DNA of 49,015 nt from a virus. Lineage: Duplodnaviria; Caudoviricetes. The notes under the pieces are model-generated. The model did no database searches. It was not told the origin of the DNA and saw only the letters and a list, made by a program, of their open reading frames with translations. Location of the stretch: positions 1 to 49,015 of IMG/VR virus record IMGVR_UViG_3300034132_000016; one strand, written 5' to 3'. Both the position numbers and the translations under genes were made by a program. Positions 1-49,015 of this stretch are shown piece after piece (within the stretch, counting starts at the first letter, position 1; each line of letters begins with the position of its first letter).

Positions 1-55
1 AATTTCTGCTCTTGAGTGAATTATTTTAACAGGTAAAGTCAGTGGACCTGATCCC

Positions 56-586
56 TTAATTCCTTTGCGGTCTTTCTGAAGGTTGCTGTTGCGGGTTGGC
101 TCTTGTCCACTGCACTCGACCTTCGTTAGTTGAGGGTCTAGCAAGTGAAATCAAACCTGCCTCTTTGAACAAATTAAACGTCTGAAGTGCCTCATCCACA
201 CTCACGCCATCGATGTTGTAGGTTTTGCTACCAGTCTTTAGACTGATGCACCATTGCCCTTGAAGATTGTTCTGTCTAACAACTTGCTCAATCTTTGCTT
301 CGCGATCGTTGCCATTTTTAGCATCGGGAACATTGCCTTCAATCAAGACCCCTGTACCCTTCTCTTTTGGATGTGGGCACTGAGGAAAGTCTTCCTGCGC
401 CATGGTTGTAGTCTCAGCAACAGGAGAGTATTCAACCGCTTGATCGGTTGCTACCGCTTGATCGGTTGCTGTTGCTACCATGCCAACTCCAACCTTTCCT
501 GACAGAACCGCTACCGTTCCTGCTAGAAAAATTAAGCTTCCAATTCTAACAATGCTCATAACAACTAATTCTTGTGAGTATTTCAA
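56..586 (-). CDS. hypothetical secreted/membrane-anchored protein
   Basis: 176-aa ORF with N-terminal hydrophobic segment and ATDQAV tandem repeat. Confidence 0.6.
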   Translation of the reverse strand: MKYSQELVVMSIVRIGSLIFLAGTVAVLSGKVGVGMVATATDQAVATDQAVEYSPVAETTTMAQEDFPQCPHPKEKGTGVLIEGNVPDAKNGNDREAKIEQVVRQNNLQGQWCISLKTGSKTYNIDGVSVDEALQTFNLFKEAGLISLARPSTNEGRVQWTRANPQQQPSERPQRN

Positions 587-622
587 TCACTCTAACATTT
601 GCAGAAGAGTAGAGAAGCAGTC

Positions 623-668
623 AAAAAGAAAAAATAGAGAGCATTCCCTTAGTTTAGGGATACTCTCT
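623..668 (-). terminator. probable intrinsic terminator downstream of 696..998
   Basis: AGAGAG..TCCCT / AGGGA..CTCTCT hairpin with adjacent A-run (U-run on minus strand). Confidence 0.55.
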
Positions 669-695
669 GCTCAAGCTTAAGAAGGGTGAAGTTGC

Positions 696-998
696 CTAAA
701 ACTGATGAAACGGCATTCCGTAAGCATCTTGATAGGGTTCTGCTGCCACGACCGGAATCTTTACGGTAGAAAAATCGGTTTCCTTCTTTGAGGCTTCCTG
801 CTGTGCTTCAACCTTTGGCTCTTGCAGAACGGTGATGTCTAGCTTCACCTCCACCAAGTAGGTTCCTGGTGTCCTCAGAATGTCTGCCAGCATCTCTTTA
901 AGCTCAACTTCTTGCTGAGTTACAGCATCAACGGCTGTCAGTCTCTCCCAACTGTGATCAGAGTCGGGGTTGTTCGTGAATACGACAAATGTAGACAT
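696..998 (-). CDS. hypothetical protein
   Basis: 100-aa ORF with GGAG RBS upstream and terminator downstream. Confidence 0.65.
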   Translation of the reverse strand: MSTFVVFTNNPDSDHSWERLTAVDAVTQQEVELKEMLADILRTPGTYLVEVKLDITVLQEPKVEAQQEASKKETDFSTVKIPVVAAEPYQDAYGMPFHQF

Positions 999-1397
999 AG
1001 CTTGCTCTCCTATTTAATAGAACTTTGACTTTTGCCCTGATCTCTTGTTGTCCAAACTGGGGACATCTGTTTCCATCTGCGTTCACCTGGGAAAGTCGTT
1101 TGGGTACACTTCTCCCCATCTGACTTCGTTCGACTACCTTCCTTAGTGAACCTGCTTATGAGTTATTTAATCACAATCCTTGATTGAAAGCGGTAGCAGA
1201 TGAACAGTTGAACCTACTTCAAAGAACTACCCTTGAAATTCAAACGTAGCAATTAAGACGTACCTCTACTTACAAAAATGTTTTTTGTAAACATTTTGAT
1301 TTGTATCTTGATGAACATTTTGACCAGAATAAATAGCGATCTTCTTTCTGAACGAAGGTGATTTTACAGAAATAGCCACTTTCAGTCCTTAAAATCT

Positions 1398-1620
1398 ACT
1401 AACCTGTTACTAACCTGTTACTAACCCTTAACCAACCTGTTACTTGTTTATAAGTAACGGGTGTGTAACAGGTAGCGTGTACTGAGTTCTAAATAAACAT
1501 ATTTAGCTAAGTACACCTGTTACTAACCTGTTACTAACCTGTTACCAGACCGCCATTTTAAGTGAGTCTGTGTTATTCTGTTTTTAATGAGTAGAGTGTT
1601 CATCAAAAGTAGTAACGGGG
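1398..1620. repeat. array of ACCTGTTAC repeats (11-bp period, CTAACCTGTTA), iteron/operator/centromere-like
   Basis: Direct copies at 1402, 1413, 1435, 1515, 1526, 1537; inverted copies at 1465 (exact) and 1454, 1612 (variant). Confidence 0.85.
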
Positions 1621-1624
1621 TGAG

Positions 1625-1939
1625 GTGAATAGTCCACATTTTTTTGAAACATTATTGATGCTTGCACCTAAGTCCTGGAAAGAAGTTGCAAAGCTGCTGG
1701 GGGTTTCACGGCAGTCTATTTGGAGGGATCGAATTGCCCTTAATCTGTCTGAAAAACCCCCAATTGGGACGGCTCTAGTCTGGGTTTATCTGATCCGTCG
1801 ATGGTGTGCGCTTGGTACAGGTGGAAGGGAGTTTAGTCGAGACAGGTTTCTTGAGTATTTACTTGATGGAACGCTTGAACATAAATTGAAAAATTACGGA
1901 GTATTGAACGATGGTGGAAGGATTCCAGAAGAAGGTTGA
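1625..1939 (+). CDS. HTH DNA-binding protein
   Basis: SWKEVAKLLGVSRQSIWR helix-turn-helix motif. Confidence 0.7.
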   Translation: MNSPHFFETLLMLAPKSWKEVAKLLGVSRQSIWRDRIALNLSEKPPIGTALVWVYLIRRWCALGTGGREFSRDRFLEYLLDGTLEHKLKNYGVLNDGGRIPEEG

Positions 1940-2474
1940 AGTCTCAGTTACAGATGCAAAGCTTATTGCAAAGCATTTGGGAATTGCCGTTAGTGAACGG
2001 GCAAAGATTGAAGATTTTGCTGTTAAGGCTAAGAGTCAAGGTAAATCAATCGAACAATTGGTTGCAGACCTGGAAATCAAGAAAGGGTCTGCTGCTCCAA
2101 AACAGGACATTTCGAGTAATCAAGAAGAAACTGCAATTTCTCTTTTCAATAAGTTCTCCAATGGAAGGCTTCAAGAACTGGTTGAGTTAGCTGGATCAGG
2201 AAAAGCTGGAGTTGAGCAGATAGCGGAACTTGAAAGCGATCTTGTTGTTGCCTTCCACAAAGCAGTTAATACTCGAACAGCAGAACTTATCAGTCAAAAG
2301 CTTCCGAGGCAAAAATCTGCTGATGAAGTAATGGTGGAGGTGCGAACAATGGTAGATTCCTTTCGCAATAACCAGGAATTCCTCCAGCTTCAGGCAATGG
2401 GTCAAAAAGCTCCTGTCAACCATTCCTTCAAATCAGCAACATCTAGCTTTGCCCTTCCTGGCACAGTTGATTAG
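1911..2474 (+). CDS. hypothetical helical protein
   Basis: 187-aa ORF overlapping both neighbours in an operon. Confidence 0.7.
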   Translation: MVEGFQKKVEVSVTDAKLIAKHLGIAVSERAKIEDFAVKAKSQGKSIEQLVADLEIKKGSAAPKQDISSNQEETAISLFNKFSNGRLQELVELAGSGKAGVEQIAELESDLVVAFHKAVNTRTAELISQKLPRQKSADEVMVEVRTMVDSFRNNQEFLQLQAMGQKAPVNHSFKSATSSFALPGTVD

Positions 2475-3174
2475 CGATATTGAACAAGAGATTGAGCGTC
2501 AAGCTCAAGAGCACAACCCTCATCAGTTTCATTACGAACGTCAATCCGATTTGTTTATGAGTTCTCCGGCAACTAAAACCAGCCTCAAGCGAACAACAGT
2601 TCTTCAAGCTTTAGCAGCCGGAGGACTGGCGGGAATTCTAGTGGGAGTTTGTGGTTATGCAGGCGCAGGCGATCGGAGTTTGAATCAAATTTATGTCGGT
2701 GCTGTTGCAGGGTTGACAGCGGCAGGACTGGGACTCCACTTGAGAGAGTATGGGCATTGGGGTAAGTCAAACGTAGAAGTACTTACCCCTCTATCTACTG
2801 ATTCTCCGATTTACTCTTCTGTGAACATCACGCCTTATTCATTCCCTGCTGAGGAAGAGGAACTTGAGTTGGGTCAGCCTGTCTCTTTTTCCGACAACTC
2901 TAAAGGTAGTTCTCCAACTGAAGACTTGTTAACGGTTTTTGATGACTCAAGTTCTAAGGCATCTCCTGAACCTACAGGCAAAATGCCAAACGTGATTCAG
3001 TTCCCGGTAGCCCCAGTTATCCCTGTAACTCCAGTTGTTGAGTCTGAACCTGATTCAAGTCCCAGGACTCCTGAATTTTCAGATCCGTGGGAAGTATCAT
3101 CTGTTTCTTCGGGATCAATAAAGTCACCGATGGAATCAGTCTTTCAAATTGAGTTAACTGACTTCGTTGTTTAA
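2449..3174 (+). CDS. membrane protein with acidic disordered tail
   Basis: Two Gly/Ala-rich hydrophobic segments followed by a Ser/Pro/Glu-rich C-terminus. Confidence 0.65.
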   Translation: MPFLAQLISDIEQEIERQAQEHNPHQFHYERQSDLFMSSPATKTSLKRTTVLQALAAGGLAGILVGVCGYAGAGDRSLNQIYVGAVAGLTAAGLGLHLREYGHWGKSNVEVLTPLSTDSPIYSSVNITPYSFPAEEEELELGQPVSFSDNSKGSSPTEDLLTVFDDSSSKASPEPTGKMPNVIQFPVAPVIPVTPVVESEPDSSPRTPEFSDPWEVSSVSSGSIKSPMESVFQIELTDFVV

Positions 3175-3305
3175 TCAGTCCTAGGCGCTTGCGCCTAAAT
3201 AAGATACCAGCGTCTATCATTTGAAGCTCTTAATAGCCAGGTGATAACCAAGGGTATTAATTGATTTAGTCGGTATTTTATTTAAGGGCTACGCCCCTAC
3301 GTCCC

Positions 3306-4112
3306 ATGAAGCTTCGCCACGAAAAAAGGTACGGACAACAAGAGGACATCCTTGATATGGAGTTTTCAATTGATGAACTCCAACAACTAGGGGCACCTTT
3401 TTCGTTGCGACTGATTCAGAGGATTGCGCCTCCTCCTCAAGCTACTTTTTTGACACCTGAGCAAACAGATTTCATTTTGCCGGGACAGTCCTACATTTCT
3501 CCAGCACAAGTACAGCAGCCCATCATTACACCTCCTTCAATCAATACTCCCTTCAGAGAAGAAGTTAGACAGGGATCTGGCGAAATTCAATTTGATCAAC
3601 GTAACCAGTATGACCAGGGCAATCAGTTTGACCAGAGCAACCAGCTTGACCAGGGCATTCAAGAGGATCAGGGATATATGAGGGGAGTTGCCGCTTTTGA
3701 TGCTCAAGCCTACTCTCAGGCTCCAACAATTCGGCAAGACCAGACTCAATCACAAAGTAAAGGTTCTCAAACTGGGAGTATGAAAGTCAGGCTTCCCCGA
3801 TTTTCTCCGAGAAGTCTACTGACCTGGAAAAATGCAGAGCATGTATTTAATGCAATTCTGGTCATATTTATTATCAGTAAATTAGCGGAAACTCCACAGG
3901 TGCGTGATGCAGCAGCCAGATTTAATCCATTTCGATCTACCGCTACGCAAACAACTCCCTCAAAGTCAAAATCTCCCGGTTCAAACAAGCCAGATCAACA
4001 GTTTGGAAATGGGGATGGAGGTGAAAGGATGGGCAATCCCAATAGCGATAGACAGAGATCCAGGCAACGTCGTCCTCGATCTGGTTCCGGACCTGGAGAG
4101 AGTGCCCTTTAG
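3306..4112 (+). CDS. Gln-rich single-pass membrane protein
   Basis: 18-bp xDQxNQ repeats at ~3591-3674; hydrophobic segment VFNAILVIFII. Confidence 0.65.
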   Translation: MKLRHEKRYGQQEDILDMEFSIDELQQLGAPFSLRLIQRIAPPPQATFLTPEQTDFILPGQSYISPAQVQQPIITPPSINTPFREEVRQGSGEIQFDQRNQYDQGNQFDQSNQLDQGIQEDQGYMRGVAAFDAQAYSQAPTIRQDQTQSQSKGSQTGSMKVRLPRFSPRSLLTWKNAEHVFNAILVIFIISKLAETPQVRDAAARFNPFRSTATQTTPSKSKSPGSNKPDQQFGNGDGGERMGNPNSDRQRSRQRRPRSGSGPGESAL

Positions 4113-4686
4113 CTTTGAAGATCAACCGGATAGTAGTGTAGTGACTGTAGAGGCGACAATCGTGAGCGGAAACGAAATTGATTATCTAAATAGCTTGCTC
4201 GGTCAGACCCAAGGGCAGAGCAACCAGGGCAACCAGCCAAAAGCGCAAAACTTTCAACCTCAATTAGATGAATTCATTGATCCTGAAGAACTGGAACCTT
4301 TAGTTGATAAGCGACCTGCAAAGCCAGAATCGAGAAAAAGTACTGGGACTGGAAGACGGTTTAGCCGGAAAGAAACTTCTTTGCCTGCTACTCCTGTTGC
4401 TCCTGCTGTAAAGTCTTCCTGGTTTAGCAGTTTCTCAATTCCACAGGAATTGATTGAACGCTGGCGGATGTTTTCGACGGCAACAACAGTCACTTTTGGA
4501 ATTTTTGGGATTGCTCGGATATTGCGGATTGGGTTTTTATTCAATCCTCAATTCATTTTCTCATTCTTGATTTTGATGATGGTGTTTGGCTGTTTGCACA
4601 AATCAACAGCGGTAATGCTTCGTATTGGAGTGAGCGGATTAATCGCTTACGGCTTTGTCTATCTGTGTCTGTTTTTTGTGATATGA
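3904..4686 (+). CDS. membrane protein (true start may be the ATG near 4009)
   Basis: About three C-terminal hydrophobic helices; stop overlaps the ATG at 4683 of the FtsK gene. Confidence 0.65.
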   Translation: MMQQPDLIHFDLPLRKQLPQSQNLPVQTSQINSLEMGMEVKGWAIPIAIDRDPGNVVLDLVPDLERVPFSFEDQPDSSVVTVEATIVSGNEIDYLNSLLGQTQGQSNQGNQPKAQNFQPQLDEFIDPEELEPLVDKRPAKPESRKSTGTGRRFSRKETSLPATPVAPAVKSSWFSSFSIPQELIERWRMFSTATTVTFGIFGIARILRIGFLFNPQFIFSFLILMMVFGCLHKSTAVMLRIGVSGLIAYGFVYLCLFFVI

Positions 4687-6407
4687 CGCTGCCAGTGATT
4701 AATGCCAGATTACTTTCTCTTTTTTATATATTTCCTTCCATGCAAGAACGTCAGACGGTTGAAGCCTGGATCAAAAGATTGGGTCAACTGAATCCTCAAG
4801 AATTAATTATTAGTGAGATTGAAAACCTCTCAAGACTTCTGCCTCCGTTAGCAGAACGAAATGGGTTCAGTCCTGAATACATCAAGGAACTTTTACTAAA
4901 ACAAATCATTTTAGCTGTGATCTCTTTGCAGCAACCCCTATCAAAAATCGTTGACTGGGGAACGTTTTATGAAATTTCTTCATCTCGAATCGATGCAATT
5001 TTAAAATCGACTGTTGATGAACTGACTCAAGCAGGCGTAATCGTTGCTGCTGCTTTGACTCCAGAACAAAGCCCTGTCCAGTCCTCTTCGGTGGCTCACT
5101 CGCAAGTACCTCAGTTGCCAGTAGCACAGTCACAAGAAGTTGCAAATGCTTATCTTCATCCTCAGCCGAATCCTGGAATTGAAGTCTACGAGGAGATTCT
5201 GACTAATCCAGATCGAATCGGAGAACGGTTAGAAGAGGCGTTTCAGTACAGGTTGCAAGGAGTCAAGTTTGAATCTTCCTGTGATAGAGGAATGATTCAT
5301 TATCGTCTGCTGTTCCAAAAGCCTGTTTCTATTCAATTCTCACTAATTAAACCCTGCATTCAAGATGTCCTCTCTCACGCGGGATTAGATCCCTCCTTAG
5401 AAGTAACTATTGAATTCAAGGAACGTGATCGGTTTATCCTTCACATTCCTAAACTCCGATCGGAGTGGGAAGAAGCAAAGTTTACACTGCCTCGCAACTG
5501 GACCCCGGCACCGTGGGATCCATTCCAATTGCCTTTTATGGCTGATGTGGAAGGCAAGGGCAGGATGATTGACCTGAGTTCTGGGGCATTAATGATCGGT
5601 GCTCCTAATACAGGGAAATCTAATGCTCTCAGAACAATCATTGCGGGAGCAACTCAGCTATACAGTCCTGCCTCATTGCCAATCCTCCAGATACTTGCAG
5701 CTTTTGACTTGAAGGATGGACTGACATTCTCAAGTCTTTCTGATTGTCCTTGGATGAGGGGGGCTGTCGTGGCATCAGACGATTTCGACCCTCAAGCAAA
5801 GACTAAGGAGGTATTTGGAGATATTTTGGAGCCAGAAATCAAACGGAGAGCTGCACTATTTAAGGAAGCGCATGTAGACAAAATTCAAGACTTCAATCAG
5901 AAACATCCCCAGGATGCTTTGTTCTGGTCGCCTATCTTTATTGACGAGATTATGGACAGAGTGAAAGTCCTCGGAGAAAAGAATGCAGAGAAGCTGGATG
6001 CAGCAATTTTGCGTTGGCGTTGCTATGGGTTCCCGGTAATTGCTACTTCCTGGTATGCGGACCAGAAGATGTCACTACCTCCGGCTATTCGGAGTGCTTT
6101 TGGATCGGCTGCTGTGTTCCGAACTTCAGAGCAAGCTGCGAAAATGGTATTTGATGACTCTACCTGGAGTTCTCAAGCCTCTAAGTTAGTCGGTGGGGGA
6201 GACTGCATCTTGAAGAGTGGGCATGAGTTTATTCGAGGCAGGGTATTCAATACTCCCTCTGACATGTTCTATGCCTTACTCCATCAGAGTGAAGCCGCGA
6301 AACGAGTTAGGAATGTATTGGAGAAAGCATCTGCGCCTGAGTTTGGTTATTTAAGTTACAGCGATAAATCTCAAGCAGAAAAAGTTTTAGAGGAATTAAC
6401 ACGATAG
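4665..6407 (+). CDS. FtsK/SpoIIIE-family ATPase (DNA translocase-like); likely start 4683
   Basis: Walker A GAPNTGKS, FDLK strand, Walker B IFIDE, LxGxGD-type motif near the C-terminus. Confidence 0.8.
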   Translation: MSVFCDMTLPVINARLLSLFYIFPSMQERQTVEAWIKRLGQLNPQELIISEIENLSRLLPPLAERNGFSPEYIKELLLKQIILAVISLQQPLSKIVDWGTFYEISSSRIDAILKSTVDELTQAGVIVAAALTPEQSPVQSSSVAHSQVPQLPVAQSQEVANAYLHPQPNPGIEVYEEILTNPDRIGERLEEAFQYRLQGVKFESSCDRGMIHYRLLFQKPVSIQFSLIKPCIQDVLSHAGLDPSLEVTIEFKERDRFILHIPKLRSEWEEAKFTLPRNWTPAPWDPFQLPFMADVEGKGRMIDLSSGALMIGAPNTGKSNALRTIIAGATQLYSPASLPILQILAAFDLKDGLTFSSLSDCPWMRGAVVASDDFDPQAKTKEVFGDILEPEIKRRAALFKEAHVDKIQDFNQKHPQDALFWSPIFIDEIMDRVKVLGEKNAEKLDAAILRWRCYGFPVIATSWYADQKMSLPPAIRSAFGSAAVFRTSEQAAKMVFDDSTWSSQASKLVGGGDCILKSGHEFIRGRVFNTPSDMFYALLHQSEAAKRVRNVLEKASAPEFGYLSYSDKSQAEKVLEELTR

Positions 6408-6425
6408 AGAAGAGGAATAGAAGTT

Positions 6426-6806
6426 GTGAGTAAAGCCAACATTAAATCTGAGGCTCAAACTAAACCAGGCACCATTCAACCCGGAACAACTGTTACCTGG
6501 GCTGTTGGTGTTACAGGCAAAAAAAGGGAAGGGGTTGTAATTGCCTTTATTCCTGCGGGGGTAGAAGCCCAAAAGGTCTATCCAGCACTTCTCGATTTAT
6601 CTTCAGGTCAATACAAGTTAGGGGAGAACAAATCTGGATTCTCTAAACACGATCGCTATCTGGTGCGGGTGGATCGAAAGACCTACAAGCGAACTGTTGG
6701 AGTTCACAAAACCTCCACGATTTTGATGTACTTACCTTCTCACTGGTATGCCCCGAAAGTTTCTGCTGTAACCGTTGTTGGCAAGGGGAAAATCAATGGA
6801 AATTAA
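6426..6806 (+). CDS. hypothetical phage protein
   Basis: 126-aa ORF with GAGG RBS. Confidence 0.6.
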   Translation: MSKANIKSEAQTKPGTIQPGTTVTWAVGVTGKKREGVVIAFIPAGVEAQKVYPALLDLSSGQYKLGENKSGFSKHDRYLVRVDRKTYKRTVGVHKTSTILMYLPSHWYAPKVSAVTVVGKGKINGN

Positions 6807-6963
6807 AAGTTTGTCTGAGCTAGTTTTTGCTCGTCAAAAGTATGATGCAATCTGCGCTAAGGCTGTAAAGGGGTCTGCAACACAGCAAGATAAAACCAGA
6901 GGCAAAGAGCTTCTAATGGCTATTCAGAAAGCTGAAAGAAACAATCGTAGCTGGCGAAAATAA
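6775..6963 (+). CDS. hypothetical small protein (likely start MEIK at 6796)
   Basis: Coupled ORF within the operon. Confidence 0.5.
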   Translation: MLARGKSMEIKSLSELVFARQKYDAICAKAVKGSATQQDKTRGKELLMAIQKAERNNRSWRK

Positions 6964-7010
6964 TGCGACGTAAGTTACTACTTTTCAGTGCTGCCGCCCC
7001 AAAGGGGTGA
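6963..7010 (+). pseudogene. truncated duplicate of the N-terminus of 7219..7929
   Basis: MRRKLLLFSAAAPKG* versus (M)RRRLLLLSAAALLW. Confidence 0.7.
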
Positions 7011-7218
7011 GTAAAAAAGACAAAGTTTAATTTAGTAATGAGGAAAATATCAAATGGAAATCTAGGAACAGTTCAAAAATCAGCAATCAAAAAAATGGAA
7101 AGAGTGGTTTGAAAAATTAGATAGCTTTGAAAAACTTGTCGTAGAAGAACAATTTTTAGTAAATCAGCTTCGTTAACTGACTGTGCCAGGAAATAACAAT
7201 TAGCAGGAATTTATTTTT

Positions 7219-7929
7219 GTGAGACGTAGACTGCTACTTCTCAGTGCTGCCGCACTGCTCTGGATGGGAGATCAAAAGGTTGGGGTAGTGAATGCCTCTG
7301 TTCACTCTTTACAGCGCAATGCTAAGAACCTGATCAGTGTTCCGGCTGTAGGAGATGTTTTGATTACAGATGAAGTAATCAAGCGGGTTGTGGGAGCAGC
7401 AGAGGGCAATCTAACAGCTTATGGCAAGATTAACCCTAACTATTACGGACATACTGATCCTGGGGATAGTAAGGCAAATAAGGGATGGTGTTCGATGTCT
7501 CCTCAGCGTGAGGGAATTAGCGGCAACATCTCAATCGAAGAAGCAGATCGAATCTGTCTTGAGAAGGAAGCTAAACCGAGAATGCGAAAACTTATAAAGC
7601 AGGCTCAGGACTTGGATTTTGATATAGACTTGCTGCAATTCCTGAATGCAGTAGACCTGGCTATCCAATCCCCAGAAGCTTCTCTTGGCTGGAGTGACGG
7701 ATTAAATAAAGGGTACATCTCTAACCTGCTCGAAATGATGAACAAAGGACTCACAGGTAATGAAGCGATTTTGAGTGGAAGGGTAGAGAGTTTCAAGAAT
7801 AGTAGTACAGGGAGGTATGAAGCATGGGTCGGAAAAGATGGTCTAACACATGACCAGAAACGAAGAATGAATGAAATTGAGGATACGGTCAAAGCCCTGA
7901 GTGAACAGGGTAAATTAGCAAAAAAGTGA
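7219..7929 (+). CDS. exported lysozyme-like protein (putative)
   Basis: Signal-like N-terminus; AEG...YYGHTDPG motif reminiscent of lysozyme-fold proteins. Confidence 0.45.
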   Translation: MRRRLLLLSAAALLWMGDQKVGVVNASVHSLQRNAKNLISVPAVGDVLITDEVIKRVVGAAEGNLTAYGKINPNYYGHTDPGDSKANKGWCSMSPQREGISGNISIEEADRICLEKEAKPRMRKLIKQAQDLDFDIDLLQFLNAVDLAIQSPEASLGWSDGLNKGYISNLLEMMNKGLTGNEAILSGRVESFKNSSTGRYEAWVGKDGLTHDQKRRMNEIEDTVKALSEQGKLAKK

Positions 7930-7938
7930 GACAAGGTA

Positions 7939-8502
7939 ATGAGTATCTTATCAAAACTAGATGCTATATACATTCAGCGACTAGAAAAAAGGTTTTGGGC
8001 AAAAGTTGATAAAACCCCTGGACAGGGACCGCATGGTGATTGTTGGGGTTGGCTTTCTGCTAAAAATAAAGATGGTTATGGACTATTTCAGATAGGTGGA
8101 ACAAAAACTGTTAGGGTCACTCGGTTAGTACTTGAACTTAATCATGTAATGCCTAATGCAGGACAAATAGTGCTGCATTCTTGTGATAATCCAAATTGCT
8201 TGAATCCATCTCATTTGTCGTATGGAACTCACCGGAGAAACATGGCAGAGATGGTTGAACGTGGAAGATCTGCAAAAGGAGATAGGCATTCTTCCAGACT
8301 AATTCCGGGTTCACGAAAAGGCGAGAAAAACGGAAGAAGTCTTTTGACATCATCCCATGTTTCTGAAATTAAAACTCGGTATAAACCAAGAGAAGTTGCA
8401 GCTAAACAGTTAGCTCAAGAATATAAAGTGTCCGTTTCTACTATTAAAGATATTTTGAAAGGAAAGAATTGGTCATGGATAAATATTTCAGAGTTGAAGT
8501 AA
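7939..8502 (+). CDS. HNH homing endonuclease with C-terminal HTH
   Basis: RFWAKVDK..CWGW..GYG, HSCDNPNCLNPSHL..GT..N; overlaps the thyX start. Confidence 0.9.
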   Translation: MSILSKLDAIYIQRLEKRFWAKVDKTPGQGPHGDCWGWLSAKNKDGYGLFQIGGTKTVRVTRLVLELNHVMPNAGQIVLHSCDNPNCLNPSHLSYGTHRRNMAEMVERGRSAKGDRHSSRLIPGSRKGEKNGRSLLTSSHVSEIKTRYKPREVAAKQLAQEYKVSVSTIKDILKGKNWSWINISELK

Positions 8503-9194
8503 TTTCAAAAACTCCTAACCCTCAACAAACTAGCTGGTTGGCAATGCATCAAGATTATGCGGAGGGTTTTGTCGCTGATGGGGAAGTACCATCAGAAAGC
8601 AATGCAGGAGAATATATTGTCAAGCATTGTTTAGCGGGAAACAGAGGACATTTCGGCATTCTTGAGCATTCCCAGATCATCCTTAACTGCGGCTGGTTTC
8701 CTCACAGTACTATGCAGCAATTAAGAACTCATAGGGTAGGAATTAGTTTTGACGTGCAGAGCGGTCGTTATACTTCGCAGCGAATTCTTGATGTTGTAGA
8801 AGAAAAAAGAAGCGTGGAAGAAGTATTCTACTTTCGCCCTGTGGGTAACTATACCGATCGCTCCGGCAAGAAGTATGAGTATACCGAGGATGACAGGAGA
8901 GCTGATTTGAACTGGTGCTATCTTGCTTGTCAATGCTACCAAGCAAGAATTGAAAAGGGATTTTCAGAAGAACACGCTAGGGATTTAATCCCTTACTCTA
9001 TTCGCCAACACTTTGTAATGTCGGTGAATCTGAGATCGCTCATGCACCTTTTACTAATTAGGGGTAAAAAAGATGCACAGCTTGAGTGTCAGCAATTATG
9101 CAAATTGATTCTTCCTCATTTTCAAGCGTGGGCTCCCAATATTTATGACTGGTTTATTGAGAATCTCTGGCTTAAAGGAAGACTTGCGCCATAA
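8475..9194 (+). CDS. thyX: FAD-dependent thymidylate synthase
   Basis: GHFGILEH, RTHRVGISFDVQSGRY, EHARDLIP, AQLE motifs (cyanobacterial-type ThyX). Confidence 0.93.
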   Translation: MDKYFRVEVISKTPNPQQTSWLAMHQDYAEGFVADGEVPSESNAGEYIVKHCLAGNRGHFGILEHSQIILNCGWFPHSTMQQLRTHRVGISFDVQSGRYTSQRILDVVEEKRSVEEVFYFRPVGNYTDRSGKKYEYTEDDRRADLNWCYLACQCYQARIEKGFSEEHARDLIPYSIRQHFVMSVNLRSLMHLLLIRGKKDAQLECQQLCKLILPHFQAWAPNIYDWFIENLWLKGRLAP

Positions 9195-9215
9195 CTACAC
9201 ATCAAGGTAAATGAA

Positions 9216-9716
9216 ATGTCAAACGAAAAACTAGAAGCAACTATATCTCTCCAGATTGTTGAATCAACCCGGAGATCCATCTTATTCAAAGGTGAACTTG
9301 CCGATGTTTATCTCGCCTGGGTGACAGGTTCAGGCAAACCTCAATGGGTTCTGTGCGTTGACTATGACGTAAATAATGCCGGAGATGACGAGAAAGATTA
9401 TTATTTCCAGCCTCTCGGTTTATTAAATAAAGAAAGTGTTGAACTGGCGATTGAGCGGTTTGAAATCGACTATCAGGAGCTTGAAAAAACCCTCTCAAAG
9501 ATGAAGGTAATCAGAGTACAACTACGGGTCTGGGTTTGGGTAATGGCTATCTTCTTGAATCTGGGAATGACATCACTACTCAATCTCGTTCATGTACCAA
9601 AGTCATTCCTGAGAGATGTTGGAACTGGATTCACGATCGGAATGCTGGCAGTAGCTACAGAAGAATATCTAAACCGGAGAGAGGAGAGAACAAAAAATGA
9701 AAATAAAAAGAGTTAA
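9216..9716 (+). CDS. membrane protein
   Basis: Two C-terminal hydrophobic helices. Confidence 0.6.
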   Translation: MSNEKLEATISLQIVESTRRSILFKGELADVYLAWVTGSGKPQWVLCVDYDVNNAGDDEKDYYFQPLGLLNKESVELAIERFEIDYQELEKTLSKMKVIRVQLRVWVWVMAIFLNLGMTSLLNLVHVPKSFLRDVGTGFTIGMLAVATEEYLNRREERTKNENKKS

Positions 9717-9945
9717 AGAGTTTGTTCAAGCAGCTTTTGATAAGTTGCCTCAGACAAGAAGCGAACTAATGACATTCGCGCTTGCAGGAGGCTGCATCTT
9801 TCTCGTTTCCTATATGGCTCACCTGATGCTGCGGCAAGTCGGTAGCCAATTCGTCTTACCAGAACCTTACAACCTGCTGTTCTTTACTGTTGTGGGCATT
9901 GTCTCTGGGTTCCAGGCAATGTACGAGGAAAGGAGAAGATATTAA
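9697..9945 (+). CDS. small membrane protein
   Basis: Two hydrophobic helices; GGAG RBS. Confidence 0.6.
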   Translation: MKIKRVKEFVQAAFDKLPQTRSELMTFALAGGCIFLVSYMAHLMLRQVGSQFVLPEPYNLLFFTVVGIVSGFQAMYEERRRY

Positions 9946-10030
9946 GACTAAGTTTCGTTTTAAGGAGTAATGCAGTGAAAGGCGAAGCCTTAAATAGAGA
10001 AACTTAAAAATTATTAATAAGGAGGTTGTT

Positions 10031-10540
10031 GTGAGGGAGTGGATTGTTAAACATCGGTGGTTTCTTATTATTTGGTTTTCGACGGCATTAAGTCTAGTGG
10101 GTGGTGCTGCCACCCTGCTATTCGATTGGATGGTGGGGTGGTTTATTGTCCTGATTGGAGCAGTCGCAGCGATCGCCATTGTTCGTAAGGAAATGGAGGT
10201 GTCCTGGATTGAACAGCAGTATCTCCGGGGGCAAGAAGAGATCTGGAATTTGAAGGTTCAGCACTTCGATTACTTGCTCTGCAACTCCCTGGAGAAGGCT
10301 GTCAACACTAAAAAAGGGTTCTGTCGCCTGTGTGGAGCAAAAGAAGCTGGACTAATAGAGGATGCCCTGGACTTCCGTTTTCATAAACAGGATTGTTTGG
10401 TTGGCATTCTTTATGCAGAAAGTAGGATTGCGGGTGAAGCAGGAAAAGAAATTGTGGTAAATCCAGCAGAAATATTACTTTGGGAAATTGAACAGAGAGT
10501 TAGAGGCTCGATTAATAATGAACACATTTTTGAAAATTGA
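10031..10540 (+). CDS. membrane protein with CxxC/H-C motif
   Basis: AGGAGG RBS; two N-terminal TM helices; CRLC..HKQDC. Confidence 0.65.
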   Translation: MREWIVKHRWFLIIWFSTALSLVGGAATLLFDWMVGWFIVLIGAVAAIAIVRKEMEVSWIEQQYLRGQEEIWNLKVQHFDYLLCNSLEKAVNTKKGFCRLCGAKEAGLIEDALDFRFHKQDCLVGILYAESRIAGEAGKEIVVNPAEILLWEIEQRVRGSINNEHIFEN

Positions 10541-10570
10541 GAATTTTTCAATATCAGCCTTCGGCATCTT

Positions 10571-11263
10571 GTGGAAATTACAAGAAAAAGTATCGGGGTA
10601 ATGGATGCAGGATTAAAACGTAGTGCTAGTGCTACTAATTTTACGAATAGTTCCAGACGTAGAACTTTAGTCTTGCTTGCTATAGCTCTGCTGCTAGTCA
10701 ACCATAAGCAGGCAACCAATATCGTTTCGAGTGGACTAAAGAAACTGCATTTAGGAGAGTCTGCTTTTACTGGATTTACGGCAAGACAAAAACTCCCTCC
10801 CAAAAAGGGAGAAATTATCGCAGGCTACACCGTTACATCCCCGTTTGGACCTCGCAATGTGGCTGATTGTCCTACCTGCTCCCGCGATCACATGGGAATC
10901 GACGTGGCTATGGACGTAGGAACTCCATTGCACACGATCGGAAAAGCAGGCACCTCAACAACTGTGAAATGCCTGCAAGATACCGGAGGGACCGGGGGAA
11001 CTTATTCTTCTCAGACCTCTCCTGACTTTCCAGGACTCTCGTTTGAATCATTGCACCTGAGTAAATGCAATCCTGGAGAGTATCCGGCTGGAACCGTATT
11101 TGGCTTTAGTGGATCTGCGGGAACAGGTCCACATTTGCATGCACAAATTCGTGATAGAAAAAGGATGAACAACGGCTATAACGGAAAATATCCCCCAGAA
11201 AGAGGATTTGTATATTGGGTAATTAAAGGAAAGGCTCCAACCTCGGACAATTTAACTGAGTGA
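10571..11263 (+). CDS. M23-family peptidase (peptidoglycan endopeptidase)
   Basis: TSPFGPR, HMGID (HxxxD), TGPHLH (HxH); N-terminal signal anchor. Confidence 0.88.
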   Translation: MEITRKSIGVMDAGLKRSASATNFTNSSRRRTLVLLAIALLLVNHKQATNIVSSGLKKLHLGESAFTGFTARQKLPPKKGEIIAGYTVTSPFGPRNVADCPTCSRDHMGIDVAMDVGTPLHTIGKAGTSTTVKCLQDTGGTGGTYSSQTSPDFPGLSFESLHLSKCNPGEYPAGTVFGFSGSAGTGPHLHAQIRDRKRMNNGYNGKYPPERGFVYWVIKGKAPTSDNLTE

Positions 11264-11264
11264 G

Positions 11265-11663
11265 CTAGTTCAAATCATTACTATTGGAATTGAAAGGAGT
11301 ATCACTAATATTCAAATTTAGAACTGCTGAAGCAAATGTCGAAATAGCCGCAATCTCGGTATACTGGTTTGACACGATCGCTATAGCCAGCAGACTAAGG
11401 AGGGTTGTTAGAGGTGATAGTCCGACAGTCTTAGCTTCTACTGCCAAAGCATTCAGGTCCATCACAAATCCTTCCGGGTGACGAATCGGAAAGTCTTTAA
11501 GCTTTGGTAAAGATTGCTCCATCTGTTGAAAAGCATCAATCGGAGTACAGGCATTCGCTGTCATCTCTAAAAGCTGCAAAACATATTCTCTATACCGCTG
11601 ATGAGTCTGAACATCTGTTTGGAGATCAAATTTAATTTGAAAACCATCGTCTGTGTTTGTCAT
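11265..11663 (-). CDS. hypothetical protein
   Basis: 132-aa ORF preceded by the 15-bp operator motif. Confidence 0.55.
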   Translation of the reverse strand: MTNTDDGFQIKFDLQTDVQTHQRYREYVLQLLEMTANACTPIDAFQQMEQSLPKLKDFPIRHPEGFVMDLNALAVEAKTVGLSPLTTLLSLLAIAIVSNQYTEIAAISTFASAVLNLNISDTPFNSNSNDLN

Positions 11664-11724
11664 AAAAACTCGCCTTTCTAAACATACTGATTGAAGTACT
11701 CATCAAAAAGAAACTAAACCTATT

Positions 11725-12300
11725 CTAATTCGAAACAGAATATTTCTCCCAGGAATTCCAGACGTTAATGATTTTGACACCTTTGCTAACTGCGTAGTCA
11801 ACGCAATACTTAGTCCCACTAGAAGGATTTCGAGGGTTGAGAAGGGCAATCAGGACATCTCCTATAGTTAACTGGTCCACCATATAACGGTTTCTCTGCG
11901 TCAGCTTGCGAGAGTTGTATTCACCCGGAGGGACAGGTAGATAGCGATCACCCTTAATGTCATATCGAGTAATCTGGTAATCCGACAAAGTATCAACGAT
12001 CACCACTTCTTTCGAGTAGGTTAGATTCTTTAGGTACAGATCTCTATCAGTACTATGCCATCGGCTCTCCTGCCCCTGGAAGGGCACACAAGCAATGTAA
12101 GGAAGTTTCAAGTACTGACATGCGTGAATGCAAGCTGTATCCCAACCGAGGGCACAACCACTGTAGGCAGTAATATCTTCAGGTTGAACTTTGTAAACTT
12201 CAACCGTTCTTCTAAGAGTTGCAACAGCCAAATTAGTAAGACGCTCAAAATTATAGCCAGGAAGGTTCTGAGGTCTAGGTCCAGTAAATGCAATCTTCAT
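11725..12300 (-). CDS. SLOG-superfamily protein (DUF1273/YspA-like)
   Basis: KIAFTGPRP, GCALGWD, RNRYMVD, SGTKYCVDYA motifs. Confidence 0.85.
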   Translation of the reverse strand: MKIAFTGPRPQNLPGYNFERLTNLAVATLRRTVEVYKVQPEDITAYSGCALGWDTACIHACQYLKLPYIACVPFQGQESRWHSTDRDLYLKNLTYSKEVVIVDTLSDYQITRYDIKGDRYLPVPPGEYNSRKLTQRNRYMVDQLTIGDVLIALLNPRNPSSGTKYCVDYAVSKGVKIINVWNSWEKYSVSN

Positions 12301-12365
12301 CGGTGAAGTTCTAGAAACTGCAATTGAAATATAGTGCAGAGAATTACCAGGATAAGAGAAAAAGT

Positions 12366-12399
12366 AAAAAACCTCCCATCCTCCGAAGAGGACAGGAGG
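12366..12399 (-). terminator. intrinsic terminator after ssb
   Basis: Hairpin with C(UUCG)G loop on the minus strand followed by a U-run. Confidence 0.7.
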
Positions 12400-12418
12400 C
12401 TAACTTCACGACCAGGAT

Positions 12419-12823
12419 TTAGTAGGGGAGAACATCAGCCTCAACAGTTTCAGCAGTTTCGACTTCATCAACAGGAGCTTCAACCGTTTCACCCTTGGGA
12501 GATGCCAAGAGTTCGAGGTTATTAACTTTGACAATCATCTTCGAACGATTGCCGCCAGTAGCTCTATCAACCCAACGCTCAGTTTCAAGCTCACCACTAA
12601 TCCCGATTTGCTTGCCCTTTTGGAGGTACTCTGCAAGATTAGCTGACTTGTGCCAGTACTTGCAGGGAACGCTGACTGGAGCAGGAACAACCGGATTACC
12701 GTTATTGTCAGTGTAGGGACGTTTGCTGATAACGAGAGTGAATTCACTCAAGATTGAACCAGACTCAAAAAACTTAGTTTCAGTTTGAGCATACAGACGA
12801 CCGATTGCAGTGTAGTTATTCAT
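12419..12823 (-). CDS. ssb: single-stranded DNA-binding protein
   Basis: GRL..., LAEYLQKGKQIGISGELETERW, acidic C-terminal tail. Confidence 0.93.
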   Translation of the reverse strand: MNNYTAIGRLYAQTETKFFESGSILSEFTLVISKRPYTDNNGNPVVPAPVSVPCKYWHKSANLAEYLQKGKQIGISGELETERWVDRATGGNRSKMIVKVNNLELLASPKGETVEAPVDEVETAETVEADVLPY

Positions 12824-13442
12824 GGGAAATCTCCATTAGGAAGTTAATCGAACACTTTTGAATCTTTGGAAAATTACCTTCTTCCGTTTTGATTCAAAGC
12901 AAAGCCCTAGAAACAGAACTTCCAGGGCTTAACTCAAAATCAATTGTGTGGATGATTAGAAGAGAACGTTTCCCACGGTGTAGACAGTCATTGCAAGCTT
13001 GAGAAAGATAACGCCTTTATGGAATGAATGCTTGTAAGTAGACAGGCAGGGGTGAAATTGAAAGAATAAACCTGACAAAATGACCAACTCTGGGAAATAG
13101 GGAGGAGCAGTCCAGAGAGCAAAGCTCTCGAAAATGATATTAATGAAAACCGAAGCAATACTATGAACAACATTAAAATCCGATTCAATAGCAAGGTTAA
13201 TCAGGTTTTTGGCGCAAGCGCCCCAGGCTTCATCAAAAATTGAGTGAACCAAAGAGAGAAGTGCAAGCATAATCGGTGTGAACTCTACACTTCTCTCTAT
13301 TTGGATAACTACCAAAGCGTAGCTTTAGAAATTGTTTTCCAAGGTTTTCAAGAATAATTCACCTAAACATTAATTAAAGTGGTTTTAATTCAATGTTTAA
13401 CTAGAAAACCTTATTTACCTCAAAAAACAATTTCTAGCTTCG

Positions 13443-13724
13443 CTAGAATTCGTAATCCATCGGGTATTCGGGGTAATCAATTTCTCGATCGCAGCAGTAG
13501 TATTCATCCTGAAAGAATTCATGTCGGACAAAGAGGAGAACTCTAGAAGCCTGAACCTGTTCGGCAGTCATCGGACCAACCAATGCAGGAGTGATGCGAG
13601 TATCGTAAATGTCTAAACGACTGTTCAGATCTTCGTACTGAAGGTAGTAGTCCATTAAAGACAAATCAACAACTTCAGTTTCAGTGCGGGTAACAGAATG
13701 CAGTGCCATGATGCAGAATCTCAA
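13443..13724 (-). CDS. hypothetical acidic protein
   Basis: 93-aa ORF downstream of a hairpin motif. Confidence 0.55.
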   Translation of the reverse strand: MRFCIMALHSVTRTETEVVDLSLMDYYLQYEDLNSRLDIYDTRITPALVGPMTAEQVQASRVLLFVRHEFFQDEYYCCDREIDYPEYPMDYEF

Positions 13725-13954
13725 ATCTACATCAATCGAATTGTCGAAGAACTACCTTCTGGAATTGCTAAAATTATCGGAAAAAAACAGCGAAGCTGTA
13801 GAAATAGATGTCAATGGAAAAAGCATGTCAACGTGAAAACCGAAAAAGAATCTGAAAATCACACTAACAACAGCTAGCAGTAATATCAGTTTTCATGCTT
13901 CGCAGGGGAGCAAAGATCCTGCGATCGCAAGAATCAATACTCCCCTTCTGGTAT

Positions 13955-14380
13955 TCAAAACTCTTGTTCTGCATAGTAGGCAATTGCCTTCGCAAGTCTG
14001 TCACCGTGACAAAGAACTTCCTTACCCTCTTCTTTGCAATGGCAAATAAAAGAGATTGGCTTCTTTGATCGGAACATTTCAACCAACTTAGCAATTTCAA
14101 GCAAAATCTGTTTTCTGGTTGGCTTTTTCCAGGTAGAAGCAATAATCAGATTTCTCTGTTCTGCAATTGCTTCTGCCACCACAACAGGTTCTTCTCCCTT
14201 CATTGTCTTGTACAAATAGAGAGCAAAGGCTTGAACTACAATTGCCCGTTGTGCCTCATCGTCCTTCTTAGGTAAATCAAAAGGATTACCGAGTAAAGAT
14301 CTGCGGTCAATCCAGATTTTGCTCTCAGGCACCAGAGAACTCAGATCAACAAGTTTCTTACTAACAACTAAAATAGTCAT
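13955..14380 (-). CDS. DUF4326-family protein
   Basis: IDRRSLLGNPF and CHC...CHGD motifs. Confidence 0.8.
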   Translation of the reverse strand: MTILVVSKKLVDLSSLVPESKIWIDRRSLLGNPFDLPKKDDEAQRAIVVQAFALYLYKTMKGEEPVVVAEAIAEQRNLIIASTWKKPTRKQILLEIAKLVEMFRSKKPISFICHCKEEGKEVLCHGDRLAKAIAYYAEQEF

Positions 14381-14441
14381 CTCTAAACCTCAAGCAGGTG
14401 GTGTGTTCAACATTTGATCAGTCTGAGAATTACCACAATAA

Positions 14442-14726
14442 TTATTGGCAAACAGCAGAGAGCTTCTTCTTCCGGGCATTCAGGGCTGCTCCCCTAAGAG
14501 GTTTACCGTTCTTGTCGAGGAGTCTTGAATCTACAGATTGAGCAGACTGAACAGACTGAGCAGGTTGAACTGATTGAGTTGGTTGAGCAGTGGAAATAAC
14601 GATCGTGGCAGCAGTCATTGTTTTAGCCGAAGTCTTGACGGATGCAACAGGCTTAGTCTGATGTTGAGAGGCAAAGGCTGAGAAAAAGCAGAAGTAGGTA
14701 ATGAAAAGAAGTACTGCAAAAATCAT
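14442..14726 (-). CDS. small membrane-anchored protein
   Basis: N-terminal TM segment, QSVQ repeats, AGGAG RBS. Confidence 0.6.
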   Translation of the reverse strand: MIFAVLLFITYFCFFSAFASQHQTKPVASVKTSAKTMTAATIVISTAQPTQSVQPAQSVQSAQSVDSRLLDKNGKPLRGAALNARKKKLSAVCQ

Positions 14727-14982
14727 AACAAATCTCCTATGAAGCGAGTAGAGGAATAAAGGGTGTAATCACCCAGAATAGGATGTCAATCTACTGAAGG
14801 TTCCACCTGACTTATGATTAAGAACTTCTCTTACTATTCCTAATCAATAACAGCTAGATCAGTCAGTGTTCTGTTTTTAGGCTGCGCCATGGACTTGAAG
14901 CGATGTCCAGTGAGATCTATGTTGAAAAACTACCCATAATGCAGGACACAGAATGTTGTTCCCATGTCCTGCAAGCAGTGAG

Positions 14983-15453
14983 TTATAGATGCACTACGGA
15001 TTTGCCTGCAATCACTTCAGAGAGAGCTTTCCGTAAATCTGCATCGGTGAAACTGTTAGAAACGCAGACAACAGCAGCAAGGTCAATGCCGACTTGAGTG
15101 TAGAGAGGTGAGAGTGAGAGCATTCTCTGTTTGTTGGCTTTGTCAGTGAGACTATCCAAGTTAACCGTAATATCGAGGGCAATTGTCCAACCCCGATAAG
15201 TAATAAGGCAATCAATCCCATAGATCCGGTCAAGCAGTTCAGACTGCGGAACATTCAGAAGGTCGTTGTTATACTCTCGGAGCAGATAAGGTGTTGCCTG
15301 TTCTACTCTTCTTTTGCCAACGGTAGATTGTTGAGCGATGCCAAGAAGGTCACAAGTAGGAAGAATGAATTTGGCTTTAATGCGCTTGAGGGAATCTTTA
15401 ATTCGGAACTCAGCAGCAGATCCAGTTAGATGATTAGAAGCTGTCGTAGTCAT
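14983..15453 (-). CDS. putative PD-(D/E)xK-like nuclease
   Basis: D..YGID...IALDIT pattern; start placed at MTTT (15453), downstream of the conserved leader motifs. Confidence 0.45.
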   Translation of the reverse strand: MTTTASNHLTGSAAEFRIKDSLKRIKAKFILPTCDLLGIAQQSTVGKRRVEQATPYLLREYNNDLLNVPQSELLDRIYGIDCLITYRGWTIALDITVNLDSLTDKANKQRMLSLSPLYTQVGIDLAAVVCVSNSFTDADLRKALSEVIAGKSVVHL

Positions 15454-15701
15454 TGTCGTCGGAAAAAGAAATAGCGAAGCTATAGAAATAGATCTCTCTG
15501 TTTCCGAAGTACCTCGAAGTGACAACGCTGATTATTCGTGTCAATTCAAGAATCTTTGATAACAGTAGAATCAAATCTCCAGTCTTCGTCTGAACAAAGA
15601 TTCTTTCTCCGTGAGGACTACCTCTCTACAATCGCCAATGCAAAATCCCTCTCAACCTACCCAAAGGCAGGGAGGGGGAAACAGCGTTGCATCAAAATCT
15701 C

Positions 15702-15920
15702 CTACTGTTCAACAATTTCATCAGACTCTATTTCGGCATCCAGCTTAAGCACAGGTTGAGCCTTGCTCTTGCGGTCTACATAGATGATGCCAAAAAACAT
15801 TGCAAGGGCTGTCAGAGCATTAAAGACAAACCCAAGGTGATTGACAAGCTGTTGCGCTCCAACCAGGCAGAGAATAGCAATTAGGATGTACTTAAGAATC
15901 TTCCAGGTTGTTCGGTTCAT
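15702..15920 (-). CDS. small membrane protein
   Basis: Two hydrophobic helices. Confidence 0.6.
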   Translation of the reverse strand: MNRTTWKILKYILIAILCLVGAQQLVNHLGFVFNALTALAMFFGIIYVDRKSKAQPVLKLDAEIESDEIVEQ

Positions 15921-15946
15921 ATCTCGACAATCTTTTCAATAATGGA

Positions 15947-16099
15947 TTAATGAGTTGATAGAGCCTGGACAACCATCCCGCCAACAAAAGTTGTAACATT
16001 ACAAGCTGCATACTGAGGAGAATCAATGCCGAACTTTCTTGCAGTGAGGAAACCGGAAACAAATGAGAAAATAATGAAAGCGTAGGTGTAAGTAAACAT
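15947..16099 (-). CDS. small hydrophobic protein (50 aa, below ORF-track cutoff)
   Basis: MFTYTYAFIIFSFVSG... with AAGGA RBS. Confidence 0.5.
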   Translation of the reverse strand: MFTYTYAFIIFSFVSGFLTARKFGIDSPQYAACNVTTFVGGMVVQALSTH

Positions 16100-16352
16100 G
16101 ACTGGCAATCCTTTCTAAGAGTAACTACACTCCTCCCATCAACAAAGTACTACCCTGTCTTCGGAAAAAAGAATAATATGTGTCACCTGGAGCTAGCGAT
16201 CGCATACAAAAACCCCTCCTCAACCCCGAAGAGAGCGAAGCTCTTGAATTTGAAGACATAGAGAACCAATGATCAATTTTGATAAACACTGGTTCTCTGT
16301 GATCTCGTTTCCACGCCTTCGGCAGGGAGGGATTACGAACAGAGTCAAAGTC

Positions 16353-16670
16353 TTAGAACAAATCATCCTCAGTCATGCAGAAGGCGAGATATTCAGGATT
16401 GGTTTCATCAAAGTCGGGATCTGCTTCAAGGAGCACATCCAGTCCAGTCAGATCAGCGTTAGACGTAAGTTGACAGGAGTCTCTGGGAAAAACAGGAGAA
16501 GAGTAGCCAAGACTATTGTGGACTGAACCAATAGTCCCAAACCACTCAGTTTCAATAGAGGTTTCAGGAAGAACTACGGTCGCTAGATCTAAATCCTCAA
16601 AAGCTGTGGAAGTGTTAAGGAAAATAACGAAGGTACTCATTGGAGTGATTCCTTTGAATCGTTTGTACAC
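16353..16670 (-). CDS. hypothetical acidic protein (likely start MSTFV)
   Basis: First leftward gene; N-terminus resembles that of 696..998. Confidence 0.55.
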   Translation of the reverse strand: MYKRFKGITPMSTFVIFLNTSTAFEDLDLATVVLPETSIETEWFGTIGSVHNSLGYSSPVFPRDSCQLTSNADLTGLDVLLEADPDFDETNPEYLAFCMTEDDLF

Positions 16671-17522
16671 CCCCTTTCAGGCAGCGTATTACCTGGGCGT
16701 AGCCCTAGAATTAGATGTCAGTGTTGTTGCTGTAATTTTCCTAATAAAACAAAAAGATAAACGACAAGAAAGAATATTTTTAGCATCTTGTTCCAGGCGC
16801 AAGCGCCTCCTTTGTATGCACAGCGATCGCAGGAAAGAATCCAGTTCTATCGATGCTCTTTACATAGAACCTCATAGAAAGACACAGCAACTAAAGTAAA
16901 ACCATGATAACTTTGGTGATTCTGTGACTACTTGTGATGCAATGCCGAAGGCATAGACATAGATAAACCTCCAACAGAATAAGCATCTTTGGTAATTCTG
17001 GTACTTGTGGTGACGCAGACCCCTCACTGCTACCCCAAGTCCACCACGAATAGTAATTACACGATGAATAGTAGGTCATCCAGGAAACCATGCGCAGCAT
17101 CCGTAAGGGAGGGCATCCCTGTCATCTGTGCAGGCTCAAGAGATGGGTGAGGATGAGTGAGCGATCGTAGCGACCTCGGAGTGTCAGCGAAGCAGTGAAG
17201 CTGAAAGGTCCATCGTTGTCATGTCATTGAAGCAGCCGGAACAGTGAAGGTCAGCAGCAGCCGATGAGAGATCGTAGCAACCCATCACACCTGTTACCTC
17301 GAAGTGTATGAAGGGCGATCGCCAGAAATCCCCTTTTCTTTTTTGTCCAGAACGAAAACGGAGTGAGTGGGTACGATGCATCTCATCTTTGCAACTCCCT
17401 AAATCCAAACTGATTTACCACCTTCTAAAAATTTCCGGGGAATCCCAGATTTGGATCAAAAACTCGGATTTAGTTCAAGTGTTCTGATTTTTTATGTATA
17501 GATATGTAAACATGGGGCGAAT

Positions 17523-18189
17523 GCTGAAAGCCTTACACGGATGATATTTCAGAAAAACAGGACTACCTCTTTTCACCAAACTGCATTAATCGATTTTATC
17601 AGTGTTAAGAGGAATTAAGTAAACTTCACCGTACAGCAGTTTGGTGAGAAAAGGTAGTTAATCGCTGAATATTCTCATAAGTAAGGATTCTGAAAACAGA
17701 AAAGACCGGAAGAATGAAGGGGTGACAACCGGATTGGGTGACAAGTAACACAAAGGAAGACAGGGAGTATTACAAAACGGTTTACATTCGGGGTCTTTGA
17801 GGTCTTTTTTCACCAAACTGCATTAATCTCCTTGTTTCTGGTTGAGCGAACGTTTGAAACATTGTCCCAGACAATATTTCGGCTGTTACTCAAGTTAAAA
17901 GTATGGCAAAAAGGTAGCTCGATGCAGCCAAGCGAACGGGAATTTTGGGGAAATCTGGTCAATTTCATGGTGATGGATGGCGAAGTTACAACGGCTGAAA
18001 CCCTTACGTATGAGAATGTTTGTGGAAATGGTGGTGTTTGACCCATATCCCTCACCCTATATATAACCTCACCAGAAATCCGCTTAATAAAACGCAATAG
18101 TAGGGGAGGTTATATATCTCTATATCTAACTAACTAGAAAAACATCACAATATCCACAAGTATTCTCATGGGTAAGGGTTTCAGCCGTT
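17523..18189. repeat. two nested inverted-repeat units plus a 22-bp direct repeat in the non-coding region between divergent gene blocks
   Basis: IR 17562-17584/17636-17658; IR 17990-18026/18153-18189; inner IR 18059-18070/18106-18117; DR 17570-17591/17807-17828. Confidence 0.8.
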
Positions 18190-18370
18190 AGGGGTTCCTA
18201 AATATCGTCAAATAGGAGGTTTCAAACCCTAATCAGGAGAGTCGAGCGAACGGAAGTTGGGATAACGAGTATTTATAGCTAGGAATATTTCTTTTTCCGA
18301 CGACTCCTACGGCTGTTTCAATGCGATGGGGTATGGGCAATAATGGTGATTGAAGTATTCATGACGCTGT

Positions 18371-19249
18371 ATGCCTTACGGTCCTCCTTATGCTGAGAAC
18401 TACGAGGGAGTTATCCAGGCGCTAATCGATAAGTTTGGTTTGGTGGCTGTGCCCATGTTTGGACCCCCTTACGACCACTCCTTCAGAGGTATTATTCAGG
18501 CGATTCAAGACCTGAATAGTGGGGGTGGAGGTAGTGGAGGAAGCGGAACCGTCACTTCTATTAACTTGACTGCTCCGGGGGGACTGTTTGACGTTGCAGG
18601 GGTTCCAATCACTATTGCAGGAACAATCGTTTTAACGCTTGATTTACAGCCAGCTAACACTTTTTTTGCTGGTCCTGCTGCTGGTGCCCTGGATACTCCT
18701 GTATTCAGAGCCTTAGTGCCCCTGGACATCCCCGATCTTGATGCCAGCATTATCACGACCGGATTGATTAATCCGGTTGTTTTGGGGCTAGGAGTAGCCA
18801 ATGCGACGACATTTTTGCGGGGAGATGGTCAATGGGCTGTCCCTCCTTCAAGTGGAGGTAGTGGAGGGTTAACCTGGCAGACAACAGCGGCAAACGAGTC
18901 TGGGATAGCTGGCAATGGATATATTGCTACTGGAATTTCCAGAGTGTTCATTCTTCTTCCGGCTGCTCCTGCTATTGGTGATGAGATTGCTGTTTATGCT
19001 GGAACTTCGGCTGGATGGCAGATTGCTCAAAATCCTGGGCAATCAATCAGGTTCCAGAACCTTTCCAGTGTTGTTGGGGTTACTGGTTACTTGAGATCTA
19101 ATGGATTTGGGGATGCTGCCTGGTTGGTCTATCTTGGCAATGATGTTTGGGGAGTGATTAATCATGAAGGAACTCTAGCAGTAGGGACTGCTCCAGGAAT
19201 GGGCTTTCCGATCTACTACACTCTTGGGATTCGAGGCTTTACAGGTTAA
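18371..19249 (+). CDS. tail fibre/virion structural protein
   Basis: GGGSG linkers, GTVTSI, TFLRGDGQW and LPAAPAIGD fibre-type motifs; duplicated GPPY..GxIQA N-terminal repeat. Confidence 0.7.
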   Translation: MPYGPPYAENYEGVIQALIDKFGLVAVPMFGPPYDHSFRGIIQAIQDLNSGGGGSGGSGTVTSINLTAPGGLFDVAGVPITIAGTIVLTLDLQPANTFFAGPAAGALDTPVFRALVPLDIPDLDASIITTGLINPVVLGLGVANATTFLRGDGQWAVPPSSGGSGGLTWQTTAANESGIAGNGYIATGISRVFILLPAAPAIGDEIAVYAGTSAGWQIAQNPGQSIRFQNLSSVVGVTGYLRSNGFGDAAWLVYLGNDVWGVINHEGTLAVGTAPGMGFPIYYTLGIRGFTG

Positions 19250-19302
19250 ACTACGGTTAGGTGTAGCGATCGACGGATGATAAATTTTTCCCGTAGACGC
19301 TA

Positions 19303-20088
19303 ATGGTTGATTTTCCAGTTAATCTGAGAGATCGAGACGATAATAATTTCTCTCAACTTGGGGCTAAAAATGGATCGGACTTAGTTGTTCCGGCAGAGTT
19401 TCTGTGTCTCTACAATGCAGGCTCACCAATTCCCGTTGACAACACTAATCCACTCCCGGTCAGGCAAGGTACGGGAGTCACTTTTGCAAATAACATATCT
19501 CAAATTGGAGGAGCTTCTTACTCTCTTGGTCAGGGTGCGGCTGGAGTGTCTGCTCCGGTTGTTCTGGCGACCAGGCATGAGTCTGTAACAACCCCTTTAG
19601 CTGTTCAGCTATCAAATGGTTCTTCTGCTTTTGATTTCAATTCTGGTACTGCTGGATCAACAACATTAAGGACGGTTCTAGCAACCAGACATGAATCACC
19701 TGTAACTCCACTGTCAACCAGGATTACTCCTGATGGGGTAAGTTTTTATGGTCCTCAGACTTATATTGATGCCACACTATCGGCACCTGGGTTTTCAAGT
19801 GCAAAGTCTTTTGCGAACTACAGGCGAGGATCCTGCTTTTTCACTGTTGCCAACATAAACAGCTTTGTTACTGTCAGAGTTGAGGGTAGGGCTGTTATTG
19901 GATCGGGGAACTGGTTTAGTCTTTTCCCCAGATCTCCTGGAGATACTTCTCAAAGTGAAGTCATTGTAGGCAATGGAGATTATGTTTATTATTTTGAGCT
20001 TCCCTGTGGAGAAGTTCGATTTAATTTCGTCAATGAATCAGGAGGGACAAGCGCAACGATTGATGTGTTGTGGAGATTTGAACGATGA
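19303..20088 (+). CDS. virion structural (tail-associated) protein
   Basis: Internal repeat VLATRHES..TPL; beta-rich composition. Confidence 0.6.
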   Translation: MVDFPVNLRDRDDNNFSQLGAKNGSDLVVPAEFLCLYNAGSPIPVDNTNPLPVRQGTGVTFANNISQIGGASYSLGQGAAGVSAPVVLATRHESVTTPLAVQLSNGSSAFDFNSGTAGSTTLRTVLATRHESPVTPLSTRITPDGVSFYGPQTYIDATLSAPGFSSAKSFANYRRGSCFFTVANINSFVTVRVEGRAVIGSGNWFSLFPRSPGDTSQSEVIVGNGDYVYYFELPCGEVRFNFVNESGGTSATIDVLWRFER

Positions 20089-20963
20089 TTAATCTCAACG
20101 ATTCTTCAATCAATCCAGGCTATTTGGGAAATAGACAGAACGGTATGGGAGGGAGGCTGAGTTTTACTTCTGCTACTCCTGTTACTTTAGCAGATGTTAT
20201 TGGAGCAACAACAATTTATTACGTTCCTCATGTTGGTAGCAGTATTTTGCTTTGGAATGGTTCTAATTTTATATCTAGATCTTTTACTGAAATTTCATTA
20301 ACACTAGGAACATTAGCTAATAATACTAACTACGATGTTTTTGTTTATGACAATGCTGGAGTTTTGACACTTGAAGCGATTGCTTGGACAAACGACACAA
20401 CAAGAGCAACTCCATTTACAAGACAAGGTGGAATTCTAATTAAGTTTCCTGATAATAGAACTTATCTAGGAACTTTTAGAACAACATCAACAACGACCAC
20501 AGAAGATAGTAGATCAAAACGTTTTTTGTGGAATCTCTATAACAGGGTAAATCGAGAACTCTATAAACCTTATGCCAATGCAACCTGGACTTACACCTCA
20601 ACAGCAGTTAGGCAGGCAAACGGCAATACTGCTAACCAGTTAGAGTTAGTTTGTGGACAGGTAGAAAATGCTATTTCTTTAGCTTTTAGTCTATTTGCTT
20701 CTGGGGGAAATACTCAGGCGATGGCATGGTCTATTGGGGAAGACAGTACAGTCTCTCCTCATGCAGATGCAGATGTTGCTATTCTGTCTGCTGCTTCTGC
20801 AACTACAGCGACTTTAATAACACTACCAAGCAGTATTGGTTATCACAAATATTGTGCATTAGAAGCTCTTTTTAGTGGTTCCGGCACCCAGACAATGCAG
20901 GCTTCTGTAGCTGGAACTTCTGTTAGTTCTGCTTATCGCATGAGAGGAGAGTGCTTTGCTTAA
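20085..20963 (+). CDS. tail fibre-like protein
   Basis: GRLSFTSATPV, YDVFVYD, YLGTFRT, LWNLYNR motifs typical of phage tail proteins; Thr-rich. Confidence 0.65.
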   Translation: MINLNDSSINPGYLGNRQNGMGGRLSFTSATPVTLADVIGATTIYYVPHVGSSILLWNGSNFISRSFTEISLTLGTLANNTNYDVFVYDNAGVLTLEAIAWTNDTTRATPFTRQGGILIKFPDNRTYLGTFRTTSTTTTEDSRSKRFLWNLYNRVNRELYKPYANATWTYTSTAVRQANGNTANQLELVCGQVENAISLAFSLFASGGNTQAMAWSIGEDSTVSPHADADVAILSAASATTATLITLPSSIGYHKYCALEALFSGSGTQTMQASVAGTSVSSAYRMRGECFA

Positions 20964-21295
20964 TGACTGGATGTATTGCAAGAGTTCCACCGACAAAGGA
21001 AATGCAGATTGCAGCTAGACAAGGGTTGCAACTGCAACAAGAGTATGGGCGAGGGGAGTCAAAAATTCGGATGGAGAGAACTAAAGAAATTGTAAATGGT
21101 GAACCATTAGATGAACAAGACTGGCGAGGGATTGCTTCATTTCATGCCCGTTATTACGGTGACAGTCCTCCACAGCAGCAGCTAACCAGACCGGATGGAG
21201 GACCAGATGCTAGATACATTGCTGCTCTGTTGTCAGGAGGGAAAGCAGGACAGGAAACCGCTTTTAATTTAATACCAAAGCTTAATAGAAATTAA
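20963..21295 (+). CDS. conserved phage head-module helical domain protein
   Basis: P..AARQGL..GRG...SFHAR...YIAALLSGG pattern recalled from phage head-associated proteins; starts MTGCIAR. Confidence 0.5.
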   Translation: MTGCIARVPPTKEMQIAARQGLQLQQEYGRGESKIRMERTKEIVNGEPLDEQDWRGIASFHARYYGDSPPQQQLTRPDGGPDARYIAALLSGGKAGQETAFNLIPKLNRN

Positions 21296-21312
21296 GGTTA
21301 AAGCTAAAGCTG

Positions 21313-21585
21313 ATGGCAGGAAGAATTGCAGGATGTGGAGTAAAAGTTAAGGGTAAGATCACACTCGATCTTGACTCAAAGATTCCTATTGAAAATGTTG
21401 CCCACTTACTGAATCAGGTTGGATCAAATCAATCTGATTCAAGCCCAATTCCTCTTTCTTTATTGCAGCCACAGCAGGCGTCAAGCAGACGAGTTTTATC
21501 GCCTCATTACTACTCTTCTCCAGTGTTTCCAGTTTCAAGCAAGATCATGGACTACCCAGAAAATTATATTAATCCTCCGCAGTAA
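21313..21585 (+). CDS. GRIAG-motif small protein
   Basis: Starts MAGRIAG. Confidence 0.6.
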   Translation: MAGRIAGCGVKVKGKITLDLDSKIPIENVAHLLNQVGSNQSDSSPIPLSLLQPQQASSRRVLSPHYYSSPVFPVSSKIMDYPENYINPPQ

Positions 21586-21608
21586 TAGAAAGAGCAGAAG
21601 GAGTTGTT

Positions 21609-21905
21609 ATGGCTTTTTTAGGTGAGAAGTTTGGAGAAGTAGAAGCAGCTATTGGTTATTTTGGGGCTGATGTTCTGACTGGGACAGGTGTCCAAACTCC
21701 TCCTACTGGGTTTTATTGGTATTATATTCAAAACATTGGTTCAGTTGATGCGACTTTTACCAGTCTGACCGGAAATATTTCTGGAGGAACTAGTATTGTT
21801 TTGAGTTCTGGTAAAGGTTTTGGAGGAATTATTACTGCACTTCAACTGTCTGCTGGTTCAGTCATTGCTTATCGAATTCCTGTTCAGTACGCTTTTTATC
21901 GATAG
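21609..21905 (+). CDS. small beta-rich structural protein
   Basis: AGGAG RBS; LSAGSVIAY C-terminal motif. Confidence 0.6.
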   Translation: MAFLGEKFGEVEAAIGYFGADVLTGTGVQTPPTGFYWYYIQNIGSVDATFTSLTGNISGGTSIVLSSGKGFGGIITALQLSAGSVIAYRIPVQYAFYR

Positions 21906-21909
21906 AGAA

Positions 21910-22764
21910 ATGCCAAAACTTGGAATCGGCATTAGTGTTTTTGAAGGTGTCAGTAGTCAGTCTAGTGGACCTACCTATGATGCTGTTACGCTTGCCTGGA
22001 AAAGTGCAGTAGAAGCTGCTGGTGGTTCGGTTGTAAATTCAATCAATGCTGTCGATGCCTATGTTAAAGGGTGTAAAACTGATGGTATTTGGGCAAAGCT
22101 AAGTAGTGGACTGATTATTCCGGCTGCTACGGATACCTTTGTTGGATGTTTTATTCCTCTTGTAGCCCCTTCTGGAGTTATTCCTGTTAATAATAATTTT
22201 GTGGCTAGTGATTATAGCCTTTCTACTGGATTTAATCCGGGTGTTTCTAACACGACAAAATCCATCAGTACAGGTTTTATCCCAAGCAGCCATTTAGCTT
22301 CTGATAACTCTGCTCAACAAAGTTTTTATAGTCGAACTAATTCAAAAAGTTCTGGTTATCCAGGTACCATGAATGTTAGTGCAGGTACAGGCAAATGGTT
22401 ATTTTGTCTTAATTCAACAGACAATAGCAGCTATTTTGATTGTTGGGATAGTGGTGGTTCAGGACGCATTATTTCATCAATTCCCAACACATTAGGTTTA
22501 ATTTCTTCTTCAAGAATTGCTGCAAACGATTTAAGGGTTTATCGTAATGGTTCGCAGGTTGGCAGTACGGGGACTGGAACTATTGTTAGTACAAGAGCCA
22601 CTGGGCAAGTTCTCGTTTTTGCTCCCGGAGCATCTGACGCAAATGTTTATGAAAATAGGATTTGCTCCTACATTTATATAGGATCGGGCTTAACCTCCTC
22701 AGAAGAAGCTTTTCATTATTCTCGCGTTCAAACTATGCAAACTACGTTAGGGCGTAATGTTTAA
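21910..22764 (+). CDS. lectin/LamG-like virion protein
   Basis: Start MPKLGIG; YRNG motif; Ser/Gly/Thr-rich. Confidence 0.6.
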   Translation: MPKLGIGISVFEGVSSQSSGPTYDAVTLAWKSAVEAAGGSVVNSINAVDAYVKGCKTDGIWAKLSSGLIIPAATDTFVGCFIPLVAPSGVIPVNNNFVASDYSLSTGFNPGVSNTTKSISTGFIPSSHLASDNSAQQSFYSRTNSKSSGYPGTMNVSAGTGKWLFCLNSTDNSSYFDCWDSGGSGRIISSIPNTLGLISSSRIAANDLRVYRNGSQVGSTGTGTIVSTRATGQVLVFAPGASDANVYENRICSYIYIGSGLTSSEEAFHYSRVQTMQTTLGRNV

Positions 22765-23162
22765 TGGGACGTATTGCCGGATTACTTAAAAGCCCTCTAA
22801 TTCAGCCACTCGTGTTTAGTGCGCTGACTTATGGCATCGGTCGATTGTCTGGACAGGATAACCAGAGAGCTTTGTTAAACACAGTCGGAGGAGTTGGAGG
22901 GGCATACGCAGGAGAAGTATTAGCTCACCGTTATGGACCTCATATCAGCGTTAATCCAACAATTAAGGGCAGGCGGATTCCAATAAACCTGGGTAGTATC
23001 TCTGGTTCGATTGCTGGAGGTTATATCGGCACAGGTATCTCAGAAGGTATTGATCGAGTTGCAAGAGGAAATGAAGGTGATGGAGGCGAAGCTAATCCTT
23101 TCTTGCTTGCAGCAGATGAACTAGCTATGCCAGTTTTTCACATTGCTAGAGCCTTATCTTGA
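22764..23162 (+). CDS. GRIAG-motif glycine-zipper protein
   Basis: Starts MGRIAG; GxxxG repeats. Confidence 0.65.
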   Translation: MGRIAGLLKSPLIQPLVFSALTYGIGRLSGQDNQRALLNTVGGVGGAYAGEVLAHRYGPHISVNPTIKGRRIPINLGSISGSIAGGYIGTGISEGIDRVARGNEGDGGEANPFLLAADELAMPVFHIARALS

Positions 23163-23705
23163 TTTTTTGCTTTCATAACGAATCCGGTGTAGCCAGATGT
23201 TGCTAGGGTTAGCGATCGATTCTGGGCTACACAGGCGAGAAATCAGGCTTGCTGAGTAATGCAACCCTTCACCGGAAACGCTGGTATCGTAGCCCCAATC
23301 GTTCCACTCTCCATAGGGATCATTCACAATGAAGCTGCGATCGTGATTGTCGTAGCCCTTGACTACAACGATGTGCCCAAATCGAGTAAAGTAGCCATGC
23401 AGTACGCAAGGAATGCCTTTATCGATTGCATCTCGAATGTCCCTTAATGTTCCGTTTGTGGTTAGGTCATCCTTGCAATTTGGATAACTCTCTACCAACT
23501 GTTTTAGCCCACATGGGTCATGACGACTCCACCCTTTGGCGGTGCAACGAGTGTATAGCTGATCTTCTAATTGAGGATAGCTAGTATCCCCCCGGACGCC
23601 CAGAAAGTATAGAGACATTGCGATCGAGGTCACGTTGCAGCTTCCAGACGGGTTAAATTGATTATCCCTCTGACTGAAGTAAGGGAAGTTTTTTAGAACT
23701 GGCAT
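23154..23705 (-). CDS. C39-like cysteine peptidase (candidate endolysin)
   Basis: YFSQRDN, GSCNVTSIAM (Cys), GHIVVV (His), NDPYG (Asp). Confidence 0.88.
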   Translation of the reverse strand: MPVLKNFPYFSQRDNQFNPSGSCNVTSIAMSLYFLGVRGDTSYPQLEDQLYTRCTAKGWSRHDPCGLKQLVESYPNCKDDLTTNGTLRDIRDAIDKGIPCVLHGYFTRFGHIVVVKGYDNHDRSFIVNDPYGEWNDWGYDTSVSGEGLHYSASLISRLCSPESIANPSNIWLHRIRYESKKSR

Positions 23706-23722
23706 TTACCTTATTCCTATAT

Positions 23723-24598
23723 TTATTTCATCAGACTTTTGAGTTCTGTTAGTAACTGAGATTTGTTGAGTAGCTTCTGATTACAGAAGAATTCCAACAC
23801 AGGATCTTTATCTAACACCAGACTTCTAAACTCTGCGACCAGAAGAGAAAGGCGAGTTTCAAATTCAATCATTCTTTGGATTGCAACTTTGGGATTCCCA
23901 GAGTTTGTGTCATGGGGAAGGTAATTGATTTCGGTTGGGTTAGGAGTTCCTTTCAGGTAAGTCCGTCCTTCGTCAATTCTTAGAATGAATTGAAGATTTT
24001 GCTGATAGGATTCAAGACAGTCTTGAACCAATAGACCAAATCGACAGGCAACAGTTGTTGATTCAATGCCTCCGATCGTTGCGCTATAAAAAGCGTAAAG
24101 AGAAACCCCGGCAATTTCTTGAGCAGCAAGTTTTTGTAAATAGCCAAGAACTTGTGCCCAAAAGCTGCTTTCCTGTGGTTGACTACCGTTGCCTGATTGG
24201 TACTGATTTTCAGCGTTAGGGGCAAAATTAGCCTGCTGTGAAGGATAGGTAGATTCAGGGACAGAGTAAAGATACTGTCCTTGTCCTGGTTGTTTCTGAT
24301 TTTGGAGTCCCTGGTTCTGAAGTCCCTGGTTCTGAAGTCCTGGCATCCTTTGAACCTGCTGACTCTGAAAAGGCTGTGGCAGAGGGGAGTTGTTGTGATT
24401 GTTAAATTGAGTTTGTTGAGCGAGTAGTTGCTGAAGCTGACTTACCTGAGCTTGCAGATACTCTGTTGAATCACCTGGGAAAGTAGAGTTATTGGAATTG
24501 TTGAGGTCTGGGGGTAGTGTTCTAGGATCCAGTCCTTCAGGGTAATTATATTCGGAGGCAAAGTCAGTCATAAGGGCGATAATAAATGAGTGATTCAT
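23723..24598 (-). CDS. Gln/Asn-rich protein with ferritin-like C-terminal domain (putative)
   Basis: GLQNQ repeats; LQKLAAQE..Y...KDPV four-helix pattern. Confidence 0.45.
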   Translation of the reverse strand: MNHSFIIALMTDFASEYNYPEGLDPRTLPPDLNNSNNSTFPGDSTEYLQAQVSQLQQLLAQQTQFNNHNNSPLPQPFQSQQVQRMPGLQNQGLQNQGLQNQKQPGQGQYLYSVPESTYPSQQANFAPNAENQYQSGNGSQPQESSFWAQVLGYLQKLAAQEIAGVSLYAFYSATIGGIESTTVACRFGLLVQDCLESYQQNLQFILRIDEGRTYLKGTPNPTEINYLPHDTNSGNPKVAIQRMIEFETRLSLLVAEFRSLVLDKDPVLEFFCNQKLLNKSQLLTELKSLMK

Positions 24599-24648
24599 TC
24601 ATAGTTTATCTTTCCTTGCGCTAAACCTGGATAACTTGGAATTAAAAT

Positions 24649-25665
24649 ATGGTTGGCAGAACGATCAAACCGCTACAGGTACAGGTTCAAAGAGGCTTTC
24701 AAAGAGCCTTGCCTAATGATCGCAGTCAGTCATTAAGGTTCTGGCAAAATTCTGTCAATATTGAAAATGCTAATGGTATTTCTGATATACAGGGTTTAGA
24801 CTTGCCTCAAAAGATTGCCTATGGAGTTGGCAGAATAGCAGGCGATCTGGCAGGGGATTTAAGTCGAGGACTTTATTGGCGATACAACCATCCTCTAGCG
24901 ATTACCCATCAGTTAGGAGAACAAATTCCTAAAGCTGCAAGGTTTATGGACTATTCAGGGAAAGTGCCAAGATGGGCTACTGCTGCAACCGGGTTTGGGT
25001 TAGTAACTGCTTTGGATGTAGCAAGTGGGAATGTAGACTTGACCAACCTGGGAGACTTTGGTAGACCTAAAGGCTATTCTGCGATATTCGCAAGTCCTGA
25101 AGATCCAACAAAGTCTGAAGCCCCCCTACTGGAACCGATTGTAGGTTATGTTGTTGGGCGTAAAGGAAAGCTGCTTCCCTATCCGGAGTTCAATCAGGAA
25201 AGACCCGATGTTTCACCTGAAGACTATCAGCAATATAAGCAGTATCAGGGCTTTAATGTTCCCGGTCTTCTCGACTTAGAAAAAGCAAACCTACTGGCAA
25301 CAGCCGCAATTGGTGGAACTGTTGGAGCATTGACAAGAAAGCCTGGAACCAGCCTGATTAATACAGGTCGAAGGGCTGCAATTGGAGCTTTGATGGGTAG
25401 CGCTGTTCCTAAAACGGCTGAGATTGTCTCTCGAATGGGATTACTCAAAGGCACCTGGCATAATCTTGATAATGAACCGGAAGTTCAGTTGATGGGTTAT
25501 AAGGTGCCCTTGAGTGGAGCTGCAATTACAGCCGGAGTTGCAGCAGGGATGTACGGATACATGAAATCAAAATCCTATGATCCTGATCTGGATCCGTTTG
25601 CTCAGTCTCAACGAGTTAAAGAAAAGGTCATGGAGAGGTTCAAACAGCGAGGTCAAATTCCGTAA
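24649..25665 (+). CDS. GRIAG-motif protein with glycine zippers (candidate internal virion protein)
   Basis: GRIAG at residue 61; several Gly/Ala hydrophobic helices. Confidence 0.65.
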   Translation: MVGRTIKPLQVQVQRGFQRALPNDRSQSLRFWQNSVNIENANGISDIQGLDLPQKIAYGVGRIAGDLAGDLSRGLYWRYNHPLAITHQLGEQIPKAARFMDYSGKVPRWATAATGFGLVTALDVASGNVDLTNLGDFGRPKGYSAIFASPEDPTKSEAPLLEPIVGYVVGRKGKLLPYPEFNQERPDVSPEDYQQYKQYQGFNVPGLLDLEKANLLATAAIGGTVGALTRKPGTSLINTGRRAAIGALMGSAVPKTAEIVSRMGLLKGTWHNLDNEPEVQLMGYKVPLSGAAITAGVAAGMYGYMKSKSYDPDLDPFAQSQRVKEKVMERFKQRGQIP

Positions 25666-26482
25666 GAGACTCGATTGGTTCCAGTTCAAAACCCAATTCT
25701 CCCATCTGTTCTTCAGGGCTATCATTAGCTTTGATTGAGTTTGTAAATCCGTTCCCAACCGTAAAGGTGTATTTTCCATCTGTAACAATATCCAGAAACC
25801 AGAGCATGTCAGGAGATAGCCCATCCAGCTTTGTTGGATAGGTCAAAAAGAACTCTCGTAAATGTGCTCTATGGAAATAAATATAGCCAGCTAACCCCTT
25901 CCTTTTTTTAGGCTTGAGGATTTTCCTGTACTGAGGAGTGTTGATGACGGTGCGAAACCACATATAGCCGCAATTTAATCCTTTGCAAATTTCAGAGATT
26001 GTGAAATAGGTGCTACTGCACAACTTGATACTGATTTGCAGTTGGGTTAGTCGTTTTTTCAAACCTCCTTCATTAAGCGGAAAGAGGTTGAAGTCTTTTC
26101 TGATTTTATTAAATCGCCTGAGTAGAACTGGAAGTGGATATTCTCCTGCATTCTCTCTTAACCATTCATTCTCAACTTCAAGCTGTCTACCTCTGGCGTA
26201 GTGAATTTTGAGATCAAGATTTAATGCTTGAATTTTTTTCTTGACTGATTGATTGGATCGAGTGGGAAAGAATGGCATTAGTGCTCTCGCTAGATGAGCC
26301 TGACAAATGGAAGGATTTTTTTGAACAATCTCAAGTGCTTTAATTCTGAACTGTTCCAACTCTTCTTTAGTCCATTTGACCTTATCTTGTTTTTCTGTAG
26401 TTTTATTGGTTTCAGTCATAATCTTTTCCTTTATGAATAGTTTTGTTCTTAGACTGTTTTTAATGAGTCTATCAATCATCAA
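25640..26482 (-). CDS. basic putative DNA-binding protein
   Basis: Lys/Arg-rich with HTH-like segments (FTISEICKGLNCG). Confidence 0.55.
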   Translation of the reverse strand: MMIDRLIKNSLRTKLFIKEKIMTETNKTTEKQDKVKWTKEELEQFRIKALEIVQKNPSICQAHLARALMPFFPTRSNQSVKKKIQALNLDLKIHYARGRQLEVENEWLRENAGEYPLPVLLRRFNKIRKDFNLFPLNEGGLKKRLTQLQISIKLCSSTYFTISEICKGLNCGYMWFRTVINTPQYRKILKPKKRKGLAGYIYFHRAHLREFFLTYPTKLDGLSPDMLWFLDIVTDGKYTFTVGNGFTNSIKANDSPEEQMGELGFELEPIESLTEFDLAV

Positions 26483-26582
26483 AATAACAAAAAAGAAGCC
26501 TCAATCGAGACTCAATGCTACGATTAATAGGAATCGCTTGAAACAGCGATGAATAATGACTCACAGGGATGAGTAGAGCCTT

Positions 26583-27047
26583 ATGATGCAGACTGGAGCA
26601 GGAACAGGCAGGATTGCAGGAGTGCTGGCAGGAGGTAAAAATCTAGCCGGAGGACTCTATCAGTTTGCAAAGAATAATCCTTTGCTGGCTGGAGGAGCTT
26701 TGGCAGGGGTAGCCGGAACAGGCTATCTAGCGTACAACCGATTAATCAATCCCACATTCTCTGGTCCTTCTCAGGCAGAAATGGTAGCTCAGACTCAGGT
26801 GCCATTTCAGGAAGCGAAGGGACAGGGGCAGATACCGACTCAATCAATTTCTAAATATAATTACGCTCCAAATCCGCAAAGTGTTGAGGCTAACTTTTCT
26901 AATCTGCCTCAATCTATTCCGAATGGCTATTTAGATCCTGTTGTGGTTGGGAAAGAGCGTTTGCGCCTTCAGAAGGAAAACGAGACTTTAACAAACGACT
27001 ATAAACTCAACTCCATTTATCAGCAGTCCCTCGGATACAGAAATTAA
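26583..27047 (+). CDS. GRIAG-motif protein
   Basis: TGRIAG at the N-terminus; Gly/Ala hydrophobic helix. Confidence 0.65.
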   Translation: MMQTGAGTGRIAGVLAGGKNLAGGLYQFAKNNPLLAGGALAGVAGTGYLAYNRLINPTFSGPSQAEMVAQTQVPFQEAKGQGQIPTQSISKYNYAPNPQSVEANFSNLPQSIPNGYLDPVVVGKERLRLQKENETLTNDYKLNSIYQQSLGYRN

Positions 27048-27058
27048 AATTACTAGAG

Positions 27059-27448
27059 TTGTTAATCATGATGCAAACAAATTACAGACGATCTACTGCT
27101 GATTATCGACCAATTCCTGAAATGGACGATATGGCTCCAGGAATGCGAGTTCCGCCGATGGATTTAGGGATTGGTGGTATTGCTCCCGGAAGCGATCCAC
27201 GCAGAATGAAAGCGGCACAAATGTTAGATGGCATTTTGAGATCTCAATTTATGCAGTCTCCGAATGTACAGCAGGGACTTGGAGCAGCAGCAGCCGGAGC
27301 AGCCGGATACGGGCTGACTCAGGCATTCAATCAGGTATCTCCATTTGATGTTGATCCTGCTATTGGTGGGATTGTCGGAGCAGCAGTAGGAGGAGGAGTT
27401 GCGACCAACCTTCTGCGTCGGGCAATGGCAAGAAAAGGCATGGGTTGA
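27059..27448 (+). CDS. glycine-zipper protein
   Basis: GLGAAAAGAAGYG and GGIVGAAVGGG segments. Confidence 0.6.
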   Translation: MLIMMQTNYRRSTADYRPIPEMDDMAPGMRVPPMDLGIGGIAPGSDPRRMKAAQMLDGILRSQFMQSPNVQQGLGAAAAGAAGYGLTQAFNQVSPFDVDPAIGGIVGAAVGGGVATNLLRRAMARKGMG

Positions 27449-27458
27449 GTGAGTTCAA

Positions 27459-27749
27459 ATGGATAGCTTTAATTGGGTCGATGAAAAAAAAGCCAAACAG
27501 AATAAAGCCCTTGATGCACTTCAGGGGGCTTTATCGATTGGGGGTTTTGTTCCGGTTCTTGGGGCTATTCCTGACCTGGCTAATGCCGGAATTTCTGCGA
27601 TGCGGGGTCGATGGGCTGATGCCGGAATTAGTGCTCTGAGTGCTCTTCCGTTTGCCGGAGATGCTTTTGGAACGATTAATCTTGCCTCAAAAGCTGGACG
27701 AATTGCAGGAGTTGGAGAGGAAGTAAGTAAAGCAGGGAGGCTTCTGTAA
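27459..27749 (+). CDS. GRIAG-motif protein with pre-toxin-like helical hairpin
   Basis: LD..GFVPVLGAIPDLANAGIS..RG.WADAGISALSALPFAG. Confidence 0.6.
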   Translation: MDSFNWVDEKKAKQNKALDALQGALSIGGFVPVLGAIPDLANAGISAMRGRWADAGISALSALPFAGDAFGTINLASKAGRIAGVGEEVSKAGRLL

Positions 27750-28009
27750 TGGCTATTGGCGCAGGTATGGGTGGACGGATTGCCGGATTAGGGAAAGGTG
27801 TAATGAGACTAGGGGGAGCAGCCTTAAACTCCCCGTTATTGTGGATGGCTCCAATGTTTCTTCCGATGGGAGGGGGAGGTAGTCCTGAATCTTCTTCTAT
27901 GTCAGGTAAGCCAGTTCCACCTCCGTACTTAGACGAGTTTACTAAGCGCTATATGCTTGAGACTCAGGCGATGAATGATGCTCAGATGCTAGGGCAACAA
28001 TTTAAGTAA
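27749..28009 (+). CDS. GRIAG-motif small protein
   Basis: MAIGAGMGGRIAG. Confidence 0.6.
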   Translation: MAIGAGMGGRIAGLGKGVMRLGGAALNSPLLWMAPMFLPMGGGGSPESSSMSGKPVPPPYLDEFTKRYMLETQAMNDAQMLGQQFK

Positions 28010-28042
28010 AAGCAAAGCTTTTAGATAAAGTGCTAAACAAAT

Positions 28043-28846
28043 ATGGCATACGAAGTTAAACAAGGTCCGAATTGGGGTCCATTAGATTATATAAATCCTC
28101 TCAAGTATGAGTGGTCGCCTCTTCGTCAGCTTGAGAAGAATCAGCCTGGGTATGCTGGTAATCGTCTTCAAAGAGCTTTGGATGTTGGTGATTATGACGC
28201 AGCAGGTCAGGCTTATCAGCAGTTTGAACCTAAAACACAACAGGAATTAGAACAGGCTAATCAAGCAAGAAGAATCTTAAGTGGTCGAGAACAACAGCTT
28301 AAAACTGAAGCTGAAGGGAAGGTTCTTGGTCAATTCAAGGAGTATGGGGATTATGACCTTGGCAGACAACAGAAGCTACTTGAAAGACAGATTGCAGGAC
28401 AAACAGCCGTAACTCGGATTGGCGCAGATGCCAGTATCAAACAGGCAGAGTTAGGCGCAGGAGCATCTATCTTCGGCTCACAGGTTGGGGCTGAAGCTTC
28501 TAAATACGCTTCGTTAATGGGAGCAGATGCCTCTAAGTACGGTTCTCGGATGGGGGCTGAAGCTTCAATGTACGGTTCTCGGATGGGGGCTGAAGCTTCT
28601 AAATACGCCTCCCAAATGGGGTATCAGGGAGCAGTTGATACTGCACGAATCGGACTTCAGGGGATTCAGAATACAAATTTGACCCAGAAGCAAATAGCTG
28701 ACATGACTTCAAACAGGCAACTCAGGCTTGGGTTAAGTCAGGATGCAAGTCAACGTATTGCTGGAGGACTGCAATATGGTTCTCAGAACAGGAGAGGACT
28801 TGAGGCTCTAGCAGCAAATGTTCTTCAACGCAGTTCATTTAGATAA
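28043..28846 (+). CDS. helical protein with 11-aa repeats (candidate ejection protein)
   Basis: About five GA(E/D)AS(K/M)Y(G/A)Sxx repeats; QRIAG variant. Confidence 0.65.
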   Translation: MAYEVKQGPNWGPLDYINPLKYEWSPLRQLEKNQPGYAGNRLQRALDVGDYDAAGQAYQQFEPKTQQELEQANQARRILSGREQQLKTEAEGKVLGQFKEYGDYDLGRQQKLLERQIAGQTAVTRIGADASIKQAELGAGASIFGSQVGAEASKYASLMGADASKYGSRMGAEASMYGSRMGAEASKYASQMGYQGAVDTARIGLQGIQNTNLTQKQIADMTSNRQLRLGLSQDASQRIAGGLQYGSQNRRGLEALAANVLQRSSFR

Positions 28847-28860
28847 GTAGGTAGTAAAAC

Positions 28861-29181
28861 ATGAGTGAAATTCAATCTCATCAATTTTCTGATTCAGAAG
28901 GTAATCCCGCAGGTGGTATGTCACAAGCCCTTGGGGTGATTGTTAGTTGGCAAAATGGACCTCTTGTTTATGGAAGAGATGGAACCAAACATTCTAATGG
29001 TGCCTTTGTTGAGGATTTAATCAAAATTGCAATTGATCGATTGAAATTTTATGAAAACAGTAAATTTAGCTGCAAAGAAAACAAGGAAGCAATTCACCAT
29101 TTAAACGAAGCGTTAGATTGGCTTAATTCAAGAACCAAAGATCGAGAAAGGCGAGGTGTAGAAGGTACATATCAAATTTAG
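28861..29181 (+). CDS. tad1: Tad1-family anti-defence sponge protein
   Basis: WQNGP..NG..EDLI.I.IDRL..F...FSC.EN..A..L.EAL.WL..R..DR..RGVEGT matches the recalled Tad1 pattern. Confidence 0.8.
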   Translation: MSEIQSHQFSDSEGNPAGGMSQALGVIVSWQNGPLVYGRDGTKHSNGAFVEDLIKIAIDRLKFYENSKFSCKENKEAIHHLNEALDWLNSRTKDRERRGVEGTYQI

Positions 29182-29228
29182 TAACACAATAAAAAACTAA
29201 AAATAATTCAACAGAATCAGAATTAATT

Positions 29229-29876
29229 ATGGCGATCGCAAAACCTACAGGAAGAATTGCCGGAACCGGGAAACTCTCTTCCGGTTCACAGGAAGGATTT
29301 AACCTGGCAGCAGCCCTGGATGGGATGAATGATCGTTATCAAGGATCTCTATCGGGATGGGTGAATCAGCTTGCCAATGATCAGTTCATCAGGGATGAGA
29401 AAGCATTTAAGCTTCAGGCTCAAACTCAGAATTGGCAGAATCAGTCTCAGGCAAGTCATCAGTACGGTCTTCAAGAAGCGGGTAAAGAAGGTGATTTTCG
29501 GAGAGGGTTTCTAGCTCAATCGAATCCTGCTCATGAAGGGAAGCAACAGGATGATAAGTTAAGAGCTAGTTTCAACCTGGGAGAAATGAGCAAGCAGAAT
29601 GATTTTTCCAGGCAAAGAGATTTGATGGATCATGCAGCTTCACTGTCAGCTAATAGTAGTGGAGGTGGTGGCAGTGGTGGAGCCGGAGGAAGAGGAGGTA
29701 TAGGAGATGACACAAATGCCTTGATGAGTGACCTGGCTCGAATGTCCGCTCAAAGAGCCATACAAGGGGATGCACTGGCAACCCAAAGGTATTTAGGAGA
29801 GCTAGACGAAGGAAACAAACGGTTTAGCACAATGGCAGCGCTGTCACAGTCAAATAATTTTCAGTATTGGCGATAA
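29229..29876 (+). CDS. GRIAG-motif Gln/Gly-rich protein
   Basis: MAIAKPTGRIAG; poly-Gly linker. Confidence 0.65.
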   Translation: MAIAKPTGRIAGTGKLSSGSQEGFNLAAALDGMNDRYQGSLSGWVNQLANDQFIRDEKAFKLQAQTQNWQNQSQASHQYGLQEAGKEGDFRRGFLAQSNPAHEGKQQDDKLRASFNLGEMSKQNDFSRQRDLMDHAASLSANSSGGGGSGGAGGRGGIGDDTNALMSDLARMSAQRAIQGDALATQRYLGELDEGNKRFSTMAALSQSNNFQYWR

Positions 29877-29914
29877 TCAATAATTTTAGTTTTATAGATA
29901 AAGGAGTTATTTAG

Positions 29915-30280
29915 ATGGCAGGGTTTCAAACAGATTGGATTAGTGGTCCTAGTGTCGCGCAGCAAAACTCATTAACGAATTCCTTCTGGAATTCGAAAAT
30001 TAGATCTTTTGATTCTATTGCTAACAACAATAGTAGTAGCAACAATTCTAATCAATCCTCGACTCCTTCTTGGGACCAACAACGAAATGCAGCTAGAGAA
30101 GATGCAAGTTGGACTACAGAGCAAAACTGGAATGATTTTGTGCGTAAAGGTGCCCAGAGTCAAAGCTGGAGAGATCATGAATTTAGCCTGCGTCAGCAGG
30201 CAACAGAAGCAGCCGCTAATCGTGCCAGGAACGCTCAAAAGGCAGATGCTAGTAAAGCCTGGGCTTCAGCCCTACGTTAA
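29915..30280 (+). CDS. Asn/Ser/Gln-rich helical protein
   Basis: AGGAG RBS; located in the structural cluster. Confidence 0.6.
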   Translation: MAGFQTDWISGPSVAQQNSLTNSFWNSKIRSFDSIANNNSSSNNSNQSSTPSWDQQRNAAREDASWTTEQNWNDFVRKGAQSQSWRDHEFSLRQQATEAAANRARNAQKADASKAWASALR

Positions 30281-30290
30281 AGGATAAGGT

Positions 30291-30479
30291 ATGGATTCCT
30301 CGAATGCTCCAACCTATGATTTGGACATGCCTCAGTTTTCTTCAAGAGGTAAACCAACTATTTATGATTTAGACACTCAAACAAGTACTCGCAGAAAAGC
30401 AGCATTAATGGCTCAGATGAGATCCCAAAATCAAATCATGAATGGTGACGCATCTAAGACAGACATCTCCAGGTATTAA
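30291..30479 (+). CDS. small protein with PTxYDLD repeat
   Basis: 62-aa ORF in the operon. Confidence 0.5.
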   Translation: MDSSNAPTYDLDMPQFSSRGKPTIYDLDTQTSTRRKAALMAQMRSQNQIMNGDASKTDISRY

Positions 30480-30494
30480 TTAACTGAAACACTA

Positions 30495-31088
30495 ATGGCA
30501 ACTGGTAGACCAAAGAACTCCTCTATTATTAAAACTTGGCTGGACACCCTATCTGATGAAGATAAGCTTGCTTTTAGAGATTATTGCAAAGCTCACTATC
30601 ATCAGAAGGGGATGATCCATGCTTATTTGATTGCAAGAGGATGTGAGGTTTCACTTGCCACTGTCTATAACTGGATTGGAGCAAACATTCCCAAGGGCGA
30701 AGAGGCAGTGCTTCTCGATCAAGAGGCAGAGGCTTATCGGGGAGTTGATATAACCCTGCAAATGGAGAAGCTATTTGCCAGTCTTGCCCGGATGGTTCAA
30801 CGATGTGAAGAGAGACTCCAGGGGGTTGAGCTTAGTCCTGAGAAATGTGCAGAACTCCTGCCTCAGTTTGCGCGAGAGATGAGAGCCGTTGGAGATAAGA
30901 TCACCAACACGAAAGCTGCTGTTGATACAGAGCTTCTGATCATGTCTGGGGCAATGCGAATGTTTGAGTTGATTGTTGCTACAGGTGGAATCAAAGATAC
31001 TGCTGATGAAACTTTTGTTCGTAAAGCCTGTGAGTCAGCAATTCTGAGGATTCGAGAAGAAGTAAAGTCTAAGACTCTTTCTAGTTAA
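30495..31088 (+). CDS. putative terminase small subunit
   Basis: Immediately upstream of TerL; HTH-like SLATVYNW plus helical C-terminus. Confidence 0.6.
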   Translation: MATGRPKNSSIIKTWLDTLSDEDKLAFRDYCKAHYHQKGMIHAYLIARGCEVSLATVYNWIGANIPKGEEAVLLDQEAEAYRGVDITLQMEKLFASLARMVQRCEERLQGVELSPEKCAELLPQFAREMRAVGDKITNTKAAVDTELLIMSGAMRMFELIVATGGIKDTADETFVRKACESAILRIREEVKSKTLSS

Positions 31089-31094
31089 AAATGG

Positions 31095-32672
31095 ATGGGT
31101 TTACACCTCTACAGTTTTCCAGCTTTAGAAGTTCAGCTTGAGAAACGGCAGCGATCGGAAAGAGAGGTTAGTCCTGAAGCGGCAGAATGTCGGACTGACT
31201 TCATTAAATTCCGGCAATACGTCTGCAATCACAAGTCATTTGAACATCATATTAACTGGGCAAAGCAGCTTGAAACAGGTGAAGACTCAAAGTGTCTTAA
31301 GCGAATCGGTGGCAAACACACGCTGATACTAGCTCCCAGAGGGTCAAGCAAATCGACGTTTTTGGTTGAATGGACAGCTTTTCAAATTGGAGTCCACACT
31401 TCTCCGGCTTATAAAATCCCTTTCAAGGTTTTATACATTAGCTATTCGATTGAGATAGCAATGCTCAAGTCAGAGCAAATTCAAGAAATTGTTTGTTCTG
31501 AAAAGTTTCAGGAAGTATTTCCCTGGGTTCGTCCTGGAAAGAAATGGGGCAGCAAGACCTGGGACATTGATAAAGCTCATGCAGATCTTCCCAGGATAGG
31601 GGAGCCTTACACTTTAGCTTGCGCTGGCATGAAGGGGGCTGTAGCCAGTCGTAGAGCACATCTTTGTGTTTTTGATGATTTACTGAAGAGTCCTGAACAA
31701 ATCGAAAACCCCTCTATCCGGGAACGGATGGAGTCTAACTGGTCAAATGTAATTCGTCCTGTCTTCTATGAAGGGGGTAGAGCTGTCTGTTTGGGAACCC
31801 GAATGAGGGTTGAGGATATTTATGAAACCACCTTCACCATTGAGCGGGACTGGAATGTAATCGAAGAGTCTGCGATCGTCGAAAACCCAGAAACAGGAGA
31901 AGAAGAATCTTACTGTGAAGAGTTGGCTACGCTTTCCTATCTTCAGTTTCTTCGAGAGGATGACCCAAACGCTTTTGCTTTGCAGTTTCAAAACAAAAAG
32001 CCAGAAGAAGGATCTGGAATTATTCATCCTGACTGGTGGATTGAAGGATGTCCTCCAGAGCTTGAAGACTTTGATTTCCTTGCTGTTTCAAGCGACTTTT
32101 CAGCATCGCAAAAAGAGCAGGCAGATTATACAGTTTTCTTGTTGTGGGGAAAGTTAGGGAATGAATATTGGGTGCTTGATATGCGTCGGGGTAGATGGTC
32201 AGGCAACATCGATAAATGCAATGTCCTTCTAGTGATGCTGATTGAATGGGGCATCCTAACGACTGAGACAGAGTATGAAACAAACTATCGATCTGGGAAA
32301 GTGACCTGGCTGACTGAGAATCCTGGAGACTGTCCAGTTATTTATCCAACAAATTTTTATGTGAACTTTTTTGCAGAAGCAGAGTCCTATCAGGTCAGCT
32401 TTGCAGCCGATTGGATCAACTATGTCCAAAATCAGATTAATCTCTGGTCAATTACCTGTCTTCCAATTCGACTCAAGGGAGATAAAATACAACGCCTGCG
32501 AGGAATCACAGGCGTTATGCAACGTAAACAGGTTAAAGCAAACAAATATCGAAAACTGAAACGGTTAAAGCAAGAATTATTAAGTGTACTCGCTAAAGAT
32601 GACGCAAGAGACGCTTATGTAATGGGACTTGCAGGGTTTGGAATTAGACCAAATTTATCAGCAGAAGTCTAA
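31095..32672 (+). CDS. terL: terminase large subunit
   Basis: APRGSSKS Walker A, VFDD Walker B, LGTR coupling motif, SSDFS / ADYT / DDxxD nuclease acidic residues. Confidence 0.92.
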   Translation: MGLHLYSFPALEVQLEKRQRSEREVSPEAAECRTDFIKFRQYVCNHKSFEHHINWAKQLETGEDSKCLKRIGGKHTLILAPRGSSKSTFLVEWTAFQIGVHTSPAYKIPFKVLYISYSIEIAMLKSEQIQEIVCSEKFQEVFPWVRPGKKWGSKTWDIDKAHADLPRIGEPYTLACAGMKGAVASRRAHLCVFDDLLKSPEQIENPSIRERMESNWSNVIRPVFYEGGRAVCLGTRMRVEDIYETTFTIERDWNVIEESAIVENPETGEEESYCEELATLSYLQFLREDDPNAFALQFQNKKPEEGSGIIHPDWWIEGCPPELEDFDFLAVSSDFSASQKEQADYTVFLLWGKLGNEYWVLDMRRGRWSGNIDKCNVLLVMLIEWGILTTETEYETNYRSGKVTWLTENPGDCPVIYPTNFYVNFFAEAESYQVSFAADWINYVQNQINLWSITCLPIRLKGDKIQRLRGITGVMQRKQVKANKYRKLKRLKQELLSVLAKDDARDAYVMGLAGFGIRPNLSAEV

Positions 32673-32719
32673 TAATGAATGAATCACTCATTTATAAATG
32701 TTAAAATAATAATGTAAAC

Positions 32720-32773
32720 GCCCCGCACTGCTGGAAACAGTCGAGGCACGGTCAACTAGAGTGAGTAGCTGAC
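32720..32773 (+). promoter_or_regulatory. two RNA hairpins in the HNH leader, the second abutting the GTG start
   Basis: Stems at 32720-32747 and 32751-32773; TAAAAT -10 at 32702. Confidence 0.5.
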
Positions 32774-33541
32774 GTGAATAATTATAGCTCGGAAGAAGAG
32801 ACTCTTCTCAATAATGGATTTGATTTATCAAAATTTAGATTTGGAACGCTCTGTTTAAGAAATCATGAATTTCTCAATACACAAAAAAGTATTAGAAGGA
32901 TGTCCAATGGCTTATGTCCTCAATGTCAAAACCTAAAAACAAGAGAATCAGAAAAGAAAATCCCAATTGAATCTAGAAAAGAACGTTCAAAAAATAACTA
33001 TTACAAGCATAAAGAGTCTCGACTGGAGAAAGCTAAAGCATGGAAAGCCCGAAATAAAGAGCGCTGTGCAGCCTGGAGAAAACAACGCAGACTTAAGCAT
33101 TTAGAAGAAGAAAAAGCTAACTACCGGGCGTATATGAAAACAGAAAGAGGTAGAGAATTAATGCTCTACCATAAACGCCTTAGACGAGCTAGGAAGCTTG
33201 CAGCAGGGGCACCAGATTACACCTTAGAAGAATTAAAGGAAAGATTTGAGCTATTTAATGGCAACTGCGTTTACTGCAATAATTCAGGAAACGCAGTTGA
33301 CCATTTCATTCCTTTGACAAAAGGAGGCAAAGAAAAGCTTTTAAACTTATATCTTTGCTGCAAAAGCTGTAATTCTTCCAAGGGAGACAGAGATGCAGAA
33401 GTCTGGTATAAATCTCAATCTTTTTTTAATCCTGAAAGATGGGAAGCTATTTTGCTCTTAAATTCAGACGATTGCCGGGACTCTTACGTCATGGGACTTG
33501 CAGGATTCGGAGTTAGACCTAATCTTTCAGTCGAAGTATGA
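32774..33541 (+). CDS. HNH endonuclease fused to a duplicated TerL C-terminus
   Basis: CVYC..DHFIPL..GG..N..CKSCNSSK; last 24 aa duplicate the TerL end. Confidence 0.9.
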   Translation: MNNYSSEEETLLNNGFDLSKFRFGTLCLRNHEFLNTQKSIRRMSNGLCPQCQNLKTRESEKKIPIESRKERSKNNYYKHKESRLEKAKAWKARNKERCAAWRKQRRLKHLEEEKANYRAYMKTERGRELMLYHKRLRRARKLAAGAPDYTLEELKERFELFNGNCVYCNNSGNAVDHFIPLTKGGKEKLLNLYLCCKSCNSSKGDRDAEVWYKSQSFFNPERWEAILLLNSDDCRDSYVMGLAGFGVRPNLSVEV

Positions 33542-33565
33542 TGAGCGAATCGCTCACCACTGTCC

Positions 33566-33961
33566 CTAGAGTGACTGGTTGAATACCCAAGTCAAAGAGG
33601 AATTGATAGCACAGGCATCTTTGTAGCCGCTATTGGTAATGATGTTGAAAGTCTTGACCAGTCTTGTTTCAAGCTTATTTAGAACTCCCAGCCTGACCCA
33701 GTAAGCATTATCAACTGCTTCAACCCAGACGATTGTTTTCCCGTAAGGAAAGTAAGCGTTAGCTTCTCCATATCGCTGAATGCGTTCAATAATGTGAAGC
33801 ACTCCAATTGCCTCAAGGCTTACAAGTAGTTCTTTTTCAACTTGCCCAATTGTTTTTCTAGAAGTGGGATGACGATCGCCAATAGACACAGGACTGATCT
33901 CTTCGATTTTTATATGAGTTGGCATTCCAATCATGCGTGGTAGATCCTGAGATAAACTCAT
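33566..33961 (-). CDS. hypothetical protein
   Basis: 131-aa ORF. Confidence 0.55.
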   Translation of the reverse strand: MSLSQDLPRMIGMPTHIKIEEISPVSIGDRHPTSRKTIGQVEKELLVSLEAIGVLHIIERIQRYGEANAYFPYGKTIVWVEAVDNAYWVRLGVLNKLETRLVKTFNIITNSGYKDACAINSSLTWVFNQSL

Positions 33962-34139
33962 TATTTCAAATCCCCAAATTAAAAGTTACAAAACTTTTTT
34001 CTTGGAGAAATACCTTTTTATTCATTCGCTATTTCAAAACTATGTCCCTACAGAAAACCCCCTTACGGGGGCAGAAAAAGAGGTTTTATGACCAGACTTA
34101 GCATCGTGGTTATCTCAGATTAACTTATTGAACAGCCAC

Positions 34140-34382
34140 TTATTCAAGTTTGTCCAGATTGGAAATAGGACTTGCTTTAGGAGCAATACCTTTAGCATAG
34201 ATTCCCAAAACAGCAATTCCCAGTCCTGAAACGATGCGGAGAATATCTGAGGTTTTTTGCCCAAACACTCCGCTTGTGGCAACGGTCGAAGATAAATCTG
34301 AAACCAGTTGAATGACTCCCAGGAGGCTAAGACTGCCTCCACCGACAAGACCTGCGAGAGTAGTGATGTGATCCGACTTCAT
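34140..34382 (-). CDS. holin-like small membrane protein
   Basis: Two TM helices; GGAG RBS; terminator-like hairpin at ~34054-34087 downstream. Confidence 0.45.
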   Translation of the reverse strand: MKSDHITTLAGLVGGGSLSLLGVIQLVSDLSSTVATSGVFGQKTSDILRIVSGLGIAVLGIYAKGIAPKASPISNLDKLE

Positions 34383-34581
34383 CTATTTCTCCCTTTGTGA
34401 CAGCGATTGACCAGACATGCAGTTTCTATAATTCTACCAATTCTGTATATAATAGTTCCAGTGTAGTGAGTCTATCAACCATCAGCAATTGAAGCGAGCA
34501 TTTTGCTGGTGTGAGCGTATCTGGCAGTACGCCTTTCTCTTCAGGACCACTACACTATTCTTTTTTCCGAAGATCTTTCAG

Positions 34582-35058
34582 ATGAGTCAAAATATTTATC
34601 CTGACAATATTGAAATTGTTATTGAAAAGAATGGCAAGCCTGTTGATTCTCTTCCACAAGAAGTTAAAGATTCAATAGAATTTCTTTATGAAAAGGGTCA
34701 TGATCCTGATAAAGAAATCAAGATGCACAATTCCTGTCTTCCCATTCAGGGAGAACTGATTCCGATCGTCTGCGACTACGACGATATTGATGGAAAAGGA
34801 ATTGAGCAGCAGCTTCGCAACATTATTAGTTCTCTTCAGAATGAACATCCGTCAAATCGAAAGTTTTTGATGGACTTTAAGGACATTCGCTATTTAGGCG
34901 TAGCGGAAAAAGTTCTTACAGAAATGCGTCCTGTACTTACGATGTCGGGTATTACTTTTGCGATCACTCCTCGAATGCAAGAAGCGATTAAAAGAGCAAG
35001 ACAGGTTCTTAAAAGAGGTTTTGCAGGTAGGACAAAAGTAGCAGTCGAGGAAGTGTAA
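34582..35058 (+). CDS. hypothetical protein
   Basis: Start MSQNIY placed after the TATTCTTTTTTCCGA leader motif. Confidence 0.6.
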   Translation: MSQNIYPDNIEIVIEKNGKPVDSLPQEVKDSIEFLYEKGHDPDKEIKMHNSCLPIQGELIPIVCDYDDIDGKGIEQQLRNIISSLQNEHPSNRKFLMDFKDIRYLGVAEKVLTEMRPVLTMSGITFAITPRMQEAIKRARQVLKRGFAGRTKVAVEEV

Positions 35059-35384
35059 TGCCTGGAAGAATTGCAGGAAAATATAACCCAACGGCTACTG
35101 CTGAAATTAATCGCAGAACTCAACAGTATGCAGCAAGAACAGGAGCTATGCCATCTCCACAGCAGATAAGCCAGCTTGAAGCAGCAGCAGTTAATAAAGG
35201 GAACTGGATTGAAGATGCTTTGGCTGTTTCTTTAACGGATAGGCGAGCAATGATTCGAGATTATGAAGTATCCCCGCAACAACTTCTTTCTCAAGGAGTT
35301 GCTTTGAATTCTTATCCCTTTGTTGAAATGGGGTATTTGCCGCCTTATCACCCCTATGAAAATTCGAGATATAGACTCGTTTAA
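35058..35384 (+). CDS. GRIAG-motif small protein
   Basis: Starts MPGRIAG. Confidence 0.65.
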   Translation: MPGRIAGKYNPTATAEINRRTQQYAARTGAMPSPQQISQLEAAAVNKGNWIEDALAVSLTDRRAMIRDYEVSPQQLLSQGVALNSYPFVEMGYLPPYHPYENSRYRLV

Positions 35385-35386
35385 GC

Positions 35387-35497
35387 ATGTCAGCTTCTTT
35401 AGACGAAATTATTAGATCCACGACCCAGAGAGATGGCAAAACATCCTCTGGGGAAACGCTTGTTGTGGCATCCCACGTTTCACAAATGGCAATGTGA
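35387..35497 (+). pseudogene. truncated duplicate of the portal N-terminus
   Basis: MSASLDEIIRSTTQRDGKTSSGETLVVASHVSQMAM*; 31/35 aa identical to the portal start. Confidence 0.9.
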
Positions 35498-35552
35498 TTC
35501 TTCCATTCACTAAAAATGATACAATTTGAGAGACGTGTTTAGTGATTGAAAA

Positions 35553-36245
35553 ATGCTTAATTTATCAAATTATGTTTTTGGAAAAATTTGTAAAAATGGG
35601 CATGAATACGAAAATACGGGAATGTCTCTCAGGGCAAAAGTTTCCAGGAATTGTATAGAGTGTGTCAAGCTACGTGTTCAAACATTAGAAGCAAAAGAAA
35701 AAAGGAAAGAGTATCGGCGTAGACCGGAAGTAGCAGAAAAACATCGAAAAAGATCAAGAGATTATGCTGCTAGAAATAAAGGAAAGGTAAATGAAAAAAA
35801 TAGGCAATATCAAAAAGCGAATAAGGAACGTATTAATGAACAAAAAAAGAGATCTAGAAATGAAAATAGAGAAGAAGTAAATAAGAAGCGCAGGGAGTAT
35901 CACAAGACTTTTGGGTATAGGGCTTTTGATCTTAGAAGAAGGTCTAAAAAATTTATAGATAGAGGAGTTGTGATAGGCAACGTAAAGGGAATAGACTTAA
36001 AAAATCGGTTTAATCTCTTTGAAGGTTGTTGTGCTTACTGTGGGGATACGTTCGGAGAATGGGATCATTTCATTCCGCTATGTTTAGGCGGACCTCATTT
36101 AATGAGTAATATATTTCCTTCATGTATTTCTTGCAATTCTAAAAAAGCTTATTCGGATGGGAGAAAATGGTATCCACTTCAAAAGTTTTTTACCCAAGAA
36201 AGATGGAACAAAATATTAGGTTTAATTCATGACGGCAGGACTTGA
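35553..36245 (+). CDS. HNH endonuclease (paralog of 32774..33541)
   Basis: CAYC..DHFIPL..GG.H..N..CISCNSKK; AT-rich; own TGnTACAAT promoter at 35517-35525. Confidence 0.9.
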   Translation: MLNLSNYVFGKICKNGHEYENTGMSLRAKVSRNCIECVKLRVQTLEAKEKRKEYRRRPEVAEKHRKRSRDYAARNKGKVNEKNRQYQKANKERINEQKKRSRNENREEVNKKRREYHKTFGYRAFDLRRRSKKFIDRGVVIGNVKGIDLKNRFNLFEGCCAYCGDTFGEWDHFIPLCLGGPHLMSNIFPSCISCNSKKAYSDGRKWYPLQKFFTQERWNKILGLIHDGRT

Positions 36246-38532
36246 CGAAATAATTAGATCCGTCACTCAAAGGGATGGAAAATCATCATCCGGGGAAACC
36301 CTGGTGGTGGCTTCTCATGTATCCCAGATGGCTCAATGGTCTGTCCGAAAGGGTATTCGCTTCATCCCAGAGCAAGACGATGAAAAGCAGTCTCGCAAGA
36401 AAAAGATTGCAGAAGTTGTTAGTTACAACAGGCTGGATCTTTATTACAAGGGGATTGTCACACTCTTTCTAACAACAGGTTCAATTCTCTGGTATCTGCG
36501 TCCAACCGGAACCGCAAACTATGAGATTCATTGGTTTAGAGGTGGAGAGCCAAATAACCCAGAATGTCAATACAAAGCCTATTACAAACCCGGAGGAAGA
36601 GAGCTTCAAGAAGTCATCATTCGATATTCCTATGAAGACTACTCGACTAATAATTACAACAGTCTCAACACCTTCGATCGTAAAAAGTGGATTCGGTTAA
36701 GGATTACAGCCGAATACATTATTGAGGAAATCTATAGTCAGATTCCTTCACTCTATCCTGACAGTTCTCCGATGGGGTTAGCTAATTTAGGAATGATGAG
36801 TGCCCCACTCACTAGAAATGTCCAGATGAACAGTCTGGGATTTATTCCTTGTGCTGTTTCCCCGAACTACCCAATGCAACCGGGAGATTCTGGTAATGGA
36901 GAGTTCAACTGGTTGAGAGGACCAATCGAAGCAGAGGACTCGATGCGGAGTGCCATGCTCGATAATGTCTTCCTGTTTAGCTCTCCCACGCTTGTCACGA
37001 CCAGATCAAAAGCTCAAGTGATGGAAGCAGTGGACGGTAACGAAGGACAAAAACCTTCCTGGTCATCCCAACAGGGTTATTACTCCAATACTCATCCTTC
37101 TACCCGTAGAGATGACCCCTGGGTCAGAGGGAATCGTTACGGGCAGGGGATGGGCGATTCAAATCGTAGAAGCCGGATTGCTCGAATCATTGGAGGTGTA
37201 ACCAGTGAGGAAAGGTTTGGCTACATCTTCCCAGACCCGATCAATGGTGATCAGTGGAAGTTTGTTGAATCCTACCGGGAAGGCATCCATGAAGCATTGG
37301 GAGGAATTGACCCTCTGGGTATGAGGTCAGGAATGACCTTCGGAGAAGTGAAGTCACTATTCGGAAAAGTTGCAGCAACAGCCCTGGACAAGTGTAAGTC
37401 TTTGTGGTCTTACGGACTTTCCAAGATTCTAGAAATGATGCTTCAGATTGAAGAAGAAACATTTCTTGCTTCTTATAAGAATTACTTGCTAACAACTCAC
37501 AAAAATGCGAAGAAATTTCAAAATTTAGTTAAAAAGAATGGGGCTATCCCTGATGCGATAGTTCTGCAAGATTACACAGAAAATCAGTTTGTTCTACCTC
37601 TTGGAGTGAGTGGTTTAGCTCCTTATGGAGACAGGTCAATTAACTGGAAGTGGGAAGGTCCAGTGTTTGAAATGGACCCCAGAGAGCAGTTAGACCTTTC
37701 AATCGGAGTTAGAAATTATCAGGAATTGGGTGTAGGTTCACTTCAAGCAATGCAGTACCTATTCCCGGATAAAGATGAGCGAGAAATTCGTTCAATGTTG
37801 ACAGGAGTACCGTTCCGATTTATTGCTTCTGTTAGCAGTTCAATCGGGACTCTGTTACAATTGCAGCAGCAAATGATGGGTACACCTGACCCTCAAAATC
37901 CGAATATACCGTTGGCTGCAAGATTTGATTTAACGCCGCTCATTCAGCAGCAAATATTATCATTAGCGAGGGAGATCTCTTATGGACCAGAATTTTACCC
38001 AAACAACAATGACTCCGGTAGCGGCAACTCTGCCAATTTCAGCGGCAACCAACAGCCAGGTAGCGGGTTATCAGGTGTCAGCCCCCCAGGTAGTTCCGTT
38101 CCCGGCACCCTCAGCCCAGTATTCTCAGGGGTTTCCCCAGGCATATCCAATGCAGGGAACGGCAGCAATGGCACCACAAATGTCAATGCCCGTTCCTCAG
38201 CCCAGTTACAACAACGGGTATCCGAGCAACGTAATCCCGTTCCCGGCACAGCATCAGGGTATGCAGCAGGGCTATACCCCAATGCAAGCGCAATCCCAGG
38301 CACAGCCTACCCAGGATGGGGCATGGCAAACGGTACGGGAGGCAATGCAACTCCTGGCATCCCGGAATGGGCAAGCCCCATCCCTTCCCCCGGCAGTAGT
38401 ACCGTTAATGCCGCAGTTCCAGGGCTACCAACAACCGTACCCACAACAGCCACAGGTCTACCAGCAGGGATACCAGCAGGGCTACCCCCAGACTTCGCCT
38501 CAAGCCCTTCCTTATGGAGGCTCTACCTATAG
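36229..38532 (+). CDS. portal protein
   Basis: Size, position between TerL and scaffold/capsid, LGFIP motif; low-complexity tail overlaps the next gene. Confidence 0.8.
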   Translation: MTAGLDEIIRSVTQRDGKSSSGETLVVASHVSQMAQWSVRKGIRFIPEQDDEKQSRKKKIAEVVSYNRLDLYYKGIVTLFLTTGSILWYLRPTGTANYEIHWFRGGEPNNPECQYKAYYKPGGRELQEVIIRYSYEDYSTNNYNSLNTFDRKKWIRLRITAEYIIEEIYSQIPSLYPDSSPMGLANLGMMSAPLTRNVQMNSLGFIPCAVSPNYPMQPGDSGNGEFNWLRGPIEAEDSMRSAMLDNVFLFSSPTLVTTRSKAQVMEAVDGNEGQKPSWSSQQGYYSNTHPSTRRDDPWVRGNRYGQGMGDSNRRSRIARIIGGVTSEERFGYIFPDPINGDQWKFVESYREGIHEALGGIDPLGMRSGMTFGEVKSLFGKVAATALDKCKSLWSYGLSKILEMMLQIEEETFLASYKNYLLTTHKNAKKFQNLVKKNGAIPDAIVLQDYTENQFVLPLGVSGLAPYGDRSINWKWEGPVFEMDPREQLDLSIGVRNYQELGVGSLQAMQYLFPDKDEREIRSMLTGVPFRFIASVSSSIGTLLQLQQQMMGTPDPQNPNIPLAARFDLTPLIQQQILSLAREISYGPEFYPNNNDSGSGNSANFSGNQQPGSGLSGVSPPGSSVPGTLSPVFSGVSPGISNAGNGSNGTTNVNARSSAQLQQRVSEQRNPVPGTASGYAAGLYPNASAIPGTAYPGWGMANGTGGNATPGIPEWASPIPSPGSSTVNAAVPGLPTTVPTTATGLPAGIPAGLPPDFASSPSLWRLYL

Positions 38533-39226
38533 TCAGACCTACGGTCAGCCGCAACAACAAAATCCACTCCTTGCGCCTTCATTGCCTCAATATCAGGGGC
38601 AACAGTACCAGGGACAACAGTACCAGGGACAACAGTACCAGGGACAGCAAGGGCAACAGGCAAATGGAGGCTTTGCCACAAGTCAGGAGTTGACCCAGTA
38701 TTTTGGTTCTGCTGAAGTTGCAGCAGACAGTCTCAACAAATACGCTTGCATGGCGGAAGATCAGCTAGAACAAGCCAGTGTTCAATTACAACAGCTTGCA
38801 GCATATACACAGCAGCTTCAGCAAAAACATGAAGCGCTAGTTGACATCAATACGGATCCTGGCAAGTTGGCGCAATGGTATCTACAGCTAGAACAAATTT
38901 ATGGGGAGCTTCCGGGATTCACTCCCCAGGATATGCAACAAGCTCAGTATCAGACGGTGAATATGCAGGGCTACCCTACTCAAGGTGGACAGGTTTCTCA
39001 AATGAATCCAGGACTGGCGAGTGCCACCCTGGCAAATCAGATGTATAACCAGATGAATTCACAGGTTGCACCTCAGTCGCGTCCTCAGTTTCCCCAAATG
39101 CCAGTAGGAAATCCGGCTGGACAACAGGCACCTAATCTTACTGCTGTACCTGCAAATCAGCGTTACATGATGCTGGATCAGTTACAAGCAACCGGAGGCT
39201 TGAAAGGGGCAAGGCTTGTCTTCTAG
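37982..39226 (+). CDS. scaffolding protein (Gln/Pro/Tyr-rich)
   Basis: Between portal and capsid; coiled-coil core; QYQGQ repeats; GGAG RBS. Confidence 0.65.
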   Translation: MDQNFTQTTMTPVAATLPISAATNSQVAGYQVSAPQVVPFPAPSAQYSQGFPQAYPMQGTAAMAPQMSMPVPQPSYNNGYPSNVIPFPAQHQGMQQGYTPMQAQSQAQPTQDGAWQTVREAMQLLASRNGQAPSLPPAVVPLMPQFQGYQQPYPQQPQVYQQGYQQGYPQTSPQALPYGGSTYSQTYGQPQQQNPLLAPSLPQYQGQQYQGQQYQGQQYQGQQGQQANGGFATSQELTQYFGSAEVAADSLNKYACMAEDQLEQASVQLQQLAAYTQQLQQKHEALVDINTDPGKLAQWYLQLEQIYGELPGFTPQDMQQAQYQTVNMQGYPTQGGQVSQMNPGLASATLANQMYNQMNSQVAPQSRPQFPQMPVGNPAGQQAPNLTAVPANQRYMMLDQLQATGGLKGARLVF

Positions 39227-39234
39227 GAAGATAT

Positions 39235-39278
39235 AAAAATCCCCCCGAAGCTAACCAAGAAACGCTTCAGGGGGTTGT
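39235..39278. terminator. hairpin between scaffold and capsid genes
   Basis: CCCCC.GAAGC / GCTTC.GGGGG stem. Confidence 0.5.
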
Positions 39279-39416
39279 TAGGTGTAGTGATTGCGTCCTG
39301 AAGAACAAAACTCAGAACTTCCTAACTATAGCTCAGTGATGGTGAGTCTTTCAATCAGCACTTTTGGATGAGTTGCCGTAGTAGGAAATCAACACTACCC
39401 TCTGTGGACTTGCGAA

Positions 39417-40604
39417 ATGTTTGATATTGATTTTCCAACCCTACTGGGTGCCGAACTATTAAGACCAGACGGAACTTTCATCTCTAAGTTTGTTGTACAA
39501 CCGATGGTTGTGCATGACTTTAACGCTTTCCCAGGGGGAAGCGTTCAACTCGATCGCTACTCCTACTGGGAAGACAACTCATTTTCTGAAGCTAATCGTC
39601 TGAGAAATCCAAACCAGATTATTGGTACAACGGGATCGCGGGACATCCCGAAAAATAAAATCATCGTGACACTCGATGAATTTACTGGTCCCTCTGCTGG
39701 CGCAGACAACCCAAATGATCCAGGCAACCTGAAAATCCCCATCCATAACATCATCACAGCCCAACGCTTGCTGTATGACATGGGGAATGCTCAGGCATTT
39801 CATCAATCAATTGGTTCCCTTACTCTTGTCCGAGATTTTCGCAAATGGCAGGATAGAGTTTATGTCAACCGTTTGTTGAGTGTCACCAGTTTAGGATCTG
39901 CCTCTTCTACGCAAGGAGGTTACTGGAATCCTGGTGGTGTCCTGAATGCTGGTACTTATGGGGCAGGTCCACCTCGATTTGATATTACTAATGACCTGCT
40001 GACCGTTGTTGCAGACATGAGAACTCGGAATGTGCCACCGTTCCCCAGTCCGTATGGTCCGGTTTATCACAACCTGTCTTCTCCGGTGTTCATGAAGCAT
40101 CTTCGGGCAAATAGCGATTTTCGAGAAGTAGCTAAATTCCCCGGTGCGGTGCCCGTATCAATGCTGCAACCTGGCATGATGCCGATGAGTGCCCCCCAAA
40201 TGCCACCTCCCGGTAACTTTATGTCTGCTCCTAACCAGATGCTCTTTATGGGGCAGGGTTACGGTCAGAGTGGCTTTATGTCAGGCGATGTTCTCCCGAC
40301 TGGGTTTGTGTTTGAAGGAGTTCGTTTCTTTGAATCAACCAACCTCCCCACAGCTTCAATCACGCTTAATTACACTGCTGCACCTACCGGGATCACAACT
40401 GGATCGGCTGCAAGAACCGCTTTCCTTGGTCTGTTCTTTGGACAACAGGCTGTAGGTGAGGGGGTTTGGGGGAATGGTCCTGAAGTGAAACTGAATGAGA
40501 ATAGCGACTATAAAAGGTTCATTATAGCCATCTGGAGTGTTTATGCGGGTTTTGCTCTTCTCAATGATTCTTTCTGCACGGTGGGAAGAACTTATCAGTC
40601 TTAG
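39417..40604 (+). CDS. major capsid protein (N4-gp56-like, HK97 fold)
   Basis: 395 aa; FEGVRFFESTN and FFGQQAVG motifs; position after scaffold. Confidence 0.85.
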   Translation: MFDIDFPTLLGAELLRPDGTFISKFVVQPMVVHDFNAFPGGSVQLDRYSYWEDNSFSEANRLRNPNQIIGTTGSRDIPKNKIIVTLDEFTGPSAGADNPNDPGNLKIPIHNIITAQRLLYDMGNAQAFHQSIGSLTLVRDFRKWQDRVYVNRLLSVTSLGSASSTQGGYWNPGGVLNAGTYGAGPPRFDITNDLLTVVADMRTRNVPPFPSPYGPVYHNLSSPVFMKHLRANSDFREVAKFPGAVPVSMLQPGMMPMSAPQMPPPGNFMSAPNQMLFMGQGYGQSGFMSGDVLPTGFVFEGVRFFESTNLPTASITLNYTAAPTGITTGSAARTAFLGLFFGQQAVGEGVWGNGPEVKLNENSDYKRFIIAIWSVYAGFALLNDSFCTVGRTYQS

Positions 40605-40972
40605 TTCTTTAACCATCCCCAAATTCTTCCTGAACTAATATGCTGGATTGTGGCTTTAGAAACTTGATATTTCTTAGCTATGGTTGAATGTGATTCGCCT
40701 AGATTAAGAAGCTGCCTAATTTCTCGAACTTGTGTTTCAACGAGTTTAGCAGATCCGTTTGTTTCACCAAAATTAGATGTTATTACTCTCCTGCCTTTTG
40801 CATCCATATCTGCGATGTTTTCAGCAATAGTTCCATCCCATAAATGGTCTGGTCGAACGCAAGCTCGATTATCACATTTATGGCAAGCACAATCATTGGG
40901 AAATTCTCCTCGATACTGATGATTAGAAGACTCACAAGAAATAGTATTTAATCTGTTCGATCCATTATTCAA
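40601..40972 (-). CDS. HNH endonuclease, apparently N-terminally truncated (paralog of 7939..8502)
   Basis: CHKCDNRACVRPDHLWDGT..N, GETNGSAKL and C-terminal HTH; lacks the FWAKV/CW region. Confidence 0.8.
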   Translation of the reverse strand: MNNGSNRLNTISCESSNHQYRGEFPNDCACHKCDNRACVRPDHLWDGTIAENIADMDAKGRRVITSNFGETNGSAKLVETQVREIRQLLNLGESHSTIAKKYQVSKATIQHISSGRIWGWLKN

Positions 40973-40980
40973 AGGAAGTC

Positions 40981-41601
40981 ATGAGTGCAATTTCCGCTAA
41001 TTTTCCCGGTTTTGAAATTGGATTCCAGCCTGGGGTTCGGCAACACTTGCTCCCCGGTCTGGGTGTCTTTTCCGAAGCAATTGGGGTATGTGACATTACC
41101 ACAACTCCGACGACAGTTTTCGATATTCGATTCCGTGCGGGGCAGGTTGAAAAAGATGACACCGTAGGATTGACCGTTCCTAACGGTTCTATCTTGCATT
41201 TCATGGGAATGAAAATTCCAACAGGGTTGGTAGCAACCAACGGCGATCGTCTAAAGCTAGCAACGGCTGTTGGAGCTACAGGGACTCAGGCGTTTGATGC
41301 AGCAGGTTCTACAGCTTATGTTCCGAGTGCTGTTGCAGCAGGTGGAACCTTTGCTTCTACTCCGACAACAGAAGACGTTATTTTCAAGGTTGACCCATTT
41401 ATTACGGCAACTGTCGCAGCACTAAACGCTGACAAACTGTTTAAGGTCTTCAACGACAACGGTACTACTGGGGCAGGTTCAGGAGTTTCCGTTGCTTCTG
41501 GGACTAAACAAATTGTTGTGGTAATGCGCTGGATCCCTCCTAATCTAATCAACTGCATTCCATCGCTAGAACAAATTCAACAGCGTCCAGCAAGAGGATA
41601 A
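40981..41601 (+). CDS. capsid decoration/cement-like protein
   Basis: Follows the capsid gene; Ala/Gly/Thr-rich beta composition. Confidence 0.55.
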   Translation: MSAISANFPGFEIGFQPGVRQHLLPGLGVFSEAIGVCDITTTPTTVFDIRFRAGQVEKDDTVGLTVPNGSILHFMGMKIPTGLVATNGDRLKLATAVGATGTQAFDAAGSTAYVPSAVAAGGTFASTPTTEDVIFKVDPFITATVAALNADKLFKVFNDNGTTGAGSGVSVASGTKQIVVVMRWIPPNLINCIPSLEQIQQRPARG

Positions 41602-41646
41602 GAAATTGTCTCAGGGTTATGCCCTAGTTATTGACAGGAGAAAGAT

Positions 41647-42045
41647 ATGCAGTATAGGTATGGCAATTTAACTCTCGATGAATCGCAAATTGAGATTTAC
41701 GATTCATTTTTTGCCTATCGAGTTGATGGGCAATGTAAGCAAGGAAATCTGAGCGAGTTGATCAGAATAGATTCTCAGCCTATTGCTAATTCGACAGGCA
41801 TTGTAGTGCCGATGAAGCAAGAGGAAAAAGAAGCCGAAACTGAACAGGTGAATATCAACGCCTGCACTCCGGCTCAATTAGCAAAAGCAGTCAGGGGTAT
41901 TGGGAAATCTTTCGCTACAAAAGTAATTGTTAGAAAGCCTGACGGAGGGTATAAATCCTGGGAACAGTTAGGAGAAGTCAATGCGGATCTTCCTCTTAAC
42001 TGGAAAGAAATTGAAGAGGACTCAAAGGAAGTAATTATTTTCTGA
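41647..42045 (+). CDS. helix-hairpin-helix (ComEA-like) DNA-binding protein
   Basis: VNINACTPAQL..VRGIGKSFA..I...GGYKSWEQL. Confidence 0.8.
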   Translation: MQYRYGNLTLDESQIEIYDSFFAYRVDGQCKQGNLSELIRIDSQPIANSTGIVVPMKQEEKEAETEQVNINACTPAQLAKAVRGIGKSFATKVIVRKPDGGYKSWEQLGEVNADLPLNWKEIEEDSKEVIIF

Positions 42046-42050
42046 ACAAA

Positions 42051-42239
42051 ATGAACTATATAAACTCTGAATTACTTGAAAAACAAGAGTCAGTAATAGC
42101 CCATCTTCAAGATTTAATTCTGAATACGGGTATTCCTGAGAATGTTAAGCCTTATTCAGAAGCGATATCAATGGCGATCGCCTCTTATATTTACCTAAAA
42201 CAGAATCAATCTTACGGAGCAGGCAGTAATGTTAACTAA
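42051..42239 (+). CDS. hypothetical small protein
   Basis: Coupled ORF. Confidence 0.5.
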   Translation: MNYINSELLEKQESVIAHLQDLILNTGIPENVKPYSEAISMAIASYIYLKQNQSYGAGSNVN

Positions 42240-42696
42240 AGCTGAAGTTATAAGAGACATGAATGCTTCTGTTCGGACTGCTGCTGACTTCAATTTGCCA
42301 GGTGTAACCGCAGCAACCGCAGCAAACTATCAGAATTTCTTCGTAGCACCCTTCCCCTGTCGCGTGGTTTCAATTGTTGCTAGATTTTCAGCCGCAGGAG
42401 GAGCTGCCGCAGCAGTCCAGATTACTAAAGCTCCTTCGGGAACTTCGACAGATGCCGGGACTAACGTTTTAACTACTCCACTTGATCTGACTGGAGCAAC
42501 CCATACCAACGTAAATGGAGTTCTCAGCACTGTTGCTAGTGCTACAGTATTGAATACCGGGGATGCTCTGGGTGCTGTTGATAGCGGCACATTAACGGGT
42601 CTTGCTGATCTCTCGGTTACCGTAATGATTAAACCCCTGGTGCTTGAAACTGAAGGAATCGATTTCCAAATCCCAGGAGCTACACCCTATATTTAA
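42229..42696 (+). CDS. virion structural protein (decoration-like)
   Basis: Ala/Thr/Gly-rich jelly-roll-like composition. Confidence 0.6.
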   Translation: MLTKAEVIRDMNASVRTAADFNLPGVTAATAANYQNFFVAPFPCRVVSIVARFSAAGGAAAAVQITKAPSGTSTDAGTNVLTTPLDLTGATHTNVNGVLSTVASATVLNTGDALGAVDSGTLTGLADLSVTVMIKPLVLETEGIDFQIPGATPYI

Positions 42697-42712
42697 TCAA
42701 TCGCAATTTTGC

Positions 42713-42745
42713 AAAAAAAAATAGAGGGAAAGAGATTCCCTCTAT
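42713..42745. terminator. terminator between convergent blocks
   Basis: Perfect 10-bp stem ATAGAGGGAA/TTCCCTCTAT with an A-run. Confidence 0.75.
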
Positions 42746-43073
42746 AAAAGTAAAAATTAAATTGATTTTTGAATCAATTTATTTTTTTTGATCTTTTTGC
42801 TGACGATATTGATACACTTCGTCTAAAGCTTTGTTAAAAGCTTGCTAATTTTTTTGCTCACGATATTGACGCACCTCATTTAAAGCTTTATTGACTGCTT
42901 CTTGATTCTTGTCAGACATTTTATTTCTCCATTATTTTGAGTAACAGGGGTTTCCCCCTCTGTGAACTTGCTTGACTTTCTCACTACACCGTAACAACCG
43001 AACTCTTTAATGTGAGTATATCACTCACAGGAAGGAGTCGCAATAAGAGTCATCGGAAAAAAGAATAATTGGT

Positions 43074-43307
43074 CTATTCCAGAACTTTATTCTCAGGTAC
43101 AGGTACAAACCTTGGCTCTCCATGACGGTTTTTTCCGTACCACTCCTCTAGCGATCGCCTTCGGTATTCACCTTGGGGCATGTCATCTGAACGATACAAG
43201 ATTTCCCAGTCCTCTTCCTCGCAAGGCGAAACAAGCCCAAAGACTCTAAAAACTTTCTTCCTGTTGTTGTTAAACCACAAGCTATTGACTGGAGGTATAG
43301 GATACAT
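43074..43307 (-). CDS. DUF1653-like small protein
   Basis: ILYR....YRRRSLEEW..PRF pattern. Confidence 0.5.
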   Translation of the reverse strand: MYPIPPVNSLWFNNNRKKVFRVFGLVSPCEEEDWEILYRSDDMPQGEYRRRSLEEWYGKNRHGEPRFVPVPENKVLE

Positions 43308-43333
43308 GATTTTATTCCTTCGATTTTAAGTAG

Positions 43334-43711
43334 TCACTCTTCGAGTATTACCTCATTAGCCATGTAAACACTAATCGGTTCCAGGTCCAACTCATTGGTT
43401 TCTGAAATGGACTTAATCAGATATGTTCCTGTTAAACTTCCCTCTTCAGTTTCCAGGACAACATCAACCATCTTTCCAACCTGCCAGGAGTGAATCCCGG
43501 TAACACGATCGCCGTTAACTTGCTTGCGCTCGTGAAGGATAAATTTCAAAGTTTTCAGCTTATTCTCATAAAACGGCAAATTCACTTTCGCTGTATAAAC
43601 AAGGGTTTTACCTGTTTTCTCGTATAAGCCCATGCCTGCTACTGTGTCTGTTGCATCGATAAACATCTTGTTGTCCTCGTCTTTTGTTTCATTAGTCATA
43701 ATTTTTTCCAC
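43334..43711 (-). CDS. hypothetical protein
   Basis: 125-aa coupled ORF. Confidence 0.55.
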   Translation of the reverse strand: MEKIMTNETKDEDNKMFIDATDTVAGMGLYEKTGKTLVYTAKVNLPFYENKLKTLKFILHERKQVNGDRVTGIHSWQVGKMVDVVLETEEGSLTGTYLIKSISETNELDLEPISVYMANEVILEE

Positions 43712-43970
43712 CTGTGAGATACTTATTATTCGCCTGATTCAACGCTTCATCAGTCGGTTCCTCAATTATTCCAAGGGCACAGAATACTTTCAACTGAATA
43801 TCTCTTCCTCCCCGGCAAGCATATTCTGAACTGGTATGACAAATATGCTGTTGTCCTTTGATTAGATAATCTGTAATTTCTCGTATTCGTTCTGCTGGCA
43901 GTCTTAACCCATCGTAACGAAAGATACAAGTCTTACATTGCTTCGGTCTACCGGGAAGGAAGTCACTCAT
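43692..43970 (-). CDS. small Cys/His metal-binding protein
   Basis: CKTC..HICH..CRG. Confidence 0.6.
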   Translation of the reverse strand: MSDFLPGRPKQCKTCIFRYDGLRLPAERIREITDYLIKGQQHICHTSSEYACRGGRDIQLKVFCALGIIEEPTDEALNQANNKYLTGGKNYD

Positions 43971-43983
43971 TAGTATTACCTTT

Positions 43984-45180
43984 TTATTTCCTTGCTCCGC
44001 GATTCACTGTTTGCAGGCACCGTTCCCACAGATCACTGGGGATTATTAAATCAGTGTCTTTGCCTCTGCCTGTTGCTTTAGCAGACTCCACCAGGAGCTT
44101 AAACAGTTGAGCCATTTCACTCGCTGTTGGGCGAGGTTGCTTGGGTTGAAGAGGTCTAGGTTGAGGAGCAGGTTTACCCGATCCCCCTGACTCTCTTGAC
44201 CCTGAGTTTGCATTGTTAGCACTATTTTCTTTTTCCGATGACTCTCCTGTTTGAGCGTTATCAACAGACGGGGCGTCTGGAAATGAGCCTGCCTGCTGAT
44301 CGCCTTTGTAGAAAGGAAGAATATTGGAATTGATTGGAATTACTTTTGCTTCCAATCTGTCCTTGATTACCTCTGTAATAAAGGCACCAGTCACCTTCTC
44401 TTTCCCGGCACTTTCAGCCCCAGAAATAGCTTCTCTAAGCCCTGCCACAACTTCATCAATCGTTAGTTTTGGACTCCGAAGTAGTTCTAGAGTTTTCCCT
44501 TCAGGGATGTGCTTTTCACTAAGAGCTTTCATTAAGTCTGCCGGAAGGGTTGTGAGGGCAATCGTGGCATCAAATTGCCGCTCACTCCAACCAGTATCTT
44601 TAAGAAACTTTTCCTTAAATTCATCACGGTCCATCCCTTCCTTAAGTGACCGTTCCATCATTCGTTTAATCTTTGCTGCCCGTTCAGCAGCCGTATGATG
44701 CTCATGCAGTTCATCTCGAACTAGCATCCGGATTTCTAGATCTCGAATGCTAACCCCTCGCATCGCAACAACCGTTGCATACATAGGACGAAACAGAATT
44801 CCCTTCTTCTGCAACAGCCACCAGGCGAAATGCCTCCGGTGTCCATCATGCGGAAATAAGCGATCGCCTGAGAGAATCAGCTCTAACGGTTTTTGTGGAT
44901 CAAATCCCCCAAGAGCTTCAATCCCATTCATTAGCCGCTCGATAGCATCTTTATCGTAGTGATTACGAATGTTCCACCCTTCGGATTCAATTCGAGCAAG
45001 ATTTTCTGGGGTGTATTCTAAAGGCTGCTCACCTGGAGCTAAACGAAGCTTGCCATCCTCATACTTGATTAGTCGAGGTCCAACATATTCCCCATTCTCA
45101 AGCCGAATTGAAATCAATTCTGGCTCAACCTTAATAATTTCAGATGCAACTGAACCAACTTCGCGTGAAGCTCTACCCAT
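43984..45180 (-). CDS. ParB/Srx-like domain protein
   Basis: NIR..Y..L..I..G..PL..DGHRR motif; AGGAGG RBS. Confidence 0.75.
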   Translation of the reverse strand: MGRASREVGSVASEIIKVEPELISIRLENGEYVGPRLIKYEDGKLRLAPGEQPLEYTPENLARIESEGWNIRNHYDKDAIERLMNGIEALGGFDPQKPLELILSGDRLFPHDGHRRHFAWWLLQKKGILFRPMYATVVAMRGVSIRDLEIRMLVRDELHEHHTAAERAAKIKRMMERSLKEGMDRDEFKEKFLKDTGWSERQFDATIALTTLPADLMKALSEKHIPEGKTLELLRSPKLTIDEVVAGLREAISGAESAGKEKVTGAFITEVIKDRLEAKVIPINSNILPFYKGDQQAGSFPDAPSVDNAQTGESSEKENSANNANSGSRESGGSGKPAPQPRPLQPKQPRPTASEMAQLFKLLVESAKATGRGKDTDLIIPSDLWERCLQTVNRGARK

Positions 45181-45387
45181 AAATCCTCCTACATTAATTA
45201 ACGTTTTTAGTTATTGAAAAATTTACACGATCAAAAAACTATTCAATTTCTTGTTTTTTAATTACTAGAGTTCTCAAAAAAGCACTTATTTTTTTCGCCT
45301 CTTGTTCAGTTAGATCGACAGGCAAAACAAACTGCGCCATAAAGTTCTCACGAAGTGGATATGAATAAGGAATACTTTTTGAATTGC

Positions 45388-45630
45388 TCATGTTGATTTA
45401 TTGAATTTGTATCGCCGGCAGAGGTTGTTGTAAATCTCCAGCCCATTTTCACTAAGGGAATCCTTTCCATTGAATAAAGGCGAGGGCTTAAACCCTATCC
45501 TATAAAGCTGAACGTGTGTAGCCTCTCTGCGTCTTTGGTTAGACGGACGCTCCTGTAACCATCCACCCTGATTCCAATTCCATTCAATTGCGAGGTGAGC
45601 CGCGCAAATATCAAATCGATCAAGATACAT
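45388..45630 (-). CDS. hypothetical phage protein
   Basis: 80-aa ORF with GGAG RBS. Confidence 0.55.
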   Translation of the reverse strand: MYLDRFDICAAHLAIEWNWNQGGWLQERPSNQRRREATHVQLYRIGFKPSPLFNGKDSLSENGLEIYNNLCRRYKFNKST

Positions 45631-45768
45631 AGAAGTCTCCGGATCGCGCTTTTATTAGTCTATATCCTAATTACCTTTTCTAGTGAGTCTATTAATCACA
45701 TAAAATGATAGAAATCAGGGCAGAGAACTTAAATAACTATAAATAAATAGGGATGGAGTATTACCCCT

Positions 45769-46110
45769 ATGTCCTCGGAAGAGAAAAAGTATTATTACCA
45801 GGGCATTGGCTATGCCTATCTCTCCGTGTTTGGAGGGATATTTTTTCTGCTGCTTTTAGGCTGCTCCTGGGACTCAAAAAACCAGTTTTCATTTTCCGCA
45901 GATCGTATTCCCAAAGAGATAGCGATTGCTATCCTCTCAACATCGGGAACGCTTGCAGCAGTGGGTAGGGCTGCTCCTACAGCAATTGGTAAAGCGCTTC
46001 CTGATGGAAGTCTACTTGAGAAGACAGGGAGGCTCATCGCAGAAGTGCCTTCCAAAAGCAACAGCAACGAAAGTTCAGAATCGGAAAGCTCTAATGGTAA
46101 AGGAGCATGA
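45769..46110 (+). CDS. holin-like membrane protein
   Basis: Two hydrophobic helices and a hydrophilic tail. Confidence 0.45.
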   Translation: MSSEEKKYYYQGIGYAYLSVFGGIFFLLLLGCSWDSKNQFSFSADRIPKEIAIAILSTSGTLAAVGRAAPTAIGKALPDGSLLEKTGRLIAEVPSKSNSNESSESESSNGKGA

Positions 46111-46696
46111 AGAACATCAATGGTATGAGAATCTTGCAATCAATCGAGAGGGCTTTCCTGATAGTGAAAGGCAAATCTTTGCAGTTCGTGGCACACCTTC
46201 CCAATTCCCAAGACATCTCCTTACCTTCAGAATCTATCACCTCTACGGGGTCCATTCGTCCGTTCACTTTCCCGACTGCCCCGGCAGTACCCATCATCTC
46301 TGGATGCACAAACGTTTACTCCTTCCCAACAAGGAAGAAACAAAACCGTTTATTATCTTCTCGATTCAGACAACGCTAAACGTTAGTCCAAAGTTTTACG
46401 AATCACTTGATCCTCATGATCAACAGCGTTTAGACCTGGCTTTTCCAGATCTTTCAATCAAGCAGAAGGGTGAGAATGAAGTTGCTCGATTAATTGGACA
46501 ACGATTGGTTGACTCGTATATTCCTCGAATCCAGGATCAATGGATTATTCATCGAAGTATTGACTTGACAACCAGGCATGATCCTTTTCCAAAAGACAGT
46601 CTGCTTGAAGGCAAGTTAGCCCCCAGACGCTTGCAGGAATGGACAGGTCAAATCGATTACTACTATCAGGTGATTGCTGGAAAGTTCAGGCTCTAA
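45926..46696 (+). CDS. hypothetical protein (likely start MVKE ~46094)
   Basis: Long ORF whose 5' part overlaps the preceding gene. Confidence 0.55.
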   Translation: MLSSQHRERLQQWVGLLLQQLVKRFLMEVYLRRQGGSSQKCLPKATATKVQNRKALMVKEHEEHQWYENLAINREGFPDSERQIFAVRGTPSQFPRHLLTFRIYHLYGVHSSVHFPDCPGSTHHLWMHKRLLLPNKEETKPFIIFSIQTTLNVSPKFYESLDPHDQQRLDLAFPDLSIKQKGENEVARLIGQRLVDSYIPRIQDQWIIHRSIDLTTRHDPFPKDSLLEGKLAPRRLQEWTGQIDYYYQVIAGKFRL

Positions 46697-46953
46697 TGCT
46701 TTGAACCGATACATCCTGGATAAAAGTGCTGTACTGATACACCTGAAAGGACTCCCAGAACAATTTCGGGTTTTGGTGGAAAGCCTAAAACAATACTGAC
46801 CACCCCAAGACAGATCAAAGGGACAACTACCACCGTCAATTTATCCCATAGAGACAACACAGAGAGATACTGACTGTCTCTTTCAGCAGCATCTAGAAGT
46901 TCAAAAATCAAATAAATTAGGATGGCAATAAAGATAAGGCTAGTAATATTCAT
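46693..46953 (-). CDS. small membrane protein
   Basis: Two to three hydrophobic helices. Confidence 0.55.
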   Translation of the reverse strand: MNITSLIFIAILIYLIFELLDAAERDSQYLSVLSLWDKLTVVVVPLICLGVVSIVLGFPPKPEIVLGVLSGVSVQHFYPGCIGSKH

Positions 46954-47057
46954 AGTGCAAGTCTTACTCTTTTGAATGAGTTAAAGACTCATCATAAACG
47001 AACCTTTAGAATATAGACAGGTGTGGTCACAGATTTTACAAACACTTAGATTGGAGA

Positions 47058-47534
47058 TTGCAAACTGTGGTTGCATTGTCTGATAAAGACGCTTCAAGGG
47101 CGATGTTTCATCTTTGTGGAACCAGAGCAGGCGTTCCGGCTGGAGATATGTTCAGAATTGTTGAAGCTATAAGAACCATTCCTGATGATGTAGCTAAAAG
47201 CTATGTCATAGCCCAACTTGATAGATGTGATAATGCGTTTAATCAGATAGCTACAGCAGGCGATACTCAGATTGTTGCAGCAGAAAACTATTCAGGCGAT
47301 ATTAACCGAACAGTTCAACGGGCACAGAAAAACCTGCAAATCGTAAAGTTCTACTGGGAGCGCTACTACATGGAGGTAGATCAACTTGCTAGAACGCTCT
47401 GGTGTCCTGAGTTTAGAACTCCTGATAGTGACTACTACCGCTACGCCAGGAATGGAGGCGAGTATGTCAATTCTGTTCCGGGAACTCAGGGAGTCGATGG
47501 AGATGCTTTTACAGCGGCACTGCTCTACGCATAA
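47058..47534 (+). CDS. putative head-tail connector/adaptor
   Basis: Helical 158-aa protein in the structural region; GGAG RBS; hairpin at 47535-47577 downstream. Confidence 0.45.
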   Translation: MQTVVALSDKDASRAMFHLCGTRAGVPAGDMFRIVEAIRTIPDDVAKSYVIAQLDRCDNAFNQIATAGDTQIVAAENYSGDINRTVQRAQKNLQIVKFYWERYYMEVDQLARTLWCPEFRTPDSDYYRYARNGGEYVNSVPGTQGVDGDAFTAALLYA

Positions 47535-47694
47535 AAACCTCTCTGTGCCCCCATCCTGAAGGATGACAGAGAGGTTTAACCCGAGTAATGAACTTCAAAG
47601 TAATCTCAACTGAGTTTACCTTCTCATTCTAGTGTGCAATGAAGTTTAATGGAATGGTGAGTAGTTCAATCATCAATCCTTTTATTTAATTGTT

Positions 47695-48153
47695 ATGGCT
47701 GAGAAACCTGCTTTTATTGGAACCCCCAAAAGCACTTCATGGACTTTGGTGTTAAGTACTCAAACTTCTGCAAGATATAGTACTCCTCCATCTAATAGCA
47801 TCGCTGTTAGAGCAGGGGCACAGGGAAGTTTTCTTGAGTCAATCATTGCTTATCCTCTTGGAAGTAATGTATCTACGGTCCTTTTAATGTTTTGTCAAAA
47901 AGGGGTAGCAGGCTACTACTACATGGGATCGGCTCAATTGGACGCAACAACTGGTCCTGGTGTGGGGGATAACACAGGCATGGAGGGAGTTAATCTATCA
48001 GACAAATTACTGCCCATTTGTTTATTTCCTGCATCCAACACAACGACTCCTAACAGAGGATTAAGGATCGCAGCAGGAGATGCTGTTTACCTAGCGTTAG
48101 ATCGGGCTGTTGCTTCTGGCTGGTCAATTGTCCTTAACGGAGGAGACTTATAA
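47695..48153 (+). CDS. virion structural protein
   Basis: Beta-rich, ends GGDL; preceded by the operator motif. Confidence 0.55.
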   Translation: MAEKPAFIGTPKSTSWTLVLSTQTSARYSTPPSNSIAVRAGAQGSFLESIIAYPLGSNVSTVLLMFCQKGVAGYYYMGSAQLDATTGPGVGDNTGMEGVNLSDKLLPICLFPASNTTTPNRGLRIAAGDAVYLALDRAVASGWSIVLNGGDL

Positions 48154-48430
48154 ATTTTCAACAGTCAGGAGTAGTGTGCCATGGCAAGCCTAGCTTTGAT
48201 TGATAAGGTTGCTTCTATTACCAGGAAAGAGAGTCTACCATCTGGTTTCAATAAAATTTGGGAAAGAGCGAGATATGCGGGTTACGACATTAAAGCGTTA
48301 AAAGCATAACCCTGAAATAGGAGAAAAGCCAATGTTAATTTTCACAACTATCATTTGCATTATTGGAATTATTCTGCTGATCGGAGGACTTACCATCTTA
48401 TTCGCACCATTTATTAAAGGTGGCAGATAG

Positions 48431-49015
48431 ATGACCCCTCGCTATCGGAGTTCAAAATACAACCAGCCGGATACGGTTAAAGGGCGATTTACAAGAGGGG
48501 ATCGTCGCTGGTCATTTTGGATTGGGAAAAAAAAAGACCAGGACAAGCCATCTGACACAATTCTGGATCACAGGTACGTGACGGTCGAAGAAGTTTCCTT
48601 TTACTACGGACCACCAAGTCTGTTTTACTCTTGTGACTGTCCTGACTATCAAAGAGTTGAGGTAGCCCAACCTGCCTTGATTGATGAAGCTGACTACCAG
48701 GGAGCAACAGACACCCCCAAGATTTTTTCAGTTGATAACTACAGCCGCTACTTGAGCAGTTACATGCGTTACCAGCGAGGCTCCAACCTGGTTGCTCAGG
48801 TGGAATTTATTGGGACATCAGGACTCGGAAATATCTTCAATTACCGCATTCCAACCAACCGAATTCAAAAGCGGGATCGGGATTGGTCAAGTAGTTCAGC
48901 CGGAATCTATCCCAACTTTTGCAAACATATTTGGGCAGTTGTGATTTATCGAGGGGATCCCTACGAAATTCCGGATGATATTCCTGAAAACTTTTCATTT
49001 GAAGATTTGGGTTAA
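48431..49015 (+). CDS. SWIM-type zinc-finger protein
   Basis: CDCPDY ... CKH motif. Confidence 0.6.
   Translation: MTPRYRSSKYNQPDTVKGRFTRGDRRWSFWIGKKKDQDKPSDTILDHRYVTVEEVSFYYGPPSLFYSCDCPDYQRVEVAQPALIDEADYQGATDTPKIFSVDNYSRYLSSYMRYQRGSNLVAQVEFIGTSGLGNIFNYRIPTNRIQKRDRDWSSSSAGIYPNFCKHIWAVVIYRGDPYEIPDDIPENFSFEDLG

Follow-up and report, generated by a model that had tools for sequence, protein, structure and literature searches.

To our knowledge, the selection of internal proteins in scaffold-type (P22/T7-like) phages is poorly characterised, and targeting peptides shared among proteins have been established in few phages, namely in T4 and, as a signal without consensus, in P1. The capsid-targeting sequence (CTS) of T4 is N-terminal and is removed by gp21, and the shell of encapsulins has the HK97 fold. 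[quoted passage not shown] For P22, it has been proposed that the scaffold docks the ejection proteins (PMC12005531).

The DNA analysed here, referred to as the window, is a stretch of 49,015 nucleotides and is a partial provirus of an S-EIV1-like cyanophage. Its capsid is 44% identical to the S-EIV1 capsid, the sole match among 50,697 phage records, and a homologous capsid, portal and gene order were all found, based on the capsid match and synteny. S-EIV1 is available in culture, and so is a Kovacikia strain that harbours a close prophage. The window is estimated to cover ~58% of the genome, so that a GRIAG count in it is not a whole-proteome count. A preliminary description had listed eight exact copies of the pentapeptide GRIAG together with the variants QRIAG (28751) and GCIAR (20969). 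Six-frame translation recovered both variants and exactly eight copies, all on the plus strand and each in the frame of a different long open reading frame (ORF, named below by its first position). The sites are as follows:

21319..21333, plus strand: GRIAG, residues 3-7 of the 90-aa ORF 21313-21585 (at residue 2 in the Kovacikia ortholog)
22767..22781, plus strand: GRIAG, residues 2-6 of the 132-aa Gly-rich ORF 22764-23162
24829..24843, plus strand: GRIAG, residues 61-65 of the 338-aa lineage-wide protein 24649-25665, within predicted helix 52-69
26607..26621, plus strand: GRIAG, residues 9-13 of the 154-aa ORF 26583-27047
27696..27710, plus strand: GRIAG, residues 80-84 of 96, near the C-terminus of ORF 27459-27749
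27773..27787, plus strand: GRIAG, residues 9-13 of the 86-aa ORF 27749-28009
29250..29264, plus strand: GRIAG, residues 8-12 of the 215-aa ORF 29229-29876
35064..35078, plus strand: GRIAG, residues 3-7 of the 108-aa ORF 35058-35384
20969..20983, plus strand: GCIAR, decayed tag at the start of the 110-aa ORF 20963-21295

As with the T4 CTS, one short motif is common to unrelated late proteins. However, GRIAG has no evident resemblance to the CTS in sequence, it comprises only 4-5 residues that stand at either end or internally and not strictly at the N-terminus, and no prohead protease was found for the GRIAG genomes. The Dar proteins of P1 have no consensus in the excerpt of PMC9024508, whereas here one motif is common to 8-11 proteins per genome. 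GRIAG shares with the encapsulin peptides its shortness and a nearby HK97-fold shell, but their consensus (LGI, GSL; PMC7925596, in part) differed by eye from the list of GRIAG sites, and encapsulins are cellular compartments with enzyme cargo, to which no homology was evident. In P22 and crAss001, podovirus-type internal proteins dock on the scaffold or portal and are then ejected (PMC12005531, PMC10172136), although the excerpts describe no shared short motif, and there are 3-5 cargo proteins, mostly large in crAss001. An Ala-Gly core is also common to several virion proteins in the vaccinia I7L system (PMC1947960, in part), but this is a eukaryotic virus, and the C48-family protease was not found in these phages.

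As had been stated, six of the sites fall in the N-terminal 13 residues (start positions 3, 2, 9, 9, 8 and 3), and Arg is encoded by AGA, CGT, AGG, CGA and CGG, thus the conservation is at the protein level. The chance expectation is indeed below one, at 0.021 GRIAG in a hand-picked set of 71 ORFs (14,069 aa), and none of 300 within-protein shuffles yielded a 5-mer common to more than four proteins, compared to the eight observed. The carriers are otherwise unrelated, forming separate BLASTP families at E<1e-4, and the reported confinement to late genes holds, with eight exact copies in the late region and none in the early region; one early gene contains SRIAG (10421), which is absent from the Kovacikia ortholog. 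Most carriers are small, as described, apart from two of 338 and 215 aa, but their designation as glycine-zipper proteins found a counterpart only in a sub-threshold Pfam match (E=0.0045) in one of the seven carriers scanned at that threshold. Rfam gave no match, and four sequencing runs contained no variant letters over 20800-30600. An assignment of 27459 to the PT-TG pre-toxin domain was rejected (0/4 records). No description of a GRIAG motif was found in the open literature searched.

Single-protein scans across viral contigs yielded no relatives, and the genome collection contained 2 distant loci only. The genomes used for comparison were the Kovacikia prophage (on a plasmid), the complete genome G002, and G001, L003, L004 and L086. 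The motif is retained in related phages, with 8 carriers in the Kovacikia prophage and 10 in G002. Over seven window/Kovacikia ortholog pairs with overall identities of 39-68%, the motif residues were identical at 35/35 positions and the flanking residues at 17/50. In six sequences, 37 of the 40 six-frame GR[ILV]AG matches are in called-gene frames, and the wobble positions vary. The third residue (I, V or L) sorts by genome, since 31 of 38 sites carry the genome majority, a value reached by 0 of 100,000 permutations; exceptions are one RIAG among six V-type sites in G001 and an L in the G002 ortholog of 24649. The tag can also switch ends, being C-terminal in 27459 and its Kovacikia ortholog and N-terminal in three other orthologs, at residue 11 in G002, residue 4 in L086 (GRLAG) and residue 3 in G001 (DRVAG). 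Altogether, the first 12 residues hold 27 of 48 sites, the remainder being internal or C-terminal, and the invariant core is hydrophobic-Ala-Gly, with the residues downstream free. Orthologs of 26583 carry GRIAG, GKVAG or GILAG. Some orthologs vary or have lost the tag: that of 22764 is kept in Kovacikia and G002, reads SRIAG in G001 and is lost in L003, and the tag of 20963 has decayed in the window, while all three non-identical homologs found have GRIAG at the start. L004 showed no site in 14.5 kb, a stretch spanning just the end of the cluster. These comparisons show that the motif is under selection, late-specific and portable, and that its spelling changes in concert within a genome.

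GRIAG is the sharp form of a lineage-wide R/K-hydrophobic-Ala-Gly tag. Across the lineage, hydrophobic-A-G-[KR]-[YF] occurs 79 times in Cys-free ORFs against 4.9 expected, with enrichment at both ends (22 versus 0.7, and 19 versus 0.2), and 0 times in Cys-containing ORFs against 2.8 expected, counts that are not independent because homologs were weakly dereplicated. The tag of 35058 runs on as IAGKY, thereby overlapping the LAGKY-type variant of S-EIV1. Using analyst-assigned labels, N-terminal tags were present in 0/85 portal, 0/19 capsid, 0/49 cement and 0/29 adaptor sequences. The carriers are Gly/Ala/Gln-rich, often with moderately hydrophobic segments, and contain 1 Cys in 1,219 residues, whereas the presumed shell and tail proteins have 21 in 3,209. 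The cluster genes 27068, 29915 and 30291 resemble cargo and are untagged.

By prediction, the 24829 site lies within a helix of a folded conserved domain, where it may have a structural role. Homologs of 24649 occur in 164 fetched loci (not dereplicated); fold searches gave it no known fold, with no PDB match at E<=0.001, a best VIA Z of 5.8 and one viral homolog, and all Atlas matches were under 0.9. Two further proteins of the cluster had matches elsewhere. One is the following:

28043..28846, plus strand: 267-aa repeat protein, DNA-pilot-like, resembling microvirus DNA pilot proteins

This protein matched 12 records, eight of them over annotated pilot genes, in the repeat region only (best E 4e-7). 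It is flanked by GRIAG carriers and is not an exact carrier itself, and its QRIAG is not kept in the Kovacikia ortholog. The other is 20963, whose domain forms the N-terminus of a protease-capsid fusion in Roseobacter phage CRP-406 (33% over 99 aa; seven Roseobacter records, one inspected). In ICP1, the capsid protease is fused to a second tagged domain, but the RIAG aligns to this domain's own VYRG segment, so that the fusion adds little support.

The head genes and the peptidase of the window are listed below:

31095..32672, plus strand: terminase large subunit, untagged
36229..38532, plus strand: putative portal protein by position and synteny (phrog_20475, virion structural protein), untagged, candidate reader
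37982..39226, plus strand: putative scaffolding protein by position and composition, untagged, candidate reader
39417..40604, plus strand: major capsid protein with HK97 fold, matching podovirus capsids best, untagged, candidate reader
23154..23705, minus strand: Peptidase_C39_2 protein, outside the tag system

An HK97-fold shell is encoded near the tags, and it is a true phage capsid with terminase. The explanation that we favour, with a probability of roughly 0.55, is that GRIAG is a docking tag that brings internal or ejected cargo into the prohead in the manner of the T4 CTS, though without homology to it, which keeps the capsid-loading role proposed earlier as the leading hypothesis. One shared partner would read the tag, and this would explain the genome-wide I/V/L shifts. 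The reader would be a component present in many copies in the prohead, with the scaffolding protein or the inside of the capsid as the most likely choice, the tag would be bound and not cut, and the cargo would consist of DNA-pilot/ejection and early-acting proteins that are released into the host at infection. The 20963 domain in the CRP-406 capsid fusion and the pilot-like 28043 in the same cluster support a location in the head, and the near absence of Cys in the carriers points to cargo. ORF 34582 was considered as a reader because it was found in just the six sharp-motif genomes; a fold search gave no nameable fold. Co-folding of capsid, scaffold (226-414) and residues 1-30 of ORF 35058 gave no answer (score 0.00, mark 0.32) and counts neither for nor against.

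It is unlikely, in our estimate, that the motif is instead a protease site, at which an unrecognised phage or host enzyme cuts at or after Ala-Gly to trim short propeptides at maturation or post-ejection. A hydrophobic-Ala-Gly core with free downstream residues is often seen in protease P-side motifs, the crowding of sites into the first 12 residues would fit as well, and the maturation site of vaccinia core proteins is Ala-Gly-Ala (PMC1947960, in part). However, the C39_2, S78, C48 and ClpP patterns revealed no shared protease, the portal, scaffold and capsid, which are the usual substrates, are untagged, and C-terminal cuts would free just three residues (Kovacikia 27459 ortholog, G001 24649 ortholog). 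The C39-like peptidase had been put forward as the processing enzyme. C39 leaders have ~15 or more residues ahead of the Gly-Gly/Gly-Ala site, whereas GRIAG often begins at residue 2-3. PF13529 is absent from G002 despite its 10 carriers, and the one match on the Kovacikia plasmid is ~100 kb away from the prophage; with both G002 and the Kovacikia prophage devoid of C39, this idea fails. The PHROG matches of the peptidase include an endolysin family. Searches for a maturation protease common to motif-bearing genomes found none: S78 gave 0/5 records with a working control, C48 0/5 with PF02902 as the sole profile for an I7-like clan CE enzyme, and the gp21-type protease PF03420 0/5 with the positive control also silent. 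ClpP was rejected, as it occurred in 1/5 records, G002 only.

Rather doubtful, too, is a tag read at or after ejection, either by the portal/tail channel ordering the exit or by a host envelope or cytoplasmic factor. The nearly Cys-free, Gly/Ala/Gln-rich composition of the carriers and their often moderately hydrophobic segments agree with it, and cargo segments of crAss001 bind the portal and tail barrel (PMC10172136, in part), but the genome-specific spelling would better suit a phage-encoded than a conserved host reader, and 8-11 different proteins seem many for 12 portal sites. GxxxG-type packing or self-association among cargo proteins, without a dedicated reader, appears slightly less probable again. 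GRIAG is literally G-x-x-x-G and lies in a predicted helix of 24649, yet the first Gly can be replaced (E, D, A, S and T in G001 and G002), exact GRIAG is found in 0 of 2,004 ORFs of the wider lineage, and most of the sites stand at the very ends of proteins, some of which are hydrophilic. Chance, or a DNA or RNA element close to gene starts, can practically be dismissed, for although GGA makes up 13 of the 16 Gly codons at the window sites versus ~40% usage, the frame-dependence of the motif refutes such an element, the window holds no copy out of frame, between genes or on the minus strand, relatives show free variation at synonymous positions, and shuffles never came near the observed count.

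The docking tag reading can be extended, more tentatively, to a cleavage-independent address code of 4-5 residues in a large cyanophage lineage, with one co-evolving prohead reader and a dozen small interchangeable proteins, in which a tag at either end would make a protein injected cargo. If true, the injected proteome of a widespread group of uncultured cyanophages would become predictable purely from sequence through a minimal portable tag, dozens of hypothetical proteins would be flagged as early-acting cargo, and a very short tag would be available for delivering proteins into cyanobacteria.

The preliminary description listed eight exact copies of GRIAG, the variants QRIAG (28751) and GCIAR (20969), and an arginine encoded by five different codons, all of which was correct on rechecking. 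It had also put the chance expectation well below one, and with 0.021 occurrences expected in 14,069 residues against eight observed this estimate holds; in 300 shuffles, a 5-mer common to more than four proteins was never obtained. No GRIAG was found on the minus strand or out of frame in the window, and no alignment of one carrier to another was found, in line with their description as mutually unalignable. The GRIAG motif is a real feature, for which we infer a function below. At E<0.001, no family in Pfam or PHROG matches any of the eight carriers. They are rich in Gly, Ala and Gln, and together contain 1 Cys in 1,219 residues. In the cluster upstream of terminase in the more distant loci L005-L257, entire gene families, with dozens of homologs, contain 0.00-0.01 Cys per 100 residues, a near-absence that is possibly a marker of ejected proteins. 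The 338-aa carrier (ORF 24649) has a confident predicted fold (pLDDT 86), for which fold searches yielded no known fold, and its GRIAG lies within a helix; this site may be structural, although its spelling is the genome's tag spelling in 4/5 genomes.

The window is a provirus record with an estimated completeness of 58%, and four soil metagenome runs contain near-identical DNA. The capsid protein (39417) shares 89% identity with that of a prophage carried by Kovacikia minuta plasmid pA, its single match among 50,697 phage records is Synechococcus phage S-EIV1 (44%), and its predicted model (pLDDT 73) has an HK97 fold, with podovirus capsids as top matches. The late block runs from tail-fibre-like genes through the small-protein cluster to terminase, portal, scaffold and capsid, the portal and scaffold being assigned from position. 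These two ORFs (36229-39226) overlap by ~550 nt in different frames, likewise in the Kovacikia prophage, L003, L004 and S-EIV1. Other features in the window are:

17560-18304: gene-poor stretch with nested inverted repeats, between the early and late blocks
23723-24598, minus strand: Gln-rich protein, divergent from 24649, position conserved in the Kovacikia prophage and the complete genome G001
28861-29181, plus strand: anti-defence sponge protein of the Tad1/Acb2 type, matching Tad1 structures at E=1e-12
32774-33541, plus strand: HNH endonuclease whose C-terminus repeats the terminase's last residues

In the gene-poor stretch, the inverted arms at 17990-18039/18140-18189 are 50 nt long and match at 86%; a second inverted pair, of 19 nt and without mismatch, lies at 15455-15473/18286-18304. 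The stretch has no Rfam match and is possibly an origin, packaging or recombination site. The Gln-rich protein looks ferritin-like by eye, and a Pfam ferritin-like gene lies nearby in the complete genome G002. The sponge gene, which also matches more weakly a chain named gp184 (entry 8y6v), is untagged and inserted in the cargo cluster, its slot being filled by a different gene in Kovacikia. Since YVMGLAGFG is common to both C-termini, the HNH insertion seems to have duplicated the terminase 3' end.

When the motif was counted in related phages, as had been proposed, the Kovacikia prophage showed 8 GRIAG carriers and G002 10 with the exact motif; among the latter, two proteins of 63 aa and one domain of 82 aa lack a listed window homolog. 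In the 7 ortholog pairs common to the window and Kovacikia, motif residues were identical at 35/35 positions versus 17/50 for flanking residues. Late regions contain 8 (window), 8 (Kovacikia) and 11 (G002) GR[ILV]AG sites, with 0.05-0.11 expected, and the early regions of all three contain 0, which extends the earlier remark that the exact motif was not seen in early genes. The G002 late region also encodes a host-like ClpP (68758-69291) and an EAL-domain protein (77313-78383). The spelling is mostly x[RK]VAG in G001, where R[ILVM]AG occurs 6 times late (0.73 expected) and once early, and GRLAG in fragment L086. The third residue follows the genome: 31/38 sites have their own genome's majority residue, matched by 0/100,000 permutations, with Kovacikia and L003 excluded as near-duplicates of spelling. 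The motif position floats, being C-terminal in 27459 and N-terminal in three of its orthologs. GCIAR is evidently a decayed tag, because GRIAG begins all three non-identical homologs.

Exact GRIAG was absent from 2,004 ORFs of the more distant loci. In the first 20 residues of these ORFs, R-hydrophobic-A-G occurs 40 times versus 5.5 expected (shuffle maximum 8), R-hydrophobic-A-A is slightly up (9 versus 4.9) and the control R-hydrophobic-G-A is at 0; these ORF sets were dereplicated by N-terminus only, so the counts are not independent. A related form, hydrophobic-A-G-[KR]-[YF], is found only in Cys-free ORFs and is enriched at N- and C-termini; in ORF 35058 (GRIAGKY), both forms overlap. The lineage scan found no N-terminal tags in portal, capsid, cement, adaptor, HhH or small-terminase families, and 3/55 large-terminase ORFs gave a scan hit for one.

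A location inside the head is suggested by three clues. In Roseobacter phage CRP-406, the 20963 domain, which normally bears the tag, makes up the N-terminus of a polyprotein with protease and capsid parts, the protease segment having been identified by eye. Over its repeats, ORF 28043 is similar to DNA pilot proteins of microviruses. A tagged 82-aa domain of distant relatives corresponds to the C-terminal part of the ICP1 capsid protease gp125, a weak clue since RIAG aligns opposite the domain's own VYRG.

The GRIAG-type peptide is selected, portable and late-specific, and its spelling shifts genome-wide. We infer, with a probability of roughly 0.55, that it is a docking tag: one reader would recognise all tags, the tagged proteins would be loaded into the prohead, and this cargo would later be ejected. 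That GRIAG is instead a cleavage site, as the preliminary description also considered, is rather unlikely; docking is favoured because no protease common to the motif-bearing genomes was found (several protease profile searches, one without a positive control), shell proteins are untagged, and cutting C-terminal copies would remove just three residues. C39 enzymes act on leaders of about 15 or more residues ahead of the Gly-Gly/Gly-Ala site. The C39-like peptidase suggested as the processing enzyme cannot be required, because it is absent from both G002 and the Kovacikia prophage. Reading of the tag at ejection or in the host is somewhat less probable than cleavage, and a self-association motif is the least probable of these.

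The system nearest in its working to the docking tag would be the T4 capsid-targeting sequence, which is cleaved by gp21. The GRIAG tag is not a member of that system, as its place in the protein varies and the searches showed no cognate protease. Phage P1 DarB has its own packaging signal with no shared consensus (PMC9024508), and encapsulin targeting peptides are a conceptual parallel with a different consensus (PMC7925596); the comparison also took in PMC10172136, PMC8790148, bioRxiv 10.1101/325100 and PMC1947960. No description of the GRIAG motif was found in searches of the literature outside subscription journals. By analogy to T4 (PMC3012670) and P22 (PMC12005531), and because of copy number, the scaffold or capsid interior would be the preferred candidate reader. 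A 158-aa protein with an invariant S-C-x-P (34582-35058, plus strand) is present in the six sharp-motif genomes and not in L004 or S-EIV1, and is a candidate reader or modifier. The Kovacikia minuta prophage (NZ_CP083583.1, about 699-745 kb), mostly syntenic with the window and without annotation in the collection used, is a possible experimental system.
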